NCBI GenBank assembly: GCA_043228905.1
Contig: JBHGNT010000014.1
Span: forward strand, 5,456,001-5,520,000
Source: Azolla caroliniana
Lineage: Eukaryota; Plantae; Polypodiophyta
Reading direction: 5' to 3'
Length of the DNA: 64,000 bases
The notes under the pieces were generated by a model. That model saw only the letters and a list, made by a program, of their open reading frames with translations. It was not told the origin of the DNA and did not search any database. A program made the position numbers and the translations under genes. Shown piece after piece: positions 1-64,000 of the stretch (position 1 is its first letter; every line of letters starts with the position of its first letter).

Positions 1-3000
1 CTTCAGGTATCGGAGTATCCACTTGACCGCGTTCCAGTGCTCCTTGCCGGGATTGCTCATGTACCGGCTCACCACTCCGACTGCGTATCCTATGTCCGGT
101 CTTGTACACACCATTGCGTACATCAAGCTTTCGACGGCAGAGGCATATGGTACTTTCATCATGTCCTCCTTCTCAGCCTTTGTCTTGGGGCTTTGCTTGC
201 TGGACAACTTGCAGTTTGCCGGGAGGGTTGACCCGACCGGTCTTGCTTCCGACATGTTGAACCGTTTAAGCACCTTTGTCACGTACTTTTCCTGTGACAG
301 CCACAACTGCTTCTTGCTCCGGTCCCGGATGATGTGCATCCCTAGTATTTGTCTTGCCGGACCCAGGTCCTTCATTGAGAAGGTTCGGTGAAGAGCCTTC
401 TTCAGCATCCGTATCTTGACCTGGTCCCGTCCGACGATCAACATGTCGTCCACGTACAGGAGGAGTATTAGAAAGTCTCCTCCTTCGAACTTCTTCACAA
501 ACACGCAGTGATCGGACTGCGTTTTGTGGTACCCTTCATCTGTCATGAAGGAGTCGAACTTCCGGTACCATTGCCGGGGAGCCTGCTTCAGACCGTAAAG
601 GCTCTTCTTCAACCGGCATACCAGGTGCTCCTTCCCTTTCTTCTCGAATCCTTCCGGTTGCTGCATGTAGATCTCTTCTTCGAGGTCACCGTGAAGGAAT
701 GCCGTCTTCACGTCCATCTGTTCTACCTCGAGGTCCATGCTTGCCGCTATGCTCAGCACCGTCCGGATGGAGGTCATCTTCACTACCGGGGCAAATATCT
801 CGTCGAAGTCGACGCCCTTCTTCTGCTGGAACCCCTTCACCACGATCCTGGCTTTGTATCTCGGAGGGTTTCCGGCATCTCCCGGTTTCAGCTTGAACAC
901 CCACTTGTTTCGAAGTGCCCGTTTTCCTTTCGGCAACTCCACAAGTTCATATGTGTGGTTCTCATGCAGGGAATCCATCTCGTCCTGCATGGCACTCAAC
1001 CACCTGCGGCTCTGGGTGTCATGCTTTGCTTCTTCAAAGCTCTCCGGCTCCCCTTCGTCGGTTAGCAGCACGTGCTCTGGTTCCGGAAATCTCCGGGGGG
1101 CCCTTCTCTCTCTTAGAGGATATCTCCGTTCCGGAGCTTCGGTAGCCGGTTCTTCCGATTCTTCTTCATCCGAATCCATTTCGGGATCGGGGCCGGTTCC
1201 GGTATCATTTTCATCTTCTTCGGCCGGTTCTGTTTCTTCACCGTCTTCGGCCGGATCCTCGAGTGCTAACCGGTCCCTTGCCGGTCGGGACTGATCCTCG
1301 TAGAGTTGATCCTCACCGGTCGACTTGGAGCTCTTCATCTTCTTCTCCGACTCCCAGTCGGCGAGTGTCTTGTCCTCCATGAAGATGATGTCTCGACTCC
1401 TGAATATCTTCTTGTCGACCGGGTCCCATACTCGGTAGCCGAACTCGTCGTCGCCGTAACCGAGGAATATGCATGGCCGGGTCTTTGGATCTAGCTTTCC
1501 TCTCCGGTCCTTTGCCACATGCACGTATGCGAGACACCCGAACACCTTCAGATGCCGGTAAGATACTTCCCTACCGGTCCACACTCTCTGCGGCGTGTCT
1601 CCGTCCAAAGGTACTGAGGGTGATCTGTTTATCACGTATGTCGCCGTCGACATCGCCTCAGCCCAAAACCCCTTGGGTAATTCAGCATGCGCCAGCATAC
1701 TCCGGACCCTCTCCATTATGGTCCGGTTCATCCTCTCGGCCAGCCCGTTCAGTTCCGGCGTCTTCGGCACAGTAAACTCGAGCCGGATTCCCTTCGAGCG
1801 ACAGTACTCCGCGAACTGCCCCCGGTATTCCCCTCCGTTATCCGCTCGTATCGCTTTCAGCTTCTTGCCGGATTCTCTTTCCACTCTCCCGTGGAGTTCT
1901 TTGAAGACGGACAACACTTGGTCCTTTGTCTTCAACGGTGCCATCCACAGCTTCCGGCTGTGATCATCAATGAAAGTTACGAAGTACTGGGCTCCGCCAT
2001 GTGACTTCGTTTCTACCTGACACACATCAGTGTGTACCAACTCCAATGGTACACTACGTCTCGTCGGTGGCCTTGAGTGGAAGGAGGCTCGGTTCTGCTT
2101 ACCGGCCAGGCAATCGGTGCACTTCTCCAGGTGCACGTGCTTCACTGGAATAAGGTTGTCTTCTGCAAGCCTCTTCATCCCCTTCTCACTCATGTGGCAC
2201 AGTCTTTTGTGCCACAGCTCACCGGCAGTGTCGGCTGCCACATTCAGCTCTTCCGGACATAACCGGGCATTCATCAGGTACAATGTGTTGACTTTCCGGG
2301 CCCGAGCCACTATCAGGCTCCCCTTGCTGAACTTCATTACGCCGTTCCGGATGCTACCTGTGTAGTCTTCATCGTCTAGCCTCCCGGCCGAAATCAGGTT
2401 CAATCGAACCTCCGGAACGTGTCGGACATCCTTCAGCAGCATTTTGCATCCGGTCGAGGTTGTCAACCACACGTCTCCTATGCCGGCAATCCGGCACGTA
2501 CCTTCATTTCCCATCCGAACACAGCCATGCTCACCGGCTGTGTAGGATGAGAAGTATCTTCTCTCCGGGGTCAGGTGGAACGATGCTCCGGAATCGACCA
2601 CCCAGGTCGTCTCATCGCCGGCAACGTTTAGTTCACCTTCTTCGGTGATGAGCATGATTTCTTCCTCACTTGCCGCGAGTGCCGTCGTTCCTTTCCGGTC
2701 CTGCCCTCGCCGATCCGGACCTCTCCGGTCCGTGGCTCCCCGGTATGCACCGTTTCTCTCCGGTGACTTCTTCGAATCGGTGTCGTCGGCTCCGTTGTCC
2801 TTTCGGTAATGCCGACAATTCTTCCGGAAGTGCCCCGGCTTCCCACAGTGGAAGCATGTGGGTCTTCCTCTTGACTGCGACCGGGTCCCCAACTTCTCCC
2901 GTCTTTGCGGACTCCAGTTCCATTGTCTTCCCCGTTCCGATTCGGTAAGCAGCGCCTTCGAGTCGGAGGCCGGTTCTTTATCTCTCCGACGCGCTTCTTC

Positions 3001-3552
3001 ATTCAAAATACTTGTCTTTACCGTTTGTAGGGACAAGTTATCTTCGGTGCAGGAGGTGCTGAGAGTCACCACCAGGTTCTCCCAGCTTTCCGGCAATGTA
3101 CACATCAGGATGATGGCTTACATTGCATCCTCCAACGGGAACTTGATCGCCGCAAGCTGGTTCACGAATCCCATGAACGTGCTTACGTGTTCCACCATAC
3201 TCTCGCCGTCCCGGTACTTGAGGTTCACTATCTTCCTCATCAGGGAGGTCCGGTTCAACGCATTCTTCCTCTCGTAGAGGCCCGACAGCTTCCGCCACAT
3301 CTCATATGCGTTGGTGTCGTTCGCCACATGTTGTAGAACGCTCACGTCGACGTATTGCCGAATGGTTGCAACGGCTTTCCGGTTCAGAAGCCTCCATTCC
3401 GACTCAAGTACCCCCTTCGGTATTTCCGACCTGTCAATCAGTTCGTACAGGTCCCGAACAATCAGAAGATCCTCCATCTTGATCTTCCAGTCGGCGTAAT
3501 TCTGTGCATTCAGCACCATCATCCCCGACTGCCCGCTGCCGCCGCCTTCCAT
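1..3552 (-). pseudogene. copia A gag-pol polyprotein with an in-frame TAA at 3118-3120
   Basis: ATG at 3552 (MEGGGSGQ). ORF ends LEDAM*, and the same frame resumes AIILMCTLPESWENLVV and appears open to the window edge. Confidence 0.85.
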
Positions 3553-3567
3553 TTTCTGCAGCAGCTC

Positions 3568-3579
3568 GCTCTGATACCA
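3568..3579 (-). promoter_or_regulatory. PBS complementary to tRNA-iMet
   Basis: TGGTATCAGAGC on minus, 3 nt from the LTR end. Confidence 0.95.
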
Positions 3580-3582
3580 AAT

Positions 3583-4233
3583 TGATGGAAATAATCGTCC
3601 CTTTCCAACCTTCACCACTCGGCCACAACCAAGGAAACACACGAATCGTTGTTGCAGAAAATGGGAAATGCGAAAAATAGAGTGGACACACGATTTAACG
3701 TGGAAAACCCTGTACGGGAAAAACCACGGGAGTACAAGACTCCGAACCAAAACTATGCACAGAGAAATATACAATGGCGAGCTGCAAGGCGACGACCTTG
3801 AGCTCGCTGTCCTCGCCACAAGCGGCGGAATTACACAGAGGCGTCGACCTCTTCCTCTCTCACACTCTATCTCTCTCACGGCTGCTCTCTCTTCACTCCT
3901 CTTAAGTGGAAAAACAGAAAAATGAGTAGCAACATAAAAACTGTTTGCCCTAAGTCATATTTATACACATATGACTTTCGGGCTATTTACAAATATAGCC
4001 TCAAGGGCCCTTGGCAAACATATTCACAAATATGTCCCCGCATCCGGATCTCTCTCCGGGTACATACGTCATCCGGCTCCGTAACCGGGGTCTTCATCAT
4101 CCGGATCCGTATCCGGGTACTCTTCATCCGGCTTCATGCCGGGTACTCTTCATCATCCGGTTCCGTAACCGCAACCGGGCTTGCCGTCATTCATCTCCGG
4201 ACATCCCATCCGGAGGGACCGAAAATCCCAACA
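3583..4233 (-). repeat. 5' LTR of copia A (about 651 bp)
   Basis: TG...CA termini; homologous to 59812-60455, 24707-25516 and 18263-18827. Confidence 0.9.
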
Positions 4234-6385
4234 CACTCTAATGGAGGAAGAGGACGCGGACGAGCGAGAGGCCGATTCAGCCAAGGTCAAGGCGGACGAG
4301 GTCCGACCTACGACAAAAACTCCCAATTTCGGCCGCAAAACGAGGCCAATGAGGGACCTTCGCAAGAAGGGGCAACTTCCACTCCGGCCCAAGCCGTCAA
4401 AACGCAACCGAATGCGGATATTGCGGAAAGCTCGGCAACCACGAAGAAGAGTGCCGAAAGAATATGCGTGAATCGGCTTCCACAAGCCGACAACTCACGA
4501 ATTACGCGCACAATTCCGACTACGAAGAGTATAGCGGAATGTACGGGCACAACTCCGACTACGAGGATCGTGGCAGAACGTACGCATAAAACTCCGACCG
4601 TGGCGGAATGTTCATGATGAAACATAGAGCAAACTCTATGTTGGCCTCTACCTCAACTAGTGCCCTCAATCCGGAGGACGTATGGTTTGTTGACTCCGGA
4701 GCCTCAAACCATATGACATCCCACAAAGAATGGTTTCTCGAACTTCGAGAGCCGGAGCGACCCGGTTATGTCGAAACCGGAGATGACACTACGCACCCGA
4801 TTCGGCACATCGGCAATGTTCCGTTCGGCGAAAGAGGTAAGCAAACATACATTAGAAATGTCTTGCATGTTCCCACCATCACAAAGAATTTGGTCTCAGT
4901 CGGCCAAATGGTTGAGCAAGGGATGCAAGTACGATTTGACCAAGAAGGGTGCTTCATCGAAAAAGAAGGCCGAATCATCGCACGCGGAAGAAGAGAGGGT
5001 CGGATGTTCATTCTCGATTCGCACGAGATGAAATCTGCCATGTTCGCGAAAAGCACGAAAGCGGACTCCGACATAGAGCTATGGCATAAGCGAATCGGCC
5101 ACATCAATCTCAACAAACTCAAAGCAATGAAATCAAAAGGAGTCTTCATCGGACTCCCAAGATTCAAAGAGAAGGAGATTGAAGGTGTATGCAAAGCATG
5201 CCAACACCGACACCCATTTTCGAAGGAGCGGAATGTGAGCAAAGGCGTACTCGACGTAGTTCAGTCCGATGTATGGGGTCCGGCTCAAACGGTGACATTC
5301 GACAGATGCCAATATTACGTGCTCTTCATCGACGACTTTTCTAGGCACACTTGGATCTACCCGATGCGGCAAAAGAGCGAAGTGTTCGGACACTTCCAAA
5401 ATTTCAAGAATGAAGTCGAGAAAGCCACGGGCTGACATGTACGATGCCTTCGATCGGATGGCGGCAAGGAGTACTTCTCGGACGATTTCACGACGTATCT
5501 CCGAAAGGAAGGAATTCGGAGAGAATTCACTTGCCAACACACTCCGCAACAAAATGGAGTAGCCGAGCGCAAAAATCGGCATATCCTCGAAGTAGCGCGG
5601 GCCATGATAAACGAGAAGCATATGCCCAAGTCATATTGGGCCGAAGCGGCAAATACGACCATCTACCTAATGAACCTGTGCACAACATCCAGCGTGCACG
5701 AGGTCACTCGGCACGAAAGATTCTTTGGAAAGAAGCCGAACCTATCATATGTTCGGATATTCGGCTCCATTGCGTACGTGCACATCCCCGACGAGAAGCG
5801 TCAAAACCTCGACCCGAAGTCAGAGAAATGTATCCTCGTAGGATACTCACTAGAGCAAAAGGGGTACAATTGCTACAACCCCTCAACTCGAAAATCTCGG
5901 GTAAGTCGAGACGTCGTCTTTGACGAGTCCGCATCCTGGTACGCACCAGAGACAACTTCGACTCCGACCCCGCTCGACCCGGAATCCACCGAACAAGAGG
6001 TAGAGGATGAAGATCGCCTTACGCGTATGTTCGAAGAAAGTCCGATCACGACCCGACTGAGCGGACCACAAGAGGCTTTGAGCGATCAAAGCACATCACG
6101 GCCTAGCCCGAAGATGGACAAAGGCAAGGCGAAAATGGCGGAATATGAAGACGATCGCTTTGACGACGATGAATCGACTCACTCACTCGATAGTGAGTTC
6201 GGCGGCTTCGATGTACCAATCGGAGCTAAGAAAGTCCTCATCTCTGCAAATAAAAACCTCCGCCGATCCACTCGTGAAAAGAACCCCGTAAGCCGATTCG
6301 GCTACAACGATTATATGGCGTACCATTACGCCTTTATGATGAAGGTAGCGACAGTACGGGAGCCGGAAACCTTTTCGGAAGCTGT
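4234..6385 (+). pseudogene. copia B gag-PR-INT (stops/frameshifts)
   Basis: ORFs 3922-4617, 4608-5435 and 5604-6443 carry consecutive copia domains. Confidence 0.9.
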
Positions 6386-7192
6386 TGTCGCGTTGTTACG
6401 CGCGTGCGTGGAGAAAGACGGGACCACGGGGGTCTTGGACTAAGGAGTGACGGAGCGTAGGAAGTCGTACTTCACCATTTCCGGGGCACCCCAGAAGCAC
6501 ACCGGAAGCAACCGAAGGGAGAGAGAGAAAGAGAGGGAGCACGCGCTTGACACCGACTCACGCGCACGCACGCGCACACACACACACACACACACACAGG
6601 CCGACTTGACTCACGCCCTTATGTACAGGAAACGCAGGAAAGGGGAAGCACCCGACACCAACAGAGACGCGAATATACACAGACCGACGCAAATGTATAT
6701 ATATATATATATAAGGAAGAATACATTCCCGGCTTCGAGCCAAACCAAGGTAGGTTACAGTAGTCGTCAGCTGCCAAGCCGCCGGTCGGGGAGCTCACGG
6801 GCTTGTCGCGCCGAGCGGGGTCTTGCGCAGGAGACGAGCTGAAGCAAACCCTAAGCGAACATGAAGGGGGAGAAGAAGAAGAAGAAGAAGAAGAAGAAGA
6901 AAAGGAATATAACTAACCCTAAATCTAACGGTATACCCTCTAACACAAAATGGGCAACCCTTTTCACAAGGGGTGCTCCCTTCCTTTTATAGAATAAGGA
7001 GAGGGATGCGTTACAATGTGGGATAAATCCCGACTTACATGGGATCGTCTGTCCTGACTTGACTACTCTTCGGCGCCATATAGGCGCCCTCGTTATTCAC
7101 ACTAAATGTACAAGGGTGAGCACACACACTGCACCCCGCCGATGTAGCCAATGTTTCCCGGTTTCCGCCTCTGGCCGAAATTCTTCACGACA
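6386..7192 (-). repeat. 3' LTR (about 807 bp) with (CA)n, (TA)n and (GAA)n microsatellites
   Basis: TGTCGCG...CACGACA; direct repeat of 10878-11671. Confidence 0.95.
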
Positions 7193-9538
7193 TCCGCCCC
7201 CACCTAACCGCACGTCCATCGGTACGTGCCAAATCCGGTGAAGAGTGAGAGATTTCGGCCACGAGAAAGTGGTCTTCCGTGATCCGCATCCCGGCTCGCT
7301 ACCTATTTGGTCCGTCAGCTTCGATTCTTCCTTCGCACTTACCTCCCCGTAGGCTCATTCGACCCGTCGATAGGTCCTCTACCGCGATCTCCGTAATACG
7401 CGTACTTCCGCTGGCCCTTGTTCGGCCGTATGGACGCCCCGCTCCCCGCCGTATGCCCGATGTCCTCTATTGAGGAACGCCCGTAGTGGCCCGCTTGGCC
7501 TCCGTTGACCATTCGTGTTGTCATGATTGCCATCCCATGTTGTTTCGCGTTGCCTTCGTCCTCTCGCCGCCACCTTCCTTCTCCATGGTCTTTCATCGCC
7601 GTGTCGGCTCGAACCGCCATGGTCTCCGGAATGGTGTGGAGGACCCTTTTCTGGCCTTCTACGCGCTGCCTCCGAACCGCGCAACCCACCCGCGCTTGCC
7701 TTTCCGCTCCGGCACCTCCATGTGCCACATACCCTCGTCCGTTGTTTGGCACTGCCTGTGCCGTACTCCAGTTCATTGCACGCATTGTCGGCCCGTTTCC
7801 CGGCCAGATCGCGCATCGCCGCTCACCCGCATACTGGTGTCCTCCGCACCCGAGGAACACCCCGTAGTAGCCCGCTTGGCCCTTCCCGTCTTCGTGCTGC
7901 TGCAATAGGTCCTGAGTCTTCTGCTTGCCGTCGTCCCTCGCCCCCACGAGCTTGACACCCCGGGCTCGCCGTGTCAGTCTTCGCTACTTTGACGAAGCTT
8001 CCGAGATCTACGAAGCGAGTGTGGAGGATCCTCCTCCGGCCTCTCTTGCCATCCCCTGACTCCGACCCTGTGCAGTCCACTAGGCACCCGTCACCTCGTT
8101 CCCGGCACCTCCCTTGTGCCGTCCTCCGCTTCCTTTGTTCGGCACCGCCTGCGCCGAACACCGTCCCGTAGTCACGCTTCGATCCGGCCTGCGATGGCCA
8201 CCTATGAGACTCTTGTTCCTCCCCAGGTGTGCCTTTCCGGCCAGACACACCTCCTCGTGTTTGCCGCGTAGTCGGGTCCCGTTTCCCGCCGCCACAAACC
8301 TTCTCTCTCAGTCTTATGTTGCCACGTTGGCCGATCTGCCGGAGTCTCTGGTTAAGTGTGGAGATCCCGTAGGACCGGACTTCCTTTCACCCACTGACCT
8401 TGCCGAAAGGTCCGATTCGGTTAGTAGCCGCCCCACCGGCCTGATACCTTCTTTCTCTGCTTCCGTCATCCGGTCACGTTCACCTGCCGCCACCGTCCCT
8501 TCCTATAGGACTCACGCCGGCTCTCGGGCCGACCGCCGGATCTGTGTGAGGATCTCCGTAGACCGCCCATCCGTAGCCCTTTTCCTTCGTCACCTTGCCG
8601 CCACCGTCAGTATCTTGGTCTTACATCGGCCGCATTGCCGACTGCCAAAGTCTCTAGAATCGGTGTGAAGGATCCTCCTTGGGCTTTCGATTTGTCTTCT
8701 TGACCCTGTCCCCGGTGTCCTTTTCCGCATGCTGAGAGGCCGTTTTGTTTCGCACCCTCTCCCGTGGTACCGACGTACCGTCTCCTCGGCCTCTCCTCGG
8801 CCTGCTCTCTTCCTCCCTCCCGGAATGGTCATCCGGGAGTCCGCTCCGCCCGGTTCTCATCCGAGTCCGTTCGTCCTTCTCCGTATTGCCGGGCTCTGTT
8901 CTCCTGTCGCCACTGATCTCTCCTATAGGACTCACGCCGGCACTCGGGCCGACAGCCAGATCGGTGTAAGGATCTCTGTAGGGCCGGTCTTCGTTCTCCT
9001 CTTCATCCCTTGTACTTCCCCCGAACTCGTCGTTGCTCTCCTTGCCGCGTTCCCGCCTCCATCTTCCATCATTTTCAGTCTTACGTTGCCCCGTCGGCCG
9101 AACAACCGAAGTCTCCGGATAAGATGTGACGTAACCGATTTCACAATGTCTTTCCGCAACTCGTCCGGGCCACCGCCCCTTTTAGTGGTGTCGGTGGATA
9201 GCATCCGCTCTGTGATCAATCAAGCCCCGCATCATCTTGATTCTCCAATGCCCGGAGTTTCGGCTCCGATGCCGATCTTGCCAGACTCGTTCCGAACCTT
9301 TGATCACCTTCCTTTCCAACTCCTGACCTTCGCCTGGTCGGTCTTTCTCCCCATGTAAAAGAGGGCGGCTCGCCCCGCACCCTCTCCCGTATCAGCACCT
9401 TTATGCCGAATCCGGCCCCAATCGAACAATCCACGACCGGATTACGCTCCATCCGAATCGGAATGCCGATCTTCTCGTACCGCATCCGTCCTCGGCCTCC
9501 TCGCAAGCCGTTTTCCATCCATCTTTGCTGGCATCATG

Positions 9539-10840
9539 CTAGGACTCCTCGGTGCCGCCATCCATCTCCTCGGTCTTACATGGGCATAAGAGCCCGAATG
9601 CCGAGTTCTTCGGAATCGGGTCCGTGGGCTTTCGTCCGCTCCTTCCCCGTATCGTCTCGCTGGTGACTCTTGGTCTTTCGCCACCACCTTCCTCCGCTAG
9701 GGACTCGCGTGGGCACTCAGGCCCGACTGCCATCGTCTCGGGAGCAAGTATGGGAAGACACAAACAATCGCCCGTCCGTTTTACGCCCTTGTCCGTAGCC
9801 ACCGACTCTTCGTGGTCGGCGATCGTCTTCTTACCGATCGCGCAAGCCCCGCCTGGGCTTGCATCTCCGATATCTGGGGTTTCGGGCTGACACGCCCGAA
9901 ACCGCCGGTCCCAACTATCCAGTTCCGCGATCTGTATCTCGGCCTCGTCCTTGGCCGTTCTAACTCCGCAAGTCGAGAGGGCGTTTTGTTCCGCACCCTC
10001 TCCTGTGGTACCGCCGTACCGATCTTCCACCGTCGCGTGGGGCAAGTCCGTCTCCTCAGTCCCGGCTTGCGGCCTTGATCTTTCCTCTTCCTCAAGCATC
10101 GCCTCGAGAGCTGCGTATGCCTCCGCAATCCGGGCCTCCACGCCGACCCTTGCCAACTCCCTTTTTCGTTCGGTCTCTTCCCGCTGTGATGGCACGCCGT
10201 CGCGCGCCTTCCTCTTAGCCTTCTCGGCTCGCTCATCGTCTAGTTGTTGGCACACCCTTCCAACCTTCGACCAATCCTCCGTAAGCCCATTCGCTCTGTC
10301 ATCGTCTTCGAGCTCCATCCCGATGGACTCCCGTTCCGCTCGGTCGATCGACCTGACGAACAATAGGACCTTGTCCGTCCCCACTGAACCTTGTTCCTGC
10401 TCCGGGAGCCGAGCAAGCCGTCGCTCAAACTCTCGGAACGCCTTGGTCGCGTCCCGGTGGGACTTTGCCGATGCTACCCACTGGTCAAAGTCGTGTCGTC
10501 CCCGGCTCTTCCGCCATCCTCCGTATGCCTTCAGGAGCGCCTCTTCGAAGGCCTCCCACGAACTATGAGCCTCACGAAGCTCCTTTACTTCCGCATGCAT
10601 CCGGACAGCTACGACCCGACAGAAGAACTCCAGCCTCAATGACTCGTCTACGCAACTCTCCTCCATTTCCACATTGTAGGTTTCCAAGTAAGATGGGACT
10701 TTGTCCCCGTTGAAACGACCGACTCTTTTGACCACTCGCTCATCCACTTGTTGCGCTGCTTCTCGCCTCATCACCACTCGTGCCGACTCCAACACCACTT
10801 TGGCCACCATCACCGCGAGGTCGTCGTCTTCCGACTCCAT
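9539..10840 (-). CDS. Gag-like protein (433 aa)
   Basis: Starts just after the PBS; RFNGDKVPSYLETY...SSWEAFEEALLKAY resembles a retrotransposon capsid N-terminal region. Confidence 0.75.
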   Translation of the reverse strand: MESEDDDLAVMVAKVVLESARVVMRREAAQQVDERVVKRVGRFNGDKVPSYLETYNVEMEESCVDESLRLEFFCRVVAVRMHAEVKELREAHSSWEAFEEALLKAYGGWRKSRGRHDFDQWVASAKSHRDATKAFREFERRLARLPEQEQGSVGTDKVLLFVRSIDRAERESIGMELEDDDRANGLTEDWSKVGRVCQQLDDERAEKAKRKARDGVPSQREETERKRELARVGVEARIAEAYAALEAMLEEEERSRPQAGTEETDLPHATVEDRYGGTTGEGAEQNALSTCGVRTAKDEAEIQIAELDSWDRRFRACQPETPDIGDASPGGACAIGKKTIADHEESVATDKGVKRTGDCLCLPILAPETMAVGPECPRESLAEEGGGERPRVTSETIRGRSGRKPTDPIPKNSAFGLLCPCKTEEMDGGTEES

Positions 10841-10855
10841 CCTCCCTTGCCGCCT

Positions 10856-10873
10856 TTCACGTCGGGTTCACCA
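10856..10873 (-). promoter_or_regulatory. PBS complementary to tRNA-Trp (18 nt)
   Basis: Plus strand TTCACGTCGGGTTCACCA equals the recalled 3' end of plant tRNA-Trp(CCA) plus CCA; 4 nt from the LTR. Confidence 0.85.
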
Positions 10874-10877
10874 AATA

Positions 10878-11671
10878 TGTCGCGTTGTTACGGACGTGCG
10901 TGGAGAAAGGCGGGACCACGGGGGTCTTGGACTAGGGAGTGACGGAGCGTAGGAAGTCGTACTTCACCGTTTCCGGGGCACCCAGAAGCACACTGGAAGC
11001 AACCAAAGGGAGAGAGAGAAAGAGAGGGAGCGCGCACTTGACACCGAATCACGCGCACGCACACACACACAGACACACACAGGCCGACTCGACTCACGCC
11101 CTTATGTACAGGAAACGTAGGAAAGGGGAAGCACCCGACACCAATAGAGACGCGAATATACACAGACCAACGCAACTGTATATATATATATATATATAAG
11201 GAAGAATACATTCCCGGTTTCGAGCCAAACCAAGGTAGGTTACAGTAGTTGTCAGCTGCCAAGCCGCCGATGGGGGAGCTCACGGGCTTGTCGCGCCGAG
11301 CGGGGTCTTGCGCAGGAGACGAGCTGAAGCAAACCCTAAGCAAACACGAAGGGGGAGAAGAAGAAGAAGAAGAAGAAGAAAAGAAATGTAACTAACCCTA
11401 AATCTAACGGTATACCCTCTAACGCAAAATGGGCAACCCTTTTCGCAAGGGGCGCTCCCTTCCTTTTATAGAACAAGGAGAGGGATGCGTTACAATATGG
11501 GATAAATCCCGACTTACATGGGATCGTCTGTCCTGACTTGACTACTCTTCGGCGCCATAAAGGCGCCCTCGTTATTCACACTAAATGTACAAGGGTGAGC
11601 ACACACGCTGCACCCCGCCGATGTAGCCAATGTTTCACGATTTCCGCCTCTGGCCGAAATTCTTCATGACA
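10878..11671 (-). repeat. 5' LTR (about 794 bp)
   Basis: Direct repeat of 6386-7192 with scattered substitutions. Confidence 0.95.
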
Positions 11672-13200
11672 CCGCGAAGGACCCGCGATGGATCGAAGCA
11701 ATGGACGAGGAGATGCAGGCACTACGGAAGAACGAGACGTGGGATCTCGTTCCCACCTCACCACACAAAAAGGCGATCGGATGCAGATGGATCTACAAGG
11801 TGAAGTATAACGCTGATGGCTCCGTAAACCGCTACAAAGCTTGACTCGTAGTGAAAGGATACGTTCAGACGCATGGCGTCGACTACGAAGAGACTTTTGC
11901 CTCGGTGGCAAAGATGACGACGGTGCGGACAGTAATTGCGATTGTCGCGGCGAAAGGGTGGCACCTCCATCAAATGGACGTCAAGAACGCCTTTCTACAA
12001 GGCGAATTAGAAGAGGTGTACATGATCCAACCACCCGGCTTCAACTCGAGCACCCATCCGAAAGTTGTTTGCCGACTCAAGAAGCCACTCTACGGCCTCA
12101 AGCTAGCACCGCGTGCTTGGCATTCGAAGATAACGCAATATCTTCATCAAATCGGCTTCCGTATGTCAAAATCGAACAACTCCCTCTACATACGAAGCGA
12201 TTCCACAAGTCCAATCGTCATCATTTTATATGTGGATGACCTAGTCATTGGAGGCGAGCATCTCGTCGAAATCAATAAAGTCAAATCCTGCCTTTCCGAC
12301 AAGTTCGAGATGACAGACATGAAGGAGCTCCACTACTTCCTCGGCATCGAGGTAATTCGGACTCCAACCGGAATCATGATCTCTCAACGGCACTACATCC
12401 TCAACTTGTTATACAAGTTCGGGAGGGCTGAGTGCAAATCCGTGTCAACCCCGCTTGATCGTAATCTCAAACTAGATGTGAACTCCGGCACCAAAGCGTG
12501 TGAGCCGACTCAGTATCGGCAACTCATCGGGAGTCTCATCAACCTCATGATCACACAACCCGATCTCAGTTATCCGGTCGGTCTCCTTAGCCAATTCATG
12601 CAAACACCGCGTGATACTCACTTGGATTGCGCTAAGCGAGTTCTACGCTACGTCAGTAGCACGATGGATTGCGGCATCCTCTACAAGACCGCGATGCCAA
12701 TACGACTCGAGGGGTACACAGACGCCGATTGGGCCGGCTACAAAGCTGATAGAAGATCAACCTCTGGATTTGTTTTCTCCCTCGGCAGCGGAGCAATATC
12801 CTGAAGTAGCAAGAAGCAGCCTACCATCGCTCTTTCGAGTACGGAGGCGGAATATAGGGGCACAGCCGTAGCTGCATGTGAAGCTGTATGGCTTAAGAGG
12901 ATTTTGAAGGATTTGGGCGTTCCCATCAAGGATCCGACTCCCCTTTACTGCAACAACATGAGCAGTATTTATCTGGCTCAGAACCCGGTGTTCCACGTGC
13001 GGACAAAGCACATCGAAGTTCATTATCACTTCATCTGAGAGCGCGTTCTGGATGGCGATGTCGACCTACAACACATTAGCACCAATCTTCAAACGGCCAA
13101 CATCTTCACTAAAGCCTTAGGAGCCGACAAGCTATGGCAATTCATGACCGATCTCGGATTGACGATCCCTGACTTGCCAACCTTGAGGGGGAGTACTGAA
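11672..13200 (+). pseudogene. copia B RT-RNase H (premature stops)
   Basis: ORF 11851-12804 (HQMDVKNAFLQG, LYVDDL, DADWAG); RNase H continues past a TGA. Confidence 0.9.
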
Positions 13201-13458
13201 GACACTACGCAATAACGCGTAGATTCCGCAACCGTGCACTACGCAATAACGCGTGGATTCCGCAACCACGCAACAAAGCCGCGAAGAAAGCCGCAAGCCG
13301 AAGCACAGACTTCGCAACTACACAACGTAAGCTAGAGCACGGATTCCACAACTCCGCATACATGCGAGTCGACACGAGTTGACGCGGACTCCAGAACGCG
13401 AGTTGAAGCGGATTTCGGATACAATCTGAAACCGACCCGACTTGAGCTTGAGGGGGCG

Positions 13459-13851
13459 TGTTGAGAATCAAGCTCAACTTGGTCTAGTGTGTGAACTCCC
13501 CTTGAGAGTGAAGAGACACTCCAACGGTCAAGAGTCACCATTATGTCACCAATTTGTATTCTAGCATTTAGTATGAGTCATAGAATCATATTCTATGACA
13601 CATAACTTATGAGCTTTCACATTCCCCATGCTCCATGAGGCTTGTAGTTAATGAAGAGAGAGGATGACTACATAAAGCACCCTCCTCCCACCTTGTATCA
13701 TGTTGAGTCTTTGTCCTTTGCTAATATATATTTTTACCTTGCGTATTCTCTGTGTATTACTCCTTGTCTCTTTCACACACACTCTCTCTCTCATACACAC
13801 ACAATTCACACCTATTCTGCTTCACAAGAATCCATCTCTTGATTCTTTACA
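13459..13851 (+). repeat. 3' LTR of copia B (393 bp)
   Basis: TGTTGAGAATC...TTTACA directly after PPT TGAGGGGGCG. Confidence 0.85.
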
Positions 13852-13852
13852 G

Positions 13853-14627
13853 GTCCAAACAACCTACCAAACCCAATTGGTGAGCTATGAAGTGCAGGCT
13901 CAGGCTACCGCCACCCTCATTAAGAAGTTGAAGGAGGACAAGCAAGATGTGGAGGACAAGACAAAGCTCGGAGTGTGCTGGATCCAGGCAATGGTGAAGG
14001 CATGGAAGGACTGGACAAAGAGGAATATCAATGACAACTCGGTGGGTTGGTGGACTCAATGGTCGCGACAAGCGGCGGAATTATAGGTCCTCCGGGCAGA
14101 TGCAGAAAACCGGAATAAGTCCGACGACAACTTTTACAAGATGGATGAAGAAAGTATTGTCACTATCTGGGAGGAGTTGGCAGATGACTTCTTTTCCTTG
14201 GCTGGAGCCCACCTCGAAGCCATCTGGAGGATGATTGAAAGACTTGATGATGATCAACTCGGAACACAACTCTAGTTTGAGCGATTCGAATTGGAGCGCC
14301 GACGGCTGGAAGAAGAAAAATAGACGACGGCAATAAATATAAGTGATGAGGAGTAGATTGCAGAATGAACCGCAACAGGAGGAGCTGTCAAATGAAGCCG
14401 AAGGAGAACCAAGGGAACCTAGTGCGGACTAGAACCAAGCGACCAGGTCGGAGCAACGAGCAGGAACCGGAAATAGAGAGAATGTTGTAACCGACATAAG
14501 AACGGAGATGCCTCAGCCAGAAGAAGTCAAAGAGCAACAACATGTGCAACAAGAGCAATAGTAGTAGAACGAAGAACCACTCAAAACCCTGGACTAGAGC
14601 ATATTGGACATACTCAACAAGGAGTGA
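13853..14627 (+). pseudogene. Extra-ORF C-terminal part (coiled coil, WWxxW domain, Q/E-rich tail)
   Basis: Homology to ORFs 48626-48941 and 48242-48517. Confidence 0.75.
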
Positions 14628-14639
14628 CAGAGCTAACCC

Positions 14640-14679
14640 GTGGGTTCAACGTACAATGTAATGTTCCATGGGCGTGCCA
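14640..14679 (+). promoter_or_regulatory. tRNA-Arg(UCU) 3'-end-like sequence at the PPT position (inverted second PBS)
   Basis: GTGGGTTCAA-N13-GTTCCATGGGCGTGCCA, then TG, then LTR start TGTTGG at 14682. Confidence 0.7.
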
Positions 14680-14681
14680 TG

Positions 14682-16813
14682 TGTTGGCTAGAGTATGGAG
14701 AACAAGTGGGGGACGAGTCGGGAATGGAAAATTAGTATTAGTAAATAATTAGTTTAATTATGATAGGAACGGATGGATCCAGAATAGTTGCACCGATCTG
14801 GATCCGGACCGATTCGTGACCGGTTGTCGGTATGACACCGGTTTGTAATAAGAATCAGATGCCTATAAAAGGATTCAGAAAGCAATGTAATGAAGGTGAA
14901 AGTAATATAAGTCTGAGTTTGAATTCAGTATTGTGTATCTTGTTTACTACCGTTTGTGCTTAATCTTCTATCTTACGCGTGTTAAGAAAATAGTGTTATA
15001 TCTCGATTCCGTAGCCGATCAGGTAATAGTTGGATCAAGATCATATCTGTGCCGGTTAACATCCTACCCGTAACCACCCCTTTGGTGAAGTGATCCAGAA
15101 GGGGAACAGAAATTAGTATTAGTAATTAATTAGTTTAATTATGATAGGAAAGAACAGATTCGGAATAGTTGCACCGATCCAGATCCAGACCGATTCGTAG
15201 CAGGTTGCCGGTATGACACTGGTTTGTAATCAGAACCGGATGCTAAGCAATGTAATGAAGGTGGAAGCAATATAAGTCTGAGTTGGAATTCAATATTGTG
15301 TATCTTGTTTACTACAGTCTGTGTTTAATCTTCTATCTTACGCGTGTTGAAAATAGTGTTATATTTCTGCACTTATTTATTGTTATTTGCACAGGACCTT
15401 GGTGGATTTTAGCGGTAATAGGCGAGAATCTTGAGATAATCAGAGATAGCAAGATGGTGGATGGGGACATGAGGAAGCTGGTTTTCTGTTTTTGTGATCA
15501 GGATGAGTGATGTTGGTGTGGGGGTTGAAGCAGATTATTATGAGAAGGTGAGGAATTTTTTTTCACTGATTTTTGGCTGTCAGTACAGGATCGCGGTAAT
15601 CGGTGTGATGGCAGGAGGGTCAACGAGATGCTCCAGATATGGGCATAGTTAAGAAGATAGTATGGTTCTCATAGGTTGTGGGATGATGGCAATGGGGTTT
15701 GAAGCATGTTTGTCATGACGAGAGGATGAGTGGTGTTGGTGTGAGGGTTGAAGAAGATCATGAGGGGATGAGGAATCATTTTTCACTTATTTTTTTGTTA
15801 TTTGCACAGGACATTGGTGGTATTCAACGCGATGGTCGATGTGGACTGAATGAAGCAATTTGTCTGTTTTTAAGAGTGATGATGGTGGGGGGGACCGAAG
15901 TAGATCATGAGGGTATGAGAATCACACTAGACACATTTTGTTGTTATGTGTACAGGACCTTGGTAGTAAGCGGCGAGATGGTTGATGCAGACCAAATGAA
16001 GCATAATTTTGTTTACTGTTAAGGTTGAGTGAAGATGGTGTGGGGATCGAAGTAGATGGTGTGAGGTGAGGAGGACATAGTTCATCTTATTTTATAGGGA
16101 GATTAATTACAAGTACATTTTCAATTTTCGTGGAGATGAAGGACATGGTCATCTTGATATGGGAGATGATAGATGGGGGGGGGGGGCTATCCAAGGCGGC
16201 CCATCACGTTTTACCCCAAGCATCAGGTGCATCATGGACTACTTTTGTGTCTTCAATTGCTCTGCACCAAACATTTGTCAAATAGCATCACCTAGTGGAT
16301 AGCCAAGTGATGGTGAACAACTTCAGTATATGCGGAACCAAATGCAAACATGGAGTTTTTAGACTACTAGCTAGGGTGGACAACCATGGTATGTTGACTA
16401 GGATTACCACTAAGATATGTAAAGATATGTATTCTCTTAGACTGTAGAAATTTTTTTATATGTTGAGAATGGGTCTTGTTGGCAAAGGCTAACAAAGTTT
16501 TCATGGATATAAATAGCCTTATCTTGCTAAATGCCATTGGTTATATTTGGTCCTTTTTATGATAGTTACTTGTGGAGTGGAAACTATTATGTACAATTTG
16601 TAGATTGCCTTTGGCATTGTTAATTTTAACACCAATGGAGTATAGTTTTTATGGAAAAAAAATAGTGTTATATTTCGATTCCGTAACCGATTAGGTAATA
16701 GTCGGATCAGGATCATATTTGTGCCAGTTAACATCCTACCCGTAACCACCTCTTTGGTGAAGTGATCCAAAAAGACATCCTGTGTTTGTGGCTAGTTCGG
16801 CCCAGGATAATCA
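14682..16813 (+). repeat. 3' LTR with internal tandem duplication and a 1.3-kb insertion
   Basis: 14727-15108 is repeated at 15109-15367 and resumes at 16659; ends GGATAATCA. Confidence 0.7.
15368..16658 (+). mobile_element. Unclassified insertion flanked by an 18-bp direct repeat (TPRT-like)
   Basis: AAAATAGTGTTATATTTC at 15350-15367 and 16659-16676; short A-run at the 3' end; degenerate internal repeats. Confidence 0.55.
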
Positions 16814-17228
16814 GTCAAGAGTTACACCACTACTCTCTACACATTACCATGTGTCATAGAATCATATTTTATGACACATAACTAATGAGTTCCATATTCC
16901 CCATGACTATGAGTCTGCACATTCCCCAAGAGAGAGTAGTTGTTGTAGTAAGTTAATGAAGAGAGAGGGTGACTTTATATAAAGCACCCTTCTCCTACTT
17001 CATAGTGTGTCGGTTATGACTCCTTGTAATGCTACATTTTGTAATTGGTATTCTCCTTGTGAGTATACACCTTCTTCTTGAGTATATCATTTTTGTCTTG
17101 CTTATCTAGTATCTTATGTTTCTCTTCTCTCCTCTCTTCTCTCATGTATACACACATACGCACATACGCACATACGCACATAACACACATCTCTTCCGTT
17201 GCACAAGAATCATATTCGATTCTTTACA
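16814..17228 (+). repeat. Copia-B-family LTR remnant (3' part)
   Basis: GTCATAGAATCATATT..ATGACACATAAC and GATTCTTTACA end shared with 13459-13851. Confidence 0.75.
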
Positions 17229-17288
17229 ATAAATATAACTAGGGCAACACTATTTTTGTGTTGTTGTTGATATAGAGAAGTTGTATAG

Positions 17289-17315
<27 letters not shown>
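17289..17315. repeat. (AC)n microsatellite, possibly the LINE tail
   Basis: 13 AC units near the 3' end of the LINE fragment. Confidence 0.8.
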
Positions 17316-17321
<6 letters not shown>

Positions 17322-18262
17322 TATATTAACATCTTCTAAGGCCAAAATTGGCCCATGAGACAGTTGGTTTACAACAAAAAATGGGTATTTATCCAATCAT
17401 CAAAACTAAAATAAAAGTAAAGTAAATATAGCTTAACCTAAAAGAGTTCTCATAGTGTACAAAACATGGTATACTTGATAAAAAAGAGGTGACTTTGCAC
17501 TAAGCCTAATTTCATTTCCACCCAAGCCTCTCGAAAATAAGTGCGAGGTCAAAGGGGTTTGGTGTGGGTGTGACCCATGGTCCCGGTGTATAGAGTGCCC
17601 CAACCATGGCTTCTAGGCGGTGTAGCTCACGTTCCCTTATTTTCTTTATTGCTTCTACATCACGTCGAGTTGCTTTGAAACCCGACGTCCGAGGGCGTTT
17701 GGTTCTTCTTTGATTTTCTGCTTCATCAAGGAAAAGCCTGAGTGGTGTAGGTGTGTTGACATTCGTTGTCTCCCCTTGTTCCTGAAAAACTTCATTTGTT
17801 ACATGTTGGTAAACATTAGCAACATTATTGTCAACATTTTGTAACTTATTCTCTCTGTGTTGTTTCAATTCTAGGATGTATCTGCCTAATACCTTTATAT
17901 CTAGTGTATCTAATAGTTTAGGGAGGGTGGGAGAGGAACCAAGTATGTCTTGGTATTTTTCCCTTATCTCAGCATAGGTGGGACATTTGCATGTAAAGTG
18001 GTACTCATCCTCTATCTCTATGTGGCATAACCTACATATCCTTTCCTCCCTAAGGACTCCATTAGAACGTCCATTCTCAATCTCAAGTTGGTGAGATGAT
18101 ATTCTAAGTTGACCAATGACAACCCTTAATGCATTTGGTAAGAATACATCTAGATATTTTGGCCACGTAATAAAACCCAAGTTAGAGAAGTGCATGAACT
18201 GTTCCTTATAGTACAACATTTTAGATGCCAGTGGCTCTAGTGGGGTGATCCATTTATAACGA
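17316..18262 (-). mobile_element. 5'-truncated non-LTR retrotransposon (RTE-X-like C-terminus); boundaries approximate
   Basis: ORF 17512-18219: QLRISSHQLEIENGR...EERICRLC...EDEYHFTCKCPTY, a post-RT CCHC zinc-finger signature. Confidence 0.75.
17512..18219 (-). pseudogene. LINE ORF2 C-terminal zinc-finger region
   Basis: CxxC-x7-H-x4-C motif preceded by RxSSHxLxIExGR. Confidence 0.75.
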
Positions 18263-21200
18263 GTCTACAACTGAGTCTTAGGTCACTTCTTCGAAGGATC
18301 AAACACAGAAATGGGAATGGAGATGAATATTTGTACACCAAAAGAAAATACACAAAATGTTTATGCGGAAAACCCTAATAGGGAAAAACCACGGGAGCCC
18401 ACAAACTCCAAACTATCACTATATGAGAAAGGTACAATCCGAAACTTGGAGGCAACGACCTCGAGCTCTGTTTCTTCGCCAAGCCGCGGTTACAACAGAG
18501 TATCGCTTTGTATCTCCTCTCTCTCTCTCTCTCTCTCTGTTACTCTCTATACAACAATATGACTACAACTACACACACTCTATATCTCACTAAAGTGATT
18601 TTCCTAAGTCATATTTATACTTATATGAACTTAGGGCTATTTACAAATATAGCCTCAATAGGCTTAGTCAAAACATATTTACAAATATGTCTTCTCTTCC
18701 TGTTCTCACCGGGTCCATCTGATCCGGTTTCCGGATCTCCTCCGGTTCTCATCGGGTCCATCCGATCCGGCTTCCGAATCTCTTCATTCATAACCGGATC
18801 CCATCCGGAGGGACCGATTTCCCAACAAACTCCCCCTTCACTTCGGCATGGGATGTCTCATCAGCCCGATCCGCTTTTGGCATGCATCCAACTTGTTGAT
18901 CGTCAACACCTTGGTCAGCATATCCGACCCGTTCTCCTCCGTGTGAATCTTCGTCAACACGAACTCTTGATCTTCTACTCTCTGCCGGATCCAGTGGTAC
19001 CTCCGCTGGATATGTTTCGTCCGGGAATGGTAGGCCGCGTTCTTTGCAATGGCAGTTTGACTGTCGTAGTAGAGCTAGTATTCCTCCTGTTGGATCCCTA
19101 GCCCTTCGATGAAGTCCTTCATCCAGATTATCTCCTTGCCAGCTTCTACAATTGCCATGTACACCGCCGCCTCCGTGGTTGACAATGCAACCGTCTTCTG
19201 CAGGCTCGACTGCCATGAAACAACTCCCCTTGCATAAATCATGACATATCCGAATGTAGACCGGCTGGTATCCACATCAACCGACATATCTGAATTCGTG
19301 AATCCATCAAGGTTGGGATTACCGGAGCCGAACCAGAGGCACATACTCGTGGTGCCTTTCAAATACCGGAGTATCCACTTGACTGCGTTCTAGTGCTCTC
19401 TTTTGGGATTGGTCATGAACCAGCTCACCACTCTGACTGCATATCCGATATCCGGTCGGGTACATACCATCGCGTACATCAAGCTTCCGACGACAGAGGC
19501 ATATGGTATCTTCATCATATCTGTCTTCTCTGCCTCCTTTGTCCTTAGACTTTGTTTTTTGGATATCTTGGAGTTTGTCGGAAGTGTCAATCCGATCGGT
19601 TTCGCGTTCGACATGTTGAACCGTTGAAGCACCTTTGTCACGTACTTCTCCTGTGACAACAACAACAACAGCTTCTTCGACCAGTCCCGGATGATGTGCA
19701 TTGCCAATATCTGTCTTGCCGAACCCAAGTCTTTCATTGAGAAGGTCCTATTCAGAGCCTTCTTCAGCATCTGAATCTTGCCTTGGTCTCATCCGGCGAT
19801 CAACATATCATCCACATATAGGAGTATTAGGAAATCTCCTCCGTCAAATTTCTTCACAAACACGCAGTGATCGGCCTACGTCTTGTGGTACCCTTGGCCG
19901 GTCATGAAGGAGTCGAACTTCCGGTACCATTGCCGGGGAGTTTGCTTCAGTCTGTATAAGCTCTTTTTCAGCCGGCACACCAGGTGCTCCCTCCCTTTCT
20001 TCTCAAATCCTTCCGGTTGATGCATGTAGATCTCCTCTTTGAGGTCACCATGGAGGAATGTCGTCTTGACGTCCAGTTGCTCTACCTCGAGATTCAATGC
20101 TTGCCGCTATGCCCAATATCGTCCGGATGGATGTCATCTTTACTACCGGGGCAAAGATCTCATCGAAGTCCACTTCTTTCTTCTATTGGAAGCCCTTCAC
20201 CACGATTCGGGCCTTATACCTTGGTGGATTTCCAGCATCTCCCGGTTTCAGCTTGTACACCCACTTGTTCCGGAGTGCTCTTCTCCCTTTCGGTAACTCG
20301 GTCAGTTCATATGTGTGGTTCTCATGCAAGGAATCCATCTCATCCTGCATGGCACTCAACCACTTGCGGTTGTGGGTGTCTCTCTTTGCTTCTTCGAAGC
20401 TTTCCGGCCCCCCCTCATCGGTTAGCAACACATGCTCTGCATCCGGAAATCTCCGGGGGGCTCTTCTCTCTCGGAGAGGATATCTCCGTCCTTGGTTTCT
20501 GATTGCCATTTCCTCCGTTTGTTCCTCATTCTCATCCGATTCGGGATCTTGTCCGGTTCCAGTTTCTTCTTCTTCTTCTTCTTCTTCTTCTTCTTCTTCT
20601 TCGGTAGGTACGGTTTCTTGTCCGTATCCGACCGGTACGTCGAGTGTCATCCGGTTACTGTCTAGCGTCCGGTTTTCAACCGAGTAAGTCCTTCTGTCCT
20701 CAAGCCGGTTTTCATTGAATGATCCGGAGGTCATCACCTTCTTCTCCGACTCCCATTCGGAAATGGTCTTGACTTCCATGAAGACTATGTCTTGACTCTG
20801 GAACACCTTCTTGTCGACCGGATACCACACCTGGTAACCAAACTCATCATCGTTGTATCCAAGGAATATGCATGGCCTGGACTTCGGATCCAGCTGTGCT
20901 CTCTTGTCCTTTGCAACATGCACATATGTGAGTCACCCGAACACCTTCAGATGCCGGTAAGATACTTCTTTACCGGTCCATACTTTTTACGGTGAGTCTC
21001 TTTCCAAGGGTGCTGAGGGTGATCTGTTTATCACATAGGTTGTCGTCGTCAGCGCCTTAGCCCAAAACATTGTCGCGGTAATCCGCGCACGCGTGTTGGA
21101 TCTAGGGCGAGACCACAGGGGTCTTGGACCAGAGAGAGACGGAGCATGGAATGTCGAGCTTCACTGTTTCCCACGACTGACCAGGACACCAACTAGAGCG

Positions 21201-22644
21201 TTTCAGGATACGTACCCGGAGCAACCGAATGAGAGAGGGAAAAGGGCACACACGCAACACTGACTAGACACACACATCCTATGTACAAAAACTAGAAAGA
21301 AGGAACTCCAAAGACACCGACACAGACACAGATGCACAGAATTTCACTATATATATATATAAGAGCAAGATACAACTCCGGCCTTAAGCCGAACCAAGGT
21401 AGATTAGGTTACAACAATGTTCTGCTGCCAAGTCGCCGATCGGGGAGCTCACGGGCTAGTGCCGCCGAGCGGGGTCTTGCACAGGAGACAGAGCGAAAGC
21501 GAAACCCCCTTTTGACATATGAGTTGTAAACCAAACTAAACCCTAAATAGACATGAAGACTCAACCCACATGATGACAAAGAAGAAGACCTAGATGAAAC
21601 CCTAAAGAAAGGAAGGAAGGAAGGAAGGAAGAAAGAAAGAAGAGAAAAGCTACCTTACTTTAGAACTAAATGGGCAACCCCTTCACAAGAGACCCCTCCC
21701 TTCCTTTTATAGCCCAAGGAGGGAGGGACATTACAATGTGGGATAAATTCTCCCCCTTATTCTATACACCATTTTCCTACTATACATGTGCACATGTTGC
21801 ACATTGTTAACTAGCCCATTCCATCCCGGTTTCACACCAAAACCGAAAATCTTCACGACAACATCTTGGGTAACTTTGCATGTGATAGCATGCTCCGGAA
21901 CCTCTCCATTATGGTCCAGTTCATCCTTTCAATCAGACCATTTAGTTCCAGTGTCTTCGGCACGGTGAATTCAAGCCGGATTCCCTTCGACTGGCAGTAC
22001 TCCTTGAACTGCCCCCGGTATTCTCCTCCATTGTCCACTCAAACCGCCTTCAGTTTCGGTTGGTTTCTCTTTCCACTCTCGCGTGGAATTCCTTGAAGAC
22101 GGATAGCACCTAATCCTTCGTCTTCAACGGTGAGACCCACAACTTCCGGCATGTGACTTCGTGTCCACTTGACACACATCGGTATGCACCAACTACAGTG
22201 CTGCAGTCTGTCTCATCGGTGGTCTTGACTGGAAGGAGGTTCGGTTTTGCTTGCCGGCCAAGCAATCGGTGCACTTCTCAAGTTGCACGTCCTTTACCGG
22301 AATGAGGTTGACTTCAGGAAGCCTCTTCATCCCCTTCTTACTTATGTGACACAACCTCTTGTGTCACAGCTAACCGACAATGTCGGATGCTATGTTCCCT
22401 TCTTCCCGGCATATTCGGGCATTCATCAAGTACAGTGTGTTGACCTTCCGGGCTCGAGCCACTATTAGGCTCCCTTTGCAGAACTTCATGACTCCGTTCC
22501 GGATGCTACCCGTCTAGCCTTCATAATCTAGTCGACCGACTGATATAAGGTTCAGTCGAACCTCCAGAACGTGCCAGACATCCTTCAATAGCAACTTGCA
22601 TCCAGTTGATGTTGTCAACAACACATATCCTATGCCAATAATTC
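18263..22644 (-). mobile_element. Degenerate copia C (A family): 3' LTR about 18263-18827, PPT, RH, RT, INT; 5' part lost
   Basis: PPT TGAAGGGGGAGTT beside 18827; ORFs 19075-19362, 19390-19770, 19876-20097, 20183-20923. Confidence 0.9.
21071..21860 (-). repeat. Solo LTR of the tRNA-Trp gypsy family, 4-bp TSD ACAT
   Basis: ACAT-TGTCGCGG...CACGACA-ACAT; homologous to 6386-7192. Confidence 0.92.
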
Positions 22645-25593
22645 GTCCTCTGCTCGCTCCATTGTATTCGCGAACTCCTTCCGCATGCGTTCCGTATTTG
22701 TCGCATTTGCTTTTTCCACCCATGCTTGGGCTTGTCGGCGTATCTCACCTTGCGCAACCCAATCAGCCGTTTTTGTTTGCTAGCGTGTTGTGAATTGCTG
22801 CACTTCCGCCATAATCGTATTGATAGCGGGCCCCTTTCCCTTGCGTGTTGGGCATTGCGTGGCATAATGTCCGGGCTGCTGACAAATAAAACAATGGATG
22901 CTTGATTCACCTTTCTCGGCTCCTAGTGGTGTGTGCCGCTCCCCTGGTGCTACTTGCTCCTCGCAGTCCGGCCTCGTTTGTCAAAACGTACACGGTGGTT
23001 GCTATTGGTTCCGTCGTTGTTCCTGGTGTCGCTCATCTCCCGAGCTTTCGTCGTAACACCGCTGATCTCGATATTGTCGTGGCTTACCACGATAACCATT
23101 GAAGCTGCCCCGTTTGTTTGTCGGCCGGTGATTCTCGTAGCACCAACCCCCTTTAGCATAACTCGGATGTCCACGATAATCCTCATCCTCTGGTTCGTCC
23201 TCCTCGGAATCGTTGTGATTTCGGCGATTCCGGTGGTGTCGGTCATCCCGTGGGTTGCGATCCCTATACCGTGGTCGGTCTTCTTGCCTCCTTTGTTCAG
23301 TCCGGTGTGGTGGACGCTGGGTGTCCATGCTGCGGACTGCGGGAGTGGCTCTATTCAACATATTGTATTCGCATTGGTCGACTGTGTGAGCCTTCGAGTG
23401 GCAGATTGGGCAGTGGATTCGCATATTGCACTCCACTGCGGAATGCCCCGAGTTCAAGCAAATCGTGCACTGGATTGCGTGACGAAACTGGCGTTCCTCG
23501 TCCTGGGGTAACGCTTGTCATAAGGAGGAAATAGAAAACCTTTCCTCCTCCTCGTCCAACTCGAGCTATAACGCTCGTTCAATGACCATATCCACCGTTT
23601 CCCCTTTCACGCTATTGTTGTTGAGCGTTGCCCGGATGGGTCGGCGTAATGTTGCTAGAAATGTTTCTCGAGCCTCGTCCTCCGCGGGGCTCCGTTCTAG
23701 TTTCCGCCATAAATTTTGGAAACGTAAGCTGAAGTCTGCTATCGTCTCGATCGGCAGTTGCTTAATTGTGTAGAACTGTCCGAGGATTTCGCGTTGTGGA
23801 ACCCTCCGATGGAAGAACCGCAAGAAAGCGGACTGCAGCTGATCGAAGGTTGTTATTGCTGGTAAATCCATTTGTGAATGCCAAAACGCCGCTCACCCAT
23901 CCAATGTTAACTCGAACTCTGTCATTTTCGATTGGTGCACTACCGCCTCTGAAAGGCTCTGCACCATGTCGTTCACATTCCAGACATTAAGGAACATGCG
24001 AATATGAGTTGCGGCGTCGGTTTCGTCGTTAAAGCGGGGGTAGGCAAATGCCATGCTGGGGGCGACGGCGGGTCGGGAAAGACCACAGGGTGGCTATGGT
24101 GAGCCTAGTCCCCGCGTCTCGTTGAGGTATTGGGAGAGCGAAGAATCACCTTTGTAATCACGACAGGTAGTACTGAGGTTGCTGAGGCGAGGCTTTTGTC
24201 GTGCGCGTTCTTCTGCCTGGCATGTGACGGACCTTGTTATTGGTCGGTCTTGTCGTGTTGGTTCTCTGGGGCGTCGGCGGCTAAACATCCATTCTTCGTT
24301 GCTCGTTTGTGAGAAGACACAGATCACCAAGCGTGCCAAAAGTGTTGCCGATTAGGAACACGGTCCGCGGTCAGTCCTTCGACCTAGACCTCCAAGTGGT
24401 TGTGGAACAACGAATAGGCGTTTATGCATGATGCGTAGGGGAATGTTCCCTGTAACCTATCAACGTCTAAGGGAGACGGCTACAACCAACTCCTTAGCAA
24501 GGGTTACACTTACGTTCTTACACGCTCAGGTATTCCAGACACATAGTGGATTAGCCGTAGCTATACACATAATTTCAGAGAAGATGGAATTCTATTATGA
24601 TGCGTTTCTTTACATTCCAAATTACATGCTCCCTGTATCAGAGGTTTTCTGCCCTTTATATACGTAGGGTCTATCTAGCCGTTCACGCTTCTTGCGTGAA
24701 CCATTATGTTAGGAAACAGGTCCCTTCGGATGGGAAGTGAGAAGAAACCGGATGTGGTGTACTCGGCTACGGAAGATCCAGTGAGAACCGGATGTGGTGT
24801 ACCCGGCTACGGAAGACCCGGTGAGAACCGGATGTGGTGTACCCGGCAAGCGCCGAATGAGGAGTACCCGGCTACGGAAGACCCGATGAGAACCGGATGA
24901 AGAGTACCCAGCTACGGAGAGCCGGATGGTGTAGACCCGGCGAGAACCGGATGAAGAGTACCCGGCTACCGAGAGCGGATGGTGAAGACCCGGTGAGAAC
25001 CGGATGAAGAGTACCCGGCTACGGAGCGCCGGATGATGTAGGCCCAGTGAGGAGTGCTCACCGGATGAAGAGACATATTCGTAAATATGTTTCTGAGAGT
25101 CCATCGTGGCTATATTTGTAAATAGCCGAAAAGTCATTTTAGTATAAATATGACTTAGGGCAAACTTTAGTCAAGAGATGTAGTCATACTTGTTGGCGCA
25201 AGATTAGAGCATGCAACTGTGTACAGAGAGAGTGAGAGAGAGGAAGAGGTCGTTGCCTCTGATTGTAACCGCCGCCTGTGGCGAAGATAGCAAGCTCAAG
25301 GTCGTGGCCTCGGTGCTTTCTTATTGTACATTCTGACATAGTGATAGTTTGCGGTTTGTGGGCTGCCGTGGTTTTTCCCGAGTTTGGGTTATCCACGTAA
25401 ACATCCTGTGTACTCTTCTCTCTATTGTGTTGTGTTTCATTCCCTGTTTTTCTGTGTTTCATTCTAGGCTCGGTTGTGGCCGAGTGTTGTTCATCGGGAG
25501 CATGTAGTTCCTATCACATTACATGCGTTATGATCTTATATTATTTCTTATTCCTACGCTCTTGTCCGTCGGTTACTATTCCGGCAGACAACA
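22645..25593 (-). mobile_element. 5' fragment of a tRNA-Arg gypsy element (5' LTR 24343-25593, PBS, gag with zinc knuckles)
   Basis: LTR TGTTG...CAACA; PBS TGGCACGCTTGGTG at 24325-24338; gag ORFs 23566-23871 and 23002-23457 homologous to 62614-63887. Confidence 0.85.
24707..25516 (+). repeat. Solo LTR, copia A family, TSD CATTA, expanded U3 tandem repeats
   Basis: CATTA-TGTTAGG...CTATCA-CATTA. Confidence 0.92.
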
Positions 25594-25639
25594 CCTTGTA
25601 GATCCTTATGCTCCTTAGTTTGTTTAGACGTCATTGTGG

Positions 25640-28600
25640 TGTCAATAAGAAAAAAAAGATAAAATAAATGGGTTCGAGACTTAGCCGAGTTTGTGTGTAT
25701 GTCATAGTCACATCGGCCTTTTGTAGCATGCGACGAGCATGCCAAATGAACCCACCAATGGAGGTAGACCAAAGGTTTTAAGATGGGTCACCAAGAAAAG
25801 AAACACGGCACCAGGCAACGTCAAGAAAAAGAAAAAGAAGAGTATGGCAACACGATAGTATGGCCGATGACAGTGACGAACAACCAGAGACGATAGCGCG
25901 ACAGCAGATCGTGCAGCACGCAGATGGCAGTGGACGGTAGTACGGCAACATACGACAACACGATTGTTGAAAGAGTTGCAAGAGAGGGAGAGAGAGAGGT
26001 TCTTTTGTTGTAACCACATGTTGGCGAAGACATAGAGCTCGAGGTCATTGCCTCTGAGTCTCATTCTATCGTACCCCTTCTCTCATAGTGATAGTTGGAG
26101 CTTGTGGGCTCCCGTGGTTTTTGCCGATTAGGGTTTTCCATGTTTACATTTGGTGTTGTCTCTTCTATCTTATCAACTACATTGCTATTTTTTGTTTATT
26201 TCTTCCATCGTGTGTATGAGACTCGGTTGTGGTTGAGCACTATTACTATCAATCTAGTATCAAAGCATGGAAGATCCATTCGGCGGCATGTTCAAGCTCA
26301 CTAGCTCCAACTACCCCATTTGGAAGTCGAAGATGAGGGACATATTAGTGGTCAAAGATCTCTGGCTGCCGGTACAGTTTGGAGACAAAAGACCAAACAA
26401 GATAGATGCCGCGACTTGGGAGGTGATGCATATGAAGATGACGGCATTGGGAGACGCTAGTTGTCACCTTGGGCAATGCCGGGCTGAAAGGAAAACATCT
26501 ATCCCTAGCAAGGGTAAAATTAAGCCAGTTGGATGAAGAAGCTTGCCAAAAGGACTGGGAGTCCAAAACTAATCCGAAGGCCTTGGTTATGGAAGATGAC
26601 AATAACCGGGGAAGGGGCCGGAATCGGAGTCCCCAAAACCGGGACAAATCAGGGACGAGGTCGAAGTCAAGGGGGAGTCCACTTGCTTCTATTGTGGGAA
26701 GCCGGGGCACTTCCAGAAGAATTGCGGACACTTCTAGAAAGCCAAAGGGGGAGCCGACGGTCCCGAACCGAAGGAGATTTCATAGAGAAGAGGAACATCG
26801 GACATCACGACAAGTGAGGAAAAACAACTGCTCATCACCGAGGAAAATGAGTTGCACCTTGTTAACGATGAGACGACATGGGTGGTTGACTCCAGAGCGT
26901 CATTCCATCTGACCCCTGACTGGAATTGGTTCACATCCTATAGAGCCAGAGATCACAATTTTGTGAAGATGTGAAATGATGGTGCATGCCGGATTGTCGG
27001 CATAGGAGACGTGTGTTTGGCGACTTGAATTGGGTGCAAGTTGCTACTGAAAGATGTCCAACACATTCCAGAGTTCAGTTGAACTTGATATTAGCCGGAC
27101 GACTGGATGATGATGGCTACACGAGTAGCATCTGGAATAGAGTCATGAAGTTCAGTAAACGAATCTTAGTCGTGGCTCGAGCCCGGAAGATCAACACATT
27201 GTACCTAATGCATGCCTGTATATGCCGGGAAGAAGTGAACGTGCCATCCGACACTGCCGGTGAGTTGTGGCACAAAAGGTTGTGCCACATGAGCCAGAAG
27301 GGAATGTGGAGACTTGCCGAAGATAACCTCATTCTGGAGGTGAAAGATATGAAGCTTGAGACGTGCACCATCTATTTGGCCGGCAAGAAAAACCGAACCT
27401 CTTTCCGGGCAAGACAACTAATGAGATGGAATGCACCGATGTATACCAAGTGGACACGAAGTCACATGCTGGGTCATAGTACTTCATGGCGTTCATAGAT
27501 GACCACAACCAGAAGTTGTGGGTCTCGCCGTTGAAGATGAAGGACCAAGTATAATCCACCTTCAAGGAATTCCATGCAAGAGTGGAAAGGGAAACCAGCC
27601 GAAAGTTGAAGGTGGTTTGAGCAGAAAACAGAGGCGAATACTAGGGTCAATTCGAGGAGTATTGCCGGTCGAAGGGAATCTGACTCGAATTCACGAGGCC
27701 AAAGACACCGGAGCTGAACGGATTGGCCGAAAGAATGAACAGAATTGTGATGGAGTGAGTCTGGAGCATGCTGGCACATGCTAAGTTGTCCAAGATGTTT
27801 TGGGTTGAGGCGTTGATGACAAAGACCTATGTGATAAACAGATCACCCTCAACGCCCTTGGACGGAGACATACCACAGAGAGTATGGACCGGTAAAGATG
27901 TGTCTTACCAGCACTTCAAGGTGTTTGGTTGTCTTGCGTACGTACATGTAGCAAAGGACAAGAGAAAGAAATTGGATCCGAAGTGCCAAACATGCATATT
28001 CCTTGGATACGGCGATGATGATTTCGGCTACCGAGTGTGGGACTTGGTCAACAAAAAGGTTTTCCGGAGTCGAGACATAGTCTTCATGGAAGATAAGACC
28101 ATTGTTGACTGGGAGTTGGAAAAGAAGATAGTGGACAGGTCAACTGACAGAAATCGGTATGAAGATGCTAGGACACATCCGGTCGGAAGCTGGATGTGAG
28201 CTGAAGACCATGATGAAGCGGCCGGATTTGGACAAAGAACCGAATAGACCGAAGAAGAAGAATTAGACACCGGAACCGGACAAGACCCTGAATCGGATTC
28301 AGATGAAGAACAGACGGAGGATCCGGTGGTCGGAAACGAAGGAAAAAGATACCCTCTGAGAGAGTGAAGGCCCCCCCGGAGATTTCCGAATGTAGAGCAT
28401 GTCTTATTGACCGACGAGGGGGAGCCGGAAAACTTCGAAGAAGCAAAGAAAGACACCCACTACCGCAAGTGGTTAACTACCATGCAGGATGACATGGATT
28501 CCCTGCATGAGAACCACACATATAAATTGACGGAGTTGCCGAAAGGATAGAGAGCGCTCCAGAACAAGTGGGTGTACAAGTTTAAACCGAGAGATGTTGG

Positions 28601-29255
28601 ACATTCACTGAGATACAAAGCTCGCATTGTGGCGAAGGGCTTCTAGTAAAAGAAAGGAGTGGATTTCGATGAGATCTTCACCCTGGTAGTGAAGATGACA
28701 TCCAATCAGACGGTGTTAAGCATAATCACAAACATGGACCTCAAGGTAGAGCAACTAGATGTCAAGATAATGTTTCTACATGGCGACCTCGAAGAAGAGA
28801 TCTACATGCAACAACCGGAAGGATTCATCAAGAAAGGGAAAGAGAACCTGGTGTGTTGGTTGAAGAAGAGCTTATACAAACTTCAGCAAGCTCCCCGACA
28901 ATGGCACCGGAAGTTCGACTCCTTCATGACCAACTAGGAATACCACAAGACGCAGGCCGACCACTACGTGTTTGTGAAGAAGTTTGATGAAGGAGATTTT
29001 CTAATACTCCTGTTGTATGTGGACGACATGCTGATCATTGGACCAGACCGAATCAAAATCAGGAATCTGAAGAAGGCCTTGAACCAAACCTTCTGAATGA
29101 AAGATTTGGGTCCAGCGAGATAGATATTGGGGATGCACATAGTTTGGGGCCGGACGAAGAAGCTATTGTGGCCGTCACATGAGAAGTATGTGACAAAGGT
29201 GCTCCAATGATTCAACATGACGAATGCAAAGCCGGTCGGGTAGACACTTCCGGCT
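25640..29255 (+). mobile_element. Degenerate copia D (LTR to 26251, PBS, deleted gag, PR, INT, RT; truncated). Start approximate
   Basis: TAGTATCAAAGC PBS at 26255-26266; ATG 26267 (MEDPFGGMFKLT); many stop codons. Confidence 0.85.
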
Positions 29256-32200
29256 ATTGGATGTGCATAGTTTGGAAATGGTAGGCCGCATTCTTCGCGA
29301 GGTGGATGGCACTTTTATTGTCGCAATAGGGATGGAATTCCTAGCTCTCCGATGAAGTTCTTCATGTAGATTACCTCTTTGTTGGCTTCTACAACCGCCA
29401 TGTATTCCGCTTCCGTTGTTGACAGTGCAACGGAATTTTGCATCCTCGATTGCATATGTCATGACATATTCAGATGTAGACCGGCTGGTGTCCACATCAG
29501 ACGACGTGTCTAAATCTGTAAAGCCTTCCAGTTGGGGTTTACCTGGGCCGAATTAGAGGCATATGCTCGAGGTGCCTTTCAGGTACCGGAGTATCCACTT
29601 GACAGTGGACCAGTGTTCTCTTCCTGGATTGCTCATGAACTAACTGACCACTCTGACCGCATATCCGATATCTGGCCGGGTACACACTATTACGTACATC
29701 AAGCTTCCGACGGCAGAGGCATATGGTACCTTCATCATCTCCGACATCTCTGTCTTTGTCTTCGGACTTTGTTTCCCGGATAGCTTGGTGTACTCGAGCC
29801 GGATTCCCTTCGACCGACAGTACTCCTCGAACTGCCCTCGGTATTCGCCTCTGTTGTTTGCTTGGACTACTTTAAGCTTTCGGCCGGTTTCTCTTTCTAA
29901 TCTTGAATGGAACTCCTTGAAGGCAAACAATAGTTGGTCCTTCGTCTTCAACGTGGAGACCCACAATTTTCGGCTGTGGTCATCTATAAAAGTCATGAAG
30001 TATTGTGATCCGGCATGTGACTTCGTGTCCATGGAGCATACATCTGTATGCACGAGTTAAAGAGGTGCCATCCATCTCATCAGTTCGACCAGAAAGAGGT
30101 TCGGTTCTGCTTATCGGGCAAACAATTGGTGCACCTCTCAAGTTGCACATTTTTCACCTCCGGAATGAGGTTGTCTTTGGCAAGTCTCCGCATCCCCTTC
30201 TGGCTCATGTGACACAATGTCTTGTGCCACAACATCTTGTGCCACAACTCATTGGCAGTATCGGATGCTATGTTGTCAAAGTTAATATGCGAAAGCTTTG
30301 AGAAACCGGTTTATCCCGATAGCAACAGAAAAATAGAGAATAAAGGTTTAATTGAAGCTGAAGAGCAGAGAATACATAGGAGAGACAGAGAGAGCAGCAA
30401 CCATAAACTCCATTCAAAATAATAATGCTTTGTACATACAAATGTCCTACAGAACACTTTTTATACAAGTTCTTAAAACGACTAACAAAAGTACTGACAA
30501 GTACTTCAATACTCATACAAGCAACTGAAACTTACTCCAAGGAATCTGCCTATGTACTAGGCTAGATTTGTAGGTCTCTAATAGCCTACCGGTTACAATC
30601 CAATCCGGTTCCTGGTTTCGGATACCATCCGGACACCGATTCGGTTCTACGTTCTAGATACCGACCCGACTTTGGCTTGTTCAGCCGATCCGGATCCGGT
30701 TGAGCTTGTCCGCTCAACATATGTTCACTTCCTCCCAGCATATCTGAGCGTGCATCAGATATAGTGTGTTGATCTTCTGGGCCCTGGCCATGATCAGGCT
30801 TCCTCTGCAAAACTTCATGGTGCCATTCCAAATGCTACCCATGTAGTCTTCATCATCTAGCCAATCGGCTGAAATCAAGTTCAGTCAAACCTCCAGAACG
30901 TGTCAGACATCTTTCAACAACAGCTTGCACCTGGTTGAAGTTGTCAGCCACACATCTCCTATGCGAAAATTTGGCATGCGCCTTCATTCCCCATCCTTAC
31001 ACAACCGTGAACTCTAGTTCTGTAAGATGAGAAGCACTCTTGGTCAGGTGTCAGATGAAATGATGCTCCGGAGTCGACCACCCATCATTGACAAGGTGCA
31101 TCTCACTCTCCTCGGTGATTTGCTGAAAATTCGGCATGCGCCTTCATTCCCCATCCTCACACAACCATGATCTCCGGTTCTGTAAGATAAGAAGCACTCT
31201 TGGTCAGGTGTCAGATGGAATGACGCTCCGGAGTCGACAACCCATCACTGACAAGGTGCATCTCACTCTCCTTGGTGATTAGCAACAGTTCCTTTTCGCT
31301 TGTTGTGATTGCCGATGTTCCTTTCCTCTGTGAAATTTTCTTCGGTTCGGAGTCTTTGGCTCCCCCTTTTTCTTTCTGGAAGTGTCGACAATTCTTTTGG
31401 AAATGCCCTGATTTCCCACAATAGAAATAGGTGGGCTTCCCCCTTGACTTTGACCTCGTTCCTGACTTGTCTCAATTTAGAGGGCTTCTATTCCGGCCTC
31501 TTCCCCGATTTGAATCGTTTTTCGTAACGAAGGCTTTCAGGTTGGTCCCGGACTCTCAGTCCTTCCGGCGAGCTTCTTCATTTAGCAAGCTCGATTTTAC
31601 ACTTGCCAGGGATAAGTTCTTCCCTTCCGGTCTGGCGTTGCCCAATGTGACAACCAGCGTCTCCCAACTATCTGGAAGGGATCCGAGCAGTAACAATGCT
31701 AGTACCTTGTCGACTAACAGTACTTCCAGCGAGGTAGTCTGGTTTATTAGCCTCTGGATGACGTTCATATGCTCCGCCATACTGGAGCCATCATGATATC
31801 TGAGTCTCACTATTTTTCAAAATACAAAGACTCGATTCACAACATTCTTGTTCTCCAACATAGTGTTGATCTTCTCCCAGAGTTCATGAGCCTTGTTCTC
31901 TTCATTCAAGCTGTTGTACAAGCTCATGTCGATGAAGCAATGAATGTATGCCGTTGTCTTCAGATGCATTACGCCCCATGTTGCGACATTGATCTTGTCA
32001 GTTCTTTTATCTCCAAACTATACCAACAACCATAGATCTTTGACCATTAGCATGTCCCTCATCTTTGACTTCCACACTGGGTAGTTCGAGCCGGTGAGCT
32101 TGAACATGCCATCGAATGACTCTACTATTTTCTTCTTTTGTTTGAAGTTTAGAACTTCGCTCTGATACCAATTTGTAGATAATCGCACCCGGCCACAACC

Positions 32201-32358
32201 GAGTTTCAAATACTAATGGAAATTTGACAAAAAATAGGAACAATGCATTTACACAGACAACGAGATGACACCGGATGTTTATGTGGAAAACCTCGAGAGA
32301 CAAAACCAGGGAGTTCATAGACTCCCAACAGGATCACTATAGGGGAGAGGTACAACAA
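29256..32358 (-). mobile_element. Degenerate copia E (partial 5' LTR 32174-32358, PBS, gag, duplicated PR, INT fused by deletion to RT/RH)
   Basis: PBS at 32159-32170; ORF 29640-30053 joins INT (GIRLEYT) directly to the RT C-terminus (KLSGKQSPK). Confidence 0.85.
30274..30719 (-). repeat. Solo LTR, TSD TATGT
   Basis: TATGT-TGTCAAAG...GCTCAACA-TATGT; homologous to 35692-35784. Confidence 0.88.
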
Positions 32359-35300
32359 TGTCTGACTCAGGCTTCAACGTCCGCTTCGTTGTTCTACTTT
32401 GAATAAGAGTACGGATTGTGTCCCCTAAGTCGTCTATGAAATCAACTGGTTGTAGGTGCAAGTCGGACGACTCTTCGTTCGAGATACTGTTAGTTAATTC
32501 CTCTTCAACCTCCCGCCGAAAGTAGTCGAAAATCTCAGAATCCCTTAAATTGCTTTGTTGCACACGTCAGGTCTCTGATCTCGTGTGTGATCGACGATTC
32601 TCCACCGACTGATCCTCACTCTGTCGATCAGACAACATCCATTCTCCTTGTTTCTTCTATCTTAGACAGATGTCACCGGGCATGCCAAATTATCATTATG
32701 GAAAGGATGATTATCATAATGATTATTGCAAGATGGAGTGACAAGAACATTATGGATGGGATAGTCGGAATCGTTATGAGCGTGATTATTCACCTCGTTA
32801 CGACAAAAATGACCGTCAACAATATGACAAAAACCAACACGACGATAGGCATTATTATATCAATAGTTGACCTAATAATCGTTGTTTTTTGAAGACTTAG
32901 GAAAGATGGGATGGTTACAAACGTCCTAAAAATACTCAAAATTTCAGCATAATAATCGACATAGGGAAGAATTAGAGAGACATGACTTTTGACTGCCCCA
33001 ACAACAATTAGAGAAAGGTGAGTCAAGCGCTTCGAGCGAACCCATCTATTACATATGTTGAAAGGATGGTCATTATGCTAAGCAATGTCCAATGAAAGAC
33101 AAAGACAAATCTTCAACTGTAAACATGGTTACATCAGATGTTGAACACTCGCAACAAAGCAAAACAATTGGAATGGGACACGCAAGAAGCGATTTCGAAG
33201 GCCATCCAGGAATGGGTGGAAGAATCTAATAAAAGAAATGTTGATTAAATGCTTAAGGAGTACAAAGAAATACTCGACAAACCAATTACTTCCGCAATGA
33301 GTGCCAAATTACTAGAGTTGACACCAGTCTATGATTCCACATGGCAAATCCTAATAGATTGTCAAATTACATTACCTCTGCCGGGATTACTGGAATTAGT
33401 GCCTAGATTTACGGAAATAGTCGCAACCATCATCACAAAAGAAGTTGGAACATGTTGCCGTCAATTTTACGAAAGAAGGGACCGACAATCATGGATGAGC
33501 AGAGTCCCTAAGTAAAAGTAATCATACGAGACCAAGAGGGCTCGAACAACATCAACGATGATGGGTCAAGGGTCAACATCATAAGCAAAATGATATGTGA
33601 TTGTCCAAGAATCACTGAATGGGAAGTATTCCCATGTTGTCTATGAATGGTCGACACAAGCTCGGTTCGACCATTAGGGTTGATTCCACAGTTGGAAATA
33701 TTAGTTGGTGGTCATTCCTTTCAAATTTTGGCAGTCATTCTATTTCTAGATGCACTTGGAGTATATCCACTCTTATTTGGCTGACCATGGCTTCGAACTA
33801 TCAACATCAAGAAAAATTGGTAGAAAAATATCATCACCTTTCACAAGGGCAAGACAAAGATACGAGTTCCGACCCAAGAAAAGGTATTAAAAAAGAGGGA
33901 ATTGGTGCCTCTGTATGTAGAATCAATCAATATGATGGAAGGCTTAGAAGACAATGAAATTGATCAATATTTAGAGGAAAACCCCAAGATTATACCCTTG
34001 TTTGAAATCGATGTCGTCGAAATCATTAGCCCTTATCTCAACTATGAGGAGCTTGGCTCAGACGCTCAAATGCATCAATTGGATGCTAAGTCCTTAGTGG
34101 AGTTATGACATTAGCAAGAAGCAATGGAAAAAGAAATGTAAGTATCTCAATGGGTGAAGCCTTCAACATTGGAAGAACTGAATCTTGTAGAAAACGACAC
34201 TGAGCGGAAGACTGTTCTCATAGCTAAAGACATGTAGCCGAACAACAAAATAGAACTTGTAAAGTTATTACTCCAATATAAGGATGTTTTTGCATGGTCG
34301 TTCAAGAACATGAAAGGGCTCGATCCAACATTCTATTAGCATCAAATTCACCAGCACAAGGACGCCAAACCTATAGAACAATGAAGATATCGAATGAATC
34401 CTAATTAAGCCACCCAATTCAAAGAAGAAATCGAAAAGCTATTACAGGTCAGATTTATTCGACTAGTGAAAAAGGTCACCTGGCTTAATCCTATCGTCGT
34501 AGTACACAAAAAGAATGGTAAAATTAGAGTCTATGTTGACTACAGAAAGCTTACTGTGATGACAGTAACCAACACATTTCCTTTTCCATTTATGGATGTA
34601 GTGCTCGACATCGTCGCTGGCCATGCAGTTTATAACTTTCTCGAATCATGAATTTAACGGCTATAATCAGATTGGAATGCACTCAAATGACCAAGAGAAA
34701 ACAATATTCGTCACTGAATGGGGTGTATTTGTAGCAGTCATAATGATGTTCGGTCTCAAGACGGCATCAACTAGGATCCAAAGGATTATTGTAAAAATAT
34801 TTTCTTATTATATTTTGGCCTTTACGTAGGTATTCCTTCATGATTTCGATGTCTACAACCAAAACGTTGATCATCTGTAACATTTAATACTATTCTTAGA
34901 TAAGTATTGAACAACTCAGCTAAGCTTGAAGCTCTCGGCATGATCTACAGTTTCAACAAGTTTCGACACTACCTTCTCGATCGAAAATTTACATTTCATG
35001 TTGTTCATTCCACATTACTGTACCTAGTGTTGAAGCAATCCTTCACCAGGAAATTAGCAAGATGGAAGCTTCTTTTATAAGAGTTCGAGTTTGACAACGT
35101 ACATCATCTTGGGGTGCAACATGCAGTAGCTGACCATCTCAGATGAGGTAGCATGCATGAATCCAAAAACTTATTATATGCCAAAGAACAAGGCATGATT
35201 CATTATAACAACCTATTAGGGAGAAACAATATGTTGGGTTTTTATTACAGGAGTTGCGCTTAGAGTGCATCTTATGGCTATGAAGGGGGAGAAGGCCATG

Positions 35301-35691
35301 ATTCTGATCATTGCACAATAACCCTATTATGCCCATGCCATTAGCAGTCAAGGACGAAAGCTCCCATAGAAGGAAAAGGGGCAGTCATCACAGTCATTGC
35401 CAAAGTAGTTGGAAAGACGACAAATTTTGATAGGGCCACATGTGGAGTGGCAAGAAGATCAAACAACAGAGCGCCAGATGATCGCGAGGGTTGAGATAGT
35501 AGGATCAAAGGTAAAAATTCAACAACCCATAGTCAAAAAACAACCTCTTAAGAGACAACAAGAAGAAAGTCGACCACAAGGCGACACAACTACAATACAA
35601 CCACCTCCTCCCAAAGAGAAGAGTCAGTGGACTTCACAACAAGCCGATAGAGAGCAGCAAGAGCAAACCCAAGGTCAATAGACAACACATA
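32359..35691 (+). mobile_element. Heavily degenerate gypsy of the tRNA-Arg family (gag C-terminus, PR, RT, part of RH); 32359-32585 may be an inverted gag piece
   Basis: Fragments PLYVESINMMEGL, WLNPIVVVHKKNGKIRVYVDYRKL, GYNQI..FVTEWGVF match 59273-62138. Confidence 0.8.
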
Positions 35692-35784
35692 TGTTGAGCG
35701 GACAAGCTCAACTAGATCTAGATCAGCCGAATAAGCCAGAGCTAGACCGGAGTCCGGAACGAGAACTGGATCAATGTTCGGATG
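35692..35784 (+). repeat. LTR 5' fragment (family of 30274-30719)
   Basis: TGTTGAGCGGACAAGCTCAAC start. Confidence 0.75.
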
Positions 35785-37046
35785 TGTTGGGAAACATGTC
35801 CCTCTAGATGGGAAGAGAATTACCTTGTTGGTGTTTATCTCGGCCGAGACCGAAACCAAAATCGAAAACCGAAATCGTTTCGGAAGACTATAATTGTAGA
35901 TAGTCTAAATTGCCCCTTGTGGGCTATACTTGTAAATAGCCAGAAAGTTTCTTTTGTTTAAAAGAAACTAGGGAAAACTTTAGTATGGTGTAGTTGATCA
36001 TTATTGTAATTTAAGTTAGAACGAGGTAGTTGCCTCTAAAACCGTAAGTGAGAGTGTGACTCTATAGCCGTCTGTCAGACGAAGGAGAACTCGAGGTCGT
36101 TGTCTCCGAGTTCTGTACTTTGTACTTCCTCTCTACTATAGTGATTTGTTTCTCTCGGGGTTTGTGGACCCCCCTGGTTTTTTCCCATTTCGGGTTTTCC
36201 ACGTAAAATATCAATGTCTCTGTGTCTTCACATTTTTTGTCTATGTACTAGTTCTTGGTTTCTGCACATGAATACGAATGTGCAACCGGTTGTGGCCGGT
36301 CAATTCCTAACAAAGTGGTATCGGAGTGATGGAAGACTCATTCGGCGGCATGTTTAAGTTAACCGGCTCCAACTACGCAGTGTGGAAGTCGAAGATGAGA
36401 TCTACATGCTCATGTGCAAAGAGCTCTGGCTGCCAGTGCAGTTTGGAGATAAAAGACCAGACAAGATCGATGCAACGACTTGGGAAGTGTTGCATTTGAA
36501 GGCGGCCACATATATAAGGTGTTTTATAGACATGATTCTATATAACAACTTTGGCAAAGAAACAGAAGCAGACGTCCTATAGAAGAAGATCGACGTCATG
36601 TTCGAAAACAAGAACGACGTGAACCAAGTCTCAGTATTTCGAAAAATCGTGAGGCTCCAGTATCTGGATGACTCCAGTATGACGGAGCATATCGATGCCT
36701 TCCAAGGATTGATGAACCAAACCACCTCCCTAGAAGTACCTCTGGCAGACGAGGTATTAACATTACTGTTGCTGGGATCCCTTCCAAACAGCTGGGAGAT
36801 GCTCGTTGTCACTTTGGGCAATGTCGGGCCGGAAGGGAAGTATCTATCCCTAGAGCAGGTGAAGTCGAGCTTGTTGAATGAAGAAGCTCGCCAGAAGGCT
36901 TTAGTCACGAAAGGTGACATGATTTGGGGAAGAGGCCAAAATCGAAGTCCCCAGAACCGAGATAAGTCGGGGACTAGCTCGAAGTCGAGGGGGAGACCCA
37001 CGTGCTTCTATTGTGGGAAGCTAGGGCACTTCCTAAAAAACTGCCA
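35785..37046 (+). mobile_element. Truncated copia J (5' LTR 35785-36312, PBS, gag up to the zinc knuckle)
   Basis: TGTTGGG...CTAACA; TGGTATCGGAG PBS at 36316; CFYCGKLGHFLKNC. Confidence 0.88.
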
Positions 37047-38689
37047 GTCTATATCTCTCTTACTCTTTGTTTACCTAAATGTTATACTTCTTGTTAATCG
37101 ACTATGTACTCCGTTCATTGTCTTCCATATATGCTTCCACACGTAATCTTTTACAGTATTCTACATACGACGATAACTTGTGAGGGTTAACTGAGCATGT
37201 AAAGAAGGGAGGCTTACTTTTAAATCCTAGGGAATGAGACAACCCATTAAGGCCAAGTGTGACCTTTCCTGGGGTCCTTAGGTATGGCTATAAATATGAG
37301 ACCTAGTTACCCTCACTTGATACATGATCGACTAAGTTGAGACTTTGATCTTGTGGTGATCAACCCTTGTAGCGAGTGCGTTAGTACCAAGTACAACTTG
37401 ATGCCATGGCGGTGGTATGGGATGCCGATCAAGGATCTAGTCTATCTCGATCCCTTCCCTTGGGAGTGGTCGGGTGGATCAATGCCCTTCTTTCTCTCTC
37501 TTCTCTATTTTCTTATCTATTATTTCCTTGTCATATGCTTACATTAGAATTAAGCGCTAACATTTAACAAGTTCAGGTATGTGAAGATAAGAATCCTTAA
37601 TTAGTTTACTCGGGACCGAGGAATCTATAGTGCAAATTTGATGTCTCTCTTCTAAAGTGAGGACTTTGTAATGCATGTACCATCATAACGGTCATATATA
37701 GCTTTGTCTAACATTGTTTCTCTCTCTTATTTTTACTTTTAATCAAACAAAAACGTATTATGTATCTCTTCCTCTTTTCTTAGAGCTTTCTTTGTTACAT
37801 CAATCCATTCTAGGGTAAAGCTACCCATGCTCAACCCCATCCAACATTGACAAATCGTGCTCAAAATTCAATCATGCTCACAATTGCAATATAATCATAA
37901 TACTCTCATTATCAATGAGCATAATCTAGATTAGTTGTAGACCCCATTGTTGTGTCTCTTGTTCTACATTTTTGTGTGCATAGATTGGGTTCCATGTTAT
38001 TATAAGTCTTCAATTTCTTGTAGTCGTTGTTCTCTAAAAAACATGTCACTTAAAAATCAGCTATCCAAAATAAAACATGAAACTCTATAAAACTTCCATG
38101 TCTTTTATATTTTTAGACTATTATGTCTTTCGCTATTTTCTTTGAATGTTCATTATCTCTAAATAGGTAGTGTGGAAATGATGAACCTAGGAAATGGCTG
38201 TATGATATTTGTGTGGGTACAAAATAGATTCTTTCACATGTTCTCGAACAAAAAAAAGCTTTATAAACTAATTTGATTATTTTCTCCAATTGCTCTCGTT
38301 ACTATGAATTTTACCAACATCTCTCCCATGTATAGTTTTATCTTATGGTTCCTTTCCATTCAAAATTCCAAAATTTTATTAATTATGAAATTAAGGAGTG
38401 CTTGATCACAATAGTTAATGTAATGTTTTTCCCATACTTGCTACGCTAATCTATATACAAGGAACATAGTCTTTACAATATTATTTAGATTCTCCATCAG
38501 TAAAATATAGTCTAAATTTACAATTTCAAACTCAATATCTCATGAGTTACCATGAACCATTGTCAATGATTAAAGCTCTCAATTTCAAACTTAATAGATT
38601 CTCATGGTTTAGGAATAGAAACATTATGGATGGATGAGAAAATATAACAACATGGCAAAAAGTATTAACTAATGAACCATGTGATAGGT

Positions 38690-39004
38690 TTAGGAAGAGA
38701 AACATGACAGAAATGATCGACCAATGCGAGCTTTGACTTGTCCTCTCTTGGGAAGAGGTCTTATACAACCATTGCTTGATGATGATGATGATAAATTTGA
38801 TGTGGATGATGATATGAGACGATGTTCGTGATTGTCATCATAATTTGATGAATTATCACAAGATGATCCATGATTATTATTGCAAGAATACACGGGATGG
38901 TCACTACATGTGGAGTTAAAGCTAGATCGTCGTGCATAGAGAAGCTTCTGTGAGAAAGAATGAGAAGATTCAGAAGTAGAAGAAGACTCATTGAAGAAGC
39001 CCAT
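38690..39004 (-). CDS. Probable host gene: small Ser-rich protein with C-terminal PLPKRGQVKARI motif (104 aa)
   Basis: Intact ATG-to-stop ORF in the only TE-free AT-rich island; motif recalled from uncharacterised small plant proteins; TATA-like sites upstream. Confidence 0.65.
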   Translation of the reverse strand: MGFFNESSSTSESSHSFSQKLLYARRSSFNSTCSDHPVYSCNNNHGSSCDNSSNYDDNHEHRLISSSTSNLSSSSSSNGCIRPLPKRGQVKARIGRSFLSCFSS

Positions 39005-39113
39005 TATAGCTTAGATGTCAGATACCTCTTCCTCTGGTTACTTTCTATGTGGCTCTTTAAATTGTTACAATGATGTTCCTCCATCTTGAGAAATCCTCAT
39101 TATGTAGGGGGCA

Positions 39114-39525
39114 ATACTATATATTATATATCGAAAGGGACAAGGAGATGCTAAGGTGGTTTGGAAACTCTTTATAAAAGATTCCAGGGTGGCAAAGTGG
39201 TCTTCCGTTTAGATCTCTATACGATACCAGTGTCTTTCATTTCCATACCTTTCCCAACATCTTGCCCCTTCTCATGTTCCTAGGATACTACATTATTCTA
39301 ACATTGTCCTTCTTGATATTGTTTAACATCATTTTCTTTGCTCCCTTGTTTCTTGGTGTCCAACATTGTCACCCAAGTTTAATTATATATTGCTAGTTGG
39401 TCTACCTCATCACACAACATGAATGCATCTAACATTCAGGCGCACTTGCACGCTTGTGGACACTTACCTTTTGGGTTAAATTTAAAGTATATTCTTAAAT
39501 ATTCAGCCCTATTGGAATACACGTG
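39114..39525 (-). promoter_or_regulatory. Putative promoter: TATA-like boxes (about 39121-39130 and 39171-39179) and G-box CACGTG (39520-39525)
   Basis: Motif presence and spacing upstream of the ATG at 39004. Confidence 0.35.
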
Positions 39526-41059
39526 GAGTGTCTCACTTGACCCTTTTTTATGACAATGCGCAAAAGATTTACTCTCCTAACAAATCTTATCCATCTAGCT
39601 CTTTGGTTCAAAAGTTGTCATAGTTAAAAGGTTTTTTTCAAGTCACTATGTACATGACCCTTGTTCGCTTTTAAATTTTCACCATTGCACATAGTTTGAT
39701 TTAAACGTGGACTTCTATAGTTGAGTCATTAGATATAAACCCAAACATTGAAGCTTGTTTATCAAATAAATTAGCATGTGAATCAGAGTGATGCATAAAT
39801 TCAAATACAACTTTTCTTTAAGTTTCGAGCTTAGACTTCAACTTGAAACTCCCTCCACATATAGGGAATAAGTGTACATGTGACTTTGATTAATTATATA
39901 TGATGCTACATTTATTCAACGACAACTTGATAATGGTGCAAGGATAAATAATATTACATTCAAATGGTTGTTGGTGATCATAAGTTTAAAAATAAACGTG
40001 GCATAATTTAGAATATATCATCACTTTAGAAAAACATAATATATTGTGATGAACTCAATGGTGATGGCACTTTAGTAGATACAGTTAACATTATATCCAT
40101 ATGATTAATTTTCTAACCGTAATAGGTTAAGGATTCATAAAGAATAAACTTATATAATACATTTGCGTTTACAAATATAGTGAAGGAACCAAAATGTAGA
40201 GTTACAAAGTGCTATGCTCAAGATTTTGAACAACATGTTAGTTGTTGATTGGGTTTCTTTTACAATTGTTTTTATGATTTTCCAATGCATATAGGTCATT
40301 TAACAAATGTAGTTATACTCTCCATAAGAGGATTTTTAGTATTTGAAGTGCGCTCAAGATTCTCATGCCATGTGAGATAAGACTTTGTTACTTTAATAGC
40401 TTATTTATTGTTTTCTTAAATAAGTGTATGCATTTGGAGACTATATTAGATTATTATTTGATTGCATAGCAAGGATAATTTAGAGGATATGTGAATTTGG
40501 CATGGTTTTTATCTTGGTATTGTCATTTTCATGGTGCTAGACAATTTTATAATCGCCTTCTGTAACAAATTGAATCATGCAACAAATGATAATTGAAACA
40601 CAATAAGCGTGAAGTCATACAAAAGAGGGTTTAAGTACTCATGTATCAAGCACACAATTAATGCATCCAACAGATGATTATTGAAATGCGACAATGGTAA
40701 ATGTTGTGAGGGAGAGGGTTTAAGGAAAGCTAATTTAAAAGACTATATGTTCTTTTCAACATTTTCAATTACAGAATGTGCAATTATATTTTTGCTTACC
40801 AATGGATAACCGATTATTATGTAAAAGCAATGTGTGGGAGATGTTTTACTGCAAGCATTAATACATTCTATTTTCAACATTCTTGATTAATAATGGAGTG
40901 TGTTATGCACACATAATATAGGTGAGGGTAGGTCACTAATATTTACATAAGTGAAGGGTATGTTAACTAATGTAGAAAGGGACTAATGTGATTATATAGA
41001 AGGAATGAATAGGTGCACACACTATCATGATCTTTACAACCAATGAATGAAAAGTCTTT

Positions 41060-43331
41060 TAGAAAAGCACATCCATTAGAGGCCCGACTTAGGAAGGGGT
41101 ATAAATATGAGGAATAGTTACCCGAATAAAACACATTACGTCAAAAGGCTCTCATCTCAACACATCGGTGGTGCAGAAAAGTTTACTTTAATTTGGTCTA
41201 TTGCACTACAATGTGGAACTAACAATAAGTTACTAGAAATTTATCACAATATACAACTGTTCCACTAGGTTATTAGTATCAAATTGTCGCAAATCTGTGA
41301 AACATGGTACATGAAGTTATTACTTCTTGAGTTGTGTGGGTATGGTTGCTAATCACTACCTTTTGGTTATGTTATTGTTTGGTAAGTTGGAAATTAGAGT
41401 CCCTACACCTATTCTATCTTTCTATCTACATTGTTTGTTGTTCATGACCGACAACAGATCCATACACGTTTTCGCAAAACACACTCGGTATCAAAGCCAA
41501 CCTTGTTGTTCCGCGGCAATAGACAACAGAAGAAGAAGCTGAAAGAAAAGACCACGTCAGAAATCTCAAATCCATAAAAAGAATATGGCTTCAACATCCG
41601 GAACTGGAGTTGAAATCAGAAAATTCGACAACAAAGAATTTGTCCTATGGAAGGAGATGGTGTAGGATGTGTTGATCATCCAAAGGTAGGTCGAAGCCAT
41701 TAGGCACAGCAAAAAACCTGCCTCAATGACAATCGAGGAGTGGAGATCAATGGATGAAATCACACGCTCCACCATCCGAATGCATCTGGCCGAAAATGTT
41801 TATTTCAGCATGGCGAAAGAGATGACATCGTTCTCATTGTGGGAGAAGCTACAGGCCGTTTATGAAAAGATTTCATCATCTTCGTAATTGATTTTGACTG
41901 TTCAACATGACGATGAGAGAGATCGATCCGACAACCTCCCACATCAACACCTTCAGCCGGGTGTTGTTAGAGCTCTCGTCACAAGGGATCAACTTCGAAG
42001 AAGAAGTGAAAACCCTTGCCCTCCTATCGAGCTTGCCAGAGAGTTGGGAGGTATTCTACACGACATACGCCAATAGTCGACCGATCCTGAATCTGGACGA
42101 AACAATCGGCAAAAATCAATGGGACTAACTATCGATGAGTCGGTAGAATCCCACCATTCGACCGATAGAGTCGAACGAAAGAACAAGCTGATAGAATCGG
42201 TCAACGCTACAGCCGATCAAAAACGTGGGGAGACTGACAACGGTCGAAGTCGAAAACAGGCCGTTCAAGCGAGTACTATAAACACTGCAAGAAAGCTACC
42301 TACAATATTTCCGAGTGTTGGTCAATAAAGAGAAAATAGAGTGGTCGGCGATCCGAACGGAATCGGGGACGTTCCGACTCGAACCACTCTCTAGTCAACA
42401 ACCAGGTCAATGTTACCGACACCAGAGAAATCCTCTCCCTAAAGGATTTGATGATCGGAGAAGTCCTCTACAGTGCACAAGTTGCACACACGTGGCGACT
42501 AAACTTTGGTGCCACATTTCACGTGACCCCAAACACTGAATGGTTTTCAAACTATTCAGTCGACGCCAACACCACAAACTGACTAGGAAACGGGCAAGAC
42601 TACAAGATAGCAGGGACTGGAGGCATTCCCATCATATTATCAAATGGAAACATAATAAACCTGCACCAAGTTCGGCACGTACCTGATCTAAAGAGGAGTC
42701 TGGTCTCCATCGGCATGTTAGCCGAATACGGGTATAGAACGACTCTACACGAGTCGACATGGGTGATCAGCCGAGGAAACCTCAAAATCAGGAGTGGGTA
42801 CAGGTACAATAATCTGTACCCATTGATGGCGATCAACCCTGAAGGGGCCATGAATGTAGCCGAAAAGACTGACCCAAACCTCTGGCATGGCCGACTCAGC
42901 CATATGTCACAAGCCGGACTTGATCGGCTGATGTCACTCGGCTACATCCTGAGACTCTAGGCAAAGACGGACTTTTGCGGGCATTGTCGATATGGAAAAT
43001 AGACCCGAAGTCCGAACTCTCTCCAGTATGAGATGGTACGACATCCCCTAGAGCTTGTGCACACAGACATATGTGGGCCCATGCCAGAGCGATCACTAGG
43101 AGGCTCCCGATACTTCCCCCCATTCGTAGATGATTGTACATGGAAAGTTTGGGCATACTCCATCAAGTCCAAAGATGAAGCACTCGAGGTCTTCACTCGA
43201 TGGATATCTGAAGTGGAGAACCGGTCGGGATATAGAGTGAAGACACTTCGATCCGACCACGGAGGTGAGTACACCTCCAGAGCCTTCAAATAGTACCTGT
43301 CCAGAAAAGGGATCCGACACCAAAAGATCGT
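41060..43331 (+). mobile_element. Degenerate copia F (LTR start approximate, PBS, gag, PR, INT), interrupted at 43332
   Basis: CGGTATCAAAGCC PBS near 41486; gag MASTSGTGVEIRKFD; LWHGRLSH; VHTDICGPM. Confidence 0.85.
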
Positions 43332-45223
43332 TGTCGCGAAGTTTCGCGCACGTGTGTTACATGGGCGGGACCACGGGGGTCTTGGACTAGGGAGTACTCA
43401 AGGGATAGAGAAGACCATAGGTTTGCTTTACAACAATCCTACTTCCCGACCCCTTCCCGAGCAAGGGCTTGTTGCCCTTTGTTTTGTGAGGACGGTGGCT
43501 CTCGTTGATCACGACTCGTCGACCTTTCGAGATCACCTCACAAGCCAAGTGATCAAATGGGTACAAGCAAGATGAGCATGCAAGATGAACGCACAAGGGG
43601 ACGATAACACAAACAAGAATGCCCATACATCTTTATGAGGAGGGAAGGTGCATGGGCAAGCCCGAACGCTCCCTCGTCACAAGACGACCGAACATACAAG
43701 GAAGACACAAACACACACACAAATGATGGTACGTCTTTATGAGGAGGAGGGGTGCATGGGCACGCCCGAAATGCTCCCTCGTCACAAGGCGGCCGAATGT
43801 ACAAGGAAGACCCAAACACACACACAAAATGCTTGTACGCCTTTATGAGGAGGAGACGTGCATGGGCAAGCCCGAACGCTCCCCCGTCACGAGACGACCG
43901 AACGTACAAGGAAGACACAAACACACGCACAAAATGCTCGTACGCCTTCATGAGGAGGAGAGGTGCATGAGCAAGCCCGAAACCGTCCCTCGTCACAAGA
44001 CGGCCGAACGTACAAGGAAGACACAAACACACGCACAAATGCTCGTACGTCTTTATGAGGAGGAGAGGTGCATGGGCATGCCCGAAAACCCTCCATCATC
44101 ACAAGACGGCCGAACGTACAAGGAAGACACAAACACACGCACAAATGCTCGTACGCCTTTATGAGGAGGAGAGGTCCATGGGCAAGCTCGAAATGGTCCC
44201 TCGTCACAAGATGGCCGAACGTACAAGGAAGACACAAACACACGCACAAATGCTCGTACGTCTTTATGAGGAGGAGAGGTGCATGGGCACGCCCGAAACG
44301 GTCCCTTGTCACAAGACGGCCGAACGTACAAGGAAGACACGAACAAAGAAAGAAGGAAAGAAAGAAACACGAATGATATCGGCCAAAGAAATAAATACCT
44401 GTTCGATTCCAACGCAAGAGGACCCTTTATAAAATAGGGTTTGATTACAATGGCAACTTATAGTTAACCACAAGCTGAATCAAAATATAAATACTAAATG
44501 CCCTAGAGACAAGAGAAAATCCAAAGACGGCGAAGATGAACACACGAGCACCACCAAAACGCCAATCCCAACGAACCACGACCACCCGAACGGCGAGCAC
44601 ACGGGCTCGCAATGACGAACGGGGCGGAGCAACGTCGAACCAACGAAGCTTGGACTCACGAGCACTTCGAGTGCCGACGCGAAGAAGACGAGGATGTGGC
44701 GATGGGGGGATGAAGGGGTATGAGATGAAGAGAAGTGGTGAATAAGAACATGAGGAGCTCCGAAGGAGAAAATGGTGATAGTCTCCTCCTCCCAAACGTC
44801 CTCTCGTATGAGCCCCCCTCAACCTCCTTTTATAGGAAAAAAAGGAAGGGGGGTCGCTAATTTCGTCTTTAATGCAAAAAGGAATAAAATTCCTTAAATC
44901 ACGCTGCATTGTAAGACTAGATTTGAACCATGCACCTCTAGCTAGAAGTCAATGTGACTATCCACTAGCCCATTAACTCTCTCTTATATAATATATGATT
45001 CTATCTCTATAAATTCTTAGCATGTCTCCCCTCTACCTTTTATCTCTCCTCTCTCTTACTTTTTACATGGGCTGCTATTCATCCTTTCCACCCTTTCTTT
45101 TCCCTTTTCTTTTTCATGAGCGCAATTAATCGCCTTTGTGTGCACACACATTCCACATGCACATTTTGACTCCCCCCCCCTTTCGCCGGCATTTCCCATT
45201 CTCGAGCATGCCACATCACGACA
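43332..45223 (-). repeat. 3' LTR (1892 bp)
   Basis: TGTCGCG...CACGACA; GGACCACGGGGGTCTTGGAC block shared with 6386-7192. Confidence 0.88.
43613..44345. repeat. Tandem array of about 7 x 105 bp inside the LTR
   Basis: CTTTATGAGGAGG-like anchor at 43631, 43735, 43841, 43946, 44051, 44157, 44262. Confidence 0.95.
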
Positions 45224-45282
45224 TCCACCCCCACCAAACCACACATCCTCCGGTATGTGCCAAGAATGGCGGCTGAGGGTGG

Positions 45283-47727
45283 TCAATAGTTCATTTCCTC
45301 CTCCTCATTGACCCCGGAGCTTGTTGTTTGCTCGCCTTTATCTTCGTCAAGGTCATCGAGGTTTGGCTCCCTATCGTGTCGCTTTTTGAAGATTTTGATC
45401 CGCTTGCCTACTATTGGTAGTGCCAGGTTAGTCCCATCGAGTTCAACGAGATGGTAGGTAGCATTATCGTTTGCACTCATTACCACGTACGGCCCAAACC
45501 ATCGCTTTGCGAATTTCCGCATCGAGCTATGTTGATTGTCAAGATTGCTATCATATACAATCACCCAATCTCCTTCTTCGATCTTCCGAGGGCATAGTCG
45601 GTGCGTCTTGTCGAAACGGGCTTTGTTACTTAGCCTAGCCGCTTCTAACCTCTCCTTTGCCAACTCCAAGTCTTCGGGTCTTCTCTCAAGTTGTCTTATC
45701 CTTGTTGTTAGAAGCTCTTCTCGACTCATCTCGTTTTCCCATGGCATTGCTACCGATGATGCGATCGTGTTTTCAATGGGCATCACCGGCTTTTGTCCGT
45801 ACATGAGTTTAGCTGGCATGAACCCTGTAACTAAGCTATGAGTTGTTCTATCGGCCCACAAGGCATAAGGTAGTAACCAAGGCCAATTCCCGACTCGCCC
45901 ATCGCAAGCTCTTACAATGGCTTTTACAATGGGCTCGTGTCCGCGTTCTATCTTTCCATTAGCCTCCGGGTTATAAGCGGTCGTGAGAGAGAGCTTCACT
46001 CCAAGTCATTCAAAGAGCTATGTAGCTTCATGAGCATTCAACTCTCCTTTGTCGGCCACTATCGTTCCCACACATCCGTACCGGCAGATGATATCCTCAA
46101 GTAAGAATTTACACACCCCCGCTGTCATTTTGTTTGCTAAGGCTCGCCCTTCTACCTGGTTTGTTAGGTCTTCTCTTGCTAGCACCAAATATTTCATTTG
46201 GCCCACTCCCATCGGCATCGAAACCAAATCCACCATCCATTTGAGTGGCTAGGTCGGGTGCAACTCGTCCCTATGGCGTATGTTGGAGTGTATCTGGCAG
46301 CTTTCACACGTCCCCATGAAATGGGTGACATCCTTGTACATTCCCAGCCACCAATACTTCTCCTTTAACTTCTCGAATGTTGCCCACGTTCCTCTATGCC
46401 CCGCCCAAGGACTCTCGTGGAACTCAGACACCAATGTTGTCTTGTCCACTTCCTTTATGACCACTCGTTGTGGCGTCCCCGTCCTTCTCTTCGGGTGCCT
46501 CCAGAGGAATCCCCCTCGTAGGAAGTACTTGTACACTTTCTTTCGGACTCTTTATGCTTCCTCCTTCGACCATGAACTATTCACCGTCATTGAGCTTAAG
46601 AACTTGCCAATGTGTAGCCACTCCCCTTCGTATTCACTTTCGTTGAAGGTGTGGAGTACTCGCACATCTCGATCATCTATAGACGCTTGGGCCGTCTTAA
46701 AGAAGTCAAGAGCGACATCCTCATCTTCAGACACCATGTCGCTTTCTCCCTCGAATCTTGTCCTTGATAGCATATCTACCATGGTATTGTTCTTCCCTAA
46801 AATGTGGCGAATCTCTGGGTTCATTGATTTGATGTAAGCAATCCATCTTAGCATAGCTAGGTCAGGTTTTCTGACCCGATTAGGTAATCTTTATCCGCCT
46901 TCACTGCAGACACAATACCCCAAAGCTCATGTTTTACTTGGGCGTATCCTCGTTGTCGCTCGCTTAAGACCTTGGCTCCGAACCGGATGGCGTAGCGTGT
47001 ACCAACCTCTCCTTCTTGGTTGATGACCCATCCGATTCCTGTTGGACTCGTATCTACCATCACATAGATGGGCACCCCTTCCTTGTATACTGCTTTTTGT
47101 AAAGCTAATGCCGCTACCAACATTCATTTGAGCCTCTTCATTGCCTTTGTTCTTCCTCCCACTTGAACTTCCACCCCTTCTTGAGTAGCCCATACAAGGG
47201 ATCGGCTAGGTGAGCGTACTGTGGGATCCAGATGTGGTAGAATGCACAGGCACCAAGAAATCGCCTCGCCTCTATTTGTGATTTACATTCTTCCCTCATG
47301 TTTGTGATGGCGTTCACCTTTGCCGGGGATGGTTTCCGTCCGTACACCCCCGCACAAGTGTCCCACCACAAGAATCTCTGGTTGTCCGAATGCTGATTTC
47401 TCACCCGAGAAGGTCAAACGTGCATCTTCGAGTCTTTGTAGAACCTTCTCACAATCGGAGATGTGATATGCCACAAAATGTCTGCACCCATCCTCGTCCA
47501 AGGTTTCATCTTTCTCTGCTTCAGAGCACCCTTTTATGGGGATGTCATCGAGGAACGGCATGGTGATGTCGGGGATGCAATCTCTCAATACCTTGTTCAT
47601 TACATTTACCATGTGGGCTACAAAGTTAGTGCCTCCTTGTGGCAAGGTACACATTCGCACTACGCTGATAGGGGTCCGCATCGTCGTGATGTCCCTCCTC
47701 TCCACATCTAGTTCGACTATAGATCAC
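45283..47727 (-). pseudogene. gypsy H pol (RT-RH-INT), fragmented
   Basis: ORFs 47283-47705, 47138-47404, 46857-47123, 46552-46854, 46249-46536, 46018-46236, 45283-45999. Confidence 0.9.
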
Positions 47728-48187
47728 TGTTACTCCTAGGGTCGGACAAGAGCCTAATACAGGGTGTCCACTTAAGACACTTCACCAAAGGGTGGTACGG
47801 CAGAATGACTTACGGCACAACGCTTAATTAGACCTTAATCGATTACTTAAGAATACATCATTAACACGCGTAAGATATACAATAAGCACAGAACGGTAAT
47901 CAACACTGAAAGATTAAGGCAATAAGTTCTATTAATTATCCGCTCTCGATTACATTGTAACCGGGTCTTTATATAGGTCTCCGGTGCGAAATACAAAACG
48001 GTGCCAACCGACACCTTTTCGGGATCGGTCCGGATCCGGATCGGCATACCGATTCCGGTCCGTCCTTCCACATCTTCTCATATATTACTATATATTTTAA
48101 GGCTACTAATTACAACAGTTCCCGAATAAACTAATCCTTTCAAACTCTGGTTTGGATCTCCTTAAGCCTTCTTGCCGGCCGGTAACA
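47728..48187 (-). repeat. 3' LTR of G (460 bp, inner end inferred)
   Basis: 6-bp terminal inverted repeat TGTTAC...GTAACA; first 59 bp match 63942-64000; TATA-like CCTATATAAG on minus. Confidence 0.8.
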
Positions 48188-48189
48188 CA

Positions 48190-48228
48190 TGGCACGCCCG
48201 TGGGACAATACCTTGTACGTCGAACCCA
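48190..48228 (+). promoter_or_regulatory. Inverted second PBS (tRNA-Arg(UCU)) at the PPT position
   Basis: TGGCACGCCCGTGGGAC-N13-TCGAACCCA, 2 nt from the LTR. Confidence 0.75.
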
Positions 48229-48941
48229 TTATCCGACCCTTTTACGCTTCGTCCAAAATGTCCAGAATGCTTTGCTCCAAAATTTCCAATGGCTCTTCGG
48301 GAATCTGTTGTTGCTGATGTGGCTGCTGTTCCATTTCTGGTTGTGGCTGCTCCGTTTGTGCCTTCTCCGTTTGGGGCTGCGGCTCTGTTTGTTGCTCTGG
48401 CACCGGCGTTTCCTTCGTTGGTTCCTCCGTTGGAGTTGTCTCTAGCTGACTGACCCCGGCCTGGTCCCCGTCTGGTCCTACTACCGGAGACGGTTCCTCA
48501 TCACTAAGGTTGACCATTGCCGTCTTTCTCGCTTTTTCTTCCCGAAGCCGGGACCGCTCATAGCTCTCAAACTGGATTTGAGCCTCTAGCCGATCGTCGT
48601 CTAGTTGAGCTACGAGCTGTCGGACCTACACCAATTGTTCATCCGCTAGGGCTATGAAATCTTCAGCCAGCTCATCCCTTCTGGCGGTGAAGTCCTCCGA
48701 TGTCAGCATATAACAGTCGTCACCCTCCTTCCGCCGGTTTTCCACGTCCGCCCTGAGCAATTGGAGTTCCGCCGTATTCTGCGCCCATTTCGTCCACCAA
48801 TGCATAGAGCTGTCGTCAATCAAGCTTTTGGTCTTAGTGAGCCATGACCGAAGGATGCACTGGATCCGTTCGGCTCCCATCCGTGATTTGTTTTCTGCGG
48901 CTTGTCGCTTCTCTTTCAATTGCTTGATGATACGGATTGTG

Positions 48942-51900
48942 TGTTGGAAGCAATGTCGTCTGTGCGGAAGATCTTGAAGCACTCGATTCCTGTTTATTCC
49001 CTGTGTATGACAGAATGTAGGTCGTTGCACAGAGAGAGAGAGAGAGAGAGGCACAAAAGAACTTCTTATTTCATAAAGCAACAATACAACAACCAACCTC
49101 ACAAAGAGGTTACAAGGTCACTATATATAGTGACCGACTTAGGGCAACTACCCTTTATGCTAATTACATAAATGGCCAAAACGGGATGGTGTGAATACGT
49201 CCATTATACACATGTATTCGACACTCCCCCGTAATGGGCGTATACATGGGTTATCTAAGATTACAGGTATAGACTTAGGTTCTCGGACATATCAGCTTTG
49301 CACAGTAGTCGGCAGGATCCGAAGACAGAAGACCGAACTGGTCGGGTCGGAACAGTTGAAGCCGATCATTAAGGGGCTGATGTCGGTTGTCGGGAACCAT
49401 CCTGCTCTGTGTCCGGCTCTAACCGGACTGGTTTGTCGTTACGCCCATCTGATGCCGAAGAGACCGAAAACGGTCTGCCGAGAGACATTTGGTCATTCCA
49501 TCTGCGACATTATCGGTTGTGGATATTTTCTCTAGACCGATTTTCCCTGAAATGACGCAGTCCCGAACGAAGTGATATCGAACGTCGATATGTTTGGAGG
49601 CGTTGTGGTGAACCGGATTTTTCGACAAGGCAACAGCACCTTGACTGTCGCTGTAGACAACTGGAGCCGAGTCATGTTCGACTTGTCGAAACGTGTGCGC
49701 CAGCCGACCGAGCCACAAAGCTTCTTTTGCTGCGTCGGACGCAGCTACATATTCTGCTTCGGTCGTTGAGGTCGCTGTGCACTCCTGAAGTTTCGACTTC
49801 CACGAGATTGCTCCATTGCCGAATTTGAAGCAGTATCCGGTTGTTGATTTCCGACTGTCTATACAGCCGGCGAAGTCCGAGTCGGTGTAACCGACTACGC
49901 CTGAGGTTCGGTTCGGTCCGAAAAGAATGCCATGGTCTTTTGTGCCAGCCAGATATCTGAACACATGCTTGACTGCGTTCCAATGCGATCGGCCAGGATT
50001 GTGCATAAATCTGCTAACGACTCCTACGGCATGAGAGATGTCAGGCCGTGTCGCGACCATCAGGTACATAAGGGAGCCGACTGCCGGTGCATACGGTACC
50101 GACTTCATATCTTCCCCCTCCGAACCGGATGTCGGGCAGTCCCGCTGAGAGAGCCGAAGATTCATAGGGAGTGGGGTTGAAGCAGATTTGGCTGATTGCA
50201 TGTTGAAGCGTTCCAAGACACGTCCGATATAGTCGGTCTGAGACAAAAAAAGATGTCGTTTATCGCGATGCCGACTAATCTTCATGCCAAGGATGTGTCG
50301 TGCCGGACCGAGGTCCTTCATGGCAAACTTCAACCGCAGTTGCCGAACGAGATCGGCAAGTTCGCCCACGTGGCGTCCAGAAATTAGCATGTCGTCCACG
50401 TAAATGATGAGGAAGATGGGTGATCCATCTCGAGCTGTGTTGGTGAAGAGACAATGGTCCTCATCGCTTTTGGAGAAGCCGATTGATTGGATGAAGTCGT
50501 CGAACTTCTTGTACCATTGTCGCGGTGCCTGTTTGAGGCCGTATAGACTCTTCCTGAGTCGGCAGACTAGATGTTCTTGGCCAGTTGCCACGAAGCCTTT
50601 TGGCTACTCCATATAAATTTCCTCCTCGAGATCACCATGGAGGAAGGCTGTTTTGACATCTAGCTGAATCAGCTCCAAGTTGTCGGCTACCACGACGCCG
50701 AGCAGAAGACGAAGGGTTGTCATTTTCACCACTGGTGAAAAAATCTCGTCGAAGTCGACGCCATATTCTTGTCGGAAGCCCTTCGCAACTAATCTGGCCT
50801 TGTACTTTGGGGTGGTCGAATCAGACGTCTCTTTTAGTCGATAAACCCACTTCCAAGGAAGAGCACGTCGGTTCCTAGGTAATTCGACCAGATCCCAAGT
50901 CTTGTTTGCCCGGATGGAGTGCATTTCCGACTCCATCGCCAGATGCCAGGTGGCCGAATCGACAGATGTCGATGCTTCTTCATAAGACGTCGGTTCGCCG
51001 GCGTCGGTGAAGAAAATTCCAGGAGAATACCTCTCCGGAGGTTGCGACAGTCTCTCGGATCGTCGAGGTATGATTGGACTGGTCGCATCGGGTATCGAGG
51101 TCGGATGGTCCGAAACCGAATCATTCGGCTGTGCCGAGTCAGAGTTGTCCGAGTCGGTAGTATAAGGTTCAGCTACCCGTGAAGCTGACCGTGTGTTGAG
51201 AGCGGGGCCTTCTTGAAGGGTCGGCACATCGGAGAATGTTACCCTTCGGACTTCGATCGGTTTTTCGACTGATGGATTCATAGCCGACTCGTTGAACACA
51301 ACGTCCGAACTTCGAACGATTTGTCTGCGTTCGGGGTCCCAGAGTCGGTATCCCATTTCGCCGTCTGATCCATATCCAAGGAAAATGCATTTCCTGGACC
51401 GAGGTGCAAGTTTTCGGCGATCATCTTTCGGAATGAGGGCGTACGCCTCGCATCCGAAGATCCTCAGCTTGTCGTAATTCGGCTTGCTGCCGATCCATAG
51501 TTCCTGAGGAATTTGAAGTCCTAGAGGTCTACTTGGCGACATATTGATTATGTGTACTGCCGTGAGTAGAGCCTCTGCCCAGAAGCCATCCGACAGTCCG
51601 GAGTGTTGGAGCATGGAAACTATCCGTTCTTGGATTGTCCGATTCATGCGTTCGGCAATCCCGTTTTGCTCCGGACTGTGTGGTGCCGTAAATTCACGTC
51701 GGATGCCGCGTTGTCGGCAGAATTTGACGAATTCGTCGGATTTGAACTCTCCCCCATTATCGGTCCGAAGGCATTTCAGCTTTCGGTCGGTTTGATTTTC
51801 TACCATAGCGAGCCAATCGGTGAAGATCGAGAAGACACGATCTTTGGTGCGAATTGGATAAGCCCACACCTTTCGAGTCGAATCGTCAATAAAACTGACG

Positions 51901-54290
51901 AAGTAAGAGGCACCGCCTAGAGACTGATTCGGCATTGGGCCACAGACGTCCGAATGGACTAAATCGAGAGGTCTCGTCTCTTTTGGTGCTGATGTCGGGT
52001 GTGATGCGGCTACTTGTTTGCCATACTGGCAATGCTCGCAAAATTGATGGTCCGAGAAGGAGAGTTTGGGGATGTATCCGGCGCTAGATAGGTGCGTGAT
52101 GCCGGCCTTGCTGAGGTGTCCTAATCTTCGGTGCCATAATGATGACACAGGAATATCCACCAAAAACAGGTTACCCTCTCTGAGTGTAACATGTAACGGA
52201 TACAGTGAGTGTATCTTGGGTCCTCTAGCAAGTAGGAGGTTCCCCCTGTGGAGTGTCCACCCTCCCGAAGAAAAACCGGCACGAATGCCGTCTTCATCTA
52301 GTTGTCCGACTGAGATCAATGGCCTTGTGAGCTCGGGTACATGTCGGACATTGTGGAGTACAAGTGTAGAGCCACCTGCAAGGTTGAGCTCTACTGTGCC
52401 GATTCCGATGATGTCACAGTGTTGTGAGTTGCCGACCCGAACTGAGTCGGAGTGACGGATCGTATATTGCCGAAATTGGGACCGATGAGGAGTCACATGA
52501 AATGACGCGCCCGAATCCAAGAGCCATGTGCTCGATTCTTCAGTCGTGAGCAGAACTTCTGATCCGACTGGATTTTCGATTGATAGTATATTCGGGTCGT
52601 CCGGTAGTACATCAGCTGAGGAGCTGACGTAATTGATCTCCTCATGCCGGCCACTCTTCTTGTTGTTCTTGTTCTTGAGTGCGCGGCAGTCGGCTTTGAT
52701 GTGTCCGGGTTTCTTGCAATAGTTGCAGATTCGGTTATCCCGTGACTGGCTCCGTCTTCGCTGATTGTTCGGCGGTCGTGAGGAATCTCTTCCTCGTATG
52801 TTCGATCGGTCTGTCGAACCTTGTACTACGTAAGCGTCGTCTGTTGAGTCTTTGGCGAAAGACTTTCTCCGAGCTGCTTCGGTCAGGATTGCGCTCGTGA
52901 CTTCGGAGTATTTAACAGCCGTGGTTGACGCGTTGCACACGGTTGTGACGAAAGTTTCCCATGATGAGGGAAGGCTGCTCATGAGTATCATTGCTCTGAG
53001 TTCATCCTCGATTGCCGTCCCCTGAGACGAGATTTGGGATCTTATGCTTTCGTACTCATTGAGGTGTGCTTGAACCGAATCGGATTCTTTCATCCGCAAG
53101 TTGTAGAGGCGCCGGATCAGAAACATCTTCGTTGCGGCGACCTTCTTTTCGTAAGTGTCCGACAGTGTTTTCCACAGTTCGAATGCTGTCGTACACGATT
53201 GCACCGTAAAGTATACCGATTCCGATAGGTGCATCCGAATCGTGGCGCGGACGATTCTGTCCAGCTTTTGCCACTCAGTTGGTTTGTATCCTTCTAGAGG
53301 TTCTTCATTTTCGATGGGATCGATTTGCCCCTTGACTATGAGATAGTCCTGCATTTGCTCCTTCCAGAAGTTGAAGTTCGATCCATCGAACTTGCGTAGA
53401 CTCATTTCTGACGAGCCGGATGTTGATGCCATCAAATTCGGTTTCGGTTGACGAAGCTCGGTTCGGAGTTGACTACGAATCTTGTTGGAGTGCAGCCGGT
53501 TGGCTCACCCGATATCGTTCTAGTCGGATTTGAACCCGAGTCGGTTCGGCTTCGGAACTTGCTCGAATTGACTCCGGTAACTTGAGGGACAGAACCGACT
53601 GGTCTTCCTGAATGTTGCCGAGTCGGAGTGAGCCCGGTTCGCTTCGGATATATGTGCCGAATACCGATTATTGAAACCGATTATCTGGACCGATTCGGCT
53701 TCGGGTGACTGCAGCGACGAGAGAGACGGATCCGAGTGATCCTCCCGAATGTCGATCAGCCAGATGAAGCACGAATTTGGGTTGTTGTCAAAGTTGCACA
53801 AGGGGATTTCACCTCGAGCGGTTACGATCACAAGGGACAGAGTACAACCTGCTGGCTTACTCCAAGCAAAGATGATCTAACGCGATGAGATGCAAACATG
53901 GTTTTTCTTCTTCTTCTCTCTTCTTCGAATGACGCAGGAAACCGAATGCAGAGACGACGGCCGACAGCGGATTGAAGGACCGACTACTGTGCAGGCTCTG
54001 ATACCAGATGTTGGAAGCAATGTCGTCTGTGCGGAAGATCTTGAAGCACTCGATTCCTGTTTATTCCCTGTGTATGACAGAATGTAGGTCGTTGCACAGA
54101 GAGAGAGAGAGAGAGAGGCACAAAAGAACTTCTTATTTCATAAAGCAACAATACAACAACCAACCTCACAAAGAGGTTACAAGGTCACTATATATAGTGA
54201 CCGACTTAGGGCAACTACCCTTTATGCTAATTACATAAATGGCCAAAACGGGATGGTGTGAATACGTCCATTATACACATGTATTCGACA
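48942..54290 (-). mobile_element. Full-length young Ty1/copia element I (5349 bp), TSD TTGTG
   Basis: 282-bp LTRs 48942-49223 and 54009-54290 identical by eye; PBS GGCTCTGATACCA at 53994-54006; PPT GGGGGAG beside 49223. Confidence 0.98.
49419..53435 (-). pseudogene. copia I gag-pol with a single in-frame TAG at 50604-50606
   Basis: 943-aa and 390-aa ORFs in the same frame: EEIYME*PKGFV. Confidence 0.93.
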
Positions 54291-57200
54291 TTGTGTCCGC
54301 CTCCTGCTCCCTATAATGCGACAATTGATTTTCATAGGTTGTTTGCAACCTCTGTAATACCATTGTCGCTCTTTCCTTATCTTCATGGTTCTGTTTGTGG
54401 AGCTCCATCCGGTCATTCGCCGCTTCCTCCAATAGCTTGGAACTCTCAGCTCGTTCTTCGGCGAGTGCCGTTGTGGCCCTATCAACTTCTTGCTGGAGCT
54501 CGGCCATCCGTTCCTGTTGTTGCTTATACTTCGTCTCCAACTGCTTGTAGTCCCGGTGCAGATGGTTAAAATCATCGGTCTTCTACTTCAACCTCTGGTT
54601 GATCTGCCGGCGCGCGCAGTCCTCCCGGTCCTTCTGTTGACGGAGTTCCTCCTTCAGCCTCTCGATTTCCGTCTCCGCTATCCGTCGCAGCTTGTCTTTT
54701 TCCTGCAGCAATTTCTCTTTTTCCTCCTTTAGCCGGTCGTAAGCATGATGTCCTTTACGCAGGTTTTCCTTTGCCCGGCGAAGGTTCTTAGCAGTCTTTT
54801 TTAATTCTTCTTCGGCCGCCTTCTTCAAGTCGCGTTCGCGGCTCTGTAATGCTTCTTGTGCGGCAAGTTCATCTCGTAATTCCGCAAGCTCTTGGGCTTG
54901 CGCCGCATCTTTTTCTGGGACACTTTGTGTCTCCGGGGTCTTATTCATATGTACATCAACCGAAGTCACCGGTGCTTGGATCTGCATTGCGGTTAAGGCC
55001 ATTTTTGCCATGTCTCTTGTGATCCGATCCAAGTCTTGTTCGAGGCACCGGATCCTTGACCGGGCCGTCTCCAATTCGTTGGTGGTGACGAGCAACCGTT
55101 CCGTTTTCGCTCTTTCCTCCGCCTCTATGCATCCGACTACTCCGGCAATTTGTTCTCCTATCCACCAGAGCCATTGGCTGCCGATGCACTATTGTTGCGC
55201 TTGCACGGAGGGTTCGTTGATGGGTTCACTCGTCGGTGGCTGGTCCCGCCTTACTACGTCGAGCTGCACTTCTGGTTCTGCCAGCAGACCACTTTGTCGT
55301 TCCGGCTCTGAGTGTGTTTCGGCTAGCCGCCCCTTGTCTGCTTGTTCTTGGCCGCCTGGGAAGGTTGGCCTTTGTATATCTAGCTCTTGAGTTACGGGAC
55401 TGTTGTTGCCTGTTGCGCAGGGACTTCTATGACCGGTTCCATCCGAACCGGTTCCGGTGCCTCCCTTGGCGTGGGATGCTTAGTGTGAGTTGCGGGCGTT
55501 CCATCCTTCTGTAGGTCCGAACGCTTCCCGACTGATTCAGCGGTGCTCTTCACTGGCCACCGTTGGAGGTGCTCCATGGGTTCTTCCTCCATTTCCTTCG
55601 CCTGAGTCCCGACATTCATTCTTGCCGCCAAAGTGTCCGTTTCTTGCTGCACCAGTCGGTGGAGTGGGCTCTTCAGGGCCCGTGCTAGTGTCTCCTCATG
55701 TGTGTCTGTCGGCCGCTTCCGGCTGGCATGCTCCTTCGCCGCATTTTTTGCGTTAGCCGTCTTCCCCTTAGTGGCCTTGGAGGCCAACAGCTGTTGTCGT
55801 TTCGAAGTAGGTTTCGGGGTGTCGTCCGTTGCTCTTCCTCGCTTCTTGGTCTAGACGGGCTTGACCGGCGGCACCAATAGGGTGAGCCATTGCGTCACCG
55901 CATGCCATATTTTCCGGCCTTCCATGCCATCCTTTCCTCTTACTATATCAATAGTCGTACACAGCCCGTCGGCGATCAACACCGGCCAATCCACCTTGAC
56001 CCCTTCGTACGTTGCGATGATCAAGCCTGCTCGGTTATGAGGCATGACGGGGGGTCAAGGTTACACGTGGCCAAACTCATGGAGCGCACAGGCAATTTCG
56101 CGGAATAGCATATCTTCGCCGCCCTGTGTCCTGTAGCCCTTGCTGGCGAGAGATTACTCACCGAAATATTTGATGAGTTGCTCGGAGGTAGGATTGTCGA
56201 TCGTGTAGGTGCCTCCCTCCGGAAGGCCTATTAACGCACGGATCGCCTCCTCCGTGATACCTCTGTGTCGATTTCTTTGATAATCTTTTCGGCCTCATGT
56301 GGCGCCGCCTCCATGATCGTTAAGAAACCCTCCAGTTTGTGCTGCTGTAGCCATTTCTTGGCGGCTTCAGACAACGTTTGGCAATCCATCTCTGCGTCGA
56401 GGTCGGAGAGCGTTGGCGAGGTTTGGTGGTGGGGAGAGTGTGAGAGAGAAAGTTCCGAGGGAGGGGGTTCTCTGTGTGCGAGCTCTCTGCGATTGATCTT
56501 CACGCGTTTATCTGCGTCTGTTCTCCTTGGTTCGCGATAGGAGAAGGTCTCGATGCGTGGGGGTTTTTCTCTCTGCATCTTAGCGCCTTTTTCCAGCCTC
56601 CGCATGTGCAGGTCGTGTACAATAATAGCATTGCGTGTCATGTGGCGTGCCTATTCATAGCCCCTCGTACCTCTTTGGCGTGCCTCTTTACTCCTCGTTT
56701 GCATGGCCGTTTCCACCACTCCTTTTCATGATTTATTTCATTCCATTTGATTTTTTTATATTTTTTATATTTTTCTTTTGTTGAAAAGTTAATTGTGTGG
56801 TTAATTTTTTTCCGGTCCTATCGGACCCTTACCCGAATCGCGCACCTTGCTAACCTCTTGACGGTTTGCCATCGTTATGCTTTCCCTGGTTGCCGGCTCG
56901 TGCTCCCCCTTACCGGCTTGGGGGTAGTTGTTTTCCTCACGGGTTGCCGTCGTGGTTGGCCTGCCGGCGTCTGATTCAGCGTCGGCCCTTTGTTCAAATG
57001 GGTTCTTTGGCATAGGTCCTTTGTATGGCTTTAGTCTAAATCCATTGACCCATTTACCCAACACCTTGCCGGCAAGTGTCCCTAACTGGTAAGACCCATT
57101 AAACCCGTGTGTGATCTAGTACGGTCTGGTCCATCTAAACCGTAGCTTGCCTGGCATTTTACCCATCCGGGTCTAGAACACTAGTATCGGCTTGCCGATT

Positions 57201-58289
57201 TCGAACATTTTCTCGTTTCCCTTCTAGTGCCGATCTACAAACGCTTTCCGTCACCATTGTTACAATTCCAGGTGCATGATGCTCGCCAGTCGGTGTTCTT
57301 CTAGTTCACACAGAGCCTTTAACCGAATTGCCTCTGATTCCTTTTAATTAAGTCGTTTCCCGAATCTGAATCCGTAAGCTCGGTACTTGGAATTCGACCG
57401 GCTTGACTACCTCTAATCCGAATGCTAACCGGAACGGTGTTGTTTGGATGCTTGTTTTGTACACTGTCTTGTAAGCCCAGAGCGCACTGTGCAACTTCGT
57501 GTCCCAATCCGTCCGATTCTCATTGACGATCTTGCGTAGGATATTCTGTAGCGTTTTGTTTGTTGACTCCGCTAATCCGTTGGCTTTTGGGTAGTACGGG
57601 GTGCTCCGTTTATGTACTACCGCATAGAATGACGTCAAGCTCTCCACCACCTGTCCAAGAAAGTGCCCTCCTTGGTCACTTATCAGCTCTATGGGGCATC
57701 TGTACCGGCACCAAATGCATTCATATAAGAATTTTGTCGTCGACGCCGCGGTGTTATCTCGTAAGGTTTTGGCTTCCACTCATTTAGTGCAGTAGTCCAT
57801 CGCGACGATCACATGCCGGTTGCCAGTTCTCATTGCTGGTGGTTTAAATGGTCCGACAAAATCCAGTTCCCATTTCTGAAATGGTTCTAGTGGTAGTACT
57901 GGCTAGTGCGGCATCCTAGCTTGTTCTGTTGGCTGGCCCATTCGCTGGCATAGATCACACTCTTTCGCGTACCGGACTACGTCTTTCAATGTAGTCGGCC
58001 ACCATAGGCCACTTTGCCATATTTTCCTTGCTGTCGCATCTCCGGCGACTCCGCAGTGTGCTTCCCGTAGTATTACCTCCTTCTCGTCGTTGCGCACCGC
58101 TCGTCGCCATATACCATCCGCACCTTTGTGGTATAACGTGTCCTGTAAATAACAGAAGTGCCGACTTTGTACCGCCAGGTGCTTCCTCTCGTCCCGGTTC
58201 ATCTCCTCCGAAGGCAATCCGGTACTCAAAAACTGGTGCATATTAGTTAGCCACTTATCTTCTTGTGCCACCATTTCATCTGTTGCCAT

Positions 58290-58953
58290 TGTCGTGATGT
58301 GGCATGTCTAGTGCGAGAAAAAGTCAAAAATTGAGGATCCACACACATTTCACGAATACTTGAAAAAATGAAAATAAATAAACCTAGGTCACAATGGCAT
58401 TGAGTGCATGTAGAGGGTTACAAGTAAGATTTGAACCTTGCACCTCTAAGGTAAGAGGCAATTACCTTACCACTAAAGCTACTACTAAGTGCTTTAGATG
58501 TTCTATATTTCTTTCTCATATTCAGTATTCCGTAGGAAACAAACAAACAAAACCGTGTACACAAAACCACGGTTTTAAGCCCATGGTTTCCTGCATGTCA
58601 CAAAGCAAAACTGTGTGCACAGAAACCATCGCTCCAAGCCCATGGTTTTGTGCATGGACAAACATATAAAACCCCTAGTACGGCTTGTGTAAAGGGGGGG
58701 GCTCAATATGATATCATGATCATCATCACCATCAATAATATAAGCTTCCATTTCTTCTTCTTCGCATCTATCTTGTAATGATTTATCTACTTCTCAAGTG
58801 TACAATCTTCAATCTTCTCAAGTGTAATAGGTCTTCCTCCAATCTTACATTCACATCATCCTCTTCTCAATACCTTGACGGACATCCTCCTTGGTCCAAG
58901 ACCCCGGTGGTCCTACTCAAGTGAAGCACGCTCGCACGCGCATCTTCGCGACA
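58290..58953 (+). repeat. Solo LTR of the TGTCGTGA family, 4-bp TSD CCAT/CCGT
   Basis: TGTCGTGATGTGGCATG...CTTCGCGACA; removing it restores the RH-INT linker. Confidence 0.88.
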
Positions 58954-59811
58954 CCGTTTCCGTGGTGACTTGAAAAAGCTCTGCATCCGGAAACTCGTCC
59001 GGTACTCCGTCACCCATTTCGCCGGAATCTAACCAGCTTAGATAATCCGCTACCGCATGTTGTATGCCGGGTCGGTGGAATATCTCGAACTCGAACTCCT
59101 GCAACAGCAAAGTCCACCGGGCCAACTTACCGGTAAGTGAGGCTTTGGATACTAGGTAGAGGAGTGCCGAATGATCTACATGGAAGGAAAACTTTCTCCC
59201 CAATAAATAGTGCCTGAATTTTGTTACGATGTAGATCATGCCTAAAGCTTCCCTTTCCGTGGTGGAGTAATTTCATTCGACTTGGGATAACTTCCGGTTT
59301 GCGTAATATACAAGCCGGTACCATCTTGGCTCCGTAAGTTGCATCAACGCACTCCCGATTGCAATGTCGGACGCATCCACGAACACATTAAATTCCTTCG
59401 CCCAATCCGGGGGTTGCACTACCGGCGCTTGCGACAATAGAACTTTGAGTGCCCGGTACGCCTTGTCTTCGGTGTCTGTCCACTGGAACGGTGTTCGGTG
59501 TACCACAGCATGCAGTGATGTAGCTAGGTCCGCCAAATACCGGAGCATTCGGCTATGCCAACGGATTTGTCCTAAGAAATGACTCAATGCCTTTGCCGTT
59601 GTTGGTGTCGGTGCCTCCAGGATTGCTTTTACTTTGTCCGGATCTACGGCAATGCCTTCCTTGCTCACAATATGCCCTAGTAGGGTTCCGCTGAACACTC
59701 TAAATACACACTTCACCGGATTCAGGCTTAGCCGGTACGCCCTACACTTCTCTAGACATAGTCTGAGGTGCTGCAAATGATCTTCTTCTCGGCTATAGAC
59801 GATGATGTTGT

Positions 59812-60455
59812 TGTTAAACACAGTGCTCGGCCACAACCGAGGAATAGGATCAACTCACAGAAAACAGGAAATACAAAATGCTCGAAGACAATAGAGAGAA
59901 GAGTGCACAGGATGTTTTACGTGGAAAACCCTAAATGGGAAAAAACCACGGGAGTCCTCAAACTCCAACTATCACTATAAACAGAGATGTACAATGGTGA
60001 AGCTACAAGGCAACAACCTTGAGCTCACTGTCTTCGCCACAGGCGGCGGTAATACACAGAGGCAACGACCTCTTCGTCTCTCTCTCTCTCACTCTCTCTC
60101 TCGGCTGCTCTCACTTCGCTCCCTCTAAGTGGAAAACAAGAAGAATGAGCAACAACCTATAAACTGTTTGCCCTAAGTCATATTTATACACATATGACTT
60201 TCGGGCTATTTACAAATATAGCCTCAAGGGCCCTTGGCAAACATATTCACAAATATGTCCCCGCATCCGGATCTCTCTCCGGGTACATTCGTCATCCGGC
60301 TCCGTAGCCGGGGTCTTCATCATCCGGCTCCGTAGCCGGGTACTCTTCATCCGGCTTCATGCCGGGTACTCTTCATCCTCCGGTTCCGTAACCGCAACCG
60401 GGCTTGCCGTCATTCATCTCCGGACATCCCATCCGGAGGGACCGAAATCCCAACA
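59812..60455 (-). repeat. Solo LTR, copia A family, TSD GTTGT
   Basis: GTTGT-TGTTAAAC...CCCAACA-GTTGT; right half near-identical to 3940-4233. Confidence 0.95.
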
Positions 60456-62140
60456 GTTGTCAAGGAACACCTGCATAAAAGCCGGTATGTATTCGCCAAA
60501 GATCTCCATGATAATCCGTTGGAATGTTGCCGGTGCCATTTTCAGTCCGAACATCATCACCACGGCAACAAACACTCCCCATTTGGTGACGAAAGCCATT
60601 TTCTCTTGATCATTAGGGTGCATCCAGATCTGATTATACCCACTGAATCCGTCTAAGAAACTGTAGACTTCATGGCCGGCGACGACATCCAAAACTCCAT
60701 CCGTAAATGGAAGTGGAAATGCATCCGTTACCGTTGCCGCATTGAGCTTCCGGTAGTCGACACAAACTCTAATTTTGTCGTTCTTCTTCGGTACAACTAC
60801 GATCGGGCGATTTCTTTACAGGACGGATGAAGCCAACCCTCAGCAATTTGTCGATTTCCTCCTTGACTTTGGCGGCGTAGTTTGGGTTCATCCGGTACCG
60901 ACGCTGTGCTACAGGCTTGGCGTCTTTACTCCGATGTATCTGGTGCTGATACAACTAAGGATCCAGCCCTCTCATATCCTCGTAAGACTAGGCAAATACG
61001 TCGCGAAACTCGTTGAGGAGTGTAATCATCGCCGTTTTGTTCTTTGCATTCATTTCTTTGGCGACGTGCACCGGTTTTACCTCCTCCAACGTTCCTAGAT
61101 TTACCTCTTCTAATTGAGACATTTTTACGCGCTGTGATACGGCCATTTCTCTTTCCAACGCCTCCTGCGCTTGCTGTAACTCCCGGATTGCTTCTTTATT
61201 CGGTTCCGCTTCGGTTCCATCCGGTTGCAGTAAGTAGGGTGATACTGCTTCGGCGACGTCAATTTCGAATAGGGGTACAATCTTCAAGTTCTCCTGCAAG
61301 TACTGATCTTTTCTTCGTCTGCTAATCCTTCCATCATATTGACGCACTCCGCATATAACGGTGTTAGATCCTTGACGGTGCCCCTCCTTGGTTGTGTTGG
61401 TACCCGTACCTTCGCTTTTCCCCGCCGGAACGTAATCATATTCCTCCTCCAGTTCTACTTGATGTGTGCCGTCTTTAACTAAGGGTGTCCCAACAATAAT
61501 GGGTACGCTCCTTGAGCCTGCAACTGGAGAACTACGGCTGAGATTTGGAATGTGTGGCCCCCGATGGTTACTTCTATGTCCCGTATTAATCCTGTCGGTT
61601 GCACCGAGCTTGTGTCCGCCATTCGGAGCCAGAACGGACATCGCTCCCACTCTTGGATTCCAAGAGCATCGCACGTCCGGAGGCTTATTACATTAACGTC
61701 GGAGCCTCCATCTATTACCGTGCCAGGGAGTTCTTTCCCTTTCACAATGGCAATAATTGCCGGACTGTTAGTGTCCACCACCGCCGGTCCCTCCTCCGGA
61801 TTTGAGAAGAATGCCGGAGCCGGTGGTGTTCCGCCTATCGTCATGCCGAAGTTGAGTCCTTCTGTGAATCTTGGTACTAGCTGCAAGAGTCGTCCTAACG
61901 GCAGCGTGATCTGGCATTCCTGCAATGCCTGCCATGTCACGTTTTCGGATTGATTGCCGCTGGCGAGCTCTTCGGTATTCTCCTTTTGCTGCGTAAGTTC
62001 TGCTACGTTTCGCTCATTTGCCTTTTTCACCCATTCCGTTGCTTGTTTCCGGATGGCCTCTTGTGTCTCCCATTCCGTCGTCTTGCCCTTCGACCTTGTG
62101 GTGACCTGTTGTAGGTCTGCGACTTCGGCGACTACCATGT

Positions 62141-63887
62141 TTACTGCCGGTCGCTTATCATAGCTCTTTGTCGGACATTGATTACTATAATGTCCTTCTT
62201 GTCGTCAATAATAGCAATATGCCTTCCGGGTATTGCTGGATTCGGCATTGTTTCCTGTACCCGGTGGAGGACCTGTGGTAACCACGGGGCTCTGGTCCGG
62301 TTGGGTGCTTGAGGCGCCTTTTTCCGGTTCCCGTGGGTGGCTCCCTTTTTTGAAATGCCGTTTTGTATTAAAGTTCTTTTTGTTGCGGTACCCTTGTTGG
62401 GGTTGGTCGTCATATCTCCCGTAATCTTCCCGTCGTTGGTGATACCCGGGGGAGTGATACCAGTTGTGATGCTCGTACCGTCCATTGTAATCTCGGTACT
62501 TGTCATATCTCTTGTACCGGTCATAGTTGTCTCGCCGATCGTCATACCGAACATCCTGTGCCGGTCGATATCACTCCTCTCACCGCCAACGTTCGTCCTC
62601 TTCGTCTCGGTTGCTACGTGGCTCGATTTGCCGGACTGGTGGTGCTTGCCGATTCAATAAAGTATATTCGCACCGATCCATCGTGTGGCTCGTAGAGTGT
62701 GCACTCCAATGACGAGTGTCCGGCGTTCAAGCAGGTCGTGCATTGGATTGCTTGCCGGAAACGGAGATCCTCATTGGTTGTTAACGCTCGTTGGAGGGCT
62801 CCCATTGTTAGCCAAGAGCTCGTTTTTCCATTTCACTAACCCGGTCGACGGTGCTTGTGCGAAATTCGATGACCATGCATACTGTTCGTAGAGGTTCCCG
62901 GAGCGCGGCTAATAATATAGCTCGTGTTTCTTCCTCCGAAGGTGCGCAGGTAAGCTGACTGTGCATCCGTTGAAACCGGATGACAAACTGTGGGATGCTC
63001 TCCCCGGGGTCCTGCTGGATGGTATAAAATAAGCCCACCATTTCTTGTTGGTCCACCTCCTTTTGAAAGAACTGCAAGAATTTGTCTTTTAGGTCCGCAA
63101 AGGTGGTGATGGTGCTGGGGTCCTGCGTTTGGTGCCATCTGGCGGCCGGTCCTTCCAATGTCACGCCGAATTCGGCTATCTTAGATCGTTCCTCTTTGGC
63201 CGCAATTAACCGTTGTGACACATGGTTCACCTCCCATGTTTTTTGAAACACGTGAACATGAGCCTTCGCGTCCGGGTCATCCCGATACTTGGAGTACTGA
63301 AACGGCATGTCGTCGTCCAGTGTCGGTACGTGGGCTAGCGGTATCGGTGGTCTTTCCTGTTGTTTCGTCGGCGTCGGAGGTCTTTGCCGGTCTTCCCTTG
63401 GTGTTGCCGGCTCGACTTCCGGTGTCGGAGGTCTTTCTTTGTCTTCTTCTGTCTCCGGAGGTTGCTCCACGTCTAGGGCCGGGGTTTCCCGGTCTGCCAA
63501 CTCTGGTTCCGGTGTCGGTACTGTATCTGACTCCTCATCCTCCGGTCCTCCTAGGGTGTCGTTACTGCTGCGATAGTTCGTGTGTGCGCTGTAACCCCCT
63601 TCCGAATCCGATTCCAGCGCTGAAAATGCTTCGGATTCGCGGTCTCTTCCGGCCAAGGCTTGGAGAAGGGATTCCACTTCCCGGAGACTGCTTAAGTTGC
63701 TTCCTTCGTCCGGGTAGGCATTTTGTTCCAGACGGAGCGACTCCTCCACCACTTTCCGGATCACTTTGGAAAATGATCGATCCGTTCGGATTTCTTCCGC
63801 TGCTTGCTGGAAAGCCTCTCGCCGCCTTCTCCATTCAGCAAGTCTTTGTGCTCTCTCCGTAATCGGGTCGTCTGTTGGCCTAGTCAT
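62141..63887 (-). pseudogene. G gag with zinc knuckles
   Basis: ORF 62808-63887 (TLEGPAARWH...FVIRFQ), then CTTCLNAGHSSLEC. Confidence 0.88.
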
Positions 63888-63923
63888 CCATTCCGCCGCT
63901 GTTCACTGCGATTGTGCAGGAAT

Positions 63924-63934
63924 TGTGGTCGCCA
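63924..63934 (-). promoter_or_regulatory. Canonical PBS, tRNA-Arg(UCG)-like
   Basis: TGGCGACCACA, 7 nt after the 5' LTR; matches the recalled tRNA end ...TGTGGTCGCCA. Confidence 0.75.
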
Positions 63935-63941
63935 AAAACTA

Positions 63942-64000
63942 TGTTACTCCTAGGGCCGGACAACAGCCTAACACAGGGTGTCCACTTAAGACACTTCACC
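63942..64000 (-). repeat. 5' LTR of G (cut by the window edge)
   Basis: Direct repeat of 47728-47786. Confidence 0.92.

Follow-up and report, generated by a model that had tools for sequence, protein, structure and literature searches.

A conserved tRNA-Arg(UCU)-like block at the polypurine tract position of Ty3/gypsy elements, a candidate second primer-binding site

Two Ty3/gypsy copies in the window (the whole stretch of 64,000 nucleotides that we have analyzed) carry a conserved 45-nt block just before their 3' LTR. Judged from its sequence, this block reproduces the last third of tRNA-Arg(UCU) in sense orientation, CCA included. The feature is real and conserved, known replication schemes do not explain it, and the mechanism that we infer, and favour with some reserve, is that a host tRNA would prime plus-strand synthesis at the block in place of the polypurine tract (PPT). 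In the textbook account, retroviruses and LTR retrotransposons alike start their second strand from a PPT.

Structure of the two copies

Copy G reads as a single Ty3/gypsy element with a PBS-like site, gag-pol, an extra ORF, the block and an LTR; both element ends are visible in this copy alone. Copy H is a fragment. The features of both copies are the following.

47728-48187, minus: 3' LTR of G, 460 bp, TGTTAC...GTAACA, sitting in the RT of another Gypsy element
48184-48228, minus: 45-nt block of G, whose complement reads as a split primer-binding site for tRNA-Arg(UCU)
48242-56700, minus: extra ORF of G, in sense orientation 3' of pol, interrupted by stop codons and by an inserted Copia element (48942-54290)
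56800-63902, minus: decayed gag-PR-RT-RH-INT of G, from Pfam on broken frames
63924-63941, minus: 7-nt T-rich spacer of G and PBS-like site starting TGGCGACCAC (TGG start)
63942-64000, minus: last 59 nt of the 5' LTR of G, the remainder lying beyond the window
13902-14627, plus: decayed 3' part of the extra ORF of H, stop codon at 14625-14627
14641-14685, plus: 45-nt block of H, from the alignment with G
14641-14649, plus: T-arm match in the H block
14650-14662, plus: 13-nt insert in the H block
14663-14679, plus: 17-mer ending in CCA
14680-14681, plus: TG spacer, followed by the first 4 nt of the LTR, which end the block (TGTTGG start at 14682)
14682-16813, plus: 3' LTR of H, in two pieces (14682-15098 and 16769-16813), broken by internal duplications and an insertion

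The visible part of the 5' LTR of G agrees with the terminal part of the 3' LTR (47728-47786) at 56 of 59 positions, in direct orientation. The PBS-like site behind it may be a match to tRNA-Arg(UCG); pattern scans of viral contigs for the tRNA of this site gave only tRNA-Asp genes, or nothing. Two insertions interrupt the pol region, one in RT (about 59826-60455) that resembles a solo LTR, the other before INT. A stem-loop is found behind the 5' PBS, at 63885-63924. It is best on antisense DNA and is not significant (z -1.68, equalled by 13 of 200 shuffles); a short PBS followed by a hairpin at this end would resemble the layout of the 3' block.

The extra ORF has about 970 amino acids in relatives and matches no Pfam family. 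In an intact relative of 972 amino acids, P0003, it spans the Copia split, runs from just behind the integrase to the block and ends like both window copies. This continuity, together with the order of the element, places the block in sense orientation between the ORF stop and the 3' LTR. We also observe coiled-coil-like and acidic stretches in P0003, and a weak Atlas lead (0.76) to plant clusters bearing Transposase_28; all Atlas leads for the extra ORF are below 0.9. The extra ORF of H is identical to that of G at 252 of 451 positions within the conserved part.

The LTR of H contains two duplications: 14729-15004 resembles 15110-15367, and 14984-15100 resembles 16656-16772. The first-pass annotation had pieced this LTR together at about 460 bp. 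We obtain 462 bp, against 460 bp in G, a length which is only a reconstruction because of these internal duplications.

Conservation of the block

The same annotation had described in H the extra-ORF stop (ILDILNKE*, 14627), a 17-mer, a TG and an LTR starting with TGTTGG, and all of them are present. The 17-mer, GTTCCATGGGCGTGCCA (14663-14679, plus), corresponds to the 3'-terminal 17-mer of the tRNA and differs from the 17-mer of G (48206-48190, minus) solely by C>T at 14665 and 14669, as had been noticed. The 2-nt spacer and the one-base gap relative to the tRNA are also the same.

The LTR and ORF had been described as clearly diverged, with an identity peak expected at the motif, and this is what the alignment of H and G gives. 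The block is identical at 40 of 45 positions, while its flanks agree in 602 of 1075 ungapped columns (56%), a difference with a Fisher p of 3e-6 for a 45-nt window picked post hoc. It is the top-scoring 45-column window of the whole alignment; the runner-up reaches 35. Identity is high in every part: 8/9 in the T-arm match, 11/13 in the insert, 5/7 in the 3' side of the T-stem, 10/10 in the acceptor strand with CCA, 2/2 in the spacer and 4/4 in the LTR start. The insert is as well conserved as the parts that match the tRNA (23/26), and the 13 nt immediately 5' of the block agree at only 3 positions. Such conservation points to selection on the block.

The conserved region is also longer than had been recognized. 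It begins 22 nt farther 5', at 14641, with TGGGTTCRA, which matches the T-stem and T-loop of the tRNA.

tRNA identity, pairing and folding

A pattern made of the upstream 9-mer, one N and the 17-mer was scanned in metagenome contigs, where it has at least 122 loci. For the 122 loci listed, ARAGORN calls tRNA-Arg(UCU) in 103 cases and tRNA-Trp in 10, with no call in 9. According to these calls, the block corresponds to the T-stem, T-loop and 3' acceptor strand of tRNA-Arg(UCU), plus CCA. The tRNA genes compared come from plant-associated metagenomes, are other than the host's and were retrieved by a pattern derived from the motif itself. In tRNAs, CCA is added post-transcriptionally. One tRNA base is absent from the block, at the junction of the T-stem and the acceptor strand. 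Reverse transcriptase stops at m1A58 of a primer tRNA, 18 nt from its 3' end. The 13-nt insert is placed exactly 18 nt from the mature tRNA 3' end, and 18 bases is also the length of the HIV-1 PBS given in PMC13332604.

On the antisense strand, the site in G is complementary to the tRNA end, CCA included, at 17 of 18 positions, with one tRNA base unpaired, and lies 2 nt from the LTR. The predicted duplex between the last 30 nt of the tRNA and the antisense block has -50.0 kcal/mol in G and -42.8 kcal/mol in H, with RNA parameters. Among 1684 tiles covering both strands of the window, the best two have -50.0 and -46.8, the third -36.2, and the mean is -21.3. Since the tRNA was retrieved via the motif, these energies show fit and are no impartial selection from all tRNAs. 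Pairing is weakened by the missing base and by the two C>T changes of H, which is a decayed copy.

By itself the block folds no better than shuffled sequences (z from -0.64 to +1.39 in eight folds, RNA or DNA). We rejected a self-folded tRNA-like structure, as the conserved block has no 5' acceptor strand and folds no better than shuffles. An interaction between the block and the 5' PBS of the same RNA was also considered and rejected: read from the sequence, just about 4 bases could pair. A window-wide search for the pattern, with 3 mismatches allowed, gives 3 matches against 1.05 expected, which is weak evidence alone. We found no tRNA genes in the window, which is a dense nest of transposable elements.

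Occurrence in public contigs

Contigs from 4 of 21 listed public runs were mapped to 47700-48941. They are short and show only the block and its edges. Depth reaches 95-187 thousand at 48162-48203; the next LTR bin has 3-20 thousand, and 48246-48287 has 16-30 thousand. A bin inside the LTR, 48036-48077, is deeper than the block, so depth alone fails to single out the block; loose ends do. With this reference, 46, 60, 82 and 48 contigs have loose ends at 48228, while 30 and 39 contigs, in two runs, have them at 48184. Agreement beyond the block edges is 0.44-0.55, as expected for many unlike flanks around one shared block.

A second mapping, to 48180-48232, covered runs of four organism labels from three studies, with 392, 714, 336 and 296 contigs per run. 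The same two edges are found in each run, with loose ends in 30-43 contigs at 48184 and in 46-84 contigs at 48228. In all four runs the block also continues without interruption into the LTR start. Dozens of contigs per run diverging exactly at both edges indicate a lineage feature and no chance junction. The first-pass annotation had come to the same view from the two copies, and it is borne out by the identity peak, the shared contig edges, the unbroken extra ORF and the matching LTRs of G. No substitution or indel is listed at 2% in 48180-48232, but single contigs differ at 1-9 places, so this is no proof of invariance; the blank table may be due to an end filter acting on a very short reference.

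A subfamily with loose ends at 48224 is present in all four runs (10-23 contigs each). Its T-arm match seems to be longer by one base; this would extend an element-internal stem, yet put a bulge into the tRNA pairing.

Leaf and plant metagenomes are among the datasets with matches, and the nearest Atlas clusters, as leads only, belong to Streptophyta; this is indirect evidence of a plant host. The LTR with the end of the extra ORF, compared with a genome index, has no near genome; its three short matches fall in a low-complexity part of the ORF and none at the block. Viral contigs, scanned by pattern and by protein, yielded no copy of the element. An 18-mer has 17 matches in prokaryote genomes, a number close to chance expectation, and we dropped them. 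A palindromic stretch (CCGGATCCGG-type) in the U3 of the LTR, at 48036-48077 and 14790-14815, is conserved in G and H and coincides with the deepest contig bin; it is a possible promoter or packaging element.

The polypurine tract position

No polypurine tract was found before the 3' LTR of G and H. Both have 8 purines in the last 15 nt, no G run and the end CCATG. As controls we used two other Gypsy-type elements and the Copia element, all of which have a GGGGG run before the 3' LTR. The purines per 15 nt are 11 in the 6386-11675 element, 10 in the host of G (about 43.3-47.7 kb) and 9 in Copia. This contrast with 8/15 is modest and leaves room for a G-rich, non-canonical self-primer.

Classification and the RT thumb helix

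The full-length relatives P0012 and P0016 have the order gag-PR-RT-RH-INT, the Ty3/gypsy order that Pfam also gives in the broken frames of G. No chromodomain was detected after the integrase of P0012 and P0016 at E 0.05, and P0012, P0016 and P0011 have no RNase_H/RVT_3 match corresponding to the additional archaeal-type RNase H which marks Tat. Close relatives (64-91% identity) are metagenome records only; named Malus Gypsy polyproteins have 35-36%. Seven close relatives form one clade, with support 100/100 in an RT-RH tree of 15 rows that includes no lineage references, and this clade stands apart from two Malus polyproteins whose lineage is unstated.

Athila is characterized by a tRNA-Asp/Asn PBS and a conserved PPT-LTR junction; our elements have no PPT, and their site is unlike the Athila PBS given in 10.64898/2026.03.20.713144. 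Phygy and Selgy have a short internal region without an extra ORF and a tRNA-Trp or tRNA-Ala PBS, which does not agree with an extra ORF of about 970 amino acids. The elements would represent a Ty3/gypsy lineage outside the chromoviruses, and in the parts of PMC6317226 covered neither Athila, Tat, Phygy nor Selgy, as tabulated, agrees with it.

In RNase H the residues D, E, D, D are kept at the expected positions, as judged by eye. The thumb helix of RT is peculiar. It reads G-Q-I-R-W-H-S-R-M in the window (59276-59812, minus) and in P0009-P0025, against G294-M-I-N297-Y298-Y-R300 in Ty3 RT; the usual form elsewhere is G-x-x-x-Y/F-Y-R-R-F. In Ty3 the residues of this helix touch both primer and template. 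In Ty3 RT, N297 and R300 contact RNA 2'-OH groups, and the thumb has been proposed as a PPT sensor (PMC5371799, in part). We surveyed 182 proteins, 116 of which align over the helix. WH is found in 16 of the 19 proteins with at least 60% identity (the others have LH, LH and WL) and in 1 of the 97 below 60%. A connection between the change in the helix and the loss of the PPT is possible. A fragment of a further relative of the RT-RH of G (66-78% identity) lies at 33927-35145, plus, with no 3' end visible.

Comparison with known systems

The elements resemble yeast Ty3 in their domain order and in the site, putatively of tRNA type, after the 5' LTR (PMC5371799), and the RT of a close relative matches Ty3 RT 4ol8 at 7e-71. 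Ty1 and Ty3 are also known to have tRNA-binding sites in separate parts, with the T-arm engaged, which would be a likeness to the block. According to the parts of the same source covered, however, the Ty3 plus strand starts from a purine tract of the element RNA and the tRNA-binding segments are all on sense RNA. The block, unlike these segments, is a tRNA-sense sequence at the PPT position which could pair with the tRNA only as minus strand.

With members of the plant non-chromoviruses (Athila, Phygy, Selgy and Tat; Neumann et al. 2019, PMC6317226) the elements share a long extra ORF 3' of pol and, in two full-length relatives, the absence of a chromodomain and of an extra RNase H; with Athila they share the T-rich spacer before the 5' PBS. 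On the other hand, Athila has tRNA-Asp/Asn primers and a conserved PPT junction. Primers of tRNA-Arg occur in TatIII, Ogre and Retand, and no group without a PPT is described in the parts of PMC6317226 covered.

Drosophila gypsy has a second tRNA-related site near the 3' LTR, with both its 5' and 3' sites related to tRNA-Lys2 (PMC1635307, in part). Unlike the block, its 3' site complements the anticodon and T stems on sense RNA; unlike G and H, gypsy has a PPT, and its 3' site is dispensable for cDNA synthesis. Helenus TRIMs (Kojima 2024, PMC10886601, in part) are LTR retrotransposons which also carry a tRNA-derived sequence. They differ from G in being non-autonomous and in having both PBS and PPT, and from the block in that their tRNA-like sequence is inside the LTR and is likely a Pol III promoter. 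These nearest cases, Ty1 included, all have a PPT. An 'inverted PBS' in PMC7207207 is no precedent: it concerns PCR primers only. Our literature search, with most subscription papers outside it, yielded no PPT-less, doubly tRNA-primed element.

Proposed mechanism and alternatives

The block can pair with the tRNA only as minus strand, with its 3' end 2 nt from the LTR, so we read it as a second PBS. Minus-strand DNA would carry this site two bases from the LTR, and the 3' end of a tRNA paired there would point into the LTR, where a PPT primer ends. Minus-strand synthesis would begin at the 5' PBS as usual, and RNase H would then clear the RNA. A second tRNA would anneal through its last 18 nt, with one base bulged; its T-stem and T-loop would probably pair too, with the 13-nt insert looped out. 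RT would extend from CCA into the LTR, and removal of the tRNA by RNase H would leave 2 extra nt outside the LTR, which integrase would trim. Trimming of a 2-nt extension by integrase is established for retroviral-type integration. The site itself likely goes back to a primer tRNA that RT copied, switching templates at the m1A58 stop.

Shape or a protein contact seems to matter too, to judge from the insert being as conserved as the tRNA-matching parts, from the missing base and from the subfamily variant. These three points also keep alive another reading, possible though rather unlikely, in which the element's own RNA would be the primer: a tRNA-like, G-rich piece ending in CCA would survive RNase H as an unusual PPT, perhaps aided by a small hairpin or an altered RT, and the likeness to tRNA would be a relic. 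Besides the insert, this would account for a 3-bp TAC/GTA stem which, read from the alignment, is untouched by both insert changes, for the longer internal stem of the subfamily, for the 8/15 purines before the LTR and for a thumb helix that is lineage-specific. Nevertheless, nothing would oblige such a primer to keep full identity with a host tRNA, down to the CCA, in families whose flanks cannot be aligned. Its predicted self-folding is no better than that of shuffles, and the PPTs known so far, in the parts of PMC5371799 covered, are purine tracts.

The block might also have no priming role, as a tRNA mimic for RT or Gag, an aid to packaging or dimerisation, or a target of 3' tRNA fragments on antisense transcripts, with the plus strand primed otherwise. 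Secondary tRNA-binding sites without priming do exist, such as the 3' PBS of Drosophila gypsy (PMC1635307, in part). We consider this quite improbable, given that G and H both keep CCA exactly 2 nt from the LTR and that contigs of all four runs read from the block into the LTR start without a break; no other PPT adjoins the LTR, and the known secondary sites complement the tRNA on sense RNA, which the block does not. A very doubtful suggestion is that antisense RNA is the template and the block an ordinary minus-strand PBS for it. In its favour, the other strand reads LTR-CA, a 2-nt spacer and a 17-nt PBS, a textbook-like arrangement and longer than the 5' site. Against this, gag-pol and the extra ORF are encoded on the opposite strand, and behind the 5' LTR comes a PBS-like site whose T-rich spacer is of the Athila type (10.64898/2026.03.20.713144, in part). 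The opposite end has no purine tract either (9/15 purines), so antisense replication would need a second priming of the tRNA type anyway. Hardly any credence can be given to a chance junction with the LTR and PBS of another element in opposite orientation. The window is indeed densely nested with elements, but the LTRs of G match in direct orientation (56/59), and the arrangement recurs in H despite 56% flank identity and in hundreds of contigs.

Priming of the plus strand by a host tRNA, the reading that we prefer, may be part of a wider picture, for and against which we see about equal grounds: a lineage of autonomous plant LTR retrotransposons without a PPT, in which host tRNAs would prime both strands, the second on a split T-arm site, with a matching change in the RT thumb. 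If true, it would show that in a replication cycle found in nature a DNA template can be primed by a tRNA, which also sets the left end for integrase, and that a large, successful family does without PPT priming. This would explain why tools which require a PPT miss such elements in annotation. It would also provide a second target for 3' tRNA fragments and a natural experiment on what guides RT and RNase H in selecting the plus-strand primer.

Other elements in the window

The Copia element that splits G (48942-54290, minus) is very young: its 282-bp LTRs are 100% identical and its pol is nearly intact, with one stop near 50604. The element at 6386-11675, minus, is Gag-only, with 814-bp LTRs which are 93.6% alike, a PBS after a TATT spacer and a G-rich PPT. 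Its PBS presumably corresponds to tRNA-Trp, as in Phygy. It also has a short palindromic stretch with TGGCACG about 35 nt before the 3' LTR. Finally, a tandem array of units of about 105 bp, with 83-89% identity, is found at 43587-44345, apparently in an LTR of the Gypsy element hosting G.

What the first reader, a model, noticed from the sequence alone, without database searches (positions are those of the whole stretch)
47728..64000. Gypsy retrotransposon with two opposed tRNA primer-binding sites and no polypurine tract: possible tRNA priming of both DNA strands
Seen: gag-pol is on minus with a normal PBS (TGGCGACCACA, 63924-63934) next to the 5' LTR. Where the PPT should be, the sense strand reads ...GTCCCACGGGCGTGCCA-TG-[TGTTACC LTR] with no purine run. 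On plus this is LTR...GTAACA-CA-TGGCACGCCCGTGGGAC (48190-48206), which has the layout of a PBS. Known: TGGCACGCCC(A/G)GTGGGAC is complementary to the 3' end of mature plant tRNA-Arg(UCU) including the non-templated CCA (recalled; one base is missing here), and LTR elements normally prime the plus strand from an RNase H-resistant PPT. Inference: a second tRNA anneals to nascent minus-strand DNA and primes plus-strand synthesis, with the 2-nt spacer giving the dinucleotide trimmed by integrase. Alternatively the element can replicate from either transcript orientation. I know of no described family that does this. The copia and Trp-PBS gypsy elements with an intact 3' junction in this window have ordinary PPTs.
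Basis: partly seen in the sequence, partly recalled or inferred. Interest (0 to 1): 0.93.

Follow-up and report, generated by a model that had tools for sequence, protein, structure and literature searches.

The report
Gypsy retrotransposon with tRNA-like site replacing PPT
A family of plant gypsy retrotransposons has no purine tract where second-strand DNA synthesis normally starts, and instead carries a conserved copy of a tRNA's 3' end (ending CCA) two bases from the repeat, which suggests, but does not prove, that a host tRNA or a tRNA mimic starts the second strand.

Summary
On the sense (minus) strand the 3' LTR (47728-48187) is preceded by a 17-mer that ends in CCA, then TG, then the LTR. 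No purine run longer than 4 lies in the 30 nt before the LTR. In related public contigs, a true 5' LTR, two further LTR copies, and a complete element with a near-perfect (one-base-offset) target-site duplication all begin at TGTT with unrelated DNA upstream, so the motif is not inside the LTR. The 41-nt module is 87% conserved across six diverged lineages, while both flanks are about 65%. With its 13-nt insert removed, it matches 27 of 28 bases of a real tRNA-Arg(UCU) 3' end. The insert sits exactly between tRNA positions 58 and 59. Relatives at 55-59% pol identity keep G[C/T]GTGCCA, two variable bases, then the LTR. A liverwort relative at 45% pol identity has an ordinary PPT.

One correction: the long 943-aa ORF in this region belongs to a young copia nested at 48942-54290, not to the gypsy. 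The gypsy is degenerate and Athila-like.

tRNA priming of the plus strand is the best reading (about 0.45) but is untested, and I could not obtain the host tRNA set. Two other first-stage notes of this scan report the same junction on other pieces of this genome.

The parts
47723..47727 (.). Candidate 5-bp target-site duplication (ATCAC) next to the 3' LTR
   Evidence: Read. Its partner would lie beyond the window end (about 64402), so it is unverified.
47728..48187 (-). 3' LTR of the outer gypsy element (460 bp). In sense it runs TGTTACC...AGTAACA and has a TATA box, CCTATATAAAG, on the minus strand
   Evidence: The inner boundary at TGTT is confirmed on relatives L033, L019, L024 and L042.
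48188..48189 (-). 2-nt spacer (sense TG) between the CCA and the LTR
   Evidence: The length is constant and the sequence varies across lineages: TG, AA, AG, GG.
48190..48206 (-). tRNA 3'-end-like 17-mer, sense GTCCCACGGGCGTGCCA. On the plus strand it reads as a PBS, TGGCACGCCCGTGGGAC
   Evidence: It corresponds to tRNA positions 59-76 with position 66 missing, when compared with the tRNA-Arg(tct) gene in L037.
48207..48219 (-). 13-nt insert (sense CGTACAAGGTATT) able to form a 4-bp mini-hairpin with an AAG loop
   Evidence: One diverged lineage has GGGC/GCCC in place of GTAC/GTAC.
48220..48228 (-). T-arm 5'-half-like segment (sense TGGGTTCGA, tRNA positions 50-58)
   Evidence: It matches the T arm of human tRNA-Arg-TCT printed in PMC13267816 and that of L037. 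The largest cluster of contig loose ends lies at 48228.
48242..48941 (-). Degenerate 3' end of the sense extra ORF. The stop codon TAA is at 48242-48244, and the ORF is cut at 48941 by the copia insertion
   Evidence: Intact homologues of about 970 aa are in L034 and L030.
48942..54290 (-). Nested Ty1/copia element, not part of the gypsy. 282-bp LTRs 100% identical, TSD TTGTG (48937-48941 and 54291-54295), PBS TGGTATCAGAGC, PPT ACGGGGGAG
54296..57318 (-). Remainder of the degenerate region between integrase and the 3' LTR (extra-ORF remnant, no Pfam hit)
57319..63887 (-). Degenerate gag-protease-RT-RNase H-integrase with many stops. About 0.58 kb of foreign repeat is inserted in RT at 59837-60413
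   Evidence: Pfam hits. The foreign segment matches other repeats of the window.
63924..63934 (-). 5' primer-binding site TGGCGACCACA. Younger family members have TGGCGACCACGA
63935..63941 (-). 7-nt spacer (sense TAGTTTT) between the 5' LTR and the PBS
   Evidence: Relatives have CAGTTTT.
63942..64000 (-). Innermost 59 nt (U5 end) of the 5' LTR, which runs off the window
   Evidence: 56 of 59 positions are identical to 47728-47786.
14635..14681 (+). Second, diverged copy of the same junction module, followed by its LTR from 14682 (TGTTGGC...)
   Evidence: It is 89% identical to 48184-48228, while the flanks are 70% or less.
24325..24338 (-). Ordinary 5' PBS of another gypsy family: LTR end GGCAACA, spacer CTTT, then TGGCACGCTTGGTG. 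This is indirect evidence that a host tRNA ends in ...GCGTGCCA
   Evidence: A gag homologue lies downstream at 23427-23518.

Best explanation
The element is a degenerate copy of an Athila-like (non-chromovirus) Ty3/gypsy family. In this family the polypurine tract has been replaced by a tRNA-derived module that abuts the 3' LTR.

Proposed mechanism:
1. Minus-strand DNA is primed as usual by one tRNA at the 5' PBS.
2. RT copies the 3' module and RNase H removes the template RNA. The minus-strand DNA then exposes a site complementary to the last 17-18 nt of a second tRNA, of Arg(UCU) type. In the main family it also exposes a site complementary to that tRNA's T-arm 5' half.
3. The tRNA anneals. 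Its CCA-3'OH sits 2 nt from the LTR edge and primes plus-strand strong-stop DNA.
4. Integrase trims the 2 extra nt, so integrated LTRs begin at TGTT.

Shown: the anatomy, the boundary, the conservation and the tRNA likeness.
Inferred: annealing of a free tRNA to minus-strand DNA, priming from it, and trimming.
For: 1. The boundary is real. L033 is a true 5' LTR: unrelated telomere-like flank, then TGTTGACC...AACA, then PBS and gag. L019 and L024 also start at TGTT with unrelated DNA upstream. L042 is a whole element with both LTRs and a near-perfect TSD (GGACA, one base out of register), and it shows the same thing. The plus-strand start must therefore lie within 2 nt of the CCA.
2. There is no PPT. 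The longest purine run before the LTR is 3-4 in six lineages.
3. The module is under constraint. Mean pairwise identity is 0.87 for the module, 0.65 upstream and 0.66 in the LTR. It marks the sharpest similarity edge in public contigs.
4. The tRNA likeness is strong. With the insert removed, 27 of 28 bases equal the 3' end of a real tRNA-Arg(tct) gene, CCA included. The T arm equals that of human tRNA-Arg-TCT. CCA is not encoded in eukaryotic tRNA genes (established knowledge), so the sequence relates to mature tRNA.
5. The 13-nt insert lies exactly between positions 58 and 59. That is the edge of the 18-nt stretch RT can copy before m1A58 (established knowledge of retroviral PBS length).
6. 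The layout is conserved across the clade. G[C/T]GTGCCA, then 2 variable nt, then TGTT is kept at 55-59% pol identity (L041, L042). In those two elements the 5' junction has the mirror layout ACA-CT-TGGC.
7. The outgroup Riccia element has a normal PPT, so the module replaced a PPT.
8. Copies with long open frames carry the module, so it is compatible with a working element.
9. Another family in the window uses TGGCACGC... as its ordinary 5' PBS.
10. A proxy tRNA pairs with the site in two parts, with a predicted energy of -48 kcal/mol.
Against: - There is no experimental or read-level evidence of priming.
- The host tRNA set could not be obtained, so complementarity to a host tRNA is unproven.
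- The match to the proxy tRNA lacks one base (position 66).
- The 17/18-mers of L041 and L042 differ from the main family at several T-stem positions. That is unexpected if all pair with one conserved tRNA, although only the last 10 nt or so may matter.
- The pattern that found the proxy tRNA was built from the module itself.
- The insert is as conserved as the tRNA-like arms, which fits a folded cis element equally well.
- The covariation in the mini-hairpin comes from a single lineage.
- No precedent was found in the searchable literature. That cuts both ways.
Confidence: 0.45

Rival explanations
1. The plus-strand primer is a piece of the element's own RNA, as with a PPT, but non-purine. 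Either the tRNA-like module resists RNase H, or it is bound by RT as if it were a tRNA initiation complex. RNase H then cuts after ...GCCA, and the retained RNA oligo primes the plus strand.
For: - It explains the position (priming within 2 nt of CCA) equally well.
- It explains conservation of the whole module, including the 13-nt insert and hairpin.
- It explains why the 17/18-mers can drift between lineages while G[C/T]GTGCCA stays fixed.
- The sense RNA folds into a T-arm-like hairpin of -14.8 kcal/mol.
- From my own recall, not checked here: Ty1 uses a short, imperfect purine tract (GGGTGGTA).
Against: - Five of the last 12 nt are pyrimidines. No known RNase H-resistant primer looks like this.
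- It gives no reason for a 27-of-28 match to a tRNA 3' end with CCA.
- It gives no reason for the split falling at positions 58/59.
Confidence: 0.27
2. The module is a cis-acting RNA element with another role, such as capturing or packaging a tRNA, RNA stability or transport, or a pause site. The plus strand is primed from the weak purine run 50-60 nt upstream (AAAAGGG, AAGGGG), and integrase trims a long overhang.
For: - A short purine run of 5-8 nt lies near the extra-ORF stop codon in most lineages.
- The 5' junction of the main family has a 7-nt spacer. If integrase trims back to the conserved CA, it would have to remove more than 2 nt there.
- FIDEL and Athila-like elements are annotated with a 'PPT core' about 18 nt before the LTR (PMC2844528).
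Against: - The purine run is missing in L028 and in the second site in L031.
- It is variable in position and very short.
- Trimming about 50 nt has no precedent that I know of.
- It does not explain the invariant CCA followed by exactly 2 nt.
Confidence: 0.12
3. The module is a non-functional relic. A tRNA fragment was captured once by template switching and has been carried along since. The copies seen are dead or are mobilised in trans by some other route.
For: - The window copy is old and degenerate.
- RT template switches onto tRNA are known in general (my own knowledge, not checked here).
Against: - The module is more conserved than both flanks across six lineages.
- It is kept at 55-59% pol identity.
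- Copies with open gag-pol and extra-ORF frames carry it.
- No alternative PPT exists in them.
Confidence: 0.08
4. It is a boundary artefact. The LTR really extends through the motif, to 48228, and a PPT lies further in.
For: The best-supported contig loose end is at 48228, and none was listed at 48187/8.
Against: - 5' and solo LTRs in L033, L019, L024 and L042 start at TGTT with unrelated DNA upstream.
- The edge at 48228 is explained by the module being more conserved than the ORF end next to it. The loose-end consensus resembles the ORF end of the L035/copy-2 lineage.
Confidence: 0.02
5. The element replicates from transcripts of either orientation, each with its own PBS.
For: Both ends have the mirror layout LTR-NN-TGG....
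Against: - The TATA box and LTR polarity agree with gag-pol and are conserved.
- All coding capacity is on one strand.
- The mirror symmetry is a necessary consequence of two opposed sites, not evidence for antisense replication.
Confidence: 0.02

Closest known systems
Canonical LTR-retroelement plus-strand priming from an RNase H-resistant polypurine tract. Examples here: Ty3 (PMC5371799), the nested copia in this window, and the Riccia sorocarpa relative L043
   Same: The priming site abuts U3. The inferred linear DNA would carry 2 extra nt outside the integrated TG...CA ends.
   Different: There is no purine tract. The RNA at that place has the sequence of a tRNA 3' end with CCA.
Ordinary tRNA primer-binding site downstream of the 5' LTR (18 nt complementary to tRNA positions 59-76, bounded by m1A58)
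   Same: Read on the opposite strand, the layout is identical: LTR...CA, 2 nt, then TGG plus about 17 nt. The length stops exactly at tRNA position 59.
   Different: It lies at the 3' end and in inverted orientation, so it would be presented on minus-strand DNA rather than on genomic RNA. Relative to the proxy tRNA, one base is missing.
Ty3 5'-3' bipartite PBS (Gabus et al. 1998, as reviewed in PMC5371799) and extended tRNA contacts such as the HIV-1 primer activation signal (from my own knowledge)
   Same: A tRNA-related sequence sits at the 3' end of the genome and involves the T arm. The tRNA-related site has two parts.
   Different: In Ty3 the 3' segment lies in U3 and is complementary to the minus-strand primer tRNA. 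Here the RNA is tRNA-sense, lies outside U3, and relates to a different tRNA from the one at the 5' PBS.
Athila lineage of plant Ty3/gypsy elements (Neumann et al. 2019, PMC6317226; ATHILAfinder preprint 10.64898/2026.03.20.713144)
   Same: Non-chromovirus. gag-PR-RT-RH-INT with no archaeal RNase H detected. A large sense extra ORF before the 3' LTR. A conserved internal-3' LTR junction.
   Different: The 5' PBS is not Asp/Asn type. The junction has no PPT. The RT phylogeny was not done.
Non-tRNA or unusual priming modes: Tf1/TAR self-priming, copia/Bianca half-tRNA (PMC6317226), and hepadnavirus primer translocation (from my own knowledge)
   Same: They show that retroelement priming can depart from the textbook scheme.
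   Different: The self-priming and half-tRNA modes concern the minus strand. Hepadnavirus primer translocation uses its own RNA, not a tRNA. None uses a tRNA-like site for the plus strand.

Membership tests
Ty3/gypsy (Metaviridae) LTR retrotransposon | Domain order gag-protease-RT-RNase H-integrase on one strand | tested here: met
   Pfam hits in that order on minus in the window and in intact relatives L030 and L034.
Ty3/gypsy (Metaviridae) LTR retrotransposon | Direct LTRs ending TG...CA and flanked by a 5-bp target-site duplication | tested here: inconclusive
   The TG...CA ends are seen. The 5' LTR of the window copy is cut, so its TSD cannot be checked. Relative L042 has GGACA / (A)GGACA and L043 has CCTTT/CCTTT.
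Ty3/gypsy (Metaviridae) LTR retrotransposon | tRNA PBS next to the 5' LTR | tested here: met
   TGGCGACCACA at 63924-63934. The tRNA type was not verified against host tRNAs.
Ty3/gypsy (Metaviridae) LTR retrotransposon | Polypurine tract abutting the 3' LTR | tested here: not met
   The longest purine run in the 30 nt before the LTR is 3-4 in six lineages.
Athila clade (OTA superclade without aRH) | No archaeal RNase H domain in pol | tested here: met
   No PF00075 or PF13456 hit in the pol ORFs of L034 and L030. Tat-type hits do carry them (P0140, P0143).
Athila clade (OTA superclade without aRH) | Sense extra ORF between pol and the 3' LTR | tested here: met
   ORFs of 978 and 969 aa in L034 and L030 with no Pfam domain. 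A degenerate remnant is in the window.
Athila clade (OTA superclade without aRH) | PBS complementary to tRNA-Asp/Asn (dominant type) | tested here: not met
   The PBS is TGGCGACCACGA, not TGGCGCCGTTGCC.
Athila clade (OTA superclade without aRH) | Placement in the RT/RH/INT phylogeny | not tested
   No reference domain set was available. The closest named relatives are liverwort elements at 41-45% identity.
Tat/Ogre/Retand clades | Archaeal RNase H domain (aRH) | tested here: not met
Functional tRNA primer-binding site (for the inverted 3' site) | TGG within 0-5 nt of the LTR end | tested here: met
   2 nt in all lineages.
Functional tRNA primer-binding site (for the inverted 3' site) | At least 12 nt of perfect complementarity to the 3' end of a host tRNA | not testable with these tools
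   No host tRNA genes are in the window or the loci. Against a bacterial tRNA-Arg(tct) used as a proxy, the match is 10 nt plus 7 nt with a one-base bulge.
Ty3-type bipartite PBS | A 3' segment complementary to the minus-strand primer tRNA | tested here: not met
   The 3' module is tRNA-sense on the RNA. Its complementarity to the 5' leader is no better than shuffled controls.

The most novel reading that the evidence does not exclude
In this clade of plant Ty3/gypsy elements both DNA strands are primed by host tRNAs. One tRNA primes the minus strand on the RNA at the 5' PBS. A second tRNA, of Arg(UCU) type, anneals to nascent minus-strand DNA at an inverted, two-part PBS that has replaced the polypurine tract, and primes the plus strand.
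Probability: 0.45. Interest if true: 0.95.

Novelty: new variant of a known kind. Interest (0 to 1): 0.82.

Why it matters
Priming of the plus strand from an RNase H-resistant polypurine tract is treated as universal for LTR retrotransposons and retroviruses. Annotation tools require a PPT for that reason. This is a whole clade that has swapped the PPT for a tRNA-derived module at exactly the priming position, and some of its copies still have open reading frames.

If a tRNA or a tRNA mimic primes there, it would be a new mode of reverse transcription. It would also be a new point at which host tRNAs or tRNA fragments could control transposons. Annotation pipelines would then be expected to misjudge or miss such elements.

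The question is directly testable: by mapping the ends of extrachromosomal DNA, and by primer-extension assays on oligonucleotide templates.

Tried and rejected
- **Rfam scan of 48100-48400** at E up to 10: no hit, including tRNA.
- **ARAGORN** on the window and on all plant-derived loci fetched (L001-L003, L017-L035, L039-L042): no tRNA gene, so the host tRNA set was not obtained.
- **String searches of papers** for the 3' motif and variants: nothing relevant. T-arm strings found only human and animal tRNAs.
- **Supplements of Neumann 2019**: these hold PBS types but not sequences.
- **Papers not held**: Wright and Voytas 1998 and 2002. The FIDEL supplement is not held either.
- **Literature searches for a precedent** (tRNA-primed plus strand, elements lacking a PPT): nothing found.
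- **Viral-contig scans**: no match for the module. The 16-mer from the LTR matched 12 viral contigs that I took for chance hits without examining them.
- **gag and extra-ORF protein searches**: these found only short metagenome contigs of the host plant. Several of them are assembly collapses that run 3' internal region, LTR, 5' internal region, so they say nothing about the 5' boundary.
- **Read laying**: it pointed at first to 48228 as the repeat edge and made me favour an LTR-internal motif. Loci with real 5' LTRs overturned that.
- **RNAalifold**: it proposed a different hairpin with no covariation.
- **5' leader against 3' module**: complementarity was no better than shuffles.
- **Marchantia locus L044**: too rearranged to read quickly, so I left it.


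Full report
**1. What is in the window**

The left LTR runs 47728-48187 and reads TGTTAC...GTAACA on the plus strand. It is followed by CA and then TGGCACGCCCGTGGGAC at 48190-48206.

At the other end, TGGCGACCACA (minus strand, 63924-63934) lies 7 nt from the right LTR. That LTR starts at 63942 and is cut by the window end after 59 nt. Those 59 nt match the left LTR at 56 positions.

The gypsy domains all lie on the minus strand in the order gag, protease, RT, RNase H, integrase. The LTR has a good TATA box on the same strand. That box is conserved in a second copy and in relatives, so the LTR polarity agrees with gag-pol.

- A young copia is nested at 48942-54290. Its 282-bp LTRs are 100% identical, the TSD is TTGTG, the PBS is iMet-type and the PPT is ACGGGGGAG. 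It owns the 943-aa and 390-aa ORFs.
- The gypsy RT is split by about 0.58 kb of foreign repeat at 59837-60413.

Without these insertions the gypsy is about 11.3 kb and heavily degenerate.

**2. Is the LTR boundary right?**

Public contigs laid on 47200-49200 gave their strongest cluster of loose ends at 48228, with 46-82 contigs per run. No cluster was listed at 48187/8. For a while this favoured a motif lying inside the LTR.

I then scanned metagenome contigs with a 30-mer from inside the LTR and obtained 20 loci of plant host DNA.
- Sixteen loci show the end of a 3' ORF, then the module, then TG, then TGTT... (one further locus, L027, is cut before the LTR start).
- Three loci (L019, L024, L033) have the LTR starting at TGTTGAC with unrelated DNA upstream.
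- L033 is a true 5' LTR. Telomere-like flank is followed by the LTR, then CAGTTTT, the PBS and gag.

L042 is a long contig from another study, with a pol 55% identical to the family's. It holds a whole element with both LTRs and a near-perfect TSD (GGACA, one base out of register). Its 5' LTR starts at TGTTGG after unrelated flank, and its 3' LTR is preceded by ...GGGTGTGCCA-GG.

So the LTR begins at TGTT and the motif lies outside it. The edge at 48228 is where similarity between sub-families drops. The loose-end consensus resembles the ORF end of the L035/copy-2 lineage.

**3. Conservation**

- A second, diverged copy in the window (14635-14681, plus strand) keeps the module at 89% identity, while its flanks are 70% or less.
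- Across six lineages (main copy, copy 2, L025, L035, L034, L039) mean pairwise identity is 0.87 for the 43 nt before the LTR. It is 0.65 for the 60 nt upstream and 0.66 for the first 60 nt of the LTR.
- The longest purine run in the 30 nt before the LTR is 3-4 in all six.
- L039 is a genuine single-copy 3' end with its own flank.
- A still more diverged site at the start of L031 has the same layout with spacer AA. Its insert keeps the stem by changing GTAC/GTAC to GGGC/GCCC. This covariation comes from one lineage only, so it is suggestive and no more.
- L041 (59% pol identity) has a GGGTTAC segment, a 6-7 bp hairpin, then CTCCACCAGGTGTGCCA-AG-TGTTGG.
- In L041 and L042 the 5' junction reads ...ACA-CT-TGGCGA... 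with an 18-nt PBS. The two ends therefore mirror each other.

Three features are invariant across the clade: G[C/T]GTGCCA, exactly two variable bases (TG, AA, AG or GG), and then TGTT.

The outgroup is a Riccia sorocarpa element at 45% pol identity. It has 971-bp LTRs 99.8% identical and TSD CCTTT. Its PPT is ordinary (GAGAAAAGGGGCA next to TGTGATAC) and its PBS is Asp-type. The module is therefore a derived replacement of a PPT.

**4. Likeness to tRNA**

With the 13-nt insert removed, the main copy reads TGGGTTCGA plus GTCCCAC-GGGCGTGCCA.
- The T arm of human tRNA-Arg-TCT-3-1, printed in PMC13267816, is GTGGGTTCGAGTCCCAC.
- A pattern scan of bacterial and archaeal genomes found a tRNA-Arg(tct) gene, called by ARAGORN, whose last 28 nt are GTGGGTTCGAGTCCCAC-C-GGGCGTG-CCA.

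The pattern was built from the module, so that hit shows only that such a tRNA end exists and is of Arg(UCU) type. It does not show that the host has one.

The insert falls exactly between positions 58 and 59. The 17-mer next to the LTR is thus the canonical PBS-length piece (59-76) that RT can copy before m1A58. This is established knowledge, not something tested here.

The proxy tRNA pairs with the antisense module in two parts. The template carries a 13-nt bulge and the tRNA a one-base bulge, with a predicted energy of -48 kcal/mol.

There is also indirect in-genome support. Another gypsy family in the window has an ordinary 5' junction, GGCAACA-CTTT-TGGCACGCTTGGTG, with gag downstream. The module of L035 shares CAAGCGTGCCA with that site.

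No host tRNA genes were found in any sequence I could reach.

**5. Family placement**

Intact relatives encode gag-PR-RT-RH-INT plus a sense extra ORF of about 970 aa with no Pfam domain. They have no archaeal RNase H. By the criteria of Neumann et al. 2019 that is an Athila-like architecture, but with a non-Asp PBS.

The closest named pol relatives are in liverworts, a fern and pine, at 45% identity or below. The extra ORF has homologues only in host-plant contigs.

**6. Mechanism**

Integrated 5' LTRs start at TGTT, so plus-strand strong-stop DNA must start at, or 2 nt before, that point. Whatever primes it therefore ends in ...GCCA or a base or two further on.

- **Best reading (0.45).** A second tRNA anneals to minus-strand DNA and primes the plus strand, and integrase trims the 2-nt spacer. 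This alone explains the CCA, the 18-nt limit, the T-arm half-site and the fixed 2-nt spacing.
- **Main rival (0.27).**
- **Weaker rivals.** A cis element with another role, combined with a weak upstream purine run and long integrase trimming (0.12). An inert relic (0.08). A misplaced boundary (refuted). Bidirectional replication (unsupported).

I found no complementarity between the module and the 5' leader beyond shuffled controls. A Ty3-style 5'-3' bridge is therefore not indicated (for the Ty3 scheme).

**7. Novelty**

Searches of the held literature found no description of a tRNA-like or inverted PBS at the PPT position, and none of tRNA-primed plus-strand synthesis.

The FIDEL paper notes that Athila-like elements have a conserved 'PPT core' some 18 nt before the LTR. 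The key Athila papers could not be read. An earlier mention therefore cannot be excluded.

First-stage notes of this scan report the same junction on two other pieces of this genome, and the second copy and two-part layout on this window. I verified the latter two. I could not read the former two.

**8. Limits**

- All evidence is comparative sequence.
- The host species and its tRNAs are unknown to me.
- Many metagenome contigs are collapsed assemblies.

Noticed in passing
window 48942-54290 (minus): A very young Ty1/copia element is nested in the gypsy's 3' region. Its 282-bp LTRs are 100% identical, the TSD is TTGTG, the PBS is TGGTATCAGAGC and the PPT is ACGGGGGAG. Its gag-INT-RT reading frame is broken only once (943 aa plus 390 aa).
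   Followed up: yes
window 59837-60413: About 0.58 kb of foreign repeat splits the gypsy RT domain. It is 74-90% similar to 3679-4233, 18343-18727 and 24949-25484. The last of these lies in the U3 part of another gypsy LTR that contains tandem repeats.
   Followed up: partly
window 24325-24349 (minus): Another gypsy family has a 5' junction GGCAACA-CTTT-TGGCACGCTTGGTG, with a gag homologue at 23427-23518. It uses, as an ordinary minus-strand PBS, the same kind of tRNA end (..GCGTGCCA) that appears inverted at the 3' junctions. Its partner LTR and 3' junction were not found in the window.
   Followed up: partly
window 14682-17230: Downstream of copy 2 the structure is rearranged: an LTR, then a second LTR lacking its first 45 nt or so (15110-15367), tandem repeats (15370-16100), an LTR end (16656-16772), and then sequence like the internal 3' region (16849-17228).
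   Followed up: no
L033:1150-1228: The 5' LTR of this family copy is inserted in Arabidopsis-type telomere-like repeats (CCCTAAA)n.
   Followed up: no
L041:13250-16000: Downstream of the element lie arrays of about 109-nt tandem repeats. They contain a tRNA T-arm-like segment (GGGATTGAACCCAGGACC on the strand shown).
   Followed up: no
window 43616-44403: A tandem array of about 105-bp units with 7 or more copies.
   Followed up: no
L034, L030: The sense extra ORF of about 970 aa has no Pfam domain and no homologue outside host-plant contigs. Its C-terminus (..EEPL.[IT]LE..ILDILDE.) ends 15-20 nt before the module in all lineages.
   Followed up: partly
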